Source: Epithemia pelagica
Taxonomy: Eukaryota; Protista; Bacillariophyta
Assembly: GCA_946965045.2 (NCBI GenBank)
Contig: OX337234.1
Span: 3,100,001-3,164,000, forward strand
DNA length: 64,000 nucleotides
Reading direction: 5' to 3'
Shown: piece by piece, positions 1-64,000 of the stretch
Numbering within the stretch: position 1 is the first letter of the stretch
How the letters are laid out: each line of letters opens with the position of its first letter
Made by a program: the position numbers and the translations under genes
Notes under the pieces: generated by a model
Told to the model about the DNA's origin: nothing
What the model saw: the letters and a program-made list of their open reading frames with translations, nothing else
The model's database searches: none

Positions 1-41
1 GCTCGTCCTCCAAGACAAACCACCACCACCTCAACGACAGT

Positions 42-479
42 ATGGTCGTTGACACATTGCTCCCATGGGACACTCCACACAAGAGTCCACAACCACCACC
101 GACCACTGTCAAGGATTCCGAGACAACAAGGACGAGGAGCGACCCAACGACGGATGCCTTGCTCATTCGGCAAGTGGCACTATGGAGTTTGGGAATCCAT
201 CAATTGCGTCTGATTGCCGACTCGATGGAACGTCGATTGCATCAGGCCAAACAAGCCTTGTCACAACAGCAACAATCCAAAACAACCTCCATGACATCCG
301 CAGCACCGTCACGAAGGGAACTCGTGAATGTCATGGCCAGTGAATGTCGAGATGTCTGTCACGACTTGCTGGGACTTCTTCAATTGATTCATTCCTCGTC
401 CTCCTCCTCATCAGTATTACAACAATCACCACAATCACCCATACAATCACCACCATCAGCATCACTATTGGGGGCGTAG
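42..479 (+). CDS. Hypothetical protein (145 aa, Ser/Gln/Thr-rich with helical segments)
   Basis: ATG-initiated ORF with the low-complexity composition typical of host genes in this window. No recognisable domain. Confidence 0.45.
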   Translation: MVVDTLLPWDTPHKSPQPPPTTVKDSETTRTRSDPTTDALLIRQVALWSLGIHQLRLIADSMERRLHQAKQALSQQQQSKTTSMTSAAPSRRELVNVMASECRDVCHDLLGLLQLIHSSSSSSSVLQQSPQSPIQSPPSASLLGA

Positions 480-1955
480 ACCAAACATACTACTAGACAT
501 ACTTTAGAAAACACCGACCCACAGGATGTCAACACTTTCAAACTGCTTCGTCTTCTTCGTTCGGAGATGTCAATGGTCGTGCGATCATTCGACGGATCTG
601 CACTGTCCCTCCAGGAGGACACCAAAAAACCTTGAGGATGTCAACAATGGCGAACAAAATAGCTCAAGATATTGTCAGAGAGCGCAGCGCCGATTTGTCA
701 CTTCTAATCCTTCAAGGAGACTGGCTCTGAAAGCAACAAGAGGTAGATGAGTAATACTGGAGATTCTTCAGCGTGCTCCTCTAGCCGAGATTCGACCCGA
801 TCCGATCGCCTACTCATCCAGGACATGATGCTGTCATCGTCCGTTACTTGACAAGTATTGTATGGGACGGAGGGTTCGTGACAACCTGGGTGTCATTGTC
901 TCATTCCGAGAAGATTGACTGGGAGGGTTCAATCGTGACAGTCGCCCCAGAATCCGAACATCAAGGATACACGAAAGCCATAAGAAGGAGCAGCTGGTCC
1001 TTGTCCTTTGGCTGTTCGGTTCCATCCAAACTTCTTCTTCAGATGTCCCTGCAATCATGGCGTTAATAAGAAGAAGACTTTCTTTGGAGACAACAAGAAG
1101 GCCAAATGCTCTGTTTGCGAAGTATTCTCTTTCTAGGAGCCTGAATTCCCATTCTCCTTGCTGTACGAATAGAAAAATGAGAAGCCATTGCGAATTGCGA
1201 AGGACGAGGGGTAGTGGGCCTAGCTTTTGTTGTGTTGGGGTAGAGCGTGATGATGATGGTGGGCGTCCTTGCGACCGGTCGTAAGTCCCGAGTTGGGACT
1301 GGCGATAGATGCGTACGCACAGTCGCATGGTCTGCCCCGAATCGCTTGGGAGTTTAAAATTTCCCCCAGGATGGATGGCGTGGATACCGTTGCTCGCATA
1401 GACCCTGGCGTCTGGCGAGCTTACGTGTCCCACTCTCGGATGACCGCACACTCCACATCCCATCGTTCAAGACTAGTTTGCAGTCGTCGCCGTGTACGAT
1501 AGTGTACACGTGTCGGCATCCAAGCAAAACGAAGACACCACGAAAGTGTCGGGGGGTCGTTCGCAGTTCCATTGAAACCGATCAAGTGTAAGGGCCTCTC
1601 GTTCCGTGTTACTATTGGATTGACAGTCCATGACAGTGCTTCGCAAAGCCGTAGCGGTTCCGACCGAAAACCCGATTGGAGTGGCACTGCTTTTCATTGG
1701 TTGAAAGGTTCGTGCGTGCATTTGCGAACGGTGCCTCCCACGAAGGGAATCTCGTCTTATTATTTTTTTGTCCACTCTAGAAGACAAAAGCGAAACTCGC
1801 TCTTTGAATTGCGTTCGGGCACCTCCTCCCTCCTCACAACCAAGCAAAAAAAGGACTCTTTGGTTTCTTCTGCCATTTCTTGCGTACCAATCTCCTTTTC
1901 ATCACCATCCACCCATTCTCATTATCCTTTTCTCATCATCAACATCATCAACATC

Positions 1956-2642
1956 ATGGTTCAACATCAAAGAGTGAAGAAGGCCGTCTTTTTAAGCATG
2001 GCCCGTACAGTCTCTCGATCCTGCAAAAGCATTGCCCATTTGCATCCTCCCGTCAGTGCCACCGAGTTTTCGTCCCCGGACGAACCCGCACATGTGGATG
2101 CCGCCAAACAATCGTCGTCGTCGTCATCATCCTGGAGAGGTATGAGTCCCTTGTTGCTCTTGTCGGGCCGATCGGCCGTCGACGATGCCGTGGTTTCGAC
2201 TTCTACGACGGACGCCAAGAAACAGGCCCATCACGAACGCTTTACGAGTTCTGCGCGCAGAAGTGGATCATTGGACGATGACCACTCGCAAGGGACGCGT
2301 CAAACCGTCTTGACCCATGAAGACGAACGACACCAACAGGCGAAACGACAACGGCGACAACAACAACTACAACAACAAGAGGATGACTTGTTTTATGATT
2401 CGAGCAACGATGGAGATTCGGACCACAGCCGCCACTTGGAAACGACAACGACAACTGCTCAGGAATTGGACGAAGAAGGACGCAAAGCCTACTATCGCCG
2501 TCAAGTGGAAGAAGACCTCAAGGACATTGCGCAACAACGAAGAGTCTTTTATCGCATGCAAGTGGCCCAAGACTTGCGTGTGGCCATGGCCCAATTACAA
2601 CAAGAACAACAAGCCGGCAGTGGCATGGCCATGGCCCAGTAA
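1956..2642 (+). CDS. Hypothetical protein with two tandem C-terminal (Y/F)YRxQVx(E/Q)DL motifs
   Basis: First ATG at 1956 within ORF 1572-2642. C-terminus reads RKAYYRRQVEEDLK...RRVFYRMQVAQDLR, and the motif is shared with the gene at 9900-10790. Confidence 0.65.
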   Translation: MVQHQRVKKAVFLSMARTVSRSCKSIAHLHPPVSATEFSSPDEPAHVDAAKQSSSSSSSWRGMSPLLLLSGRSAVDDAVVSTSTTDAKKQAHHERFTSSARRSGSLDDDHSQGTRQTVLTHEDERHQQAKRQRRQQQLQQQEDDLFYDSSNDGDSDHSRHLETTTTTAQELDEEGRKAYYRRQVEEDLKDIAQQRRVFYRMQVAQDLRVAMAQLQQEQQAGSGMAMAQ

Positions 2643-3064
2643 CTGCTCGTGCAGTGGTAGTTTCTCCATTGGCGCTGTTGTTCGGTAGCGACGAGGGGTT
2701 TGCTCCGTGCCGTGCTCCGAGCTCCTTTTGAGTGTAGTCACTAGTTATACAAATAATAAACCGTTTTTTATACACCACATCCTCTACTATTCGATGAACG
2801 AGCCTGTGTGTCACTGGGTATCCTTGCTCGTTCAGAATAGAAACATCAACGAATCGTATCTTTTGCCATTCACTATGGATGAAAGCACCCAAGACGTCGT
2901 TGGAGAAAGTCCATTGAGGACTCGCACCGTCGCACAAGCCGTCCATGGAGGAATGCATTGCTGCACCTCTTTTACGATTTTCATCCAGCCTGAGATACGA
3001 TTTCATTCTACTAGTAGTCTACAATAGTAGCTGAAGACAAAAGCGTTCGGTGGCCGTCGGTTCA

Positions 3065-3090
3065 TGGTTGGTTGGTTGGTTGGTTGGTTG
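3065..3090. repeat. (GGTT)n microsatellite
   Basis: About six tandem GGTT units. Confidence 0.85.
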
Positions 3091-3807
3091 ATACTTGATT
3101 ACATGGTTCGGGTAGGTCTGACACGTTCTGACAAGAAGGATCGTCCCAAGACATGGTATTGTTCTCATTCGATATTCTAAATCTCCTGACACGATTCTTC
3201 TCATCCATTGTCGCCGTGTGTCATACCGACCGAATCCCTGTCACCCTGTAAGGCGAACAAATGGTTGACTAGGACATATCTACGACCAATCGCACTTGTG
3301 CAAATTAACTGTATGGCGTCGGCTAGAAAGTCAATCGCATTGATCGCCTATCTACTAGTTTTGGAGTCTCGGGTACCATCAAAATTATCATCAAGCTATG
3401 TTTCTATGGTCGCAACCAACATTGTTGGTCGACTCTACTTCTTGGATCCATCCAACACAGCGGTCATCTCTTGTCTATTGTATGGCCCGAGAGAGTATCC
3501 TTCGTGTACCATCAAGTTCAACCAGCCACCCACTCGGAACATGACATCATCGTGACATACGTTTTCATAAATTACGTCCAGAAATTTCGGAGGAGCCTTC
3601 GTGTCCATCCAATTTTTTCATTGGGTAGCTAGGTCGAATCTTTACACTCCAAGGAGAAACAGAGCGACCAGCACGACCATGGGGACAAGATACAAAGGTT
3701 CCTTCTTCTTTCTCACGAGACACTTCTCTCAATCTCAATCATTACAGTCCAAACAAAACTGGCATTCCGTAAAGTCTCCTGTTGGTACTCTAGTAGATAG
3801 TTTGGAA

Positions 3808-4614
3808 ATGTCAGACTCGTCAACCGACAGCAAGAAGCGTCGTTCGACCGGTGAGACCCCAACGAATCATCCGGATCGTCACGTGGCAGCATGTGCCTCC
3901 CCCGAAACGGACCTCGGTGATGACGACAACAAGGACGACACTAAAAACGCCAAAGCACCGACGACAAACAACAGCAACAAGAAGACGAAAAACTCCACCA
4001 CAACAACAACGACAAGAAGGACGGAAAAACCACCCAAGACTGTCTTGGACAAGATTGTGTATGCGATTCGACATCAACCGACGACCACGTCCAAGGGTGT
4101 CTCTCGCGTCGCCTTGTGCAAATACTTGAAATCAGAATGGAATTGCGACAATGCATCCGCAATCAAAAAGGCCTTGAAACAGGGCGTCGACAAGGGATAC
4201 TTGATTCAATCGGGACAAAGTTTTCGTGTGGCGGGCGATCCCATCCCCGAACCAACCGAACCGGAAGCACGAGTCGAAATCCAAACCATGAAACCAGGAG
4301 GATCGAGCCAGGATGGTACAACAGGCGCCCAACACGGGGATACGGTCGTTGTAAAATACAAGGGTACCTTGTCGAATGGCCGTGTCTTTGATGCTGCGCC
4401 ATCCTTTGAATTTGTCTTGGGGGCGGGGGAAGTGATTGCTGGATGGGAACACGGCATTGCCGGTATGATGGTGGGCGAAGTCCGACAATTGATTGTCCCA
4501 CCCAAGTTGGGGTATGGCAAGCGAGGGGCACCACCCGAAATTCCACCCAATGCCACTCTCCACTTTACCGTGACGCTCCGGAACCGAATCCCACCACCCC
4601 CCAATACACGATAA
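3808..4614 (+). CDS. FKBP-type peptidyl-prolyl isomerase with an N-terminal linker-histone H1/H15-like globular domain
   Basis: ATG at 3808. H15-like segment LDKIVYAIR...GVSRVALCKYL...IKKALKQGVDKGYLIQSGQSFRV. FKBP motifs GDTVVVKYKGTL.NG.VFD, FVLGAGEVIAGWEHGIAGMMVGEVRQLIVPPKLGYG and IPPNATLHF. Confidence 0.85.
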   Translation: MSDSSTDSKKRRSTGETPTNHPDRHVAACASPETDLGDDDNKDDTKNAKAPTTNNSNKKTKNSTTTTTTRRTEKPPKTVLDKIVYAIRHQPTTTSKGVSRVALCKYLKSEWNCDNASAIKKALKQGVDKGYLIQSGQSFRVAGDPIPEPTEPEARVEIQTMKPGGSSQDGTTGAQHGDTVVVKYKGTLSNGRVFDAAPSFEFVLGAGEVIAGWEHGIAGMMVGEVRQLIVPPKLGYGKRGAPPEIPPNATLHFTVTLRNRIPPPPNTR

Positions 4615-5185
4615 TAAGAAGCAATACACACTGGGAGAACCAATCAGGACAAAGGGACTCTCTAAATGAAGTTCATGAAGAAGAAGAAGATTCTATCAAG
4701 ACCACGGAGCACCCTTGCGTTGTACCGTATTCAAAGGACAATGGTGTGGAATATTCGTTGTGATGAAGACAAATGACTGTCATGACGGCAGATCAAAAAA
4801 TTGATCCAAAGTTTCACGATTCAAACATCCAAAGCTATATATTAGCCGAAGAAACGCGCAAGAGAAATGTTACAAACGTCACGGCTATCTGAATCAGAAA
4901 AGGAAATTGGTAATGTTTTCCCCTCTTGTGTTCAGCCTCGAACACTCCAGACCGATTTATCTCCAGCACAGTGCAAAACGGAGAACGCGAGAAAGAAAAG
5001 TGCCACCATGTCCCAACCAAGCTGGAAAGAATGACGTTGAGGTACTTTGGCTTTTTCTTGTCGAACCAACCAACCAATATAGGATATACGTTCTGAACCG
5101 GCGGCTGTCCAGTGAACCAACGAGTGGTCGATCGAGGTTGCTCCGTTTTGGGATCCTGTTCCGTCGAGAGTTTTTTGAGTGCGTC

Positions 5186-5803
5186 TTATAATACGAGGAG
5201 AATGGATTCGGAGAAGGACAAGACCATTCCCAGGAGGACTGCGCATCCATGGGCGACCGTGGTAATGGGTTCGGCGGTCCACGCATAATACAGGACTCCC
5301 ACGGCATTGAGAACTCCCAACCCCCATTCCAGCGTCCGAATCGTTGTGGTGGTTGTTGTTGATGTCGACGGATGATTCCTATTGTTAGGGCCTCGAACCA
5401 AGGGCGTTGTGGTTGTCGTCGTCGTAGCAGTGGCAGGTGGGTGTGGGTCGTGTTGGGTCGAATCTCGTGACACCATTCGGGATTTGTGCAGATACCAACC
5501 AACACAGGCACACCACACAATGGAAATTCCGGAACAGGCCAGAATCAAACACAAGCCAATTTGAAAGGCCATGGTGAAAACCAGGGATGCCATGGGAATC
5601 GCCACCTCGTGTTGGTAGTGTGAAGACGACAATGTTTGTTGTTGTTGTGGAACCGCCACCCACAACCACCAATAGACCAAGGTCGACACGTTGAGTGTGA
5701 GCAAGGTATAATTAATGGCCATGTCCAACGTACTTCCACCATAGGTTACGATACAACCAATGTTTTCGACAAGATGAGACGGATCCGTTCCACACTCATC
5801 CAT
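5186..5803 (-). CDS. Hypothetical multi-pass membrane protein
   Basis: ATG at 5803 (MDECG). About five hydrophobic segments separated by Thr-rich loops. Confidence 0.6.
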   Translation of the reverse strand: MDECGTDPSHLVENIGCIVTYGGSTLDMAINYTLLTLNVSTLVYWWLWVAVPQQQQTLSSSHYQHEVAIPMASLVFTMAFQIGLCLILACSGISIVWCACVGWYLHKSRMVSRDSTQHDPHPPATATTTTTTTPLVRGPNNRNHPSTSTTTTTTIRTLEWGLGVLNAVGVLYYAWTAEPITTVAHGCAVLLGMVLSFSESILLVL

Positions 5804-6342
5804 ACTGATGTAGTGTATATGGGAATGCAACAACAACAAGACCAACAATACAAAAAGACGATGGATGGATGTGTGGTTCGATCTTTATATGGTGCCAGGG
5901 TCGTCACGACGTTGTTTGGATCTTTTGTCCAAAATGTGGTCAGTGATCTTTTTCACACCAGTCGCAGAACAGGCATAAAGATTCGGAGAGTGATCTGAAA
6001 TCTGAACCCATGTTGACCACCATGGTGACCGGAAGGGTAAGGCACAGATCTCTCGTCCACTACTCCATGCATGACTCCGTGAACTGTCTGTTCTTGGACG
6101 GATCCGTGGATTCATGCGAGCTGGAAGGAATGGGCGAGAGAGTTTGAAAATTTTAAGTTGTTGCATGTGCTTGCTCACATTCGGTAACGACCAACATTAT
6201 TTTACGAGAGGAAGATTCGAATTCTACCTACTGGATCCCAAAAAAAAGATGAGGAGGACGTTTGCCAGTGTCGCTTTCATTTCTTGAAAGCAAATTGCCC
6301 AGTCCACGACACCAGAGCGTTTGAATCCGTGACAAGAACACC

Positions 6343-6864
6343 ATGGCTCGTACAACCACAACGACGACAAGTTTTGCTCAGACACCTCCGAGGCCAATGA
6401 CGAGGCCCAATCCAAGCGGGCATTATACTTTGGGACCGGTTCGGTCTGCCGCAATCAGTCCAGTACCAGGAGCAGGACAAGAGGATGAAACACTGGAACA
6501 AGCCAAGCATCGTCGTGACATTCAATCCGAGAAAAAACGGGCCGCCCGTCTTCGCGCTCGAGACATGCTTCAAGGCAAGTCCGTCAAGGAACCCAAAGAC
6601 TATCTGGGCCCCAAGTCCCTCTTGGCCTCGCAGCCGTATTATACGCCGCCCCGTACCAAGGTAGTATCCTCCAATAACCACCAGCACCAGCACCATACGC
6701 GCACTACCAACGACACCCAGAATCATCCGGTTGTCAAACACGAAACTGTCAACTCCAATTCGGTGGTGACAACGAAAACAACGACGACCACTACGACAAC
6801 AACAACTACTACGACCACCAACGAACCATCGCCCCGACGCACGCGAAGTCACAAGCGTTATTGA
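6343..6864 (+). CDS. Hypothetical basic protein, paralogue of 7671-8507
   Basis: ATG ORF of 173 aa. Shares a ~45-aa block (EQAKHRRDIQSEKKRAARLRARDMLQGKSVKEPKDYLGPKSLLA) with the next gene. Confidence 0.65.
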   Translation: MARTTTTTTSFAQTPPRPMTRPNPSGHYTLGPVRSAAISPVPGAGQEDETLEQAKHRRDIQSEKKRAARLRARDMLQGKSVKEPKDYLGPKSLLASQPYYTPPRTKVVSSNNHQHQHHTRTTNDTQNHPVVKHETVNSNSVVTTKTTTTTTTTTTTTTTNEPSPRRTRSHKRY

Positions 6865-7670
6865 CTTGGCGCTAAACATGCATCGAGTAACCACTGACAC
6901 AAAAGAACTGAAAAAACCGACCAATTGCATTGAAACATTCAACCATCATACCCATGTCTCTCATCATCACCAACAGCATCATCAGTCCACACTGGACAGG
7001 AACATTGAATCAAGAATAAACCCTTGGGACGTTTTGTTCTGCCTAGGCGAAATCTTCGCTACATTAATCCATACTAACGAAAAGTAATACACACACTCAT
7101 AGGAATACTTGCCACTGCACAAACCTGTTTTCGATAAGAACTTTACATGTCTCGCGAAAGAAGTATCTGTCCATTCTGACTTCAGAATGAACAATCATAG
7201 AATTGTCCTTATGATTATGCGTGAGGTCCGAGATTTTTCAGTGAGAGTACTACACAGTGGTCAGTGTTCTGTCCAGTCGCGTACGATTTCCCTTCCTTTT
7301 TTCGTTCGGCGACAATGACGAGAGAGAGACACAAGATCCGCGTCGCTAAAAGCCATTGCAATCAATTCGTGGATAAATGAGTTGTTGCTCCCTTCGCATC
7401 GATCCAAGACATGACCAAGAGTGAAGCACCAAAGAGAAGTGAGGATGGAACGACTTCGATGGCCATTCCAAAATTTGTATGTGCGTGACTTCTCGGATGG
7501 TTGTCACACTCGGGAGCGATTCAAAACCAACAACCATTGACCACCATCCCACGCAATTCTACTCACAGATCAAGCCACACGTCGGTACAATTTTGACGCA
7601 CACAGACAAACGCGGAGAACCTCGCCAGTGGTCGTATCATTGACGACGACAACACAACAACAACAACAAC

Positions 7671-8507
7671 ATGTCTCGCACGGGGGATCGTCGTCATTCT
7701 CGTACTCCTGTGCAACCACAGCAAGTTCAGCGTACTCCACCCCGACGCAACTCCCATGTAACTGCTTCCGCTTCGTCAGAGACCGCACAAGGTGAATCAA
7801 CCGAACAAGCTCGTCATCGTCGGGCACTGCAAGCGGAGAAACGTCGAGCGGCGAGACTTCGAGCGAGGGACTTTCACCAAGGCAAGAATGTCAAGTCGCC
7901 AGAGCAGTACCTTTCGCCTTCGTCGCTCTTGGCCAAATCGTCGCCTTCCGTGAAAGCCTCTTCCTCCGTACGTGCTAGCGTGTACGGATCAGCCGCCTCC
8001 AAGAAACCTGGCCCGGTCTTTTCCAGTACAGGACATGCTCGTACACCACGTCCCGGTTATTCCACAAGCGATGAAGAAGAGGAGGAGGAAGACCAAGAAC
8101 ACTACAAAGATGCTCGCCGCGATAGTACTGGAAGTAATGCCGTTTACTACGAAGCCATGCAGGAGGAGGAAAGCAATCTGGAACTTCCCCTTGATTTGGC
8201 ATCTCTCTCCTTTTCCAGTCCGGCCGCTGTGGCCGTGCAAGAGAATCAAGCCAAACTTGAGCGCATCAAGGAGGAATGGGCTCGCATGTCCGATACCTTG
8301 CGCAAACGGGCCTGTCAGATGGAACTGCAATTGGCCAGTTTGGAAGACAATCATGGAAATCACAATGGTTCCCCGTATGCCTCCATGCATCGGCGAATCA
8401 ACGGCACCACGACACGAGAACAATTGGAATTCTTTTCGCGAGAACGCAAAACCCTCTGGAAGGATCTCATGACGCTGACGCAACAAGTCCACGCGATTGG
8501 AGAGTAG
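7671..8507 (+). CDS. Hypothetical protein with the shared basic motif and a C-terminal coiled coil
   Basis: ATG ORF of 278 aa. Contains EQARHRRALQAEKRRAARLRARDFHQGKNVKSPEQYLSPSSLLA, an acidic tract and a heptad-like C-terminus. Confidence 0.7.
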   Translation: MSRTGDRRHSRTPVQPQQVQRTPPRRNSHVTASASSETAQGESTEQARHRRALQAEKRRAARLRARDFHQGKNVKSPEQYLSPSSLLAKSSPSVKASSSVRASVYGSAASKKPGPVFSSTGHARTPRPGYSTSDEEEEEEDQEHYKDARRDSTGSNAVYYEAMQEEESNLELPLDLASLSFSSPAAVAVQENQAKLERIKEEWARMSDTLRKRACQMELQLASLEDNHGNHNGSPYASMHRRINGTTTREQLEFFSRERKTLWKDLMTLTQQVHAIGE

Positions 8508-9899
8508 ACCAGCATGGGAATGCTACGAGACGAGATAAGCCTTGAAAGACGTGGTGGGATCACGAGCTCCGTCATCGTCTGATTGCTTGTCACGAAAGTA
8601 TCTATTTGGAATAGAGAGTTGGTACTACCATAATGTACTAGCTGCTCCAAACTATGTTTCATGTGCTGACTGACTGATGCACCCGCAATGGAATAGGATT
8701 ACGAATACATACAACAGGTGGAATTCGAAAGACTTTGCATCTGTCGTCTTCTTGTCGATCTGAGAGACAAACAGGGAATCCTCTTCTTTCTATGATTGAG
8801 CACCAGTTCTGCAACATGGAAACAGAAACTATTCCTCCTATGGAAGGAGCGGATGCATACGTTATGCAACGATCTCTTCCTCTACCGTCGAAAAGGTGTG
8901 GAGGCAGCTAAGGAAGTCCCGGGAGACCAATCAGGCGTATGGCGCATTCAATTTTCCGCGACCAGATAAAAAGCCCAGTCAATTCCAGCTGACGAGTTGT
9001 TCTTCATTCCTCCGCAACTGCAATGGAGCGCATCTTTCACCACAAAATTTGCAATTGCAATTGCATCTCATCCCTTGCTTGTCTTTTGGGTGTCTTTTGC
9101 GCACTATGTTCAACGGAGGCAACCTCATGCCTCATGTACGGGAGTAGCGAGCAGATGGGGAAAGACAGGAACAGTTGCTTCAAATCGATGAAAGTGCAAA
9201 TCGTATCCAAAAGTGGGTGAGGTGGACAGGAAGTTCAAATGAAATTGCAACAATTATTTGACGTGTGGCAGAGGGCGAAACGACATTGTCCAACCACAAG
9301 CAACGGCACCATCCGTCCACGACATTCAATCATTGGCACTATGCACCAAAGACATGGAAACCAATTGCAAACGGTTCCTCGCACCATTGGACCTCATGGA
9401 TTCTTCCGTGGCCACGATGGTACGAAGAGGAATGGGAAAGCTTCATGGGATCGTCTCTTCAATGAATGCTAGGAAGGTGTTAGAGGAACGTAAAATAGAA
9501 TCTTGTCATTGCTTTGGCAACGCTTCTACCTAGTCATTAAACCAATGTTGTCGAAGAAAATGAATCTGGGAAGCTAATTTAATTGATCGGGCGGAAAGGT
9601 TCCCTTCTTCCATGGATCTATGGCATCCGCGTTTCCCCTCTTTTGTTTGAAGGAGGAGAGGCGCAGGACCGAGGATTGCACGACGGCAAGTTCTGAATGG
9701 TCATGAGTATCTGTTGCTGGATTCGATGAGTTACCATGTGTGTGTATGCATGTGCTGAAGAAGATTGAATGAGGTCAAAGTGCGTTACAGTGCAATTATT
9801 GGTATCGAGAAATGAATTGCTATGGAAACAAAGATTCGCCATTGCTGGAATCTTTGTCAATGAGAATATTTTGTGCAATAGCGGCAAGGCACTTAGCCA

Positions 9900-10790
9900 C
9901 TAGTCTTGCTGCGTGGATTCGTTCGCCTTCATGAGGCGAGCAGCCTTGCGGAGATCTTCTTGGACTTGGATGCGGTAGTACAGCTTACGAAACTCCTTGA
10001 GCTCTTGATCAGACAACAAGCCTTGCTTCTCCAACTCCTCCATGTCCCAAAAGTATTCTTCTTCCGCCTCTTCCTCGACGTGCTGTTCTTCTTCGTGTTC
10101 CTCCTCCTCCTCGTGATCTTCTTCTTCGTCGTCCTCTTCTTCGTCATGCAAGAGAGGATCGTGTTCTTCGGTGGAGGCTGTGCTACTGCCACTGCTGTTT
10201 TCCCATGTGGCCGCTGCAGCTCCTCCATTGTCGTCAATAATGGTGGGATCGTCCAAAATCATGACCACCTTTTGGGGGGGAACACGAGCCACTTTTTTCT
10301 TGATTTTCTTGATCCATTTTCGTCTCCTTCGTTGAGGAGATGGTTTCTTGAGGACCGAGCAAAGACCAGGAGGACTGTTGGGTGCGGCGGCTGCCAGTGT
10401 GGCTCGAGTGGGAGACACCACTCCATCCAGAGTGGCACTCGTCGTGGTGGATCGAGTCACAGATGTACTAGAATCACGAGATGAAATGGTCCGAGACGGT
10501 GAAGAAGCAATGGGATCTTGGAGAATGGCTGCTCGTGACTTGAGAAGTAACGAGGGCAAGGAAAAGGGTCGTCTCGTCGAAAGGCTGGTGTTCGAGCTCG
10601 AAGATACCACTTGTTGTCTTCTTGGAGTTGGAACAAGTGCAATGAGTTTGTTTCGATAAAATGCAGCAATCAAACCTTGAGGTTTTTCACGCTTCTCATA
10701 ACTGTCCGTGGTGTCGTTGGTTTTGTAGTTGTTTCGAGCTGCCGGTGGTTTGGCAATTCGATGATACGAACGAGTCAATGTACGAGCCAT
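9900..10790 (-). CDS. Hypothetical protein with a basic NLS-like patch, poly-acidic tract and YYRxQVxEDL motif
   Basis: ATG at 10790 (MARTL). Contains QRRRRKWIKKIKKK, an E/D-rich tract and C-terminal RKLYYRIQVQEDLRK. Confidence 0.7.
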   Translation of the reverse strand: MARTLTRSYHRIAKPPAARNNYKTNDTTDSYEKREKPQGLIAAFYRNKLIALVPTPRRQQVVSSSSNTSLSTRRPFSLPSLLLKSRAAILQDPIASSPSRTISSRDSSTSVTRSTTTSATLDGVVSPTRATLAAAAPNSPPGLCSVLKKPSPQRRRRKWIKKIKKKVARVPPQKVVMILDDPTIIDDNGGAAAATWENSSGSSTASTEEHDPLLHDEEEDDEEEDHEEEEEHEEEQHVEEEAEEEYFWDMEELEKQGLLSDQELKEFRKLYYRIQVQEDLRKAARLMKANESTQQD

Positions 10791-11509
10791 GGTGCCAATC
10801 GAATCCAATCCAATCCAAAAACAATTGTGCCAATGAACAAATCTTTACTTTCTTGACACCCTTTGTCGCCTTGCAGATCAAGGATTCGTTCTTGCAGTTG
10901 GTAGTAGAAGGTAGAAGGAGGGAGAGGTCAAAGGACGATAGACTCGGGCTTCAGAATCTTTTCAGGCGTGGATGGAACTCGCGTGAAGCCCAAACCGAAC
11001 GACACCGAATACTTTGTTGATGGGGTGTCTTTGTGGAGGCAAATTCCCACGTAATACTACTAAAAGGATCGAGAATTGTGCGAGACAACCCAACATCATC
11101 GGATGATTCATGATACCTTTGTTCTTGTATTGCAAGGAATGGAAACTATGACATGGATTCACCCGCATTGGCCAGCTGGATTCCGTTCTTTTGACATTGG
11201 TTGACGTGGAGTGACGACAAGAGGTGCAGCTGGTGAAAGATGCTGTATAATTATTTATCCGAACCATCTGTTGATGTCGCTTGTACTTTTTCTCTCACAC
11301 TATATTGTCTTTTGGCCGATGCGAAGAGCGATCAAGACGCGATCGAAAATATTGATCTTATCTGATAGCTACATAGTCTACCCCACCAATAATAAACAAA
11401 GGAGTACTCGAGGAGCCTCTCTAGAGATGGAGAAGAAGTAGATAGAGCGTACTACTTCCTCCCCTGTTAGGCCTAGGTAGGAGTTACTCCTATATCCACC
11501 ATATCCACC

Positions 11510-12718
11510 ATGACACTGCAAGAACAAGCATGGCAGTCGGGCCTTGTCCTTTTGAATGAGACCGCAGAATGGGATCTCGAGGACTGGCCTCCGCTTGAGG
11601 GTGGATGGCGTTCGTTTCATGCATCGGTCGTTCTCCATCATCCCGATACGTACAACAACGACGATAGCAACAACAACAACAACAGACAAACGGTCGTCGT
11701 GTTGGGAGGACGTCGGACAGATTCAGGCGAGCTCGATTCCGTTCTGTTATTGAATCTGGTAGACCCAAACAAGCGGTGGAGAGAAGGGCCACCCATGAAA
11801 AAGAGACGAAGTGGACATGCTGCTGTTGTGTGCAACGGGGGCATCTACGTAATGGGAGGAAGCGCGGAATATTCAAGTCTGGATTGTATGGAACGTATTG
11901 ATTCCACTTATTTGCTACAATCATCTGTAACTACAAGCATCACACAAGAGAGCCACTGGACAACAATGACATGTCGACTTTCAATGAAAAGAAATGAATG
12001 TTGTGCTGTTGCGGTGCACGATCGCTACATTGTTGTAATGGGTGGATGTGCAGCGGGTTCATGGAAATCGTCGTCAGTTGATGTTATTGATACTAGCAAC
12101 GAAACTGTCATTAAGGGACCATCCATGAACGTTCAACGAACACTTTTTGGCAGTGCGGTCATTGGTCATCGCATCTTTGTCGTTGGAGGTTGTTGGGAAC
12201 GTGAGTCGGTGGAGTATCTGGACGTTGCAAAGCTTTGTAACCATGAGGAGACAAAGGAGGACACGACTGCTCCAGTCCCTTTTTTCTCGTCCACTTGGAC
12301 CACTTATTATTCTCATTCGGTGCGTTCCGTCCCACGCATAACTTCATATGCAGTGGTGGCCGTCGGATCCTGTCTGGTTGTAGCGGAAGGGGACCGTCCA
12401 ACCGTGGAAATCTTTGATACGCACCACAACTGCGTGTGGAATCTCCCATCCATCGGAACTATGGAGAATGGCGCCAGTATGGTGACTCTTGGGAATCAAA
12501 TTGCACAGATTGGTGGGACTGAGAATCTGAGATGTCCAACATTACCACTAATGGACAAGAATACGTGGTGCTTTCGTCAACTCCTTGAACAAAAACCACA
12601 TGGATGCTTTCATTCTCGGGAAGGAATGGGTATCCGAGGTGCCAATGGAATATCCTGCACCACCCCGACGTCCAATCGTAAACGAGTGAGGACCAATACA
12701 GAAGAGGATGGCACTTGA
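11510..12718 (+). CDS. Kelch-repeat (beta-propeller) protein
   Basis: Repeated Kelch motifs VVVLGG, W.EGPPM.K.R.GHAAVV.NG.IYVMGG, IVVMGG, GPSMNVQR....AVIGHRIFVVGG. Confidence 0.9.
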   Translation: MTLQEQAWQSGLVLLNETAEWDLEDWPPLEGGWRSFHASVVLHHPDTYNNDDSNNNNNRQTVVVLGGRRTDSGELDSVLLLNLVDPNKRWREGPPMKKRRSGHAAVVCNGGIYVMGGSAEYSSLDCMERIDSTYLLQSSVTTSITQESHWTTMTCRLSMKRNECCAVAVHDRYIVVMGGCAAGSWKSSSVDVIDTSNETVIKGPSMNVQRTLFGSAVIGHRIFVVGGCWERESVEYLDVAKLCNHEETKEDTTAPVPFFSSTWTTYYSHSVRSVPRITSYAVVAVGSCLVVAEGDRPTVEIFDTHHNCVWNLPSIGTMENGASMVTLGNQIAQIGGTENLRCPTLPLMDKNTWCFRQLLEQKPHGCFHSREGMGIRGANGISCTTPTSNRKRVRTNTEEDGT

Positions 12719-13159
12719 ATGTGCAACAGTTTGCATTTCATGTCAAAACCTGAGGAAGCAATATCATGGCAATTATACTCTCCAACAGTTGTCATGTTTA
12801 CGTGACGAGATTTTAAGCTTTGATAAAGATCATGTCATTCCTTAGTTATGTTGTGAATCCTAAATTAGCTAATGGAAAGCTCCAACTCACTGTACAGGAT
12901 GGTTTGCTCGGTCGAAAAGACATGGCTCAAAGAGCAACTCCTTGCATGTTAGGAATGCATCATCCACCTTATACAGCATATGACCGACCGCATCCTTTGG
13001 AATTTCTGTCTCCGATGTGTGCTGGATCTTTCCTAATATGATGCCACTACCTATCAGGAGGTAGAGAGTTTTGCGCCAATGCTGCCATTGGTCTCAGCGT
13101 GGCGTTTTGACGTTTCATCAACGCACCAAAAGCACCAGCACTGTAAGACGTATACTAGT

Positions 13160-13480
13160 ATCATGGTCCAAAATGCCGTAGCCAGACAATCCCTGACTGA
13201 CATTCTCGTCCTGTAAAAACGGAATATGGACCAACACCAACACTAAACCAGCATTCATGTGATTGGCAAGCTGTGTGTTTCTTGAACGGTTTCGTTTATT
13301 CGTCGCCAATGGCCCCATTCATGAACTTACATGTTACACCGGCCTTACCAGCCTTGTCTCCGGCTGGATCGTATTGTGTAGGAAAGGGTTTCCTCCTATA
13401 TATTTTGGTCTTGCAGACAATGATATGGACCGTCTTGGGCAATCGTGTCCAAACACTTTCATGGAGTACCTTCTTTCAAT
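13160..13480 (-). pseudogene. Decayed copy of the 3' end and 3' UTR of the fatty-acid desaturase gene (~20720-21060)
   Basis: Its reverse complement aligns by eye with the desaturase C-terminus and its 3' flank. The antisense peptide SSPMAPFMNLHVTPALPALSPAGSYCVGKGF matches SSSMAPLVDFHVTPAWPALSAAGSYWVGKGF. Confidence 0.8.
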
Positions 13481-13739
13481 CCGCTCAGTTCCAAAGCTAG
13501 ACATTCTCCTCTATATATTCATGTCAAGGTTCCTGTAAATATCAAGGTTCCTGTGTTACGGTTGTAACGGAGGGACTCGCTGTGATGTGTACAGTTAGTT
13601 TTGTTGCTTCTCTAACTGGACAGGAAGGACTCTGGTCTGACTGTTGTGAAACGAGCCTTACCGAGACAAAATCTTTCCTAACGTGGAACGCTGAGACTGG
13701 GCCCACAAACCATCCTGGTGGTTGTTGTTGTTGCTGTTG

Positions 13740-14789
13740 TCAGAACGGAAGCCGATTACATCCCGGTGGAACCCTGGTGCGATTCGCCACATTGCCTCTC
13801 CCATAGCCATAGCTATAGCCATATCCATGCGTATTCAACTCGAAGAGCTGGTCAAAATGACAGGCCTTGTCAAAGCCCAACCACGACGATACCATGTCGT
13901 TGACAATGGTAATATTTTTGGTCCATTCCGAACTATTCAAGACAATCCATCGCTGCGGTCCACCCAACATGGTCGCCAAGTCCAACAAGTTTTGATTCAA
14001 ATGATGCGATTCTCGCACGACGGTAGGCAGGGTCTCCTGGATCCCAAAGACCCGTTTGGCCGACTTGGCCCGTTCCAAGGGATTCCGGATACTAATGATG
14101 AACCGTCCACAGGGAAATATTTCATTCAAAAACACGGCAGCCTCCCGAACCAAGTTCCATCGGGACTCGACGGTTGTACTTTGAGGGATCTGCGGAAAAC
14201 GGACGGTCTTGAACCCTACAATGGTGCCATGGTCGTCGTCATGATCCTGGTCATGATTTTGTGCTTGCTCTGGTTCGGGTGCAGCTGGTGGTGGAGTAAT
14301 GACTTCGACCATTTGTTGTGTGACACAGGCAAAATTGGACAGCGTGACTGGAAGGTGGGACCATGCGTCTAATGATGCTGCCTTCCATTGCGGGGCCGTT
14401 CGCGTCTGGTCAATGGCTCGTTGAAAGTTGTGGAGGACGCCATTGTTTTCGCCACTCAATCGAATGCCTGGCAAACTATTGAGCATGTACAATAAGGTGG
14501 TACTTCCCGAACGTCCGGCCGCCAAAATAATCAAGTAACGTCGTTTGCAGGGGTGACAAACAGCGGTGACTGGACAAGTGGCCTGGGGACACCAAGCCGC
14601 CTTGGCTCGGTTCGAAAGACCACCTTGTTGTTGTTCTTGTTCCTTAGTCGAGTGCCGTTGTGTCTCGAACGTCTCCGTAGGATGCAAGAGATGGTGGTGG
14701 TCGTGATCCTTGTTCTTGTTGCAGTTGGTGGTGGGTCTGAACCAGGAGGAATCTATAGCCAAAGACCACACCACGACATAGACCACCAA
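13740..14789 (-). CDS. Golgi-type (signal-anchored) sulfotransferase-family protein; start codon unresolved
   Basis: 5'-PAPS-binding-like motif LIILAAGRSGSTTLL followed by LNSLPGIRLSGE, GFKTVR and FIISIRNP. No in-frame ATG precedes the motif and there is an in-frame TGA about 7 codons upstream, so either a 5' exon is missing or this copy is also a pseudogene. Confidence 0.7.
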   Translation of the reverse strand: MVVYVVVWSLAIDSSWFRPTTNCNKNKDHDHHHLLHPTETFETQRHSTKEQEQQQGGLSNRAKAAWCPQATCPVTAVCHPCKRRYLIILAAGRSGSTTLLYMLNSLPGIRLSGENNGVLHNFQRAIDQTRTAPQWKAASLDAWSHLPVTLSNFACVTQQMVEVITPPPAAPEPEQAQNHDQDHDDDHGTIVGFKTVRFPQIPQSTTVESRWNLVREAAVFLNEIFPCGRFIISIRNPLERAKSAKRVFGIQETLPTVVRESHHLNQNLLDLATMLGGPQRWIVLNSSEWTKNITIVNDMVSSWLGFDKACHFDQLFELNTHGYGYSYGYGRGNVANRTRVPPGCNRLPF

Positions 14790-15364
14790 TATGGAGACGA
14801 GGGATCGTTGTCAAAAGTTTAAAAATCGTAACGTTTGGTGATCTGTGACGTTCTTTCTGGTGGATCTATGCGAACGATAGATGAAAGAAGAAGGCATACC
14901 CAATACCCATCAGACAACAACCCAAAGGCCAAAGGGTCGACTGTCGAGACTCGAGACTCTCTCCATTGACGTTTGACGTGAAAGCCAGGTCTACTAGTAG
15001 TAGGAGTAGCTACCTTAGTAGGAGGAGTTTCTACTCCTAGCTAGGTGTAGTAGTTTCATCCAGTGACGAAATAAACCTTGTTCTACTTCTACTCCTACAT
15101 TCTAGTTACGCAACAGGACAATACCTGTACAGGAAGGTCTTATGTACAAGTTGAGTACATGAATATCAACGAGGAGCACATCATTGTTTGGAGGATCGGA
15201 TCGAGAAAAAGAAGAAAGGTCAACGCCACCCCAACGGGACATTTCCGCCTGGAACATGACTGGAACACGACAACAACCTTGTCAATGCCACGAGAGCGTT
15301 TGAGATCCATGGTACCCTGCGAAGCCAAGTTTGATAAACCCAAGAAGGAGGATATGGGACACGT

Positions 15365-17612
15365 CTACGAAAGGGTTGCAGGTACTACTCGTTCCTGGGC
15401 ACCAAATTCTCGTTTCAAAATGTCCACCAACACGGGAAGTAAATGTTCGTCGTCCAGTGGAACGGCATGGGGAAGGTAGGGTTCTGTAGCTAATTGCTGT
15501 CGAACCGTAGATCCATTTTCATTTACCACTGTTTGACGAACAAAGATTTTGCACCCCGGAACTGCTTTGGGCGACGTTTGTGGAGTTGTGTCATTGTCGT
15601 CCTTGGTCGCTGTCGAGATGGGTCGTTTGGCCGGTGCCCCCATGAGACCAATATCGGCCACTTGCGCTTGTCCACAGGAATTGGGACACCCCGTCCAATG
15701 AATGTAAATGGGCCGATTCATAGTGACACGCAATTCCAATTCCCGGGCCAAGCGCTCGGCATACGCCTTGGTTTCAATCAAGGCCAATCCGCAAAACTCG
15801 GCCCCGGTACAACTCACTGTATGACCTTCCATCCGACCAATCGATTCCGCCTTGAGACGACGACTGGATTGCAAGGCGGGTTCGGCCAACAAGGCGGGAA
15901 CACGGTCCCGATCCACATTGGGTAACAGCACATTTTGATCCACCGTCAAACGAACTTCTCCATGGGAATAGGCATCGGCCAAATCGGCCAGGTCCCGACA
16001 TTCCTGTACACTGAGACGACCCACGGGTACCAAAATGCCCACGCGTACCTTGTTGGGTTGCGATTGCGGATGGACGCCCAACAAGGACGGTGGTGGACCG
16101 ACACTACTTTTGTTCGTTGTGGTGTCCACTGGCGGCTGTGCCACATCGACGTGACGGGCCACCTCGGGGTTTAATGCGTGGAGGTTTTGCAGGACCCGTT
16201 CGCGAAAGGCTGGCATGCCATAGTCTTGGACCAGCCACCAGAATCGTGCCTTTTGACGATGGTGACGACTTCCCTCATTTCGAAAGAGTTGTAACAAGAC
16301 GTGACACAAGGCCACGACCGATTCGACCTCTGCCGGAATCCACAGGTTGGCCGACACGGCCGTGGCGACACGCGTGGCCGACAAGTATCCTCCCACCACC
16401 ACATTGAATCCCACCTGGCCGGACCGACCGTGGCGACAGGGTTGCAATCCCAAATCATTGACATTGGTATGAATGGAATCGTGTCCTCCTTCCACAACGG
16501 GTGCTCCCGCAATGGCAATATTGAATTTGCGGGGCAAATTGGCCCATTGGGGATTGCCTCGTGTTTGTGTTTGGGCATCCCAACAAACGAGATGGTCCAC
16601 GGCTTGACAAAAGGGTCGAGTATCGACCAATTCATGGTCATGGTCCAAACCGGCCAAGGGACTTCCGACAATGTTGCGGACATTGTCCATGGCAGATTGA
16701 AACGAGGTTTGATTGTGGACGGCATGCAATTCCTGTATGAGACGGGGCGCATCGGGCAAGCCAATGCCGCGCAATTGAATATTGGCCCGTGTGGTGAGAT
16801 CCACCACACCATGCGTCGGACCGTAGGGTTCGACGGCCGAGGCATAAAACCGCAATTGATGCGACGTGACAATGCCATTGGGAACGCGCAACCGCATCAT
16901 GAATTGGCCCGGTGTACGTTTCTTGCGATGCAACAATCCGACCCATTTGAGACGCTATATATTTTATATATATGTGAAGCGCAAAAATACCATTCCCACC
17001 CATCGTTCGCGCATTGAAAAGAGAGAGAGAGAGAGAATGAGTGAGGAGCCTGAAAATCCAACGAGGCCGTTTGAAATTCCACAAGCCTACATTTCCAGAA
17101 GGACTATCTCACGAATCCAAACCACGTACCGTATCAAGATCGGCCGCTTCCACTTGATCCCAGGTCAATTCTCCCTGACGAATTTTGCGGGCATAATCAT
17201 AAATATCCACAAAGGCCTGCGTCGGATCCTTGGCCAGTTTGACCTGTTCCACTGGATTGCTCCTCTGGCTGTTTTGGACTCGTTGGAGGGTCTCCTCGGG
17301 CAAAAAGGAGACAGCCGTCGCCTTGTTAATGGGAGCCGACCGCTCGAGATCCTCCGGATCGTCCGTGTGGTTGGGGTGGTGACGGTTCTGGCATGCCAAC
17401 AGGCTCCTCCTCGAACGACGTTCTGGGTGCTCCCTGTTGTTCTTCTTGTGGTTTCGGAGCCCGTAGTCGTCGACATTGCTCGGAAGGAAGCCGTGTGACA
17501 CACGAGCTGATGGTACTCGGAGCCGCAGCAAAAACCCTTGGCCGACCATGCAACGGGTCCAAAACAACAATGTCCATGGCAATAACAACACAACGCGACC
17601 GGCCGCAAACAT
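15365..17612 (-). CDS. NiR: Ferredoxin-nitrite reductase, predicted plastid-targeted; join(17130..17612, 15365..16954)
   Basis: Motifs MMRLRVPNG, DLTTRANIQLRG, NLPRKFNIA, SCTGAEFCGLA and IHWTGCPNSCGQ (siroheme/4Fe-4S ligands). A 175-bp GT-AG intron at 16955-17129 joins DLDT|RLKWVG in frame. N-terminal signal peptide ends ...GQG-F (ASAF-like). Confidence 0.93.
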
Positions 17613-19446
17613 GGTTCAAACAAAACAAGAACAACAATACGACCTTTTTCTGCTTCTACCAAATTTGCATCGCAGTTGTGTCAATGAGGAATGGGAGATT
17701 CATCTGAGCCGACAATTCATCTCAAACCATCTATTGTACACCAAAAAGTGCCGGAGGAAGCAGTTTGGTGTCATCAAAAAGTGGACACTGACCTGTCATG
17801 GTCACGCAAAGATACTGCCGCGTATGCCGCCTCGTTTTGGTCTTGTTGGGATAAGCCCCTCCCACGAAGCTCGCGAGCAAGCATGGTTTTCCCCCAAAAT
17901 CACACCTGATCGCTGCCTCTTCGATAGGAACGCAATATCCAAAACAAATTGGGAAGTCAAATCGCTGGGGATCAAGGAGTCCCAAAAATTGTGTGACGGG
18001 GTTCGGCTTCGCACCCCATGCATGAGGATGACCTTGTCGGTTGTCGGACATGTTGCATTGAACCCAAGCAAACCAACAAACGAAGCAATAGAAGAGCACT
18101 TTTCGAATTGCCTCATTCCACCTCCTGAAGGACGTGTCGACATACAGTTTTCTTATACCTATTCACCAAAGATGCCTCCTTGTATGTCAACCGATCGACT
18201 CACTTGTTCCACTGGTGCCAGTCTCTCTCCTACACTCCCACGGACCCTATCGCCCAAGCAACAGAAGACGAACAACAACCAAAAAGCAAGAACACGACGA
18301 GCATCACTTCCAGTCTGGCTGCGGACTGTCATGATCTTGTACTTTTGGTCGCAGGTTCGAGTGAATGAAAACGACGTCTTGCATCCTCATCCCTGTTTCA
18401 ACAAGACCCGCATCGTGGCTTCGCAACGTTACTAAGAATCACGAACGGGAGAAGAAGGGCACGAACGCATACAGTTTGGAGGACCAGCAGGGACAATCAC
18501 CACAAATGACCAGGGACACACACACACACACATGGGGCCGTGAACCGAGGGTTGTGGTTGGTTTCGCAGGAGAAATGACTTATCACCAGGTGTGGTCTGC
18601 TCCCGAACCATGTTTGAGGTACAGTTCCAAACGTTGCGGTACCCTTCCATGTTCTGTATTGGATGGTGCGGGGGGTATCACATATACCTGCAGTGTGTGT
18701 GACGAGTGCAGGGTCCTTCTCCGGACAACTCGAGACTTGACAGATGTGTGTGTCTCTCTCATTTGCCAAAAGCTCCTAGAGATACTGGAGTACGGGAGTT
18801 TTAGAACAGTTTGAGTAGTTGTAATACAAAAGAATAGATCGCTTTCTCTTGGCCACTCTTCAAATGAATCACTCGCGATGTATGTTCGAAGCCAACTGGT
18901 AGTTGTGTATGCACCACAAGGGACTTGTGTTCCACAACAGGATCCAGTTCTTGTCAACACAAGACGACGATTCGAGTCTGATAATCCTCGTCCAAACATC
19001 TACACCTAGTTGCCTGTCCAAGTGGTGTGCCATGCTAGGTAGAGTTCGACGAGTTCCATCATGGCCGGGATACTTTGCGTCGTCTTGATCCCATCGTCCT
19101 TCCGAACCAGAGTCAGTCGCTCCAAACTCATTCCAATCGCTTATGGCTCTTACGTAGTCGCCCTTAACTGGAATCTTCGCCTTTGTCGACACAACACAGC
19201 ACATGCCGACTGCTGCCGAATGCCAACCACGTAAGCCAAGTATGTACTTGTTGGGGATGAGGTATCTTGAGTTTTCTCATTGTTGTTGTGGTTGTTGTTG
19301 TTTTGTTGGTTGGTGGTGTTGTCGTCAGCTGTTGTTCTGCCATCCAATCCTCATACACCACTCGCCGTTGCATTTACTTTTGTGGGTTCGTTCGTTAGTA
19401 GCGAGGGAGCCAAAGAACAAAAACAAACGATATCATCATCATCATC

Positions 19447-20901
19447 ATGAAGGTTCTTGTTTCAAGTCTTGCCTTACTGGGTCTGGCCCATGCCTGGAGC
19501 CCTGCATCCTTGCCGAAACTCACCAATCGTTTCACGGCTCCCTTCACTTCGTCTTCTTCTTCGTCGTCGAAACCGGCCATTGCCGTTCCCTTGGATGTTC
19601 CTCCTCAAGACCTGGTCCAAGAAAAAGACGATACGGATGAGTCGACTGCCTGGGTCCGCAACTTGGATTATGAAGGCTTTACGAAGGAAGTCAATGCCTT
19701 GGGGAAACAATTGTTGAAGGAGACAGGTCAAGCCGATGTGGACCATTTGAACAAGATTGTTCGCTGGCGCAACATTGCGGCCTTGGTGGGTGTCGCTACC
19801 ATGTGGTTGCCCCCCAATCCCTTGACGGTCGCGGCCCTGTCCACGTGGACCTATGCCTCCTGGACCATGATTGCTCATCACACGTGTCATGGCGGCTACA
19901 ATCGCGTCGATGCGGGCAAATTCAACAGTCGGGGCTTTGCCTTGGGAACCGTCGTGCGGCGGATTCAAGATTGGTGCGATTGGATGGCACCCGAAGCCTG
20001 GAATGTCGAACACAATCGATTGCATCATTACCATTTGGGCGAAGCCAAGGACCCCGATTTGGTCGAACGCAATCTCGTCTTTTTGCGGGACCTTCAAATT
20101 CCCCTGCCGCTCAAATACGTGGTGGTCGGTCTCCTCATGCCCATTTGGAAATGGAGTTACTATGCTCCCAATACCTTTAAGGAATTGCAAATTACCGAAT
20201 ACAAAAAGAAGCACGGAGCGCTTCCCAAGGATTTTATTCCGACCGAACCCATGACGGTCAGTCACATTGTCTTTCCCATGGATGCCTCGCAAAAGGCGGC
20301 CCGTCAACTGATCAAGCCTCTGGAATTCTTTACCAAGGTGGTGGGACCCTTTTTCCTGTCGCGCTTTGTCCTCTTGCCACTCCCCCTCTTGGCCATTCCA
20401 GGCGTTGGGTCCACCTTGTTTGGACACGCCATTGTCAATCTAATCTTGGCTGATTTGTTGACCAACATTCATGGCTTTATTACCATTGTCACCAACCATG
20501 CCGGCAATGATGTGTACACGTTTGACGATGCCGTCAAACCCAGGACGGGGTCCTTTTATGTCCGACAAATTGTCGGATCCGTCAATTACGCCGCCGGAAC
20601 GGACGCGGTCGATTTTGCCCACGGCTGGCTCAATTATCAAATTGAACATCATATATGGCCCGATCTCAGCATGTTGCAATACCAACGAGGAGCGCCCAAA
20701 CTCAAGGCAATTTGCGACAAGTACGGTGTCCCCTATGTCCAACAAAGTGTCTGGACCCGATTGGCCAAGACGGTGGATATCATGGTTGGCAAGACCCACA
20801 TGAAACCCTTTCCCACCCAGTACGAACCAGCCGCCGACAAGGCCGGCCAAGCCGGTGTCACGTGGAAGTCCACCAATGGGGCCATTGATGATGACGAATA
20901 A
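19447..20901 (+). CDS. Membrane-bound fatty-acid desaturase (front-end-like His boxes, no cytochrome b5), predicted plastid-targeted
   Basis: His boxes HHTCH, HNRLHH and QIEHH. Signal peptide MKVLVSSLALLGLAHA-W followed by a Ser-rich transit-like region. Regiospecificity cannot be read from sequence. Confidence 0.9.
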   Translation: MKVLVSSLALLGLAHAWSPASLPKLTNRFTAPFTSSSSSSSKPAIAVPLDVPPQDLVQEKDDTDESTAWVRNLDYEGFTKEVNALGKQLLKETGQADVDHLNKIVRWRNIAALVGVATMWLPPNPLTVAALSTWTYASWTMIAHHTCHGGYNRVDAGKFNSRGFALGTVVRRIQDWCDWMAPEAWNVEHNRLHHYHLGEAKDPDLVERNLVFLRDLQIPLPLKYVVVGLLMPIWKWSYYAPNTFKELQITEYKKKHGALPKDFIPTEPMTVSHIVFPMDASQKAARQLIKPLEFFTKVVGPFFLSRFVLLPLPLLAIPGVGSTLFGHAIVNLILADLLTNIHGFITIVTNHAGNDVYTFDDAVKPRTGSFYVRQIVGSVNYAAGTDAVDFAHGWLNYQIEHHIWPDLSMLQYQRGAPKLKAICDKYGVPYVQQSVWTRLAKTVDIMVGKTHMKPFPTQYEPAADKAGQAGVTWKSTNGAIDDDE

Positions 20902-21582
20902 ATAAACATCAACCACCGAAACACCGTTTCCGAACCGCGAACCGCTAGTCCATCTCGGGAATGCTGGTGTGGAGTGGTGTTGGTCTTTGACAGGACGACG
21001 GGACTGCCAGGGAGGGATGGTCTGGCCTTGGTTGCGTTTGGGAATGAAAATGAGACCAACGCTTTCGTGCACCTTGTTGTTGTTGGTGGCGGCGGTGGTT
21101 CTTGCATAACAAACACACATTTTCTATATAGTTTTACACAGTTTTCCTGCGCTGGTCTAATAGCTACATGGAACAACTATCATTGAGTCTTGTTCTCGCA
21201 TTTCTAGTTTCTGGAGCGCTAGTCTTTTATGGGATGGTGCGTCTCTGCTGCTGGTGTGCCTTTTGTCTTTGCATCCGTTCTTCCATATCCCTTCTTGCCA
21301 TGATATTTTGCCACCACAAGGATCATTCTGGCTTTTGCACTCATCTCTGCAAGACAGCGAGGAGTATTTGCCAGTCACCCTGACCGATAAACCCGGACGG
21401 TCTCCGTTCCTGTGCTAATACCTTTTAGAGATCCTTCGGTCCAGTTGGAAGGACGCTGTCCGCAATCGTCGCCTATTGATTTCGGGAACGCACACCGTGG
21501 CATCTCCGGGGGAAGCTACATGTCTCGATGCTTTGTGGACTGTTGAACACCAAAGTCCTTGCTCGTTCTATCCCTGGTGGAC

Positions 21583-21734
21583 TAGTCGCAGCCACTCTCG
21601 GTTTGTGATTTATAGTCGCAGCCACTCTCGGTTTGTGATTTGTCCAGACCTCTCCTCTTGCGAAAGGACGACAACAAACAAGTGAATCACAATCACCATA
21701 AAGAACGACAACAAACAAGTGAATCACAATCACC
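21583..21734. repeat. Two adjacent short tandem duplications (29 bp x2, period 30; 30 bp x2, period 37)
   Basis: tagtcgcagccactctcggtttgtgattt at 21583 and 21613; acgacaacaaacaagtgaatcacaatcacc at 21668 and 21705. Confidence 0.9.
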
Positions 21735-22028
21735 CTACTGGCTAAGAAAATCATACCACCCAGTTTGGTTCGACACTCCATTGCCACCAGCAGGAAGAGG
21801 AGATGAAGGGTAGGAAATGGCATCTCGACACCACTCACGGTGGCGTCGTGTGTGTATCGAGTCTTGTGTGTGCCGTCGATTCGAATTCTTTTGTTGTTGG
21901 CCATTGATCAATGAGAGGCGCCTCAACCGAGTTGGGATCGTCCGTTTGTGAGGGATGGAGTTTTTGGCAGCAACCAAAACCCCTTGTTCCAATCGTCGTC
22001 TGTCATGTGTTGGTGCTTCTTTTTCTTG

Positions 22029-23705
22029 TCACTGCGGCAAGTCGTTGGATTCTCCCAATTGCTGGAGGAGATTCCACAATGGGTCCTCCTGGTTCTTGTT
22101 GTTTGTTTGTTGTTGATGGTGCTTTTGCATCAATCGAAACAGACTTTGGTCAAAAGAAGCAGTCGTTGTGGTGGGAATAGCATTGGTGATATTCTCTTGC
22201 TGCTGCTGCAAGGAGGGATACCATTGGGCAAAGGGCGGAGGACACCACACGGTCAAGCCGCCCTGGTCGTCACGCCACACCCCCGACTGGTTCATGGAAA
22301 GACGGCGGCATGTTAATGTTGTCGTTGTGTGATGGTGGTTGGAGAACTCGTTGTCGTCTGGCAATTGCGCCATGACTGTCGGTGGAATATGCAACACGGT
22401 CGCATGCAAACACAACCGGTCGTGGAGTGCTGTGGTGGTTGTAGTGTCGTCCTTGTCGTGGTTGTCGTTGTCATTGGGGGAATGGTTCGTACTGCTACTC
22501 GTACGGTAAATGGCATCGCCCGCCAAGGCCAATCCTACTGCCTTGGCCGAAACCCGCAATTGATGCGTCCGTCCCGTCCAGGGTCGAAACCACAACAAGG
22601 TGGGGGGCAACCGCACTGATGGTGCTTGTTGTTGTGACGATGATGATGACGATGATTGTGCCACCACCAAATGACCCAAACCGGCCGTGGAAAAGCGGGT
22701 TTGACAATACAAACCAGTCTTGTTGTTGTTGTTGTCATTGTCATTGTTGTCATTCTTGTCATTTTTCTGTGGTTGGGGGGTGGGTGTTTTGGTCAAGTAC
22801 CAGGATTTGCGTCGTCCTCGATGCAACCATCCTTGAACGAGGCCTTGTTTCTTTTGTTTGGGTGTATTCCACGACAAGCCGGTATAGTACTTGACAATTC
22901 TACCGGCGTCATTCGCAGGGTCCTGATCCGGATGGCGAGTGGTACTAGTAGTTGTAGAAGTAGAACTCGTTGTTGTTATGGATGCACTTGTTGGTGTTGT
23001 GGATACATGCTTCTTGCTCTGGCTCTTGCTGTTTGGGCGTCGTTTCGGGTCCTGTTGGTTGTGGTTGCGAAAGGCTCGCGTCAAGACTTGGGCCGTTCGT
23101 CGATTCTTGGCAATCAACAAGAGGCCCGAAGTATCTTGATCGAGACGATGCACGCCATAGAATCGAGTTGTTGTTGTTGTGCAATTTGGAGCGACGGCTG
23201 TTTCTTGTTGTCGCAACAGAGTGAGAATGCCGGGTTTTGCTTCTCCTCCGTTGGAGCCCTTGTCAGTATTGTGATGGGGAATCCCCGAGGGTTTGTCCAA
23301 GACTATCAAATTCTCATCTTGATACACAATGGTCAGTTCTGGAGAGATCGTCTTGTTGTTGTGGTAGAGGTTATTCTGTTGTTGCTGCTGCTGCAGATTG
23401 GGGGTCGACGACGAGTACAATCGTCTGCTACTGCTGCTGCGGTCCATCCATGGTGACCACCACCTGCATCTGCGGGAGGGTGTTGTTGTTGCGGGGGGAT
23501 GGTTCCTGGATCGATGCGACACGGTCCACAGAGGAAACGAAGACGAGGAGAGTGGAGGTGCGAGGATTGCGACGATCACCAGAAGCCACAGCGTCGTCGT
23601 CGTCGTCCATCGGAGTCGCCGCCATGAGGAGGATGAGAATGGTTGCGGGTTCGGTGGGAGTACTACTCGGTTGGCTCTTGGAATTGGCGTCCTTCTCCTC
23701 ATCAT
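22029..23705 (-). CDS. RluA-family RNA pseudouridine synthase with long low-complexity insertions
   Basis: Motifs IVLDKPSG, VHRLDQDTSGLLL (catalytic Asp), PWTGRTHQLRV, GDAIY and LCLHA. First ATG at 23705. Confidence 0.88.
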   Translation of the reverse strand: MMRRRTPIPRANRVVLPPNPQPFSSSSWRRLRWTTTTTLWLLVIVAILAPPLSSSSFPLWTVSHRSRNHPPATTTPSRRCRWWSPWMDRSSSSRRLYSSSTPNLQQQQQQNNLYHNNKTISPELTIVYQDENLIVLDKPSGIPHHNTDKGSNGGEAKPGILTLLRQQETAVAPNCTTTTTRFYGVHRLDQDTSGLLLIAKNRRTAQVLTRAFRNHNQQDPKRRPNSKSQSKKHVSTTPTSASITTTSSTSTTTSTTRHPDQDPANDAGRIVKYYTGLSWNTPKQKKQGLVQGWLHRGRRKSWYLTKTPTPQPQKNDKNDNNDNDNNNNKTGLYCQTRFSTAGLGHLVVAQSSSSSSSQQQAPSVRLPPTLLWFRPWTGRTHQLRVSAKAVGLALAGDAIYRTSSSTNHSPNDNDNHDKDDTTTTTALHDRLCLHATVLHIPPTVMAQLPDDNEFSNHHHTTTTLTCRRLSMNQSGVWRDDQGGLTVWCPPPFAQWYPSLQQQQENITNAIPTTTTASFDQSLFRLMQKHHQQQTNNKNQEDPLWNLLQQLGESNDLPQ

Positions 23706-24103
23706 CGTTTTTGGATACTTTACGTTGGATCTTTTCGGGCAATCGATTGAGATGGGACCAAGACCAAAATGTCCCCAACAACAGATCTCCTCCGCGGTCA
23801 TTTCTTTCATTTTTTACACTTCCTTCCGTTTTTGGTCGGGACCGATTTCTCAAATTCACAGAGAAAAAGACCAGACATTATTTTTTCTGTTGGGACAGTC
23901 GACTGCGTTTGGTTGCATTGTATGCTTTCTCCTTCTTTGTCTTCTGCTTCTGTCAACAACTCCTTTGTTCCAAGCGCAAAAAGAGTGTTCTTCGAAAAGA
24001 TCCACCACAGAAACGTCACGACAGAGCTCATCAATCAACGTCACGCGGATGAGAAACGTTCGACAACAAGCCCTCTTTATCCATATTATACGGGGTCCTT
24101 GTC

Positions 24104-25200
24104 TTGGTGTGGTCTCTGACTACACAATTCTCCTGGTTGGGACCCACCACCAACTGCCACAAGGAGAAGGATCACGACCACCAACATCTCTTGCATCCCA
24201 CAAAGGAGGCGTTCAAGGAACAAGAACAACAACAAAGTGGTCTTTCGAACCGAGCCACGGCGGCTTGGTGTCCCCAGGCCACTTGTCCAGTCACGGCCAT
24301 TTGTCATCCCTGCAAACGACGCTACTTGATTATTTTGTCGGCCGGGCGTTCCGGGAGTACCACCTTGTTGCACATGCTCAATAGTTTGCCAGGCATTCGA
24401 TTGAGTGGCGAAAACAAGGGCGTCCTCCACAACTTTCAACACGCCATTGGCCAGACCCGAACGGCCCCGCAATGGAAGGCAGCATCCTTAGACGCATGGT
24501 CGCACCATCCAGTCACGCCGTCCAATTTTGCCTGTGTCACACAACAAATGGTCGAAGTCATTACTCCACCAGCACTCGAACCCGAGGAAGCACCAACCAC
24601 GACCAGGGTCATCACGACGACCGTGGTACCATTATTGGGTTCAAAACTATTAAATTTCCGCAACTTGCACAAAGTACAACCGTCGGGTTCCAACCCCCTC
24701 GAGTTCCATCTAAACCGAAACGACCACCAACACCCGAACAACTACAACAACAGCAACAACAACAAGAGCTCCTGGAAAAAGAACAGGAAACGCGATGGAA
24801 CTTGCTGCGTGAGGCTGCCGTGTTTTTGAATGAAACCTTTCCCTGTGGACGGTTCATCATTAGTATCCGGAATCCCTTGGAACGGGCCAAGTCGGCCAAA
24901 CGGGCCTTTCATTCCAAGCAGTCCATGCCTACAGTCGTACGTCAATCCCAACAATGGATTCAAAACTTGTTGGACTTGGCGACCCTGCTGGGGGGACCGC
25001 AGCGATCTATTGTCTTGAATAGTTCGGAATGGACCCAAAATATTACCATTCTCAACGACATGATATCGTCTTGGTTGGGCTTTGACAAGACCTGTCATTT
25101 CGACCAGCTATTCGAGATGAATACGCAACATGACTATCGGAGCGGCAATGTGACCAATCGCACCAAACTTCCACCGGGATGTACCCCGCTTCCGTTCTAA
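24104..25200 (+). pseudogene. Frameshifted inverted paralogue of the sulfotransferase at 13740-14789
   Basis: Same motifs (LIILSAGRSGSTTLL, GFKTIK, FIISIRNP). The reading frame switches near 24592 (EPEEAP / NHDQG), a 1-bp deletion relative to the other copy. There is also an in-frame TGA at 24050-24052 upstream. Confidence 0.8.
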
Positions 25201-25383
25201 CCACAATCGCCAGGATAGCGTGTGGTCTTGTTGCACAATGACAGCGTTTTTACCTGTGGATTTTTCCCGACGATGCTTGTTTCACAACAGTCAGACTAGA
25301 GGCCTCTCTGTCCAGTTCCAGGAACAGAAAAACAAACTGTATACCTCACAGCCAGTCCTTGCGTTACCGCTCTCGACTCGGAA

Positions 25384-25745
25384 TGGCAAGGCGACAGCCG
25401 TCTCTTTTTTGCCCGAGGATACCCTCCAACGAGCCGTCCAGAGCAGCCAGAGGAGCAATCCCGTGGAACAGGTCATACTGGCCAAGGACCCGACGCAGGC
25501 CTTTGTGGATATTTATGACTATATGCCCGCAAAATTCGTCAGGGAGCATTGACCTGGGATCAAGTGGAAGCGGCCGATCTCGATACGGTACGTATCAGGT
25601 AGTTTGGATTTCTGGATTCGTGAGATACAGAGGCGTTTGGGAATTTCAAACAGCCGGGGTTCCCTTGTCGGATTTCCGGGCTCCTCACCGATCCTCTCTC
25701 GGTCTCTCTCTCTCTCTATTTCATGCACGAACAATGGGCTGGTAT
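25384..25745 (+). pseudogene. Nitrite reductase gene fragment (end of exon 1 plus intron)
   Basis: Encodes KATAVSFLPEDTLQR...SNPVEQV.LAKDPTQAFVDIYDY with indels, then gatctcgatacg|gtacgt and an intron-like CT-rich tract matching NiR intron 16955-17129. Confidence 0.85.
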
Positions 25746-25935
25746 GAGGCCTCCAAATTCAGTGGTGAAGCAATGACGATTGTCCAATATAGCAATCTCA
25801 TCTTGCGAGCAGTACAGATGAGATGCACTAAAAGATTGGTGTGCATGTGACTAATATGGAATGTTGATAAACCTTCATAGCTATTTAAACCCCGGAAATG
25901 AACCATGCTTTCAATGAAAGTGTTTGCGTTTGCCG

Positions 25936-28900
25936 CTAAATCCCATAACAATAATGGGTCTTGGATTGGTCGATTTTCTTTATGCAATAATCTTCCACTG
26001 TTAGCAACAGTGCTAGTCCTTGCTCTAGATTGAACAGTGAATGAGCGATATCTGAAATGGCCGATGGGACCTCTGCACGATTGCGACAGAACAGATTCTG
26101 GGCCCAACGAACGACGCGATTCTTACGTTGGTGTTGTTTGGTCGGTGATTTGGGTGTCTTTCGATTCCTGTCATTTTGAACTTCATCTTGAGTCTTCTCC
26201 ATTGTTGGAATCGGAGTCTCAACCTGAAGTTGCTTGTGGTCCATGACGGATTCCTGTTTGAGCCCGGTGGATTCAATCTCAGCGATATCAACATCCTTTG
26301 GTGCTTTTGAATTTTGTGTTGGCGGTTCAAGGATGAAAGTGGATACTTGTGTTGCACCTTTCATATCTTGAACAGTGTTGTCGTCACTCACTTCTTGTTT
26401 CAGCCCAGTAGATTCAATCTCAGCGATCTCAACATCCTTTGTGGCTTTTGAATTTTGTGTTGGCGGTTCAAGGCTGAAAGTGGATACTTGTGTAGCACCT
26501 TTCAGATCTTGAACAGTGTTGTCGTCACTCACTTCTTGTTTCAGCCCCGTAGATTCAATCTCAGCGATCTCAACATCCTTTGGTGCTTTTGAGTTTTGTG
26601 TTGGCGGTTCAAGGCTGAAAGTGGATACTTGTGTAGCACCTTTCCTATCTTCAGCCCTGTTGTTGTCAATCACTTCTGATCTAAAGTTGAGTTCGCACAT
26701 ACTTTCATGAGAGATTTGTTCGATGGCTGCGATTTCATTGACTAAAGGATCGATATTCTTACTGACCACTAAATGGGGATCGTGAAGTTCAATGATACCA
26801 TTCCAAATCATGGCCAAAATCATGAGCCAAAACACAATCAAATAAACCAAATCACCAACTCTTTTTCCTTTGGCTGCTCCCATATTATCGTCTGTTTCTT
26901 CGGCGACGAAAACTCGCAAATCTGTTTCAAACAATTAGAAAACAAATGAATTAACATTCGAGATTCGACAAGCTTGCTTTTCCTCGAAAAAGAACATACC
27001 TTTGATGGTTCCGTTCGCATTCTGTTTTCCCATGTTATCGTTCATTATATCAGAGCAGCAATCCCATTGATCGCAATTGTCTTGTTCGTACTCTCCCACA
27101 AACGTCGCTTCTACGCTGGGTGGCACGTTCTCCTTCGTTTCCTGTGTCACTACTTCCGACGTTGGTTCAGTCTGCGTAGCAGGTACCATTACCACTTCAA
27201 AAGGGACAGAAGCAGTAGAATCATCAAGATCTTTGTCCTCTGAAGATCCTTCTGTGATGCTTGAATACTTCATACGGTCCTCCTCAACCTCTTTGGCAGA
27301 GACGTTATTCTCGAGATTCTTGGAAGAAGACTTTTCATCGTCGGATTGCGGCAATTTCTCGGATTCGGCCTTGGCACTGCCCTGGTCGTTATTGTGACTG
27401 ACGTTTGTTGGTTCATCCGAACCATTCGATACCACCGGTGCAACGGGTGTGGGAGCTTGCAACGCAATCGTTTGGTTCTGTGATTCTGGTTGCTTGCAAA
27501 GGTCTTGTTGGTTCCCTTCCACACATGCCGCTTCTACGCTTGATGGCACGTTCTCCTTCGTTTCCTGTGTCACTGCTTCCGACGTTGGTTCAGTAGGGAT
27601 AGCAGGTGCCATTTCCACTTCGGAAGGGACAGAAGCAGTAGAATCATCGACATCTTCGGCCTCTGAGGATCCTTCTGTGAGGCTCGTATGTTTCAACTGA
27701 TCGGAGTGGGGCTCTTTGTCGGATTCGATTTGTGCACTGCCCTGGTCGTTATTGTGACTGCTGTCAGTTGGTGCATCCGAACCATTCGATACCACCGGTG
27801 CAACGGGTGTGGGAGCTTGCAACGCAATCGTTTGGTTCTGTGATTCTGGTTGCTTGCAAAGGTCTTGTTGGTTCCCTTCCACACATGCCGCTTCTACGCT
27901 TGATGGCACGTTCTCCTTCGTTTCCTGTGTCACTGCTTCCGACGTTGGTTCAGTAGGGAAAGTAGGTGCCATTTCCACTTCGGAAGGGACAGAAGCAGTG
28001 GAATCATCATCTTTGGCGTCTGAGGATCCTTCTGTGATGCTCGTATGTTTCAACTGATCGGATTGGGGCCCTTTGCCGGATTCGATTTGTGCACTGCCCT
28101 GGTCGTTATTGTGACTGCAGTCAGTTGGTGCATCCGATCCATTCGATACCACCGGTGCAACGGGTGTTGGAGCTTCCAACGCAATTGTTTGTTTATGTGA
28201 TTCTGGTTCTTCTTGGTTCGCTTCTGTACATGCTTCTTCTACGCTGGATGGCACGTTCTCCTTCGTTTCCTGTGTCACTGCTTGCGATTCTGGTTGTTCG
28301 CAATTGTCTTGTTGGTTCTCTTCCACACATACCGCTTCTACGCTGGATGGTACGTCCTCCTTTGGTCCCGGTGTCACTGCTTTCAACGTGGGTTCAATCT
28401 GTGTATGCGATTCTGGTTGTTCACAATTGTCTTCTTCATTCTCTTCCGCACATGCTGCTTCTACGATGGGCGGCACGGTCTCCGTCTCTTCCTGTGTCAC
28501 TGTTTCCGACGTTGGTCCAGTCTGTGTATGCGACTCTGGTTGTTCGCAATGGTCTTGTTGGTTCTTTTCCGTACGTGCCACTTCTACGTTGGGTGTCAGG
28601 TTCTCCTTTGTTTCCTGTGTCATTGCTTCCGACGTTGGTTCAGTCTGAGAAGCAGGCATAATTGGCACTTTGGAAGGGACAGAAGCAGTAGAATCATCAA
28701 CATCTTTGTCCTCTGAAGATCCTTTTGTGAGGCTTGTATCTTGCATTTGGACGTCGTCAACCTTTTGGGCAGAGACGTTCTCGTCGAGATTCTTGGAACA
28801 AGACTTTTCATCGTCGGAGTGGGGCACTGGGTCTGATTCGGTCTTTGTACTGCCCGTATCATTCTTGGTACTGCTGTCCGTTGGTGCCTCGGATCCAGCA

Positions 28901-30240
28901 TTCGACATCACGGGTGCAACGGTTGTTGGAGCGTCCAACGCAATCGTCGGTGTATGCGATTCTGGTTGTTGGTTCTTTTCTTCGGCACATGCCGCTTCTA
29001 CGCTGGGTGGCCTGCTATTAGTTGGTTCATTCGATCTAGCAGTCGAGATGACGGGTGCAACGGGTGCGGGAGCTTGCAACGCAATCGTTTGTGTAGGCGA
29101 TTCTGCGAATGGTTGCGGTTCCGGCACGGGTTGGTCGGTGGTGGACTGTCCTGCAGTGCTTCTCCGGGTGCTGATCGTTGTAAGTGGAACCGCCCGGGTG
29201 GTCCACGATGGTTTGGTCAGACTTGTTGTGGTGGCTGTTGTTGTGGTGGCTGGTTGTTTCGGTGAACGACCACGACGCGCATAAAAGGTAGGGTCTTCCC
29301 AGAGAAAGGGTGCCTCGCGACTGTCCGTGAGGGAGAGTAACGAATGATCGTCGTCGCTGCTAGAGTTGCCATTCGTGTCATTGTCGTCGTCGTCATGTTC
29401 GAGGACTTGGGAGAGTAAGGACTGCGTGTCACTTGTTGCTTCGGTAGAGGCTTCTATTGGTTGGAGAAGACTTGTGGTGGTGATTGGTGTCTGGGATTGA
29501 TGGTGGTGGTGGTGCGAGGAGTCGGCCGGTGCGGATGCGACTGTTGCCGTGTCATCACCAGGTTGAGGGGATGCTTCTTCTCGGGCCGCCACCGGGGCTA
29601 CGACCATGGATACCACCTGTCCTCCCAATCCTCGTCGATGGTACAACAACCCCGAGCGCGGAGAATGAAACAAGGAACAAGACGATGCCATTGGCGATCC
29701 CACAAAAAAGGCCGTTCGGTCGGCATTCTCCTCCATGGTCGAAGGCTGCTGCTGCGACGACGACGACCACATGGAGGAGGAACTGGTACTCGTGGTGGTT
29801 CCCAGTGGCATGCTATTGGATCGACGTTGACTTCGATCCGGACGAGGTCTGGGTCGTTGTCGTCGACGCGAGGGTGATTGCGACGAGGAGGGAGGGTGAT
29901 TGTCATTGAGCAACAAATGCGGAGGTGGGGAAGCAGCAACAGCGGCGACAGAGGACAGAGAGCCATGAGTGGCGGCTGACAAGGACAATCCGGAGGACAG
30001 GACACACAGAGACGACAATGTGGGTCGATGGGATGCAGGATGCAGTGGTCGAATACTGCTTGTTGTATTCATAGACTTGCCCAACACTCGCTCCAAATCC
30101 ACCAAGTCCGAATAATACTGAGAGTCGCTTGTATCTTGCTCTTCTTGTTCGTCCTCATGATCGTCACTGTCTTGGTATTCGTAGTCTGTTGTCACTGCAT
30201 GGATGGCATGCGGCGGCACAGGAGCTTGGGTCGTTGTCAT
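25936..30240 (-). CDS. Large (~1,408 aa) acidic, repeat-rich single-pass membrane protein; join(27000..30240, 25936..26921)
   Basis: ORFs 26935-30240 and 25936-26934 abut. A 78-bp GT-AG intron (26922-26999, g|gtatgt...aaacag|at) removes the stop and joins them in frame (TIK-D-LRVF). TM helix LVYLIVFWLMILAMIWNGII lies in exon 2. Confidence 0.72.
26245..26645 (-). repeat. Coding tandem repeat, 141 bp (47 aa) x ~3
   Basis: gtggatacttgtgt recurs at 26339, 26480 and 26621. Unit: KGATQVSTFSLEPPTQNSKAPKDVEIAEIESTGLKQEVSDDNTVQDL. Confidence 0.9.
27160..29100 (-). repeat. Coding tandem repeat of ~360 bp (~120 aa), near-perfect in the central copies and degenerate outward, with nested ~30-40-aa sub-repeats
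   Basis: Identical alternate-frame ORF starts at 27524 and 27884 (360 apart). Recurrent QTIAL.APTPVAPV.SN, DDSTASVPSEV and TQETKENVPSSVEAAC.E. Confidence 0.85.
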
Positions 30241-30779
30241 GACCGAGGAATAATCAAACGCTTGGGGCGCGTTTGCCTTATTCTCTCTTGTTCCTAAAGC
30301 AGCAATGCTATCTCTTTGTCGTCTTGATGATGCACTTGGATCCAGTGTGCAACAATGATGATGTATGGCCGTTGCAGTTGGTTCTTATACGATTATCCTC
30401 CGCAACAAGCCGTCTTCATCTCGTTTCTCCCATTGCGTGCAGAGGCAGTGACTCACAACTCACAACTCACATAAAAAAAGGGAAAGCTGCCCCCATCAGT
30501 CATAGTCGTACTATTGTAGGGTACGCACGTACACTACAACTACTCGTGTATAATGGATGCTGCGAATTCGAATACCGTATTGTCTGAATTCGAATACCGT
30601 ATCATGCCCATCCCTAAAGTTCTTTCCTTCTTTCTTCGCTTGACGTCATCCTCCCGCTTTCTCAAAGGCGATCGAAGTTCCCAGCACGCATTAAGGTCGC
30701 GTTTGTGTCCCACATGGATCACTCGCAGCACACAAGGACATGTGGTTCGACAATGAAGAGACAACAGGTTACTTGTCGG

Positions 30780-31600
30780 ATCGGAGGAATCTCCCATTCC
30801 TCATGGACGACATGACTGCGATGCGAACGTAGACGAAACAGGGGTATTGTGGTTGTTGGTGATCCTTGTTTTGTTGGTTGGAACAATATGGTTGCGGCGG
30901 GTCGCGGTGTGCTATCATGGTCTCTATACCACCCACACCGCCACCAGCACCCAAACAGCCACGACCCAAACCACACAAAGGCATCCGGATGTCGAGCTAT
31001 CGACTCCAATTGGTAGAGTCGCAACAAGGCTACGGCCGTCTCATTTTTTATGCCAGACGATACGGTCCAACCACGAGCACCGAGCAAGAGTACCTTGCAA
31101 TCCACTGGAAACGGTCTATCTGGCCAAGGACCCGACACAGCATGCCTTTGTTGATGATATTCATGATTCTACCCGTTGGTCATCTCAGTGTTGAGGAACG
31201 TCGTGCGACTTTGCCCCTGTGGCCGATTCTTCTTCCAATAGAGAAGATCGTTGGACAAGAAGGGACCACTAAAATGTGCTCTTACTACCCAAGTATGTGG
31301 ATCATGACTGTGTTCCACCATTCTTGGCCGAACCCGCATTGCCATCTCAAACTCGTGTTCCTCTTCTTTTCGTCTCCAGGTGGAATCGATTGGTCCCATG
31401 GAAGAAGGCCAGGAGGTGGTGAGTTGTACCGGTCGTACCGAGGAGTTTTGCGGATGGGCCTTCTGGATGGAAACCAAGGCACAAGCGGAACGCTTGGCAC
31501 GTGAATTGGAATGGCGCGTCATTGTCAATCGTCCCATTCACATTCATTGGACGGGTTGTCCCAATTTGTGTCGACAAGCCCACGTGACGCCGAGATTGGT
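30780..31600 (+). pseudogene. Heavily decayed, internally deleted nitrite reductase copy (5' flank, exon-1 piece and C-terminal piece)
   Basis: 30780-31000 matches the NiR 5' flank and signal region. 31050-31165 encodes NPLETVYLAKDP.QHAFVDDI. 31380-31600 encodes VSCTGRTEEFCG.AF.ETKAQAERLARELE.RV.VNRPIHIHWTGCPN.C.QA. Confidence 0.85.
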
Positions 31601-31863
31601 GGCACTGGCGAAACGGTCCATCTCGACAAGGACAAGGGACCGATCCAGCGTACGAAGTGTGCTAGTATTTACAGTTACTCGGTTCGTGCTGGGCCATCCT
31701 ACGCTTGGACGAATCTGTCACCCGCCATCCAAGTCGCCACTTTGGGCTCCATTCAGCGTTACACATTGTCGCTAGTGACGAGATGCACGGAAACGGTGGT
31801 TGGGTGCCTCTCGTGGAGTGGAACTGCATCTCTTTTGCGGCTTGGAGCGACGCCGGTCAGAAC

Positions 31864-33399
31864 CTAGTGAGCGGAATGGATCACCTCTGGCAACGAAGAG
31901 CAGTTGACGTACTTGACCAATGTCGAGGCTTCGTTTCGAGTATCAGGTGCACTAAAGTTTGTGCCCAGCGGAACAACAAACACAAGCTCGAGACCACCAC
32001 CAAAACATCCTTCGACGTTGACGTGGTTCAGAAAGTTTGGCCTCAAGCGACGCTTCCTGTAGGGGTGTGTCGAGCGAACGGTGAACTGAAAGCACCAGAT
32101 GGTGCCATTCGCGTCGACCAGAGCCGCATCAAGGTTGACAAAGTTTGGTACCGAAGGAATCCAGTATTGGTTTTCTGTGTCAGCTCCTTCACCCCTTCCA
32201 CTTCGCTCCCTTGGGCCCGCACAGACGACTCGATTTCGGCAAACGTTCCATCCCTCAAAAAACCAAGTGAAACATCTCTTCAAAGTAATTTGCCTGTGCG
32301 CCCTTGGTTCCATCTCGTTCCGCTTTCTTGTAGCTGTCCAAGAGTTCCTCCAAAGCGCTACTACTTTGTCTTGCAGCTCGCAAAGCATATACTGAGAATC
32401 AACATGAAGATGAACCGAGTAGGTGGTCGAGCCACCAGGAATTCTAAACATGCTGCGCAAAGAGTCTACGTGGTCATCCGTCGACCTGCAGTCGGAGTGA
32501 GAAAGGGACAAATGACCTTATTGTGCTTTTGAGATACGGGCAATGGTCCGATCGACAAACTGTTTCTGTTGTGGGATACCAGCTGGATAGCCCTCTACAA
32601 AACCACGGATTCGGCCACCGTTCACGTAGTTTATTTCGTCCAAAAGGTCGCGGTCAAAAAAGCGATCCGAGTTGTCATTCTCTTCTTCGGCATCTAGATC
32701 GAGAAGCGAGATCACAGAGGACTCGATGGAATCCTTCGTCCAAGCACTCATAACGACATTGTCCACAGAGTTCATGTTCTGGTGCTTGATTCGGAAGCCA
32801 GGTCCCGAGGTGCATCCGTACGTGAGTTTGCTGTATTTGATCAACTCCTCACTCGTTGGCCCATCCACTGCGGCCACCAATTTGGAGCTAGTTCTACGCG
32901 GTGCACCATCCATGTGCTCCAACGCTTCTCGGAGAGGATTGTAGTATGTATCAAGGGGGGTATTTGAGCGCCGTAGATTCCGAGCAAAACGAACCTCTAC
33001 ACTCCTGTTGCAAAGTTTCTGCAACGCCAAGGCACTGCCAAGTTCCTCCCCGTCGTCGATCATCCGAAAATAGATTGCTTTTTCGTCGTTTTTCCACACT
33101 CTATAGAGAACGACCAAAAACAGAAGCACTGATTTGCCAATGCCTGCCGAACCCGAGAAAATCAACAAAGGATAGGATCGCTGTAGGAGTTCTTGGAACG
33201 CCATCTCCATCTCTCCACGAACAACCACACGCTCTGGAATGAACAACTCATCGTCGATATCGTCAGACAATTTCACACTTTCGCGAATCGCCGACAAATC
33301 CATGATGGTTCCATTGTCAGGAAGGGGTCGACCTTCACGTAGATCAAATACACCGTCAATCGACAACGTGTTCGTCCCCTCAAAGGCAACAGTTACCAT
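31864..33399 (-). pseudogene. Crinkler/RHS-like P-loop NTPase plus restriction-endonuclease-fold gene with one premature stop
   Basis: Walker A FSGSAGIGKSVLL. C-terminal WIPSVPNFVNLDAAL...WCFQFTV..TH...LELVFVVP resembles CR-REase modules. ORFs 32518-33426 and 31864-32511 are in the same frame, separated only by TAA at 32518-32520. Confidence 0.72.
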
Positions 33400-33918
33400 T
33401 TTTTGTTTTTTTGTAAGCTTCTTCACATCAAAACTCCAAACCTCAAAAAGACGTGACTCGTGGCTCGTGGGACTACCGAGAGGTTAAGTCCCGTGTACTC
33501 GTGATTAGACTGACGGTCAGACGCAAAATCAACGCAAAAGGGGAGGTTTTTAGAGAAAGATGAGAAGTAGAAGTTGTACATTTCAAACTTCTAACTATCT
33601 AGCTCGTGCGACAGATCAGATTGAAAATATTTAGTTGATGCATGGAACTATAGCCGATGGAGAGTGACAAAGGCAGAAAAGTCTACGCAAACTTCTCACT
33701 TTATCTGCAGAACTTCTTGAAGTTGGATGGATTTTCACGGAAGTTGACATGGGAACAAAAAGCAAAGGTGGGGCATCTACACCCGCTCAGTTGTAGGGAA
33801 GTTTGCGTCCGAGTTGAAACACTCGTAAATCACATCGACACAATCGACCAAGGAAGGAATCGAAGTGTGAAGTATCGTGTCCTCATAATATTCAATTGTA
33901 TTCCTTGATTGTAACAAA

Positions 33919-34248
33919 ATGACTAAGCCTTGCTGCTGTTTCCTTGCCATTCAATCCTCCAAGAAAGCCGCTGGAGAAGTCTCTGAAGGAGAAACTGAGC
34001 TTAGCTCTTGTTGTGGACCGAGCTGTGGAAAAGCTTGCAACGAAGGTGACGCGTGCTGTACTCAGTCCTCAAGCTGCTGTGGTGACAACGCTACCGACGA
34101 CAAGTCCGGTTGCTGCGGATGTTGCTGCTCATGCTGTTCCTCTCCGTCACCGGGAACGAAAATGGAAGGTATTTGCAGCTCGGAATGCTGCACAGAAGAT
34201 GCTTGTTGTGGTGGAACGAAGAACTGTTGCTGTTGCGCCAGCTCTTAA
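33919..34248 (+). CDS. Metallothionein-like Cys-rich protein (109 aa, 27 Cys)
   Basis: ATG ORF with ~25% Cys in CC, CCC, CCCC and CxxxC clusters, rich in Ser/Gly/Asp/Glu/Lys, one aromatic residue and no signal peptide. Confidence 0.7.
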   Translation: MTKPCCCFLAIQSSKKAAGEVSEGETELSSCCGPSCGKACNEGDACCTQSSSCCGDNATDDKSGCCGCCCSCCSSPSPGTKMEGICSSECCTEDACCGGTKNCCCCASS

Positions 34249-34886
34249 CGGAATTGACATCATGATGCTTCGGTGCAAATGAGAACCTACACGAAAACGA
34301 TGGCTGAACGAAGCAGAGCAAGTGGATACTTCGTCTTGGACGTGTGGTGATGATTCGAGCTTAGATGAAATATGAAGGAATGAAGCAAGAATCCTTATGA
34401 AATCTGAATCACCATTGCTGAATAGTGAGTAATGCATATTCTATAATCAAAGTAGTTCTGTTGGAAAAGGCCATTTACTCCCATTCTATAGACGGGTTTC
34501 GGGTGTTCAGTTCTTATTCTGTGACGATAGATGTATGCGACTGATTCGCAAATTGCTAGCTAGAGACAGATGCAGTCTTTTCCAGGGTATCTTCATTCGC
34601 ACAGAAATCTACTTGTCACCGGCAATGTCCACAACTTCATTGATAGCCATTGCAGTCGAGCACCACTTTTCTCCTGGACCCGGAAAGCTAATGACATCGT
34701 TCCCATTGACAACGGGATCATTTTCACTCCGATGTGGGAGGACAAAGAAGTTGTAGGCTTTTTCGTAGGTGGACTGTCATTTTATCAAGCAATGTTAGAA
34801 ACAACATTGGAGGGAAAGTCACAAGCGAGAATGCAAAAAAGACTGTACGAATGTGACAGCCTGAAGTGATAAAAAATGTGCGCAAT

Positions 34887-36377
34887 CTATCGGCTTGCAG
34901 AAACAATGATCTGATTTCCAAGATAGACGGCTCTGGTCTGCATGACAAATGTAAACACACGCTGGAGGTAGGTGTTTTCCATGTCTTGGCGCATCTGGGC
35001 AGTCATTGTAAAGTCTTTATCGTCCAAGTACTGAAGAGGAATGGGTAGTTGGCCTTGTTCCTGATAAATGAGGATTGCGAAGTCCTTGTTTCCAAAGTCG
35101 TAGTGTGGGTTTGCACCAAGGAACCGGCGAATGTGCCTCTCAATATCCAACACCGTAGATGTGTTGTTTGTGGATGCAAGTACACATTCCACAAATACAT
35201 TCACAGCGGAGTTGAGAAACATGTCCGGTCGCCGCCCTGCAGTACCAGCGTCCACAAGCTTTGGGTTGAAAATCTTCGCAGTAAGGGTGGGTACCTTGTA
35301 GAGGGTGACTATCAACTCGTGCGTCAGGGCGTCCTCGGTTGGGCCACCGAACGCATTGTACATGGACCAGTCAAGGTGTGGCAGTGCGAAACTGAGTAAC
35401 TGTCTAACACCAGCTACGCCGGTTACTAGCTTTTCCTTGAGAGCCGCAATCGAGGCTTTCGGTGATGTCCTGGAAATAATGGCAACCAGGAGTAGATAAG
35501 ACAGAATCCTGTCATCGGCGGACAATATCCCCTTCCTCCGGAGAAGAGAAAGCGAAGTTCTGTCCTCTTGGTTATAGAACAAGCATCTGATGTCGGTTTG
35601 GTCAGTAGGCATGATTCGATCAACCATACGCTGGAAATCTCTCTCTCTCTGAAATTCTGGGGACTCCAGAAATGCACCTGCTGCGGCGGCGGTCATGGGG
35701 GCACTTCCTGCTTCTGTTTGTTGGTTGGGAATCAATTTTGGTACAACCTTCTCCGCAAGCCACATGAGGGGGTAAATATGGCCTCCGACGTAATATCGAA
35801 TATGACTGAGGAGAAGTTTGATCTGATCCTTTATTGGGTCGGCAAGATGTTCTGGAGCAAAATATCCAACAACACCTTCGTCGTCCAAATCCCCATCTGT
35901 CTTGAGAAACAAATCAGCCGTAACGTAGCGTTGGGTAAACGTATAAGATGTGGAGGGATTAGACGCGATCCCGGCTCCAATCGTCGTCACACTGTGAGTT
36001 TCCATGCTCTTGAGTAGGTCCATAAACAGGACCGCATCGTGGTTCACTTGAGTCTCGTCCACAAGGATGTACGCCTCTTCCTTGCTCTCGATCATTTTTT
36101 TCACCATATTCACGACGTCGTCTTTATCCAGCAGCACTGAAGTGTTAAAGAAAAGCACTTTCTTCTTCTCTTGAACGAGCCTTTGAGCAATCTCATGTAG
36201 CATGATGGTTTTTCCGGCTCCGCGGCATCCGCTGATGTGCACCGAACATTCCGGCGATGCCTCGGCGATGATTTCGTTCACTAGTTCTCTTCTTCGGACG
36301 GTGAAAGGACCGTACCCATGAGGTTTGAACGTTCCATGGCGTGTACGTGGTGCTTCGTAGGCGTACGGATAGCTCAT
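34887..36377 (-). CDS. Crinkler-like P-loop NTPase with a C-terminal PD-(D/E)xK-like nuclease domain
   Basis: ATG at 36377 (MSYPY). Walker A ISGCRGAGKT, Walker B YILVDE, and C-terminal GRRPDMFLN...VFVEC. The ORF is intact. Confidence 0.72.
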   Translation of the reverse strand: MSYPYAYEAPRTRHGTFKPHGYGPFTVRRRELVNEIIAEASPECSVHISGCRGAGKTIMLHEIAQRLVQEKKKVLFFNTSVLLDKDDVVNMVKKMIESKEEAYILVDETQVNHDAVLFMDLLKSMETHSVTTIGAGIASNPSTSYTFTQRYVTADLFLKTDGDLDDEGVVGYFAPEHLADPIKDQIKLLLSHIRYYVGGHIYPLMWLAEKVVPKLIPNQQTEAGSAPMTAAAAGAFLESPEFQRERDFQRMVDRIMPTDQTDIRCLFYNQEDRTSLSLLRRKGILSADDRILSYLLLVAIISRTSPKASIAALKEKLVTGVAGVRQLLSFALPHLDWSMYNAFGGPTEDALTHELIVTLYKVPTLTAKIFNPKLVDAGTAGRRPDMFLNSAVNVFVECVLASTNNTSTVLDIERHIRRFLGANPHYDFGNKDFAILIYQEQGQLPIPLQYLDDKDFTMTAQMRQDMENTYLQRVFTFVMQTRAVYLGNQIIVSASR

Positions 36378-36599
36378 GGCTAATGGTGGAGCGCTACAGA
36401 TACAAAATACTCCTATGAGATTCTCCTCCGGTGCCGTCGATCGTCGATCATCAAATCTGGGCAACAGAGACACTTGGGGCTGCACCCAAAAGAGGGAGTA
36501 CCCCAAAGTAAAAGGGGTTGGAGGCCTATCCCTGCTACCTTCTGATTTCTCGCCATTCCTCAACCTCTAGCTAGCTAGTCCTTCGTAGACGAACGAATA

Positions 36600-37987
36600 C
36601 TCTACTACAATACCATAATCACTTCTGGGACAATGAGACTGGAGGAGGAGAGCAATCCAACACTCTTGTACCGTCATGATTCTGAACACGTGATAGGAAA
36701 AACGCGTACTTTCTGGCTCACTTTCCTGTACTTGTATGAGCGTATTGCTAGAACTGAAGCGATCACGAAGGCAGGTCATTCTTTGTGTTTTGAAACTCCG
36801 AATTTCCCACCATGGTATCCAGCGTTTGGTTGATTTCGAACCAGACCATACTGTTTCCTGAGGAATCAATGAGCTTCCAGTTTCGACTGGCCCTGTAGAG
36901 AGACAAATTCGTAATCGTCTTGTTGGGCGGCTATCAATTCAAATCAGGTGATAGTTTTACCAACACAACTTTGCTGACTCTTGACGCTATTGGCGTGACT
37001 ATACTACATCAGAATCCCAGAATAGTACTACCACAATCGCAATGAGATGAGAGAATGAATAGTCATGGATTGATATCATTATAGGAGTACAAAGAGTAAA
37101 GAAACATAGATTAACAGTGCCTCAAAATATCACTCGACCAAAACCACACATTCGTCCGACTGAACACACAACAGAATATACAAGGCTCAGTACGAATAAT
37201 GAGCAACGGAGAAGAAAGCGCTTCCTTCGACGCTCCTTCTCATAGCTATACTCTCCAGTCCAAACAGGCCACGCCCGTTAGGTACCACCAGGGGCCCCAT
37301 CGAGACTCCTTCAGCCTCAATGATTTGATAGGGGCATTCCTCCATGCACAAAGCATAAAAAATTATGAATATCCTGCCTGTAACCTTCATCAAGATATGC
37401 GCCTCAAACCTTTGCCTCTCTTGGTTCACTTGCAACTGCCGTTCATGTTATAGGTAGTTGTATATTACCGTTTTGGTGGCAGATGTTGAAATAGTAAAAA
37501 CTCGAGTACCGCTTCCTCCCCACGCCTCATCTGTTATTTCGTGGGTTGTCAAAGTGTACGGATCTGTGTTTGATTCCTCATTTGTATTAAATCGGAATAC
37601 GGTTTGCCACGATCCCGTGGATTCGACCTGAGTCCACGTCGTAGGGGCATCGGACAAAGAGTCGTCTTGTAGGGATGGCAAATGTGGTGATGATGAAGGG
37701 TGAGTGTATGTTTGAATGGATGGTACCAACAGCGAGGGTGGAACATCCGAAACCAGTGATGGGAACAATACTGGCTTCTTGTTGAGAGTGGCAGTCGTGG
37801 ATGTTTCGTCAGCAGGGGCAGACGGAGTGAAGGGCACTTTCGTAGGAAGGGCTATGTGAGAGGATCTTCGCATGGCTTTTTCGGTTGCCACTTCGGATGT
37901 TTCCTCACTATTCCAAGCACCGATTGCGGACATGATGTAAAAGCATCCCATCATCAGAAAAACCGTGACGGTTGATGTACGGCTCAT
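36600..37987 (-). pseudogene. Probable decayed secreted-protein gene (signal peptide plus P/S/T-rich stalk)
   Basis: ORF 37448-37987 begins with a hydrophobic signal peptide and a P/S/T-rich stalk. Downstream minus-strand frames show protein-like text broken by TGA/TAG stops (e.g. DSSGNSMVWFEINQTLDT...LPS*SLQF*). Confidence 0.4.
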
Positions 37988-39664
37988 CGTGATTCAAGTA
38001 GTGGTGATGTATTTCCTTATTGCGCAGCTTGATGCGCTACCGATATCTTCTGCAACAGACTGGTGGTTGATAGTTGGCGATGCGCCGCTAGAAGAGGAGA
38101 AATCGTTGCTGTCGTTGCTTTCGGCGTTGCTCTTCGTGTGCTCGATGTGTGCGTTTTCGTCCACCACACTGCCGCTGTTGTTGTTGTGTGCAGCTCCGTG
38201 CTCGGGTTCAACAACAACAGAGCGAAACGACGGAGTGGCGCTCGACGATCTCGCTCTTTCTGCAGCTTGCGCCGTACACAGAAAAGCTCAACGCACGGTC
38301 ACTTGGGACCAAAACTTCGCAAATACTTATGAGATGCTATGTGCCGAGCGCGCTCTTTGCTCTTGCGAATCGACAAAAAATGCGATGGTGTTGGAAAGGC
38401 CGGCGATCCAACTAGGACAACGAAACCGATGAAACGGTCCGTTTGGTCGTGTCGTGATTCACGGCTGCACGGCAGTACAATAGAATTATTCCCGCGTTCC
38501 TTCCAACGCCGGCCCCACCACCGGTCCGCAACCTCATACTCTTGTACACGTACGCACGACGGCAAAAAACAAGAGCGCTCCCGTTCGTGAATGGATTATT
38601 CTAATGAACTGTCCTGACTCCTGAATCTCGACGGAACACAAGCACTACTGACCGCCATTGTAAAGACGGACTGCATGGCCATGGGAATTAGCAACAACAA
38701 TGTAACCTGACTAAACTTTGGTGCCGATCGCGACAGAGCCGAAACCAGAGTAGTTGTATTTGGCATGATCAACGAGACAACTAACCATCAAAGAAGGCGA
38801 CTGGGTGACAACTGAGATTGCTTCTCACTCCAGAAAACTGAATGTCTAGGTAATCATAGATAGATGCCGTGCGGGTACTCTGCTATGAAAACCCGAAGAA
38901 CAACTTTGTTGACAATGATAAACTGATACGTGGACGAGTAATCTCTGTGCAATCACGAAGAATATTTTGCGGTATCGGCCTGGGAACGAAGGTGCGCCGA
39001 GAAAAGCAGCGGAACTCATTGGATTCAGTGTGGTTTCTGATCCGTACAATCAACCGGAGATTCTGAGCGATGACTGATAGAGGTCGAGCAATCTCAAATC
39101 TCAAGGTCGACAATTGCTCGATGGGATGGGAGTCCCAAAAGTGTGGCTGCGTTGATCTCGGCCGGCTCGGAATCTTTCTTCAACGGATAGAACAGTTGCG
39201 TGTTTCAACTCCAACGTCCAACGCACATCCATGGGCAAAAGAACTTTCTTTCTCGTCAACGGATATGGATGGTGAGCTTCTACAATAAATCCCATACACG
39301 TACATTCTGCATTATAATGTCCAATTCGCATTCTGTTTTGTTTCCGTCCGAGTTGGACCTTGACGGAAAACAAGAACGGAGACGAACCACGACTGAAGAT
39401 CCGTTGGGTGCGCCGTCTCCCATTAAACGCCAAGCGATCTATAAGAAACCATGACCTCTGCGACTTTTTCATCTTACGCGCAAGCCGGGGCAACTGCATC
39501 CGGAGCAATCGGTACTTTCTCGTCCCACTTTCGGATGACCTACGACCCGAAGAACGGATTTCCCTGCTTCCGCATGCATCTGGAGACCAGAAAGAGGGAA
39601 GTACTCTTCCCATAGCTGAAAATAGAGGATTCCGATCATCTTCGGTCCGTATTGACCGAGAACC

Positions 39665-41474
39665 ATGAGACTGATGCGACAACGAAGCCGCGGAAGCACA
39701 GGGGGAGGCAATGTCGATGATGCATCCTCTCCGCAGTTTCAAGAACAAGTGGAAACATTGATTCCAGCCGAAATTCGAATGATTTCTGGATGTCATTCGG
39801 AACAAACCAGTGCCGACTTGGCTAATGCAACATCCAATGCCCTGCCGAATCCAGCGGGACGGGCGGGTGGTGCCTGTACCAGTGCTCTCTTGGAGCTGCT
39901 CTACAATCATCACAAGCAAGCCGACGGCAACAACATTTTGACCTTTCAATCTCTGTTACTAAAACTTCGAAATTCCTTGAGAAACGAAAAAGGATTGGAG
40001 CAGATTCCACAATTATCATCCTCTCGGCCTCTGGAATTGCAACAAACACCCTTCTCCTTGACCGATGGACCAGGACAGAGACGTGCCCTCTTGGTGGGCA
40101 TCAACTATCGAGGTGCGTGTACCGCTTCTTTTGCACATGTGCAGAAGCTTTTTATGTTACAAGAAGAATTACGTAATGGATGCAAATGACCATTTTTCGA
40201 CTCAGCAAGCGAGTTCTCACTCACAGTTTATTCTGTTGTTTCTGACAATTTGTTGCTCTCTCGACAGGTCAAAGCGGGGAGTTGTCTGGCTGTCATAATG
40301 ATGTGATTAATGTCAAGAATTACCTCATGCGCCATCACCGATACAGTGAAGATCAGATTCTGATCCTCATGGACAATGGCAATCCTCAACGCAATATTTA
40401 TCCGACACGACAAAAAATTATTTTGGGTTTGCAACAAATGGTGGCCCACAGTCAACCCGGTGACAATGTAAGTGTCACAGTTAGACGCATCGTTGTATGA
40501 AACCATGCTTTCGCTTTTGCTGAAACACTAATTATGATTCTCTTATCTTATCCCTACGAAAGGTGTATTTCCACTATTCCGGACATGGTGGACTGCTCTC
40601 TCCTATGGACGATGGTATGGGAGGCTTTTTCAATGCGTTCAAAATGGGACGAAACCGTGGCAATGGTGAACATGGTCCGTTTGGCGGTACCAAAACCTAC
40701 GACGAAACCTTGTATCCCGTCGATCATGAACGGGCCGGTCAGATTCGTGACTTTTCCTTGTTTCATCATTTTGTCCGTCCCTTGAAACAGGGGGTCACTG
40801 CAACCTGCGTCCTCGATTGTTGTCATTCCGGAACCGTCTTGGATTTGCCGTACCAGTACCAACCCACGGATGCGAATACCATTCGAACGGCTAGGTCCAT
40901 GGATTCCCTGGGCAATTTGGCCTTTTTGTATTTGCTGGCTGGTAATCCAATGGCAGGCCTGGGTGATGGTTTTGCACCCGTCTGGAACCATGTTGATCAG
41001 TCCTTACCCGAAGGTACAACCGTTGATGAATACCAAGGAACGGGAATGGAGGAGTTAATAGAGGTGGATCAAATGGACGATACAGCCTTTGTGTCTTCCC
41101 CAGATCTCCAGGACTACTTCAATGCCGAGGATGTGGGGCTCGAGGACGACCACACGGACGATGCTGTTCGTGGATTCGATGACCCATCAGCAGCTGTGGA
41201 TGCCAATAATGCCGTCTTTGTTGGTCCAGACGGGGAAGATCCCGTCATGGTTGTTCAGGGACATGCCGTCGAGTTTGATCCCGCCAATGAGGATTACTTG
41301 CAGCCGCCCTTGGTGGACGATACCGCACGAGGCTTTATGGACAATCCGTACGACACCCAATTTGCAACAGGAGATGGTGACGACGACAATAATGAAGGGT
41401 TGGATTGTTGTCCAGATGATGCGGGATGTGGCGATATGTTGGGGGCACTCATGGATGCCGCGACAGACGACTAA
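39665..41474 (+). CDS. Type III metacaspase (p10 domain N-terminal to p20); join(39665..40112, 40268..40467, 40563..41474)
   Basis: p10 motifs come first ([34 protein letters not shown]), then p20 ([17 protein letters not shown], catalytic FHYSGHGG and LDCCHSG). Two in-frame GT-AG introns. Acidic C-terminal tail. Confidence 0.9.
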
Positions 41475-42901
41475 TTGTCAAATCTAGTAGATATATATGT
41501 TGAGTGTCTATGGAATCCTTCTGCCTTTCTTGAATGATCTTGTCGGTATTCAGGAACATGGCATATGGCTCCTTGGTCCTTCGACAGGAGCAAAAGGAAA
41601 ACGAGGAGACAAAGTCTATCATGGAGGAGCAAGAGCACATGGTTTTGGATGATTGATTGCGAGACTGACACTGGTTAGAGGGCAAGAATATTGTTCGATC
41701 CCACCATGCAGTCGCATTACTACGTTTACGTTATATTATCTAAGCACAAACTGACTTAGTTGATGTGATACCATTTTATAGGGACAACGGCACTTGCTCT
41801 ATTCCTACGCAAAGAGCAATCCGATTGCACAGAGGATTGTACTCAAACGACGTGAGATGTAGGTAATGAGTCAAGGAAGTGCGAAACTGTTTCCAAAGAA
41901 ATAGTGAATGACGCACCGAGAAAGCGGGACTCTGAGATTTCAGATGGTTGTTGGGTGTTCCTGTGAGTCCAGATCGTCCAATCAAGACCACGATTGCTCA
42001 CGGAGGACCGCCGCTGCTACAACGTGTGAGATTTTGTCCGGTCAAAGTCGTTTAAAATACCATGGGTGGGACTGTACTACCTAGCAGCTCCCACAACGAG
42101 AAGGAATTTGGCGCGAGATCACAAATGCGTCGTACGCATCTTCATTCATTCATTCATTTCCTTTCAAGCACATACATGTAGCACACAGAGAGAAGCCACT
42201 CGATCTTACGTAACAAAATGTTCCTGATGCATGATCGATGCATGAAATGCATAAAACTACATGACTCCGATGCTCAGCAATCGTTTACACTGTTTGCAGT
42301 TTGCACGACGGAAGAACCAATCAAGATTGATCTGCCAATGGAAAAAGACTATCACGAACGAATGAGCTGCAACTAGATTCATGTGCATACGTGAAGTGGC
42401 ATGCAAGGACCACACAAGAACAGAAAATTCCCTATTGGCAAATAAAGTTTGTGAGGATAGTTTTGGTCAAACCACGAATGAATCTTGGTCATACTCCGCG
42501 TAATACGCGTGTCCACCGTCATGGGGGCGTTGTAGATAGGTTTCGAATACGAGCCGTTGAGGTCCGCCGTCCTTCCGTTGCGCTTCAGAAGGATGGTAGT
42601 AGAGCTGTTTCACCAAAAATAGTTAGGAGTGTCACCGGCAGACTTGTCGGCCAAATGACGCAGGTTCGCCTACCCTCATCTTTTGTTGTTGGAGTTCCGG
42701 ACCGGCGTTGCGCATTTTTGCAGCGTTTGTTGTGGTGTGGTTGTGCCGGAAGACGAATGAGGGAGCAAAGGAAGATATTTTGGAATGACCCCAAAAACGC
42801 CAGATTGATTGGTTGATCTCGTATCCTCTCTCTTGTTCCTATATTTGGTCTTTGAGAAGCCCTGAAACACTCAATCCACGAGAAAAAGACAAAAAGTGAA
42901 A

Positions 42902-44830
42902 ATGGCTCATCCTTTGCGACGTAACAAGGGAGGATCTTCCTCCATAACAATTTTATTGTTCACACTGTGCGCCATGGTGCCGATAATAGGAGCACAAGAG
43001 CCGACACCCATTCCCTCGGAATCTCCCTCCGCAATACCAAGTGCAATTCCCTCCGTCTCTCCTTCTAAGGTGACCGCAGAGCCATCAACTGTTCCTTCAT
43101 TGCTTCCATCCAATCATCCATCCAAATCCAATCTCCCCTCATGGATTCCATCCAATCAGCCATCGGATATTCCCTCAACAGAACCCCCTGATCAGCCATC
43201 AAATTCACCTTCTACGGTATCAACTGACTCGAGCGTTCCTTCCTTCATCCCGTCCGAAGTTCCTTCACAGGTACCATCTCAATCCTCAGCGCCTTCAGGG
43301 CAACCTAGCACGAGCACTGTTCCATCCACTACTCCCTCGCAATCATCGCAACCCACGGTTTCATCCATGCCTTCGGCATTGCCCTCAGGTCAGCCATCCG
43401 GAAGGCCTAGCAGGCAACAGGCTCAACAGACAGATGCGACTGACAGTACCACTGGATCTCCTCCGTCTCAACCACTAGAACCCACTGGAATGCCGTCTCT
43501 AGTACCTTCCGAGGAGCCGTCTAGTTCCTCTGAACCCTCAATCGAACCATCCAATCTACCCTCTCAAGTCCCTTCTCAAGAACCGTCGCTATCGTTACGG
43601 CCATCTCAAGAACCATCACTATCGTTACGGCCATCGACAACCCCTTCGCAGGAACCATCGTCTTCCTCGGAGCCTTCCATGTTACCTTCTGCTGTTGCAT
43701 CGGAAATACCCTCGCAAGAGCCATCTTCGTCCTCTCTTCCTTCGGGATTACCATCGGAACCACCATCTCAGGAACCCTCCAATTCTTTCAAGCCTTCACT
43801 GCGTCCTTCGCAGTTCCCATCAAGGATCCCTTCGCAAGAACCATCGACGTTGAAACCATCAGAACGTCCCTCGTCCACACCCTCTACATCGGCTGCTCCT
43901 TCCTCTCAACCCTCCATATCCTCCCCACCTTCGCCTCTCCCATCCAAGACTCCCTCGACACAGCCGTCGACATCTTCGGTGCCATCCTCCTTACCCTCGT
44001 CGGACCCATCGAATGTTCCCTCTCAGCTTCCATCCGATATTCCATCGCAAGAGCCAACTGTGTCCTCCCCACCTTCGTCTCTCCCATCCAAGACTCCCTC
44101 GTCACAACCGTCGACATCGTCGGTTCCGTCGTCCTTGCCATCAACGTACCCATCGGACCTTCCTTCTCAAGAACCATCCGTGTCGTCAGCCCCCTCGAAA
44201 CTCCCATCCGGACAACCGTCCTCCTCGGCCGCCCCTTCCTCTCAGCCTTCCAACGTGCCCTCACGGGAACCCTCGCCAGCACCATCCGTGTCGGCCCTAC
44301 CTTCCCTCGCACCGTCCCCAGAACCCTCCGAGAAACCATCCAAAATGCCCTCACAGGAACCCTCACCGGTACCATCACAACTACCTTCCGAACAGCCCTC
44401 ACCTGCCCCGTCACTAGAACCCTCCGAAAAACCTTCTCCCGCGCCCTCCTTAAGACCGACCACGGCTTCTCCGACCGCCTTGTGTCCAGGAAGCGCTTCG
44501 TTGTGTGGGAATTGCAATGTGGCACGCAACGAACGAGGTTGCAATTGCCCCGCCTGTCAAGCCCTTGTGTGTAAAGTGGAAACAGCATGTTGTATTGCGA
44601 CGTGGGATTTAAAGTGTGCTGGCTATGCCAATGAGGTGTGTGGGTGCACCGCACCCGATGCCTGTGATGGAACATGTGGCGATTGCTTGCAAGGTCGAGG
44701 AGTCCCAAACACTGGATGCAGTTGTAAGCCATGCCAAGACATTGTGGGCTCTTTTGACGACGTTTGTTTGATTGTTGCTTGGGATGACATTTGCGTTGGC
44801 TTTGCGCGACAGTATTGTGCATGCGATTAA
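42902..44830 (+). CDS. Secreted mucin-like protein: signal peptide, ~480-aa PSxxPS stalk, two C-terminal Cys-rich repeats
   Basis: Hydrophobic ITILLFTLCAMVPIIGA, dense PS(Q/E/S)xPS repeats, and C-terminal C.C..CQ..VC....CC...WD..C...A...C.C twice. Confidence 0.85.
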   Translation: MAHPLRRNKGGSSSITILLFTLCAMVPIIGAQEPTPIPSESPSAIPSAIPSVSPSKVTAEPSTVPSLLPSNHPSKSNLPSWIPSNQPSDIPSTEPPDQPSNSPSTVSTDSSVPSFIPSEVPSQVPSQSSAPSGQPSTSTVPSTTPSQSSQPTVSSMPSALPSGQPSGRPSRQQAQQTDATDSTTGSPPSQPLEPTGMPSLVPSEEPSSSSEPSIEPSNLPSQVPSQEPSLSLRPSQEPSLSLRPSTTPSQEPSSSSEPSMLPSAVASEIPSQEPSSSSLPSGLPSEPPSQEPSNSFKPSLRPSQFPSRIPSQEPSTLKPSERPSSTPSTSAAPSSQPSISSPPSPLPSKTPSTQPSTSSVPSSLPSSDPSNVPSQLPSDIPSQEPTVSSPPSSLPSKTPSSQPSTSSVPSSLPSTYPSDLPSQEPSVSSAPSKLPSGQPSSSAAPSSQPSNVPSREPSPAPSVSALPSLAPSPEPSEKPSKMPSQEPSPVPSQLPSEQPSPAPSLEPSEKPSPAPSLRPTTASPTALCPGSASLCGNCNVARNERGCNCPACQALVCKVETACCIATWDLKCAGYANEVCGCTAPDACDGTCGDCLQGRGVPNTGCSCKPCQDIVGSFDDVCLIVAWDDICVGFARQYCACD

Positions 44831-45389
44831 AGGACCACGACAGTGCAGGGTTCCTTCTGGGCCTTACTATTGTCATGGAGGAAAGCACACCAGTGATTCT
44901 CAGTTTATTTTTGAAAGAGGCTTTACATGTCCCCAGTTCCTTGGCGACGTGTTCGGAAGGGTGGATAACGACAGGAACACGGGAACACGACAAATTTTTG
45001 CGGTCCGATGTGGATTTGGTTGGTCTCTGTTGATGTATAACACAATCTCTGTATGATACTCTTATTTCATATCCCATGAAAAGACACAAAAGCCTATAGC
45101 AACAACACTTATTGCAAATCTCGTGTTTCGTGAAGTTATGTTGATCTATGGTGCTCACCTTGGTGAAAGAAATTCCATCCAATCAGTGAGGTACTCCTAC
45201 TACGGAATAGTTGCCTTAACTAGATACGAGATGCGTCAATGTAGGATAGACATATGACATCTATCATTAGAGCCTCTGTCTTTCTAAACCTTAACCTTAA
45301 AAAGATACCAGTTCGGAGTATCTTATTTGGTGTTGCGGTTTCTCTTCCAACTAAAATTTTACAGCTCTATTGCAGCAACAAAACAAATA

Positions 45390-45848
45390 ATGGAAACAAC
45401 AACATCGGATCTCTACGACTTTAGTGCCATTGGGTTTTTGGTCTATGACACACTGTGCCGACCCGCTGACAAAATGCCTCCTCCAGGTAAGCATGCATCC
45501 ACATGGAAGGCCAACAAAGCAAGGACATGCATACAACGTTCTCTGACACTCTGGGGATCTCGGTTCATTTAGGTGGTGCAACCATTGTACAAGAGCTACG
45601 AATGACACCCGCCGGAACGGCAGGAGGTACGGCCATGGTGTGTGGCATATTGGGTCTCAAGGGCCAGATTGTCTCGCAAGTAGGACAAGACGATGCTGGT
45701 GACTTTTTGGTCAACAAATTGCGCGACGACTATGGGGTTTCCACCTCTCTGGTATCTCGCAACCAAGACGGTGTCCAAACTCCGTGTAGCATGTTGCCCA
45801 TTCATTCGTCGGGAGACCGAACCGGTTTTTTTTGTCCTGGAACGACAG
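45390..45848 (+). pseudogene. PfkB-family carbohydrate kinase, 5' part (exons 45390-45486 and 45573-45848), interrupted by the retrotransposon
   Basis: ATG at 45390 and intron 45487-45572 (gtaagc..ttag). Motifs AGTAGGTA...LG and VGQDDAGDFL. The frame is restored across the insertion (CPGT-TATFTIP). Confidence 0.85.
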
Positions 45849-46617
45849 AGTTAAAGTACGGCTAGCTATAGACCTAGAACTACCTTTCGAAGAACAACAC
45901 CTAGACTCTATGAGAGTACACGTCTACCATGACATAGCTGTGCCATCTGTCCTGCAAGCTTGTGCGAACACGTGCGTGGACGGCTGACGAAGCTGTGCCC
46001 ATGTATGTGACATGTCCGAGCCTGCGGCACAATGTTCCCTCTCTGAATAACCCTGGTGTTTTGTGATACACATTTACATATGCCCACTACTATCTACGAC
46101 AGGCAAAAGCCGGACGAGCTCCACTCGGAAGCAAAGTCCAGGCTATGTCTCACCTAAAACATACACGTCTCCAACTTACAACAAGATTCACCAAAGGATC
46201 ATGGATACTTGGTTCAAGCCAATAGTTCCGCCTCTATCCCTCACAGTTTGAGTATATGGAACAGGTTCTATGCACTAAGAGAACAAGTTCCATTAGTCCC
46301 TAAACGTAGAGCGTCTGTAGCGCCTTACCTAGAAGTCAAAGATGTTTCTTCACCGGGCCCAACGATTCGGGAAAAGTAAACTCTTTATGACTGAAAGGAA
46401 GTAATGAAAGAGCAATCATGAGAAACAAACACTTTCGATAGAATAAGCTCACTTCTTATAAAAACCTGAAAGTTGTAAGCAACCTTTAGGAAGGAGTCAA
46501 CCATACTAACCTAGTACAAGGTGAGGGCCCCATCGTGTACCGAGTGAACTGGTTGACTACAGAAGTTCAGAGCACTAACCATCACGTCTTACGTTAGTTT
46601 TTCTACATACATTAAGT
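45849..46617 (+). repeat. 5' LTR (769 bp)
   Basis: Direct repeat of 55573-56341; begins AGTTAAAG and ends CATTAAGT. Confidence 0.95.
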
Positions 46618-46630
46618 GGTTATTGAGCCC
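46618..46630 (+). promoter_or_regulatory. Primer-binding site, half-tRNA(iMet) type
   Basis: GGTTATTGAGCCC immediately follows the 5' LTR. It is complementary, with one extra T, to the initiator-tRNA anticodon-arm sequence GGGCUCAUAACC and resembles the Drosophila copia PBS. Confidence 0.7.
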
Positions 46631-47096
46631 AAAGAGGCTGACGAACCGTACGCCTCCTCTATCGTATTGCCGACAAGACCGACGGACCGAACCAACCTCT
46701 CTTCAGTGTGAATTATTGTATTCATCAGGAAGGGAACGACAAATCTCCATTGCTACGTGGTTATCGACCCACTAGCATCCAACCAAGCGCGCCGGAAGCC
46801 ATCACGGCTCCAACCAAGGTACCAACACGAGCGACGAGGACTCACCAACTTCCAGTGGTGCAGGAAGCTTCGACCTCGTGTCCATACCAGGTGACGAAGA
46901 CACCGTATCCAGTACCGTTGATCTTCCAACACCTGTAGCCAATCCGACGAACGAAGACACCCTTGTTGACGAACAAGGACAGAGTATTGCTGCTTCGGAA
47001 TCGCAGATTGTTGAGTCTCCACCAGGTCCATCTAACAACGACACCCAACATCAGGGTTTGATTGTTGCATCTCAACGACAAAGAAGGAAGACCACC

Positions 47097-50000
47097 ATGA
47101 GTGACGAGACTCCTACTCCTCCACCCGGTATCGATTACCGCCCCGACCCGCCGAAGATTGGCGGACTGGTCCGAAGCAAGAAGGACGAATGGGTGGCCTG
47201 GACTGGAGGAAAACCCACGTACAAGTGGGATGGGTTAGAGGTAAAGGCGACAGAACCACTGCGAACGATGCAGATACGTACCCTGACCGACAAGAAATAC
47301 TACGATCGTATCTCCGGGCCTGACGAAAAGTACAGCAAGAAGACCGGTGATTTTAGCCGTCTCCAGGATGAAATCAAGCAGCACTTGATTAAACACGGCA
47401 TGGATTCGATCGCATACCTCCCCAATCCTCATGATCCCAAAGACATGTTGTTCATTGTAATCGAGCACCCAAAATATACGATGAGCAAGGTGAAGGAATT
47501 GATGAAGACGCAGATTGTGAGTTATGACAAGTACGACAGAAACAACGACGTCAGTGCCCAGGACTACTTACTGGACTGTTTGGAAAAGTCCTTTAGGCAC
47601 GAAGTTGAGGACCAGAGTCGGGAAGTGACGTGCTTCCCCGAGCTCTTCATGGTCCTTGTCACCATCGTGACACATGATTCCCCGCAGCACTGGGAACAAG
47701 TGAAGCACGAGATGCGAGCTCTTGTGCCTCACAAGTACCCTGGCCACGATATTATGGCGTTGACTAAAGATTTTTCGGAAAAAGCGCGACCGTTGATCGC
47801 AGCTGGACAGTACGACCACACTCTGACTGGGAACCTCCTAGCTAACATCCTCAAGACTGAATGGCCTGACACGCCTAAGTTCGACCTACTTACTCTGAAC
47901 AAGCGTGTCAATGACGGTATTATCCATATTCGGTTTCTAGATCGCTCTATCGGAGACAGTCATATGAAGAAAGAGCGTCTTTTGTACACAGATGTTATCG
48001 AAGAGGCGAACAAGAAGTACCTAATCTGTGTCAAGGAAGGTGAATGGTCACCTAAACGAAGTTCTCCTGATTCTAAATCCGTCCCCTCGTCGTTCACCGC
48101 TAACAAGGCTACCGTTTCGAAGACTAAGAAGAAACGGCATTCTATTATGACTCAAGCTAGTCTTAATGCACTCATTCAGACACTTCGAAACCCGCCGGGT
48201 TCCAATCCGACTCCAAGCAATGGACCAAACACCCAGCCTGGCTCCAATCACCGCGACAGGAAGGGAAAGCCGATTCACAAGCGTAACAACACTCGCGTTG
48301 ATCGATCGCAGGCTCACCCTTGGAAGAAGATCCCTCCTGCTCCTGGTGCACCTGAGCAGCAGACGATCCAGGGTCAGCGGTGGTTCTGGTGTGGTGTTTG
48401 TACCCGTTGGAACACCTCTCACACCACGGCAAACCATATTGTTGGGTATAAAAAGTCTCCTGGCGACAAGGACAAAGCAAAACCTCGGAATGCCACCCAT
48501 GCGAAGAAACTTGAACTCGAAGTATCCGCTTGGCAGACCGAATTCGATCTCGACCAACTTGATCCTCCTGCCTTGCCCGTCGCTGCTTTACCCGACTGTA
48601 TGTCCCTTGCCTCTGTGGATTGTTGCGAAGCTCTGATGAATGATGATGATGATTGTTGCGATTCGGTTGATTGTTGCAAGGACACCGTCGACCACTACGT
48701 CTTCTTCACCATTTGGGACATGTCACCATCCGATGACAGCTCGTCCATGGACTGCAGTTCCACCAACTCTGGAAACGACGATGATGACACTGACCGGACA
48801 CCGCCTATTCCGTTTGACGAATTGCGCCGCATCCTGTCACCCAACAACAATGAACCAACCGCCACCAATCACAACGATAGCGACCACAAAGATGATGACA
48901 ATGAACCATGCACTTGCAACACAGAAACAAAAGAAAAGAAAACAAGCACAAATAATGAAACAGTCTCGATCTGTCGACCTCACAAGGACGATGACAGCTC
49001 CACTGAAAGTGAAGACAACGAAGATGAGTATGCTGATATGCCACCACTTGTGGCACAAAAACTCACACCAGTTGTGGCAAACAAAGACTTACCGAGTTCG
49101 ACAAGTAACAAGGAAGAAGAACAAGAAAAGACAAAGGGAAAGTTGAGTGGATCGCATGCCAAGACACTGTACTTCGACAGGTGGGACGACATCGATATGT
49201 GGTACGGCAGTGACCACAGTCCCACAGACCAACGTACCTTCTCTAGCGTTGAAGCCAACGCAGCTGTGCACGACAAAAGCTTCGACAGCACCAAGATCAA
49301 GCAGGAGGACGAACAGGATAGTGATGAGAATGCTGGTGGTTTGGACACAACCATGGATACACAAGAAGGATCGCTTATCAGCCATGACAACAGCAGCGAC
49401 CTTACCCACCTCAAGAACCTGCAAGAAGGACTCCTGGACGACTCGAAGCCGCCAGCTCTTCGGCGACCCGAGATCTCACCGGTGACGAACCCGACGCCAT
49501 TGCGCCATGACCAATTCCCGACTCCTGCCACTGAAGCTCTCGAGCAGTGGACTCGAGGTTTTGTACCTCGGCCACGTCCACGTGATCCACGTATCTCCAT
49601 CGAGCAAGAAGCCAACACAGCAAAAAGAGACGGAATGAGGTACGAAAGGGCGCAGTACACGGTGTACGCTCTTCGACATCAAGAACCAGAACTTACCGTG
49701 GCTGTCGCCTACCAGCGAGTCAAGGACGAAGAATGGTTCGTGGGATGGTTCATTGATGGAACCAGAATCCCGAACCATCCGAATCCAGCTCCCGTCTGGC
49801 CCGAGATGAGTGTGCACTCAACTCCTCTTCCTTGCCTTCTTCGCTCTCGAATCATGGAGCACCGACCCATTGACCAGAAATATGATCAATTTGTCTCGTT
49901 CTTGAATCAGAGTAACGCCACGCCTTCTCCCGTGAATATTTCCGATCCACCGCCCGTCGATCTACATTCAAGAAGCACAGCGTGTGAGACCTTGGAGAAC

Positions 50001-53000
50001 ATGGCTGATGAACCTGTCTCATCCACCTCTTTCGTCGACAACAGTCAACTTGGTGCACTGTACGTACCAACAGATACCAGCGAAACCGACGACGACTCTA
50101 GGACCAAAAAGCGCAGTGCAAATCCATTTGCAAAATACTATGCCTGTGCTGCCATGGTGGATCTCGACGACACCACAAACTTGCAAGGAGACGATGCTGC
50201 AGAAAATGAAGCCGAACTGGCTCGCCATCCTGACACCATGGATGAGCTGATCACAAGTGCGGCCGACCACTTATGGTTTTTGTATGCTGAGTATTCCCAT
50301 GCAGCTGACCCGGGACTCAAAGATCTTTTGACTCTTCGGATTCAAAATACCCGTCGCATGATTCGCGACATGTGGTATTTTATTCTTGAGTGCGAACAAA
50401 CACCAGGATCGCCCTACGAACATGCGGGATTGAGTCTCGTACATGATGTAGCCTATGAACTGACGAAATGTGGACCAATTTCACCACCGTGGTACAACTT
50501 GGATCGCCCCTGTCTTACGGTCACTCCCGATCGAGTCTCTTCTAATGACTCCATCTCTACTGTGACTGTTGACCAAGACAGGTCCTATCCTACAGATGAC
50601 CACGCGAAGGTTTATATGGCTGCGTTTGACATGTCATACACCGAGTCAACCCGCCGTGGTCGCCCTTACGTGACTCCGCCACGCGCTCCCGCGCCTGTCG
50701 ACACTACTGTTGACTCAAGATCCCTGAGCCGTCACATGTTACGTGCTAGCTTCATCACGTTGGTTGTGGTGGTACCCAGTGTCCTCTATCTTCTGCCATC
50801 ACCCCAACCCTCCACCTATGCAACTACAGTCTTCACAGACGGAATGGCCTCTCTCATGTCTAGCTTTGGCTACTACTGGATGGGAACCAAGACTTTATTT
50901 TATGGACTATGGGCTTTGCTCTGGAGCGTTTTGGCCCATCCATCATGCCAACCTGCCTTCTTTTCTTGGCTTTCCTGCTGGATTGTTGTTTTGATCTTGC
51001 TTCCCAAGACCATTTCACCCGTGACAGGCCATCCTTCTCCTTTGTTCAACTCCACATCGACACCTTCCGTCCACCATTTCCGTGCCACTCTCCATCCGGT
51101 ACCTCCGCCCTCTTCTACCTTATCATCTGGTGGATTGTGGAGTGTGGTGAGCAATGGACTGGCCTATGCAATGAGCCGCCGTTTCCCGCTCATTTACATC
51201 CGTTTGATTGTTGGGTCGTTTTGTAAGTTGTTGCATCTGGACTCTTTTGGGTCCACTCACGCTGCTCCTCCGTGTGCACCAGTCAGTACCCGTCCGAAAA
51301 GAGGGAGGAACACTGCATTCCCTTTGAATCACCCTCGTGTCAAGCGAAAGCCGTCGTTTCGATCCGTGACTTCTTCACCGGCACACAAACGAGCGCGTAT
51401 GCGACAACGAATGCCACGACCAATCCCTCTCCGTCGTCGCGCAACTCCGTACAACAACAACAACAACTCAGCACGTACCAGGTTTAATCCACCCATGGGA
51501 ACCCGCAGCTCTGTGATTCCCACGAATAGCTACCAGCGCTTCCATTACAACAACCGAACCTCGTTCACGACGCCCAATCGTCGTAACAGAAACACCGATA
51601 ACCACTCACCCACTCGAAGTGAAGCCTTGAGGAGCAACCGACAGTCATCAACCCCAAGACAAGTCTTTGGTTTGACTGCATACCTTGAGGAACTCCGCTC
51701 CCTCAACGCCTTTCAAGTCTTGGGGAACACACGCAACTACGACTCATGGAGGTACATCACTCCTGCTGGCTTGGAAGCGTGCCTTCAGGATCCAATGGCC
51801 TTGAGGAGCGCAATGCCGAATGATGCGTCTTATCCCATCATCTGGGATAGTGGCGCCAGCATCTCCATTACCAACAACGAAAAAGACTTCGTGGGCAAGA
51901 TCGAACCACTACCAAACTTCAAGGTGAAAGGCATTGCCAATCGCATGAAAGCGATTGGCCGCGGAGAGGTCTTGTGGAGCATCCTTGATTCTTCTGGGAA
52001 CATCCGACAACTTCGAATTCCTGCTTTCCTGGTACCCAAGACAAGTGTCAGACTGTTATCGACACAGAGTTTGCTTCAGACGTATGACGGCGAAAAGATT
52101 GTGCAAGACGGTAAAACATTGGTACTCACCGGTTTACCTGAAGACGCGACACGAACACAAGTCACTGTCGTTGTGAATCCGCAAAACAATCTCCCAATGT
52201 CATACGGTTACAACCATGAGGAAGTAACCAAGAGTTCGCATGCTCTCAACACAATCGTCAACGAAACATCAGAACAAAACAAGAATCTTAGTGAGACACA
52301 GAAGGAACTGGTACGTTGGCATCTACGCCTTGGGCATCTATCGTTTCGTCGAATCCAGTTCATTATGAGAACTGGAATTCTCGCAAAAACTGAGCAACAG
52401 CGTCGTTTGCACACAAAAGCAGCATCACTCACCGACTTACCTCTTTGTGCAGCGTGTCAATATGGAAAACAAAAGAGACGTCCATCACCTGGAACCTTGA
52501 GTTCCATTGTAAAAGACAGACGGGGAATAACAAAAGCCGGAAATCTCTACCCTGGTCAGTGTGTAAGCGTAGATCACTTTGTATGCTCCACTAAAGGACG
52601 CTTATTTACATCCCGAGACAAGTCAAAATCTTCCGACCTGTACATGGGCGGCGCAATCTTTGTAGACCACGCTTCGGGATACACCTGGATTGGGTTCCAG
52701 AGTCATCTAAACACCCATGAGACCCTACAAGTAAAAGACTCATTCGAACTTTTCTGTAGAGATGTGGGAGTTGTGCCCCTACAGTACCTAACTGACAATG
52801 GCTCTGCCTTTACATCGGCTAAATATACGGAGTCCCTACAAAATTTTGCACAAACTTATCGATTTGCGGGAGTTGGGGCACATCACCATGCCGGTATAGC
52901 CGAACGTGCAATACAAACCATTATGTCTATAGCAAGAACGATGATGCTACACGCGGCCATACAATGGCCCGAAATGGCTGATCCTTCTCTATGGCCAATG

Positions 53001-55523
53001 GCAGTCGCACATGCAACTTTCTTAAGTAACCATGTCCCAAGCCTCGACACGGGCATAAGTCCCCATGACTTGTTTACACGAACAAGATGGGAGCAACGGA
53101 AATTCCATGACTTACATGTGTGGGGTTGTCCCGTCTATGTATTGGACAAAGCCATGGCTGACGGTAAGAAGCTTCCACGATGGAAGCCCCGCTCCACGCG
53201 AGGAATTCTCATGGGCCTAAGTACCCGTCATGCTACAACTGTACCACTGGTACTCAACCCCAATACGGGGTATATTACCCCTCAATTCCACGTTGTCTTC
53301 GACGACTGGTTTAGTACAATTGCCACATCCGTTGAAGACCTTCCTGACCTTACCAGTCACGAATGGGACCGACTTTTTGGTGACTCACACTACCAATACA
53401 TTGAGGACGATGATGATCTAGACTATGAGTCTCCAGCTCCACATGATGTTCTACATCATTCCGACTTTGGCAACAAACAGACCACTGTAACTCGATCTAT
53501 TGAGACTCACGACCCCCCTTCCGTCCTCCCTAGTCATTCTAACTCTCCTGGTATCTACCCTCTTAATACTCCTGGCTCTGCTCCAGGCGAGAAACCGGTG
53601 CCGTTGTCAGAGGGAGTAACCCCTCTTTCTCCATCGACGCCCCTTTCTCAGAGGGAAACAGTCCGTACCACTCCTACCAAACTACCTACTATCGCAGAGC
53701 AACCTTCTCCTATGACCCCTTCTTTGCCTGCACCCCCTTCTTTCGAGCCATCCACTCCTCAGAGGGAGCAACCACAATCGCCTCGCATCCCTACTCCAGC
53801 TCCCACACCTGGTCCAACTATGGTGTCTAGGCGTTCCGGACGAACTATTAGACCGCCCAAACGCTATGTACAAGACCTATGTAGTTTCCCAGCCTCTGTC
53901 CAGTCTAGTGACCTTCTCTCCATGATGAAAGCTTCCTTATCAGATCCTGACACCCTCAGTTATGATGAAGCTATGCGAGATAAGGATCTCACCAAGTGGC
54001 AGGCTGCAGCCAGCAAAGAAATCCGAGAACTAGAAGAAAAGGGAACATGGGTAGAGGTGCAGCAGAGTGAAGCAACTACGCGAATTTTACCCGGTACCTG
54101 GGTGTTTAAACGCAAAAGAACCCCTGACGGAGAAATTTCCAAGTTCAAAGCACGATATTGCGTTCGCGGTGACCTCCAGGAGTCAGAGCAAGAAAACTAT
54201 TCCCCTGTAGTCAACTGGAGTACTATTCGCATTGTACTCACCCTCAGTCTGATTCTAGGATGGGAACTTGCATGCATTGACTTCAATAATGCTTTTGTGC
54301 AAGCCACTTTGAATGAACCCGTATGGATCCATCTGCCTAGAGGATTTCGATCATCGTTAAAAGGAACTACATGCCTTAGGTTGGTCAAAAGCCTCTATGG
54401 ATTGTCATCGGCACCTAGACTGTGGTATGACCACCTAATACAGGCCCTCAAGGAAGACGGATTCCAAATGAGTAAACACGACCAATGTTTACTGTACAAG
54501 GAAAACATAATCATCTTTCTATGGGTAGACGACTGTGGAGTGTGCGCACCTACAATTACCTTAATTGACGAACTAGTTGAACGATTGAAGAAAAAGGGCT
54601 TATCACTGGAAAAAGAAGGAAATTTCACCAATTATTTGGGGATCAACTTTGTCCGAGATGAAAAGACCAATTCGATCACCATGACTCAAAAGGGACTTAT
54701 CAACAAGGTAATTGACGCTACCAATATGCAGGACTGCAACCCGAATTGGACCCCTGCTACGCAATTAGCATTGGGAAGCGATCCTGATGGGGAACCCATG
54801 AAAGAGAAATGGCAATACAGCTCTATCGTGGGAATGTTACTGTACCTTGCAACTAACACCCGACCAGATATAGCCTTCGCTGTGAGCCAAGTAGCACGAT
54901 TCAACTCTAATCCGAAGAAATCACATGCGGCAGCAGTGAAAACTATAGTGCGCTATCTAGCACGCACCAAGGATAAAGGAACCATCTTTACGCCAACTAA
55001 AGATTTCAAGCTAGATTGCTATGTGGATGCCGATTTCGCAGGACTACATGGAAGGGAGCCTCAAGACAACCCAGTAAGTGCTAAGTCCAGGACTGGTTAC
55101 ATTCTTAGCTTTTGTGGGTGTCCTCTTATTTGGCGGTCGCAGCTACAATCATCAGTTGCACTAAGTACCCTCCAAGCCGAGTACCACGCTCTCTCCCAAG
55201 CCATGCGAAGTGTGATAGCTACAAGACGCGTGATAGAGGAACTTCTAGCAAACCTAGACCTGCCATTTGAGAAGCCGACCATCTTCTCTGAAGTATTTGA
55301 AGACAATACAGGTGCCTTCTATCTTGCAACTAAGCAAAGATTGACACCTAGGACAAAACACTTCAACACGTACTTACACTTCTTCTGGGAACATGTAGGT
55401 GATCACCCAGGCGGAGTGAAGGTAAGCATGGTAGGAACCGAGGAACAAAGGGCAGATTATTTCACCAAGTGCCAAACTCGGGAACTCTTCGAAAAGTGCC
55501 GTAAGCTCAATCAAGGATGGTAA
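47097..55523 (+). CDS. Gag-Pol polyprotein (2,808 aa from ATG 47097): Gag, ~1,080-aa insert, protease, integrase, RT, RNase H
   Basis: Gag knuckle WCGVCTRWNTSHTTANH; protease IIWDSGASISI; GAG-pre-integrase WHLRLGH...CAACQYGK; integrase SVDH/FVDHASG/TDNG/GIAER; RT TWVFKRKR, KARYCVRGD, LWVDD; RNase H YVDADFAG, FEDN. Confidence 0.95.
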   Translation: MSDETPTPPPGIDYRPDPPKIGGLVRSKKDEWVAWTGGKPTYKWDGLEVKATEPLRTMQIRTLTDKKYYDRISGPDEKYSKKTGDFSRLQDEIKQHLIKHGMDSIAYLPNPHDPKDMLFIVIEHPKYTMSKVKELMKTQIVSYDKYDRNNDVSAQDYLLDCLEKSFRHEVEDQSREVTCFPELFMVLVTIVTHDSPQHWEQVKHEMRALVPHKYPGHDIMALTKDFSEKARPLIAAGQYDHTLTGNLLANILKTEWPDTPKFDLLTLNKRVNDGIIHIRFLDRSIGDSHMKKERLLYTDVIEEANKKYLICVKEGEWSPKRSSPDSKSVPSSFTANKATVSKTKKKRHSIMTQASLNALIQTLRNPPGSNPTPSNGPNTQPGSNHRDRKGKPIHKRNNTRVDRSQAHPWKKIPPAPGAPEQQTIQGQRWFWCGVCTRWNTSHTTANHIVGYKKSPGDKDKAKPRNATHAKKLELEVSAWQTEFDLDQLDPPALPVAALPDCMSLASVDCCEALMNDDDDCCDSVDCCKDTVDHYVFFTIWDMSPSDDSSSMDCSSTNSGNDDDDTDRTPPIPFDELRRILSPNNNEPTATNHNDSDHKDDDNEPCTCNTETKEKKTSTNNETVSICRPHKDDDSSTESEDNEDEYADMPPLVAQKLTPVVANKDLPSSTSNKEEEQEKTKGKLSGSHAKTLYFDRWDDIDMWYGSDHSPTDQRTFSSVEANAAVHDKSFDSTKIKQEDEQDSDENAGGLDTTMDTQEGSLISHDNSSDLTHLKNLQEGLLDDSKPPALRRPEISPVTNPTPLRHDQFPTPATEALEQWTRGFVPRPRPRDPRISIEQEANTAKRDGMRYERAQYTVYALRHQEPELTVAVAYQRVKDEEWFVGWFIDGTRIPNHPNPAPVWPEMSVHSTPLPCLLRSRIMEHRPIDQKYDQFVSFLNQSNATPSPVNISDPPPVDLHSRSTACETLENMADEPVSSTSFVDNSQLGALYVPTDTSETDDDSRTKKRSANPFAKYYACAAMVDLDDTTNLQGDDAAENEAELARHPDTMDELITSAADHLWFLYAEYSHAADPGLKDLLTLRIQNTRRMIRDMWYFILECEQTPGSPYEHAGLSLVHDVAYELTKCGPISPPWYNLDRPCLTVTPDRVSSNDSISTVTVDQDRSYPTDDHAKVYMAAFDMSYTESTRRGRPYVTPPRAPAPVDTTVDSRSLSRHMLRASFITLVVVVPSVLYLLPSPQPSTYATTVFTDGMASLMSSFGYYWMGTKTLFYGLWALLWSVLAHPSCQPAFFSWLSCWIVVLILLPKTISPVTGHPSPLFNSTSTPSVHHFRATLHPVPPPSSTLSSGGLWSVVSNGLAYAMSRRFPLIYIRLIVGSFCKLLHLDSFGSTHAAPPCAPVSTRPKRGRNTAFPLNHPRVKRKPSFRSVTSSPAHKRARMRQRMPRPIPLRRRATPYNNNNNSARTRFNPPMGTRSSVIPTNSYQRFHYNNRTSFTTPNRRNRNTDNHSPTRSEALRSNRQSSTPRQVFGLTAYLEELRSLNAFQVLGNTRNYDSWRYITPAGLEACLQDPMALRSAMPNDASYPIIWDSGASISITNNEKDFVGKIEPLPNFKVKGIANRMKAIGRGEVLWSILDSSGNIRQLRIPAFLVPKTSVRLLSTQSLLQTYDGEKIVQDGKTLVLTGLPEDATRTQVTVVVNPQNNLPMSYGYNHEEVTKSSHALNTIVNETSEQNKNLSETQKELVRWHLRLGHLSFRRIQFIMRTGILAKTEQQRRLHTKAASLTDLPLCAACQYGKQKRRPSPGTLSSIVKDRRGITKAGNLYPGQCVSVDHFVCSTKGRLFTSRDKSKSSDLYMGGAIFVDHASGYTWIGFQSHLNTHETLQVKDSFELFCRDVGVVPLQYLTDNGSAFTSAKYTESLQNFAQTYRFAGVGAHHHAGIAERAIQTIMSIARTMMLHAAIQWPEMADPSLWPMAVAHATFLSNHVPSLDTGISPHDLFTRTRWEQRKFHDLHVWGCPVYVLDKAMADGKKLPRWKPRSTRGILMGLSTRHATTVPLVLNPNTGYITPQFHVVFDDWFSTIATSVEDLPDLTSHEWDRLFGDSHYQYIEDDDDLDYESPAPHDVLHHSDFGNKQTTVTRSIETHDPPSVLPSHSNSPGIYPLNTPGSAPGEKPVPLSEGVTPLSPSTPLSQRETVRTTPTKLPTIAEQPSPMTPSLPAPPSFEPSTPQREQPQSPRIPTPAPTPGPTMVSRRSGRTIRPPKRYVQDLCSFPASVQSSDLLSMMKASLSDPDTLSYDEAMRDKDLTKWQAAASKEIRELEEKGTWVEVQQSEATTRILPGTWVFKRKRTPDGEISKFKARYCVRGDLQESEQENYSPVVNWSTIRIVLTLSLILGWELACIDFNNAFVQATLNEPVWIHLPRGFRSSLKGTTCLRLVKSLYGLSSAPRLWYDHLIQALKEDGFQMSKHDQCLLYKENIIIFLWVDDCGVCAPTITLIDELVERLKKKGLSLEKEGNFTNYLGINFVRDEKTNSITMTQKGLINKVIDATNMQDCNPNWTPATQLALGSDPDGEPMKEKWQYSSIVGMLLYLATNTRPDIAFAVSQVARFNSNPKKSHAAAVKTIVRYLARTKDKGTIFTPTKDFKLDCYVDADFAGLHGREPQDNPVSAKSRTGYILSFCGCPLIWRSQLQSSVALSTLQAEYHALSQAMRSVIATRRVIEELLANLDLPFEKPTIFSEVFEDNTGAFYLATKQRLTPRTKHFNTYLHFFWEHVGDHPGGVKVSMVGTEEQRADYFTKCQTRELFEKCRKLNQGW

Positions 55524-55563
55524 ACTGAGTCTACGGCATGTCGTAATTCCCCAATCACTCCAT

Positions 55564-55572
55564 GAGAGGGAG
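55564..55572 (+). promoter_or_regulatory. Polypurine tract
   Basis: GAGAGGGAG directly abuts the 3' LTR. Confidence 0.8.
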
Positions 55573-56341
55573 AGTTAAAGTACGGCTAGCTATAGACCTA
55601 GAACTACCTTTCGAAGAACAACACCTAGACTCTATGAGAGTACACGTCTACCATGACATAGCTGTGCCATCTGTCCTGCAAGCTTGTGCGAACACGTGCG
55701 TGGACGGCTGACGAAGCTGTGCCCATGTATGTGACATGTCCGAGCCTGCGGCACAATGTTCCCTCTCTGAATAACCCTGGTGTTTTGTGATACACATTTA
55801 CATATGCCCACTACTATCTACGACAGGCAAAAGCCGGACGAGCTCCACTCGGAAGCAAAGTCCAGGCTATGTCTCACCTAAAACATACACGTCTCCAACT
55901 TACAACAAGATTCACCAAAGGATCATGGATACTTGGTTCAAGCCAATAGTTCCGCCTCTATCCCTCACAGTTTGAGTATATGGAACAGGTTCTATGCACT
56001 AAGAGAACAAGTTCCATTAGTCCCTAAACGTAGAGCGTCTGTAGCGCCTTACCTAGAAGTCAAAGATGTTTCTTCACCGGGCCCAACGATTCGGGAAAAG
56101 TAAACTCTTTATGACTGAAAGGAAGTAATGAAAGAGCAATCATGAGAAACAAACACTTTCGATAGAATAAGCTCACTTCTTATAAAAACCTGAAAGTTGT
56201 AAGCAACCTTTAGGAAGGAGTCAACCATACTAACCTAGTACAAGGTGAGGGCCCCATCGTGTACCGAGTGAACTGGTTGACTACAGAAGTTCAGAGCACT
56301 AACCATCACGTCTTACGTTAGTTTTTCTACATACATTAAGT
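55573..56341 (+). repeat. 3' LTR (769 bp)
   Basis: Direct repeat of the 5' LTR, followed by TSD GACAG. Confidence 0.95.
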
Positions 56342-56346
56342 GACAG

Positions 56347-56966
56347 CAACCTTTACCATTCCTCCTGATAGTGTGGATGCCGCCCTGCATGCAAAAATCA
56401 TTCATTTGGGTGGAACTGGACTCTTAACCAAGTTCGACGGTCCGCCATCAAGAGAATTGTTGAAGAGAGCCAAGGAACTGGGGCGGACCACCGTGTTTGA
56501 CCTGATTCTAGCGGATTCAAAGACGATTGATTTGGTGGAACCTCTATTGCCCTACATTGACTACTTTGTCCCATCCATTGTGGAGGCAGCCGTCATGGCT
56601 GGCCTTGAGGACAGTCGAGATGCACCTGCCATTGCCCAGTTTTTCAAATCAAAGGGAGCCAAGACTGTCATTTTGACCATGGACAAGGACGGAGTCTATG
56701 TCCATCCTGCACAAGACGAGGTGGCACCGTTTACCGTACCTGCGCACGAAATTTCAGTGGTCGATACCACCGGTTGCGGGGATAGCTTCACGGCTGGTGT
56801 GATTGTGGGAATCTCACAAGGATGGGACTTGCCGAAAACGATTCGGTTTGCCAATGCCGTTGCCGCACAAGTCGCCCAAGGATTAGGCTCGGATGGAAAT
56901 GGCAAACTATCTTCCCTGGAAAGTACGCTTGCGTTCATGGAGATAACGCCGCTCACAACAGCATGA
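56347..56966 (+). pseudogene. PfkB-family carbohydrate kinase, 3' part, separated from its 5' part by the retrotransposon
   Basis: Motifs GRTTVFDL, IDYFVPSIVEA and VILTMDKDG, plus PfkB signature VVDTTGCGDSFTAG and FANAVAA. Confidence 0.88.
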
Positions 56967-57528
56967 AAGAAAGAATATCATATGAACGGTTTCAAACAAG
57001 TTCTCCTAGTAGAGGAGTACTCCTACCTTTCATTGTGCTATCCTCTGATGGGCATGGAACATGGAACAGGTAGTTTTGGTCCCCCTGAGGCGACAAATGG
57101 CCAGACTTGCGTCCTCTTGGCACACGGGACACACGAAACACTTTATTTAGTCCCGATCCTCGATTGACGTGCGAATCTTTGGACGTGCACCCTCGCGTGT
57201 TGTGCGCGTCTGCGTGCTGCGTGGTTTGTTCCGTTTGGGGGCGGCCAAGATCCACGACAAAGACACATCCTTTTTCCATTGATCTTCCATTGAGGGTGTC
57301 TCTCCATAATTCATCCTTCCACAAACTTTCTGTTTCATAACCAGACATCAGCACACCTCGTCCATCCCCAGTCGCTCTTCCCCTCTTCCAATAATGGTGA
57401 ATGACAGCAACCGATCCACATCGTCGTCCCCGAGGAGCAAATCCAATGGTTCCTCGTCCCGCGTCCGGGCGTCGAACTTGGCATCCAGTGCCATCAATGC
57501 ATCCATCAATGCACTCCCCATTATAAAA

Positions 57529-58068
57529 ATGGCCAATCAAGTACCAGATGAAGAATTGCGTGAACGATTAAAGTCGCAATGGGAGTTTATCATCTTGACA
57601 TCAGCCTTTATGGCAGCCGTGGCCGTCACCTTTTTGGTAGCCAACGAACCCGAGGACAATCAATACGACACACTCTGGGAAGTTTTTGTCACGTTGAATG
57701 CCGCCTCCTTCATTTCCTTGATTGTGGCTGTGGTCCAATGCACATGCTTCTTGACCACCCTCATGATGTGTCCACCAGGCAAGGCGCAAGAGGCCCTGTC
57801 CAAACTACGGTTCGTGGAACCCTTTCCCAGTATTTTGCTCTTTGTCAGCATCTTGGCCTTTGCATCGTCGGTTCCTATTTACATGATTTTGCAGTTTGGT
57901 CATGCCACAAGCAGCTTTATCATTCACATTATTACCGCCGTGTTGGGATTGTCGGGAATTATGTTGTTTGCGTACAATATGGGAGTACAAGCCAGTCTGC
58001 TACAAGACGATGCAGGAGCCTATCCTGGTGGTGCTCCCCGAGAGACCTTTGCAGATGATGGACAATAG
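57529..58068 (+). CDS. Small four-TM membrane protein (PGG/Orai-like topology, family unassigned)
   Basis: ATG at 57529. Four hydrophobic helices (FIILTSAFMAAVAVTFLV; VFVTLNAASFISLIVAVV; ILLFVSILAFASSVPIYMIL; FIIHIITAVLGLSGIMLF). Confidence 0.65.
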   Translation: MANQVPDEELRERLKSQWEFIILTSAFMAAVAVTFLVANEPEDNQYDTLWEVFVTLNAASFISLIVAVVQCTCFLTTLMMCPPGKAQEALSKLRFVEPFPSILLFVSILAFASSVPIYMILQFGHATSSFIIHIITAVLGLSGIMLFAYNMGVQASLLQDDAGAYPGGAPRETFADDGQ

Positions 58069-58718
58069 TTAGTACAAGGTAGTACTGTTCCTTCTCAAGA
58101 GGAAATGGAGAGTCTTTTATTAGCTTGCCCTCTCTGGAAGGTGCCTTTGAACGATTCGGAAATGAGATCCAGACTAGGTATTCTTTTGATGTATCGATCC
58201 AATAATTGGAGATAACTCCTAATTGTTGTGGTGATCCTCCCACTCATGACTTTCACCGCCCAATCGCCCATTCTCGGATTCATTTACTCGCTGCCATCAT
58301 CTCTTGAATCGCCCGACCCCTGTTTGGGGCGGTCCGAACCTGCTTTTGAAACCAGAGCGTCAATTGGTACTCCTACCTAGTACATTTCCTACGGTCTATC
58401 TCGATAGTCAATGTTTGTTACGTCTACTCCTACAGGAGTGTATTTGCAGGAAACACATAGACTCTACTAGGACATACAAGCTGAGTTCAGGGAGTATGTT
58501 CCTGACGTAGACCCCTCGTAGATTTAGTACCATAAAATATAATCCTCAATAGCGTTTGGCCTGACTAGTGAATGAAAGTGTCCGACTCGTGACAACCCAG
58601 TGTCTGAATAATAAATTTTTTATTCGTACCGTGATGTGTGACAGCTTCCGAACGCTAGAATTCCGTCGAAAATGATGAAAAAACGGTTGTTGTCTAACGA
58701 CCATGGTGAAGGGCCATC

Positions 58719-58807
58719 CCAACCGCAAACGATGTTGCCGAGCTGCATCCGGACGCTTTAGGGTTTACTTGAAACACCCCCAACGGGGCAACATCGTTTG
58801 CGGTTGG
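58719..58807. repeat. Perfect 21-bp inverted repeat with a 47-nt spacer just upstream of the transposase
   Basis: ccaaccgcaaacgatgttgcc (58719-58739) and ggcaacatcgtttgcggttgg (58787-58807). Confidence 0.92.
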
Positions 58808-58860
58808 CATCATCCTCAATGACACGATCATCGGACCCAACCGACGAAACACAGTCTCGG

Positions 58861-61800
58861 ATGGAACGAAGTTTATCTACGAAAGAGGTTCTTGACGTTT
58901 TCAAGACGCGATGCTCCCCAACCTCGTTTGGATACTGCGACAAGTGGATCCAAGACACCAACATTGTAGGATACATGAGCACTTGGTTGCCAGGACTGTC
59001 AACAACCAGACTGCATCTTGTTTTGTCTAAAGATGTTGTCCTTAAACTCTGTTTCGAAGCTGAGACGTCGGAACCAAACAAGTTTGGCTGGTACCGCCAC
59101 AAAGTCACAATCCAAAAGAAAAGATACACATTCTTTTATGTAAGCTCCGACACAACAACACGGCCAGTGATATTCGACGATCACCAAGAATGGCTGGAGG
59201 CTGCAGAAACGAACACGATTCGGCGGTCGGGACGAGCGAAGCCAACGAAGCAAAGGAACGAAGAGTCACCAGGGTTGCGTGAAGGCACGCTAAATACATC
59301 CAAGCAAGCAAGAAACACTTCAACTCCACCAGCAATCAAGAGCACTGCAACGCAGCAACATGGTCAACCGCCACAAATTGGAGACAGCCCTACCGAAATG
59401 CAAACGTCACCACCTCACGACAACACAAATCAGGTGCTTGTTGGAGCAATCCAACATCCTGAATTGGCCACAGACGAAATCGGCCATGACCATCCACAGA
59501 GTTTGCTGATTGGTTTTTCAGTTTTCAAGAGTGAGATGATCCAAGGTCTATCGCAACAAATGGAAAGCGCCTATTTTGATGAGCCAAGGAACCGTAGGCT
59601 CTTTGCCGGCAAATGCGATTCTCCAGGATCGTCAAAACGAAATCTTGAGCGATGGTTAGAAACCCTTGAAAGGGCCATTTCCAACGTGGAGGCACTTCCA
59701 AATGTGGTTAACAAGGGAGACATCTTCCCCCTCAACCAGGAACAGCAACAAAGGGTACTGCTCAAGGCAACGTATTTACAACTTTCTTATAAGATAGCGT
59801 TGCTTGATATGCCACACGGTCGTACATGGCTGAACTGCATAAGCGAAGCCATTAGCAAAATGGAACAGATTTATGGTGAAAAAGTAAAAAAACATCCCAA
59901 GACCATTGCTCGTTTTCACAGGTACTTTCGAGAAAACGACAGTTTCCCTCATCCCAACTACCACGTTCATATTGGGAAAGAGCCATCGCCCGTCTTATTC
60001 GTTCATATACCTGAAGCAAAGGTAAAGTTTGAATGCTGGGCAAAGGAAAACCTGAGCACTCTTACAACAGAGTCTGCTCTAATGTACCTGAGGACAACAT
60101 TGCTTCCGGATATGCATACCATGATCGTACAAGAGTGCATGGATACGAATGCAACGCCAGTATCGTACGAGGCCTTCTTGGCATCGATGAAGCTTTCCAC
60201 CATTTTGCAAAGCACAGCGTGGCGATGTATTGCTGCTGCAGGGTTCGTTTCAAGGAACACACGAAAACATACTTCACTGATCGACACGAAAATGCTGAGA
60301 ATGTTGCCCACAGAGCTGCTTTTGTCAAGAAGTACTTTAAGTGGGAAGAGCTGTCGTATCGGTGGGTGCAGCTCCCTACCGAGGATGCAATCAAACTTGA
60401 AAACGAAGGGAATGCGGGTAAGGAGAAGCTCTTGCCAAACAGCTTTGTATTTGAGTACACTGATGTAACAACAGGCAAGCAGATGCGGGAGTACCATGTT
60501 GATGCCTTCCCAAGCGAATTTGAACGGTACATCAAACCAGAAAACACAATTCACAATGGAAACTTGTCACACAGGTTTCCCTCCGACCGCAAACCTGTCA
60601 TCCTCATCGGCCAGGACGAATCGATCTACAAGCAGTTTTCCTTCTCGTCTAAGGCATGGTACACTAAAGATGGCGCAACTAAAATGCTGCCAAAGGATGA
60701 TGGACATGGGATGATGATCAGCGCTTTTGTAAGCCGATCATGGGGCTTCCTTATGAACGGAAACCCGTTGCTTGCTGCGAGTCTATTTCGGATTAATGAA
60801 CTCCGTCTACATGCGACACACAACAAATACGTCTCTACCGCTACCGAGGCTGCAGTGAACCTCAATGGTCACACTGCCAAGACTCCAATTACCAATGCCC
60901 AACCGTTCACTCGCTTTTTTGAATACGGAGCAGATAAAGAGGGATATTGGAATTATGAATACATGGCCTTGCAGTTGGAGGATATTGTCGATTGCCTGGT
61001 GGTCATGTTCCCCGCCCATGACTTTGTCTTTTTGTTCGACCAAAGCAGTGGTCATGGAAAACAACAATCCGATGGGTTAAATGCTCTGAACATGAATAAC
61101 GACTGGGGAGGAGCTGTTCCCAGCATGCGGGACACACAAATTATTGATCAAGCTTGCCTTGGCCCGTACAACCATGACGACAAACTACGAGTTGGTGACG
61201 TACAACACCTCGTCTATCAGGAGAACGATCGTGGTCCAGTTGCTAAAAAAGGCCATCGTCTCAATGACGCGCAGCGTGTCGCATCGAAGAATACACACCG
61301 AACTGGTAGAAAGAAAAAGCGCAACCTCACAAAGAAGGAGCTCATGGCAAAACTTGTCCGGGTCATGGGACCTGGAATGCAACGTTCATTTCAATCGAAA
61401 AATGCTGGTGAACTACAGGACCTTTGTAAACGCTCCAACATTGCAACGGTGATTGAAGATGATGTGATCGAGGAAGGCTGGATGAATGCTGCAAAAGGGC
61501 TCTTTCAAGTGTTATGGGAGCGGGGGTGGATAGACCCTAACAACATGATCAAGTACGTCAAGACAACCAGAGATGCATGGTTGGAAGCGGATAAGAAGAC
61601 TGTGAAAGAAGCCTATCAGGCGGACTACAAAAAGTACTCTATGGTTCATCTGATGAGCGAATGCTCCGATTTCAAGAACGAAAAATCTGCAATGGAGAAG
61701 CTGGCGGAAGACTTGTCTGAACGACATCGTTGCAGGATCAAGATTCTCGTATCGACCAAGTATCACTGTGAAATGGCCGGTGAGGGGATCGAGTATGGCT

Positions 61801-62132
61801 GGGGTTACTCAAAAAAAGTCTTTCGTGCTTTCTCACTGAATGAGAAGAAAGACAAAGCTGCCTTTTTACGATGTTTGACAGCGAGCCTGAAGAAAACAAC
61901 ACCCGAAATCATGCGGAAAATGTCAGCAAAGGCACGTCGCTATATGCTCGCGTACTTGTTATACGATCAAAATTCCAACAACAGAGACTATGCAGCTGCG
62001 GGCCTCTCGTATGCCGAAATTGAAAAGATGTCAAAAGCAATCAAGTGTCACCGATCCGCCTTCGACCAAGATCATGGCTTCATCTCACGTCTCTGGAGAG
62101 AAACGCAAGGATCTGGTGCAGTAGAAACCTGA
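58861..62132 (+). mobile_element. IS630/Tc1/mariner-like DDE transposase gene (~1,090 aa) split by a -1 frameshift at ~60246
   Basis: Catalytic motifs IGQDES (D, 60615), FLFDQSSGH (D, 61038) and KYHCEMAGEGIEYGWG (E, 61791). Also GYWN, VLWERGWID and an HTH-like STAWR..AAAGF/RFKEHTK.YFTDRHE that spans the two overlapping ORFs. Confidence 0.85.
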
Positions 62133-62541
62133 TCTAATCTCCATTTATCATCAAAATGCATGTAACTTTCTATTTATAACAGCAATCCATTTTATTGAAT
62201 GTATTTCTTGTCAGTTATTGGTATCAATGATCACTTCCGTGTTGCGTGCTCGTGTTGCGTGTTGGATTATCAGTTTGTAAGTACCTCGAAAATGTGAGAG
62301 AGCGAGAAAATGGACGATTTTCGGAGCAGACCTCGCGCGAAACACGCCTCCCTCTCCGAAAACGCGCACGCATCGCAAAACTGGCACGCAAATCCTTAAG
62401 TAACTCAGCCCACATACCAAAACTTCACCGTTTTTTAGTATGTGAGCTCAAGATTTTTTTTGGAATGTGAGCTGAGGGCTGAGGAGAATGCTGCGTTTCG
62501 TGTTTCTTGTGTTTCGTGTTTCGAGTTTTTGCGTTTCGACC

Positions 62542-63828
62542 ATGGGGAAACCAAGCCCTAAGAAACAGTATTCAAAAGCAGGCGCTCAAAAACGAGACAG
62601 CATGAGTGACAAAGGAAATCTTGACGCTCTTATACTTGCAATAGATGCAGCGGAAGAGCAGTCAGCCAAAGCAGCAGCGGCGCCCGAAGCAGCAGCAGCC
62701 GCAGCACCCGAAGCAGCAGCAACAGACGAAGCGACAACAACAAAGCACCATCGGTTTCTTTCGGATCAAGACTTTGCCGAAGTGAAGGATAAAAAGCTTG
62801 CAGATGTTCGGCGTGGCCATCCAGAGAAGGACCACAGCAAACAGTATTCGGAAACTCAAATGCGGCAGCTCCTCACCGATACGCGCACAGCGGACTACAA
62901 GAAAGGCGTCGTCGAGGAAGTGGAGAAACTCCCTTCTCGTTCTGGACGGGATCCAATCAGGACTTTCACCGAAGGCCTCAAGACGCTCTCCAAGATCAAA
63001 GACAGTGCTGTACTTGCCTGTGCTATAGGAGAGTATGTCTCACGGAAGATTTCGGCCACTTTTTCGGTCAAAGAAGCTCCAATTCGGAAGCCCGGTTCTG
63101 GCTTGCAAAAGGGGAAGATTGTGCCACTTTCGGGTGGAATGGGTCTCCCTGTCAAGAAGAACAGAAAACATACCTTCCCGATCGGCAAGCATGTCGGTTA
63201 CACATTTGCGAACAATCCGGTAGTCAAGATCTACCTTGGAAAAGTGCTTCTGTTTGAGGTGAAGGAGTCAAAACTCCCAGGCGCCGGGTTTGGCGTTTTT
63301 GCAGTTCGGACAATCAAAGATGGTGAAGTGATTGGCGCGTACACAGGAAACGACGTCACGTCTCGGACAGTTGTACCCAACGAGTACGCGATTCAGTTTG
63401 GACGTGACAATCGAAGGCTTCAAGCAGACAACGACGATCACTTCGGCATGGGGCTGCACTTAATCAACGACCACATACACCATCGGTACGGTACAGACAA
63501 TCCACCGGATGAATCGGATGATCAATACAACGTGAGAATCATGCCAAATCTTCTAGTCAAGGCAATCAAGCCGATCGAAAAGGGCGGCGAGCTGTCTTTG
63601 TTTTATTGTAGGAGTACTTGGTTTGTCGGGGAGTCTGTGCGTCGCCCCCCGGCCTTCGCTGTGGACTGTGGACCCGACGAGTCTTGGTCGCCGTGGGGTG
63701 ATCACCGGGAAATACTCACCCCCGCTGGGGGGTACACCGTAACCACAACAACAGATTTTTGTGCAATGAGCAAAGGAAACAATCGTAGAAATCATCATGT
63801 CGAGCGACGAGCAAGGAAACATGTCTGA
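62542..63828 (+). CDS. SET-domain protein (putative lysine methyltransferase) with a basic N-terminal region
   Basis: ATG at 62542 (MGKPSPKK). SET motifs VKESKLPGAGFGVFA, IGAYTG, GLHLINDH (variant of RFxNH) and AIKPIEKGGELSLFY. Confidence 0.8.
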   Translation: MGKPSPKKQYSKAGAQKRDSMSDKGNLDALILAIDAAEEQSAKAAAAPEAAAAAAPEAAATDEATTTKHHRFLSDQDFAEVKDKKLADVRRGHPEKDHSKQYSETQMRQLLTDTRTADYKKGVVEEVEKLPSRSGRDPIRTFTEGLKTLSKIKDSAVLACAIGEYVSRKISATFSVKEAPIRKPGSGLQKGKIVPLSGGMGLPVKKNRKHTFPIGKHVGYTFANNPVVKIYLGKVLLFEVKESKLPGAGFGVFAVRTIKDGEVIGAYTGNDVTSRTVVPNEYAIQFGRDNRRLQADNDDHFGMGLHLINDHIHHRYGTDNPPDESDDQYNVRIMPNLLVKAIKPIEKGGELSLFYCRSTWFVGESVRRPPAFAVDCGPDESWSPWGDHREILTPAGGYTVTTTTDFCAMSKGNNRRNHHVERRARKHV

Positions 63829-64000
63829 GCAAAGTGTTTGGGTCAAGGTCATCCGAAAAACGGGCGGAGACAATTATGAGGACCTCGGAGATCCGTTTCA
63901 GATAGTGCCGCGTCCGGCGAACGTGAGTCACTTGCGCGAGAAAGTCAAGGAAGAGGCGGCAAACAACCTTGCGCATGTTGACGCTAATGAACTCCTTGTG
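63821..64000 (+). CDS. Crinkler (CRN)-type N-terminal header domain gene, truncated by the window end
   Basis: Not in the supplied ORF track. Manual translation gives MSEQSVWVKVIRKTGGDNYEDLGDPFQIVPRPANVSHLREKVKEEAANNLAHVDANELLV, matching the VWV...G.PF....V..L...VK......VDA..L.V pattern of CR N-terminal ubiquitin-like domains. Confidence 0.7.
   Translation, partial: MSEQSVWVKVIRKTGGDNYEDLGDPFQIVPRPANVSHLREKVKEEAANNLAHVDANELLV

Follow-up and report, generated by a model that had tools for sequence, protein, structure and literature searches.

A large, probably Tc1-like transposon with a SET-domain gene in the diatom Epithemia pelagica, and a truncated copy of it in front of a Crinkler-like gene array

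Towards the right-hand edge of the window, by which is meant the whole stretch of 64,000 nucleotides of Epithemia pelagica DNA analysed, is what remains of a 9.73-kb transposon. Intact copies of it at other places in the assembly possess, in addition to a transposase gene, a gene for a SET-domain protein and one for a small protein, ORF3. That there is such an element, that the window copy of it is truncated, that the SET gene is one of the element's own genes and that the Crinkler-like gene abutting it is a neighbour is, on comparison of the copies, very probable. A first-pass annotation made from the window had correctly pointed to three plus-strand ORFs, with that for a transposase ending at 62132, that for a SET-domain protein 410 bp further on, and a third overlapping the SET stop. 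It took the three genes to be one mobile unit; the transposase and SET genes do share an element, but the third gene is outside it, beyond 63606. The features involved, in window coordinates, are the following.

58035–58412, no strand assigned: left flank of the transposon, resembling the spacer of the Crinkler-like array (74.6% identity over 405 aligned columns, with four spacers in loci L010 and L011)
58475–63606, plus strand: truncated transposon copy, the left 5.1 kb of the 9.73-kb element (96.8% identical to 9609–14741 of copy L002)
58475–58510, plus strand: left terminal inverted repeat (TIR), 36 bp, beginning with TA (33 of 36 positions match the inverted right TIR of intact copies)
58716–58810, plus strand: subterminal hairpin with 24-nt arms and a 47-nt loop, upstream of the transposase start (arms 96% complementary; fold z = -5.2)
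58861–62132, plus strand: predicted DDE transposase gene, full length apart from one frameshift (tblastn query: intact protein P0072, 1088 aa)
62542–63828, plus strand: SET-domain gene, truncated (same 90% cluster as the SET ORFs of other copies)
63286–63606, plus strand: SET domain (Pfam PF00856, ORF residues 267–373, 26.6 bits)
63702–64000, no strand assigned: right flank, resembling the start of other units of the Crinkler-like array (92% identical to L011 14779–15090)
63797–64000, plus strand: N-terminus of the Crinkler-like gene, in host array DNA outside the element (the ORF opens at an ATG and runs off the window)

Further copies were looked for in the assembly (ENA ERZ21939226), and five of them (L002–L006) are intact. 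They are at five different sites, are 99.95–99.99% identical across 9609–19337, and have flanks and neighbouring genes that are unrelated from site to site. Because five copies more than 99.9% identical occupy five different sites, the family has evidently moved recently in this genome. The intact copies are bounded by imperfect TIRs of 36 bp that have TA at both ends, and in the gene tables of all full copies the 1088-aa DDE transposase, a 949-aa SET protein and the 190-aa ORF3 are encoded, all co-directionally, between the TIRs. TA at both ends is common to all copies of four families, these being family 1, to which the copies just described belong, family 2 (L008) and the 3.6-kb relatives L013 and L019, and in every one of the seven copies with a right end the TA there is followed by a constant G. 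The L003 copy is inserted into a unit of a tandem repeat with a 34-bp period; the unit adjoining it is intact and reads ...cc-TA-gaa, and this pseudo-empty site would fit duplication of the TA as far as can be inferred from that one site; no true empty site was seen among the copies compared. A variant copy, L007, also has transposase and SET genes inside the element, and is a mosaic, with ends more than 99% identical to L002 and a middle that is far more divergent, its right-hand stretch from 15043 being 89.6% identical to L002. Subfamilies of the element evidently recombine, as L007 illustrates.

The similarity of the window copy to the element begins exactly at the left TIR and ends at 63606. 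The 16-nt terminal motif has a single occurrence in the window, at 58475 (chance expectation 0.41 even with three mismatches allowed), and a left end with its TA is thus present in the 58300–58720 region where the first pass had proposed that one be sought. Its report of no TIR between the transposase and SET genes was also accurate; the window has no TIR match other than that at 58475, and no TIR copy separates the two genes there. A hairpin comparable to that upstream of the transposase start occupies the corresponding position in three other families, and its sequence is not similar between families. With P0072 as query, tblastn of the window returns two pieces in two frames, which together cover residues 1–1088 at 94.6% identity, and the window transposase is 97–99% identical to the allele protein P0001, with the conserved D/D/E columns kept. 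The allele in question, L001, represents this locus on the other haplotype and has the same ORF order as the window; the transposase is frameshifted in both, each by a different frameshift.

For the SET gene, the start homologous to that of intact copies is at 62542, 410 bp past the transposase end, and there is an in-frame ATG upstream at 62488. The window ORF corresponds to residues 1–354 of the 949 in the element's protein and then reads through into an unrelated tail (63607–63828). ORF3 is missing. A right TIR was looked for and not found in the window, allele L001 (13.5 kb downstream) or the 3′ continuation L011 (21 kb downstream); a search for TIRs by extension in the 3′ direction had been proposed in the first pass. 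With a frameshifted transposase, a SET gene that breaks off immediately behind its SET domain, and neither ORF3 nor a right TIR, the window copy, which is about 3% diverged from the intact element, is evidently a relic that cannot move. The idea of an intact large mobile element in the window has to be given up, and the third gene of intact copies is the unrelated 190-aa ORF3. The right part of the window copy would have gone in a subsequent deletion, which would have taken some of the array spacer with it; the 95 bp at 63607–63701 match nothing in any locus compared. Could the window copy instead be a recombinant, its right half swapped for array DNA and still movable in trans by intact copies? 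Recombination between subfamilies, as in L007, gives this some footing, but no right TIR was found in the continuation examined, the copy with its flanks is single in the data apart from its allele, and a different transposase frameshift in each allele is as expected of an old immobile relic, so that such a chimera is highly unlikely.

What then is the gene that starts before the SET ORF has ended? The Crinkler-like ORF, which overlaps the SET stop at 63828, is full length, with 636 aa, in allele L001. The Crinkler header attributed to it is below threshold in Pfam: the window match to the Crinkler N-terminal domain, PF20147, has 14.8 bits (E=0.05) where the cut-off is 24.6, and within the family the matches are 14.8–14.9 bits (E~0.05), with three of 12 members reaching E<0.1. 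There may be some resemblance to Crinklers (CR/CRN), as besides the weak N-terminal match an LxLFLAK-like stretch, LLVFAPDK, is at the expected position (about residues 65–72), and some members have weak P-loop matches, to ATPase_2 in four of the 12 (best E 2.5e-4) and to AAA_16 in two, though every Pfam match of the family is below threshold. No relative of the protein was found in the PDB. P-loop ATPase architecture has been reported in over a quarter of CR C-termini, and Phytophthora CRN genes are in tandem arrangement with retrotransposon insertions (PMC5289972); the array here is likewise in tandem and struck by retrotransposons.

The Crinkler-like gene is the first unit of this array of tandem paralogues, whose units are 97–99% identical to each other, and window 63812–64000 is 96% identical to two further units. 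Crinkler-like sequence is confined to L001, L010 and L011, being absent from L002–L009, and the protein is not similar to the SET protein of 949 aa. Since the gene is past the 63606 breakpoint, is missing from the other copies and is part of a tandem array at this locus, it is evidently a neighbouring host gene and not cargo; the window copy sits in the spacer ahead of the array. The first-pass model was of one transposon with transposase, SET and Crinkler-like cargo and a right end beyond the window. In its favour the ORFs are co-directional and tightly packed and have the same order in L001, but L001 is an allele and so no independent copy. Furthermore, element similarity stops at 63606, none of the six full copies nor the two further families has Crinkler-like sequence, the 13.5 kb (L001) and 21 kb (L011) downstream are without a right TIR, and the array in which the gene resides has a spacer that also flanks the transposon's left end; the chance that the model is correct is very slight. 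Co-occurrence at other loci with different flanks, which had been proposed as a check, is found for transposase and SET (in the five copies, L007 and L008) but not once for the Crinkler-like gene. A giant composite element taking in the array was also considered and rejected, there being no right TIR and the left flank being like array spacer. Tight co-directional packing here did not equal one unit.

Does the SET gene itself belong to the transposon? It is enclosed by the TIRs in the five near-identical copies, whose flanks differ, and also in L007 and L008, and because of this the description 'transposon carrying a SET gene' is supported. Adjacency within the window is the one observation that would suit a host gene next to which, or next to paralogues of which, such transposons merely insert, and with the SET gene between TIRs, inside a block 99.9% identical at five sites with unrelated flanks, and similarly placed in family 2, the probability of that is negligible. 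The second family, L008, has a transposase–SET–ORF3 unit between TIRs with TA ends, and a third, L009, keeps a SET remnant; the transposase of each is 46% identical to that of the window. Calling the window gene a SET-domain gene was justified by the Pfam threshold (26.6 bits, PF00856 cut-off 22.4), but its tail after 63606 is unrelated to the intact SET protein. L002 (26.7 bits), L007 (28.4) and L008 (25.7) also score above the cut-off. The family 2 protein is 29% identical to that of the window and has the invariant columns in common with it: there are 22 of these in six transposon SET sequences, among them a terminal EL...Y motif with its tyrosine. In all six, ND replaces the canonical NH, and GxG is present in family 1 and degenerate in family 2. 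A profile of the transposon proteins matches the PR/SET domains of MECOM (3.4e-5) and PRDM2, and also EZH2; a word-indexed protein search with the SET region gave two close relatives only.

Another issue is whether the SET gene has a role for the element or is a passenger, a captured host fragment in decay. To the changed NH and the degenerate GxG of family 2 can be added that SET identity between families is about 30%, as against 46% for the transposase (to that of the window) and 41% for ORF3, that many ORFs in the SET cluster are short fragments, and that dN/dS is not clearly below 1: among L002, L007 and the window it is 0.43–0.53 for SET on very few changes, and 1.54 for the transposase, values that are uninformative at this short range, L007 also being a mosaic. 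Yet position and orientation of the gene are unchanged across three families with transposases only about 46% identical, the gene's ORFs are full length in all the recently moved copies, the 22 invariant columns include EL...Y with the tyrosine, and the Pfam threshold is passed independently in both families. A passenger is on this evidence unlikely. The reading that we prefer is of a SET protein that is a putative element-encoded lysine methyltransferase, retained because it would be useful to the element. It may mark chromatin at element copies or close to them, and so counter host silencing or keep the element genes expressed, a role that can be put forward tentatively; less likely alternatives are that the element limits itself through a repressive mark, or that its integration is tethered to particular chromatin. 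It is similarly conceivable, though we would not press it, that diatom-type genomes harbour a clade of giant Tc1-like transposons in which a transposase, a divergent PR/SET-like methyltransferase and ORF3 have been kept as a module through long divergence. If so, the element would write a chromatin or protein methyl mark within its own life cycle, and would be a free-living counterpart of a SET–mariner combination known only in domesticated form as SETMAR.

SETMAR is a primate fusion of a SET gene with the Hsmar1 mariner transposase, and is a single, domesticated and immobile host gene. A SET domain and a Tc1/mariner-type transposase are combined in both cases; unlike in SETMAR, they are here the products of separate genes inside a transposon that recently moved. 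Closer in host are the SET-encoding transposons of oomycetes, namely HarbingerS and Phytophthora MuDR families (Repbase Reports 2014, as cited in PMC12730594) and a Phytophthora infestans proto-Helentron that carries a SET gene (PMC4067079); a counter-silencing rationale has been proposed for such elements (PMC12730594). As there, the present case is of a stramenopile transposon with its own SET gene beside that for its transposition enzyme. Comparing by description, however, the enzyme here is probably Tc1-like DDE in contrast to their Harbinger, Mutator or Rep/helicase enzymes, and the SET domain is PR/SET-like, has ND for NH and is accompanied by the conserved partner ORF3. SET genes have thus already been noted in Harbinger, Mutator and Helentron-type elements, mostly in database reports, and the addition here is of a probably Tc1-like lineage. 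Fungal DNA transposons that encode TET/JBP dioxygenases (PMC12730594) and plant VANDAL elements, for which anti-silencing factors are cited in the same source, may be seen as functional analogues in that a DNA transposon has a gene for an enzyme or regulator of epigenetic marks, though both enzyme class and transposon superfamily differ from those of the present element. Where a transposon has a chromatin-modifying enzyme of its own, the conflict between mobile DNA and the silencing imposed by its host is seen directly. With movement so recent, and intact and dead copies in one genome, copy-to-copy comparison of expression and chromatin marks is feasible.

To what class does the transposase belong? 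In 25 of 25 relatives the columns D, D(4)H and E(2)W are invariant (D586, D725, E976, H730 and W979 in P0072 numbering), and a confident AlphaFold model places D586 on the first strand, D725 at the end of a later strand and E976 in a helix (mean pLDDT of the models 79.7 and 74.4). Foldseek against BFVD gave E=1.7e-13 with probability 1.00 over 714 aligned columns, the target being an 805-aa Sylvanvirus 'Tc1-like transposase DDE domain-containing protein', and the viral library was the only one to yield a significant fold match. In the PDB the full-length model had no significant fold match and a model of the catalytic part did little better; RNase HIII and Mos1 were at the top, and the best transposase matches, Mos1 and Sleeping Beauty, were not significant (E 0.1–1, probability up to 0.82). 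Pfam models (DDE_3, Transposase_1, DDE_1, HTH_Tnp_Tc3 and similar) gave nothing even at E<=1, and sequence and profile searches of the PDB no meaningful match. With hhalign the transposase profile had a probability of 0.4% against a pogo-like DDE_1 ORF (L012) and gave nothing against a Harbinger-like ORF (also L012), both being weak tests as the targets were single sequences. The first-pass identification as a DDE transposase is consistent with the conserved D/D/E columns and the fold evidence, with the qualifications that the window copy reads in two frames, due to one frameshift, and that there is no Pfam family.

Motifs, TA ends and the significant fold match put the transposase, we infer, near the Tc1-like DDE enzymes; as modelled it is probably a Tc1-like enzyme of RNase-H fold, with D586, D725 and E976 the likely triad, and it would excise the element at its TIRs and insert it at TA. 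The first-aspartate motif D-E-S, D(4)H and E(2)W, like the TIRs and the TA at both ends, and the predicted RNase-H fold, are as in IS630-Tc1-mariner. Classic families of that group have a D-to-E/D spacing of 34–41 and transposases of about 340–600 aa. Unlike these, the present enzyme, at 1088 aa, is about three times longer, has about 250 residues between the second D and E, and is encoded by elements of 3.6–9.7 kb that in the SET-bearing clade have three genes. A spacing of 82 is given for Sailor (PMC8533490).

More distant relatives of the transposase (about 32% identity), one of them from the diatom Fragilaria crotonensis, are elements of 3.6 kb with a single gene, and the nearest metagenomic relatives, L020 and L021, have 41% identity on 5-kb contigs that are too short to show a SET gene. 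The work brings to light a very large transposase family (more than 14,000 clusters at 50% identity) for which Pfam has no model and the libraries searched give no family name, and which in the SET-bearing elements has a conserved partner gene, ORF3. Minus-strand ORFs that had been called in the right part of the element were rejected as genes, not being conserved between families, whereas the plus-strand ORF3 (190 aa) is, with 41–63% identity across three families.

Is the 3′ end of the window occupied, as had been proposed, by one cargo-carrying DNA transposon with a transposase, a SET gene and a Crinkler (CRN)-header gene? From 58.5 kb to the window end there are three coding stretches, positioned as in the first-pass annotation:

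ending at 62132, plus strand: long transposase-like reading, in two pieces in two frames
62542 (conserved start codon) to 63828 (stop), plus strand: SET-domain ORF, with a further in-frame ATG upstream at 62488
63797 to past the window end, plus strand: third, CRN-like ORF, overlapping the SET stop

The SET domain is above the Pfam curated threshold (26.6 vs 22.4 bits), the Crinkler N-terminal domain match of the third ORF is weak (E=0.05, 14.8 vs 24.6 bits), and the transposase, whose pieces were searched separately, has no Pfam family match. No part of 58–64 kb is repeated elsewhere within the window, and the base composition there is unremarkable.

The transposase cluster comprises 43 distinct sequences, among them the intact P0072 (1088 aa). 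Exactly this protein is encoded at one site on each of five contigs (L002–L006), and the neighbouring genes of the five sites are unrelated. Common to these is exactly 9609–19337 (9729 bp), at 99.95–99.99% identity, with nothing shared outside. Both ends of the block carry a 36-bp inverted repeat (33/36 positions matching) and on each side TA is the outermost dinucleotide. Between these terminal inverted repeats (TIRs), in L002 coordinates, are:

10001–13267, plus strand: transposase
13680–16529, plus strand: SET protein of 949 aa, SET domain at residues 248–355
18134–18706, plus strand: ORF3, 190 aa, near the right end; conserved, and missed by automatic gene calls

The proposed mobile unit thus stands as far as transposase and SET gene are concerned, as these are together between TIRs at L002–L006 and recur, with different flanks, in the variant copy L007 and the second-family element L008; the CRN-like gene accompanies none of them. 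One insertion, that in L003, lies in a tandem repeat of 34-bp units (9581–9608 and 19338–19374), and the interrupted unit, ...cc-TA-[element]-TA-gaa, can be compared with the intact next one, ...cc-TA-gaa. This pseudo-empty site is indirect evidence that fits a TA target duplication, no true empty site having been identified. In all seven copies with a right end (L002–L008) the right-hand TA is followed by G, and target preference may be wider than TA. The base before the left-hand TA is variable in family 1, and the ends of the family of L013, a 3.6-kb simple relative, are G-TA...TA-C.

L007 has the gene layout of L002, to which its left 5.6 kb is 95.7% identical and its ORF3 and right end >99%. 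From 15043 rightward identity is 89.6% overall, with the middle much more divergent, and this pairing of ends >99% identical to those of L002 with a far more divergent middle marks it as a mosaic and suggests recombination between element subfamilies.

What, then, is present in the window? An element end with TA had been expected near 58300–58720, and the first base of the left TIR is indeed at 58475. From there the match to the element continues only to 63606 (L002 9609–14741), at 96.8% identity. The transposase covers all 1088 residues of P0072 at 94.6% identity with one frameshift; the SET gene corresponds to residues 1–354 of 949, beyond the last SET motif similarity stops at once, and its ORF goes on as unrelated read-through. 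Neither the window nor L001 contains the remaining 4.6 kb on the right, to which ORF3 and the right TIR belong, and L010 and L011, the two loci with a CRN-like array, lack it too. As judged from these comparisons, the window copy is a relic.

The best protein match to the window transposase, P0001, is encoded at L001 (ENA ERZ21939226, contig ctg1356l). Collinearity of L001 with the window extends to either side (96.4% identity over 7.5 kb upstream, 99% over 7.7 kb across the region considered here), so that it is the allele on the other haplotype rather than an independent copy. Its transposase (10001–13268) likewise has one frameshift, but a different one from that in the window (58861–62132); the copy was probably still open when inserted and would later have decayed independently on the two haplotypes. 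A 10.5-kb insertion in the window has no counterpart in L001. Window 45847–56341 is a Ty1/Copia-type LTR retrotransposon, with direct repeats 100% identical over at least 300 bp and a single 2881-aa ORF (RVT_2, integrase, gag-pre-integrase) in which the ~1800 residues before the integrase have no Pfam match above threshold. It interrupts a PfkB-family kinase gene, the C-terminal part of which is window 56340–56966, and is lacking in L001.

The CRN-like gene is an intact 636-aa ORF in L001 and does not resemble the last 600 residues of the SET protein that intact element copies encode. On both haplotypes it is followed, a few kilobases further on, by paralogues of 805 and 908 aa, the three being a tandem array with units 97–99% identical (L010, L011); L011 (ctg1360l) overlaps the last 1284 window bases at 100% and then extends 3′. 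The 378 bp directly left of the transposon (58035–58412) share 74.6% identity with the spacer found after each array unit, and from 63702 on the sequence agrees at 92–96% with the beginnings of other units. Array-like sequence on both flanks places the insertion of the transposon in the spacer ahead of the first unit, and a later deletion would most likely have removed its right part together with some spacer. With no CRN-like sequence in the other element copies and families examined or elsewhere in the window, and with such flanks, the CRN-like gene was rejected as transposon cargo. P-loop ATPase architecture has been reported for many CR proteins (PMC5289972). In the neighbouring family, at most a putative Crinkler one, 4 of 12 members gave weak P-loop ATPase matches, and header matches are below threshold. 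A Glyco_transf_92 gene is interleaved with the array, and on the window haplotype the CRN-like gene, intact on the other, is split by one Copia-type insertion past the window end.

To what class does the transposase belong? Among 1.84 billion representatives from public genomes and metagenomes, a profile of 25 relatives matched 14,112 clusters, defined at 50% identity, with E<=0.001; of these, 1,834 reach E<=1e-30. None of those relatives scanned has a Pfam transposase domain, and neither a Pfam model nor an informative name for the P0072 family (alignment A1) appeared in the sources searched. Its invariant columns are D586-E-S, D725 with H730 four residues later, and E976 with W979 two residues later. 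These are the three Tc1/mariner signature spacings; in the present protein the glutamate is preceded by ~250 residues. In confident AlphaFold models (mean pLDDT 79.7 and 74.4), D586 is on the first strand, D725 at the end of a later strand and E976 on a helix, a predicted placement as in RNase-H-fold transposases. The best transposase folds in PDB, Mos1 and Sleeping Beauty, are not significant (E 0.1–1, probability up to 0.82), while a viral structure library gave one significant match (E=1.7e-13, 714 aligned columns), to an 805-aa Sylvanvirus protein named ‘Tc1-like transposase DDE domain-containing protein’. TA ends, signature columns and fold match are all as in IS630-Tc1-mariner, from which the present transposase differs by profile and by spacing; we read it as a giant, divergent branch near that group and outside it on those two counts.

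Another transposase, P0007 (cluster n=25), 46% identical to that of the window, is in L008, a ~7-kb element whose 58-nt TIRs open with the same TAC(A/G)AGCTG motif. Its SET protein (408 aa; Pfam 25.7 bits) is 29% identical to the window's, and its ORF3 is 41% identical to that of family 1 and 63% to that of L009 (family 3, transposase P0008), which retains a SET remnant. These further ORF3 genes are:

L008 15856–16395, plus strand: ORF3, near the right end
L009 17515–18012, plus strand: ORF3, near the right end

ORF3 is 165–190 aa in all SET-bearing families, with 41–63% identity between families, and has no Pfam match. The P0041 element (3569 bp, 22-nt TIRs) has a transposase gene alone, and its copies, 99.9–100% identical, occur in several metagenomes with differing flanks. 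In the diatom Fragilaria crotonensis, KAI2506364.1 is the single gene of a 3.6-kb element, which has 55-nt TIRs and lacks SET. The distant relatives being simple elements without SET, SET plus ORF3 is, on this comparison, a derived yet old addition within one clade.

SET has been kept in three families whose transposases are 46% identical, and this speaks for a role of its product for the element; our preferred guess is counter-silencing or upkeep of expression. A profile of six transposon SET sequences matches the PR/SET domains of MECOM (3.4e-5) and PRDM2 (2.1e-4), and EZH2 (3e-4). The six share 22 invariant columns, including the terminal EL...Y motif, and all have ND in place of the canonical NH; GxG is degenerate in family 2. 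Short-range dN/dS, with few changes to count, was 0.43–0.53 for SET and 1.54 for the transposase and is uninformative as to selection. There are earlier reports of SET genes inside transposons, for HarbingerS and for MuDR families of Phytophthora (Repbase Reports 2014, cited in PMC12730594) and for a Phytophthora infestans proto-Helentron (PMC4067079), and a functional parallel is provided by fungal DNA transposons with TET/JBP genes (PMC12730594). In the literature searched, which did not include Repbase, no Tc1-like element that carries a SET gene was found described, in diatoms or otherwise.

In four families, with 32–46% transposase identity, there is a long hairpin 170–340 bp inside the left end near the transposase start:

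window 58716–58810
L008 9816–9902
L013 928–998
L019 (the Fragilaria crotonensis relative) 10082–10156

The arms are 19–25 nt, without sequence similarity between families, and the loops 25–50 nt; fold z-scores are -3.2 to -6.7. In three of the four the hairpin is upstream of the transposase start; its function may be regulatory, or it may serve in transposase binding.
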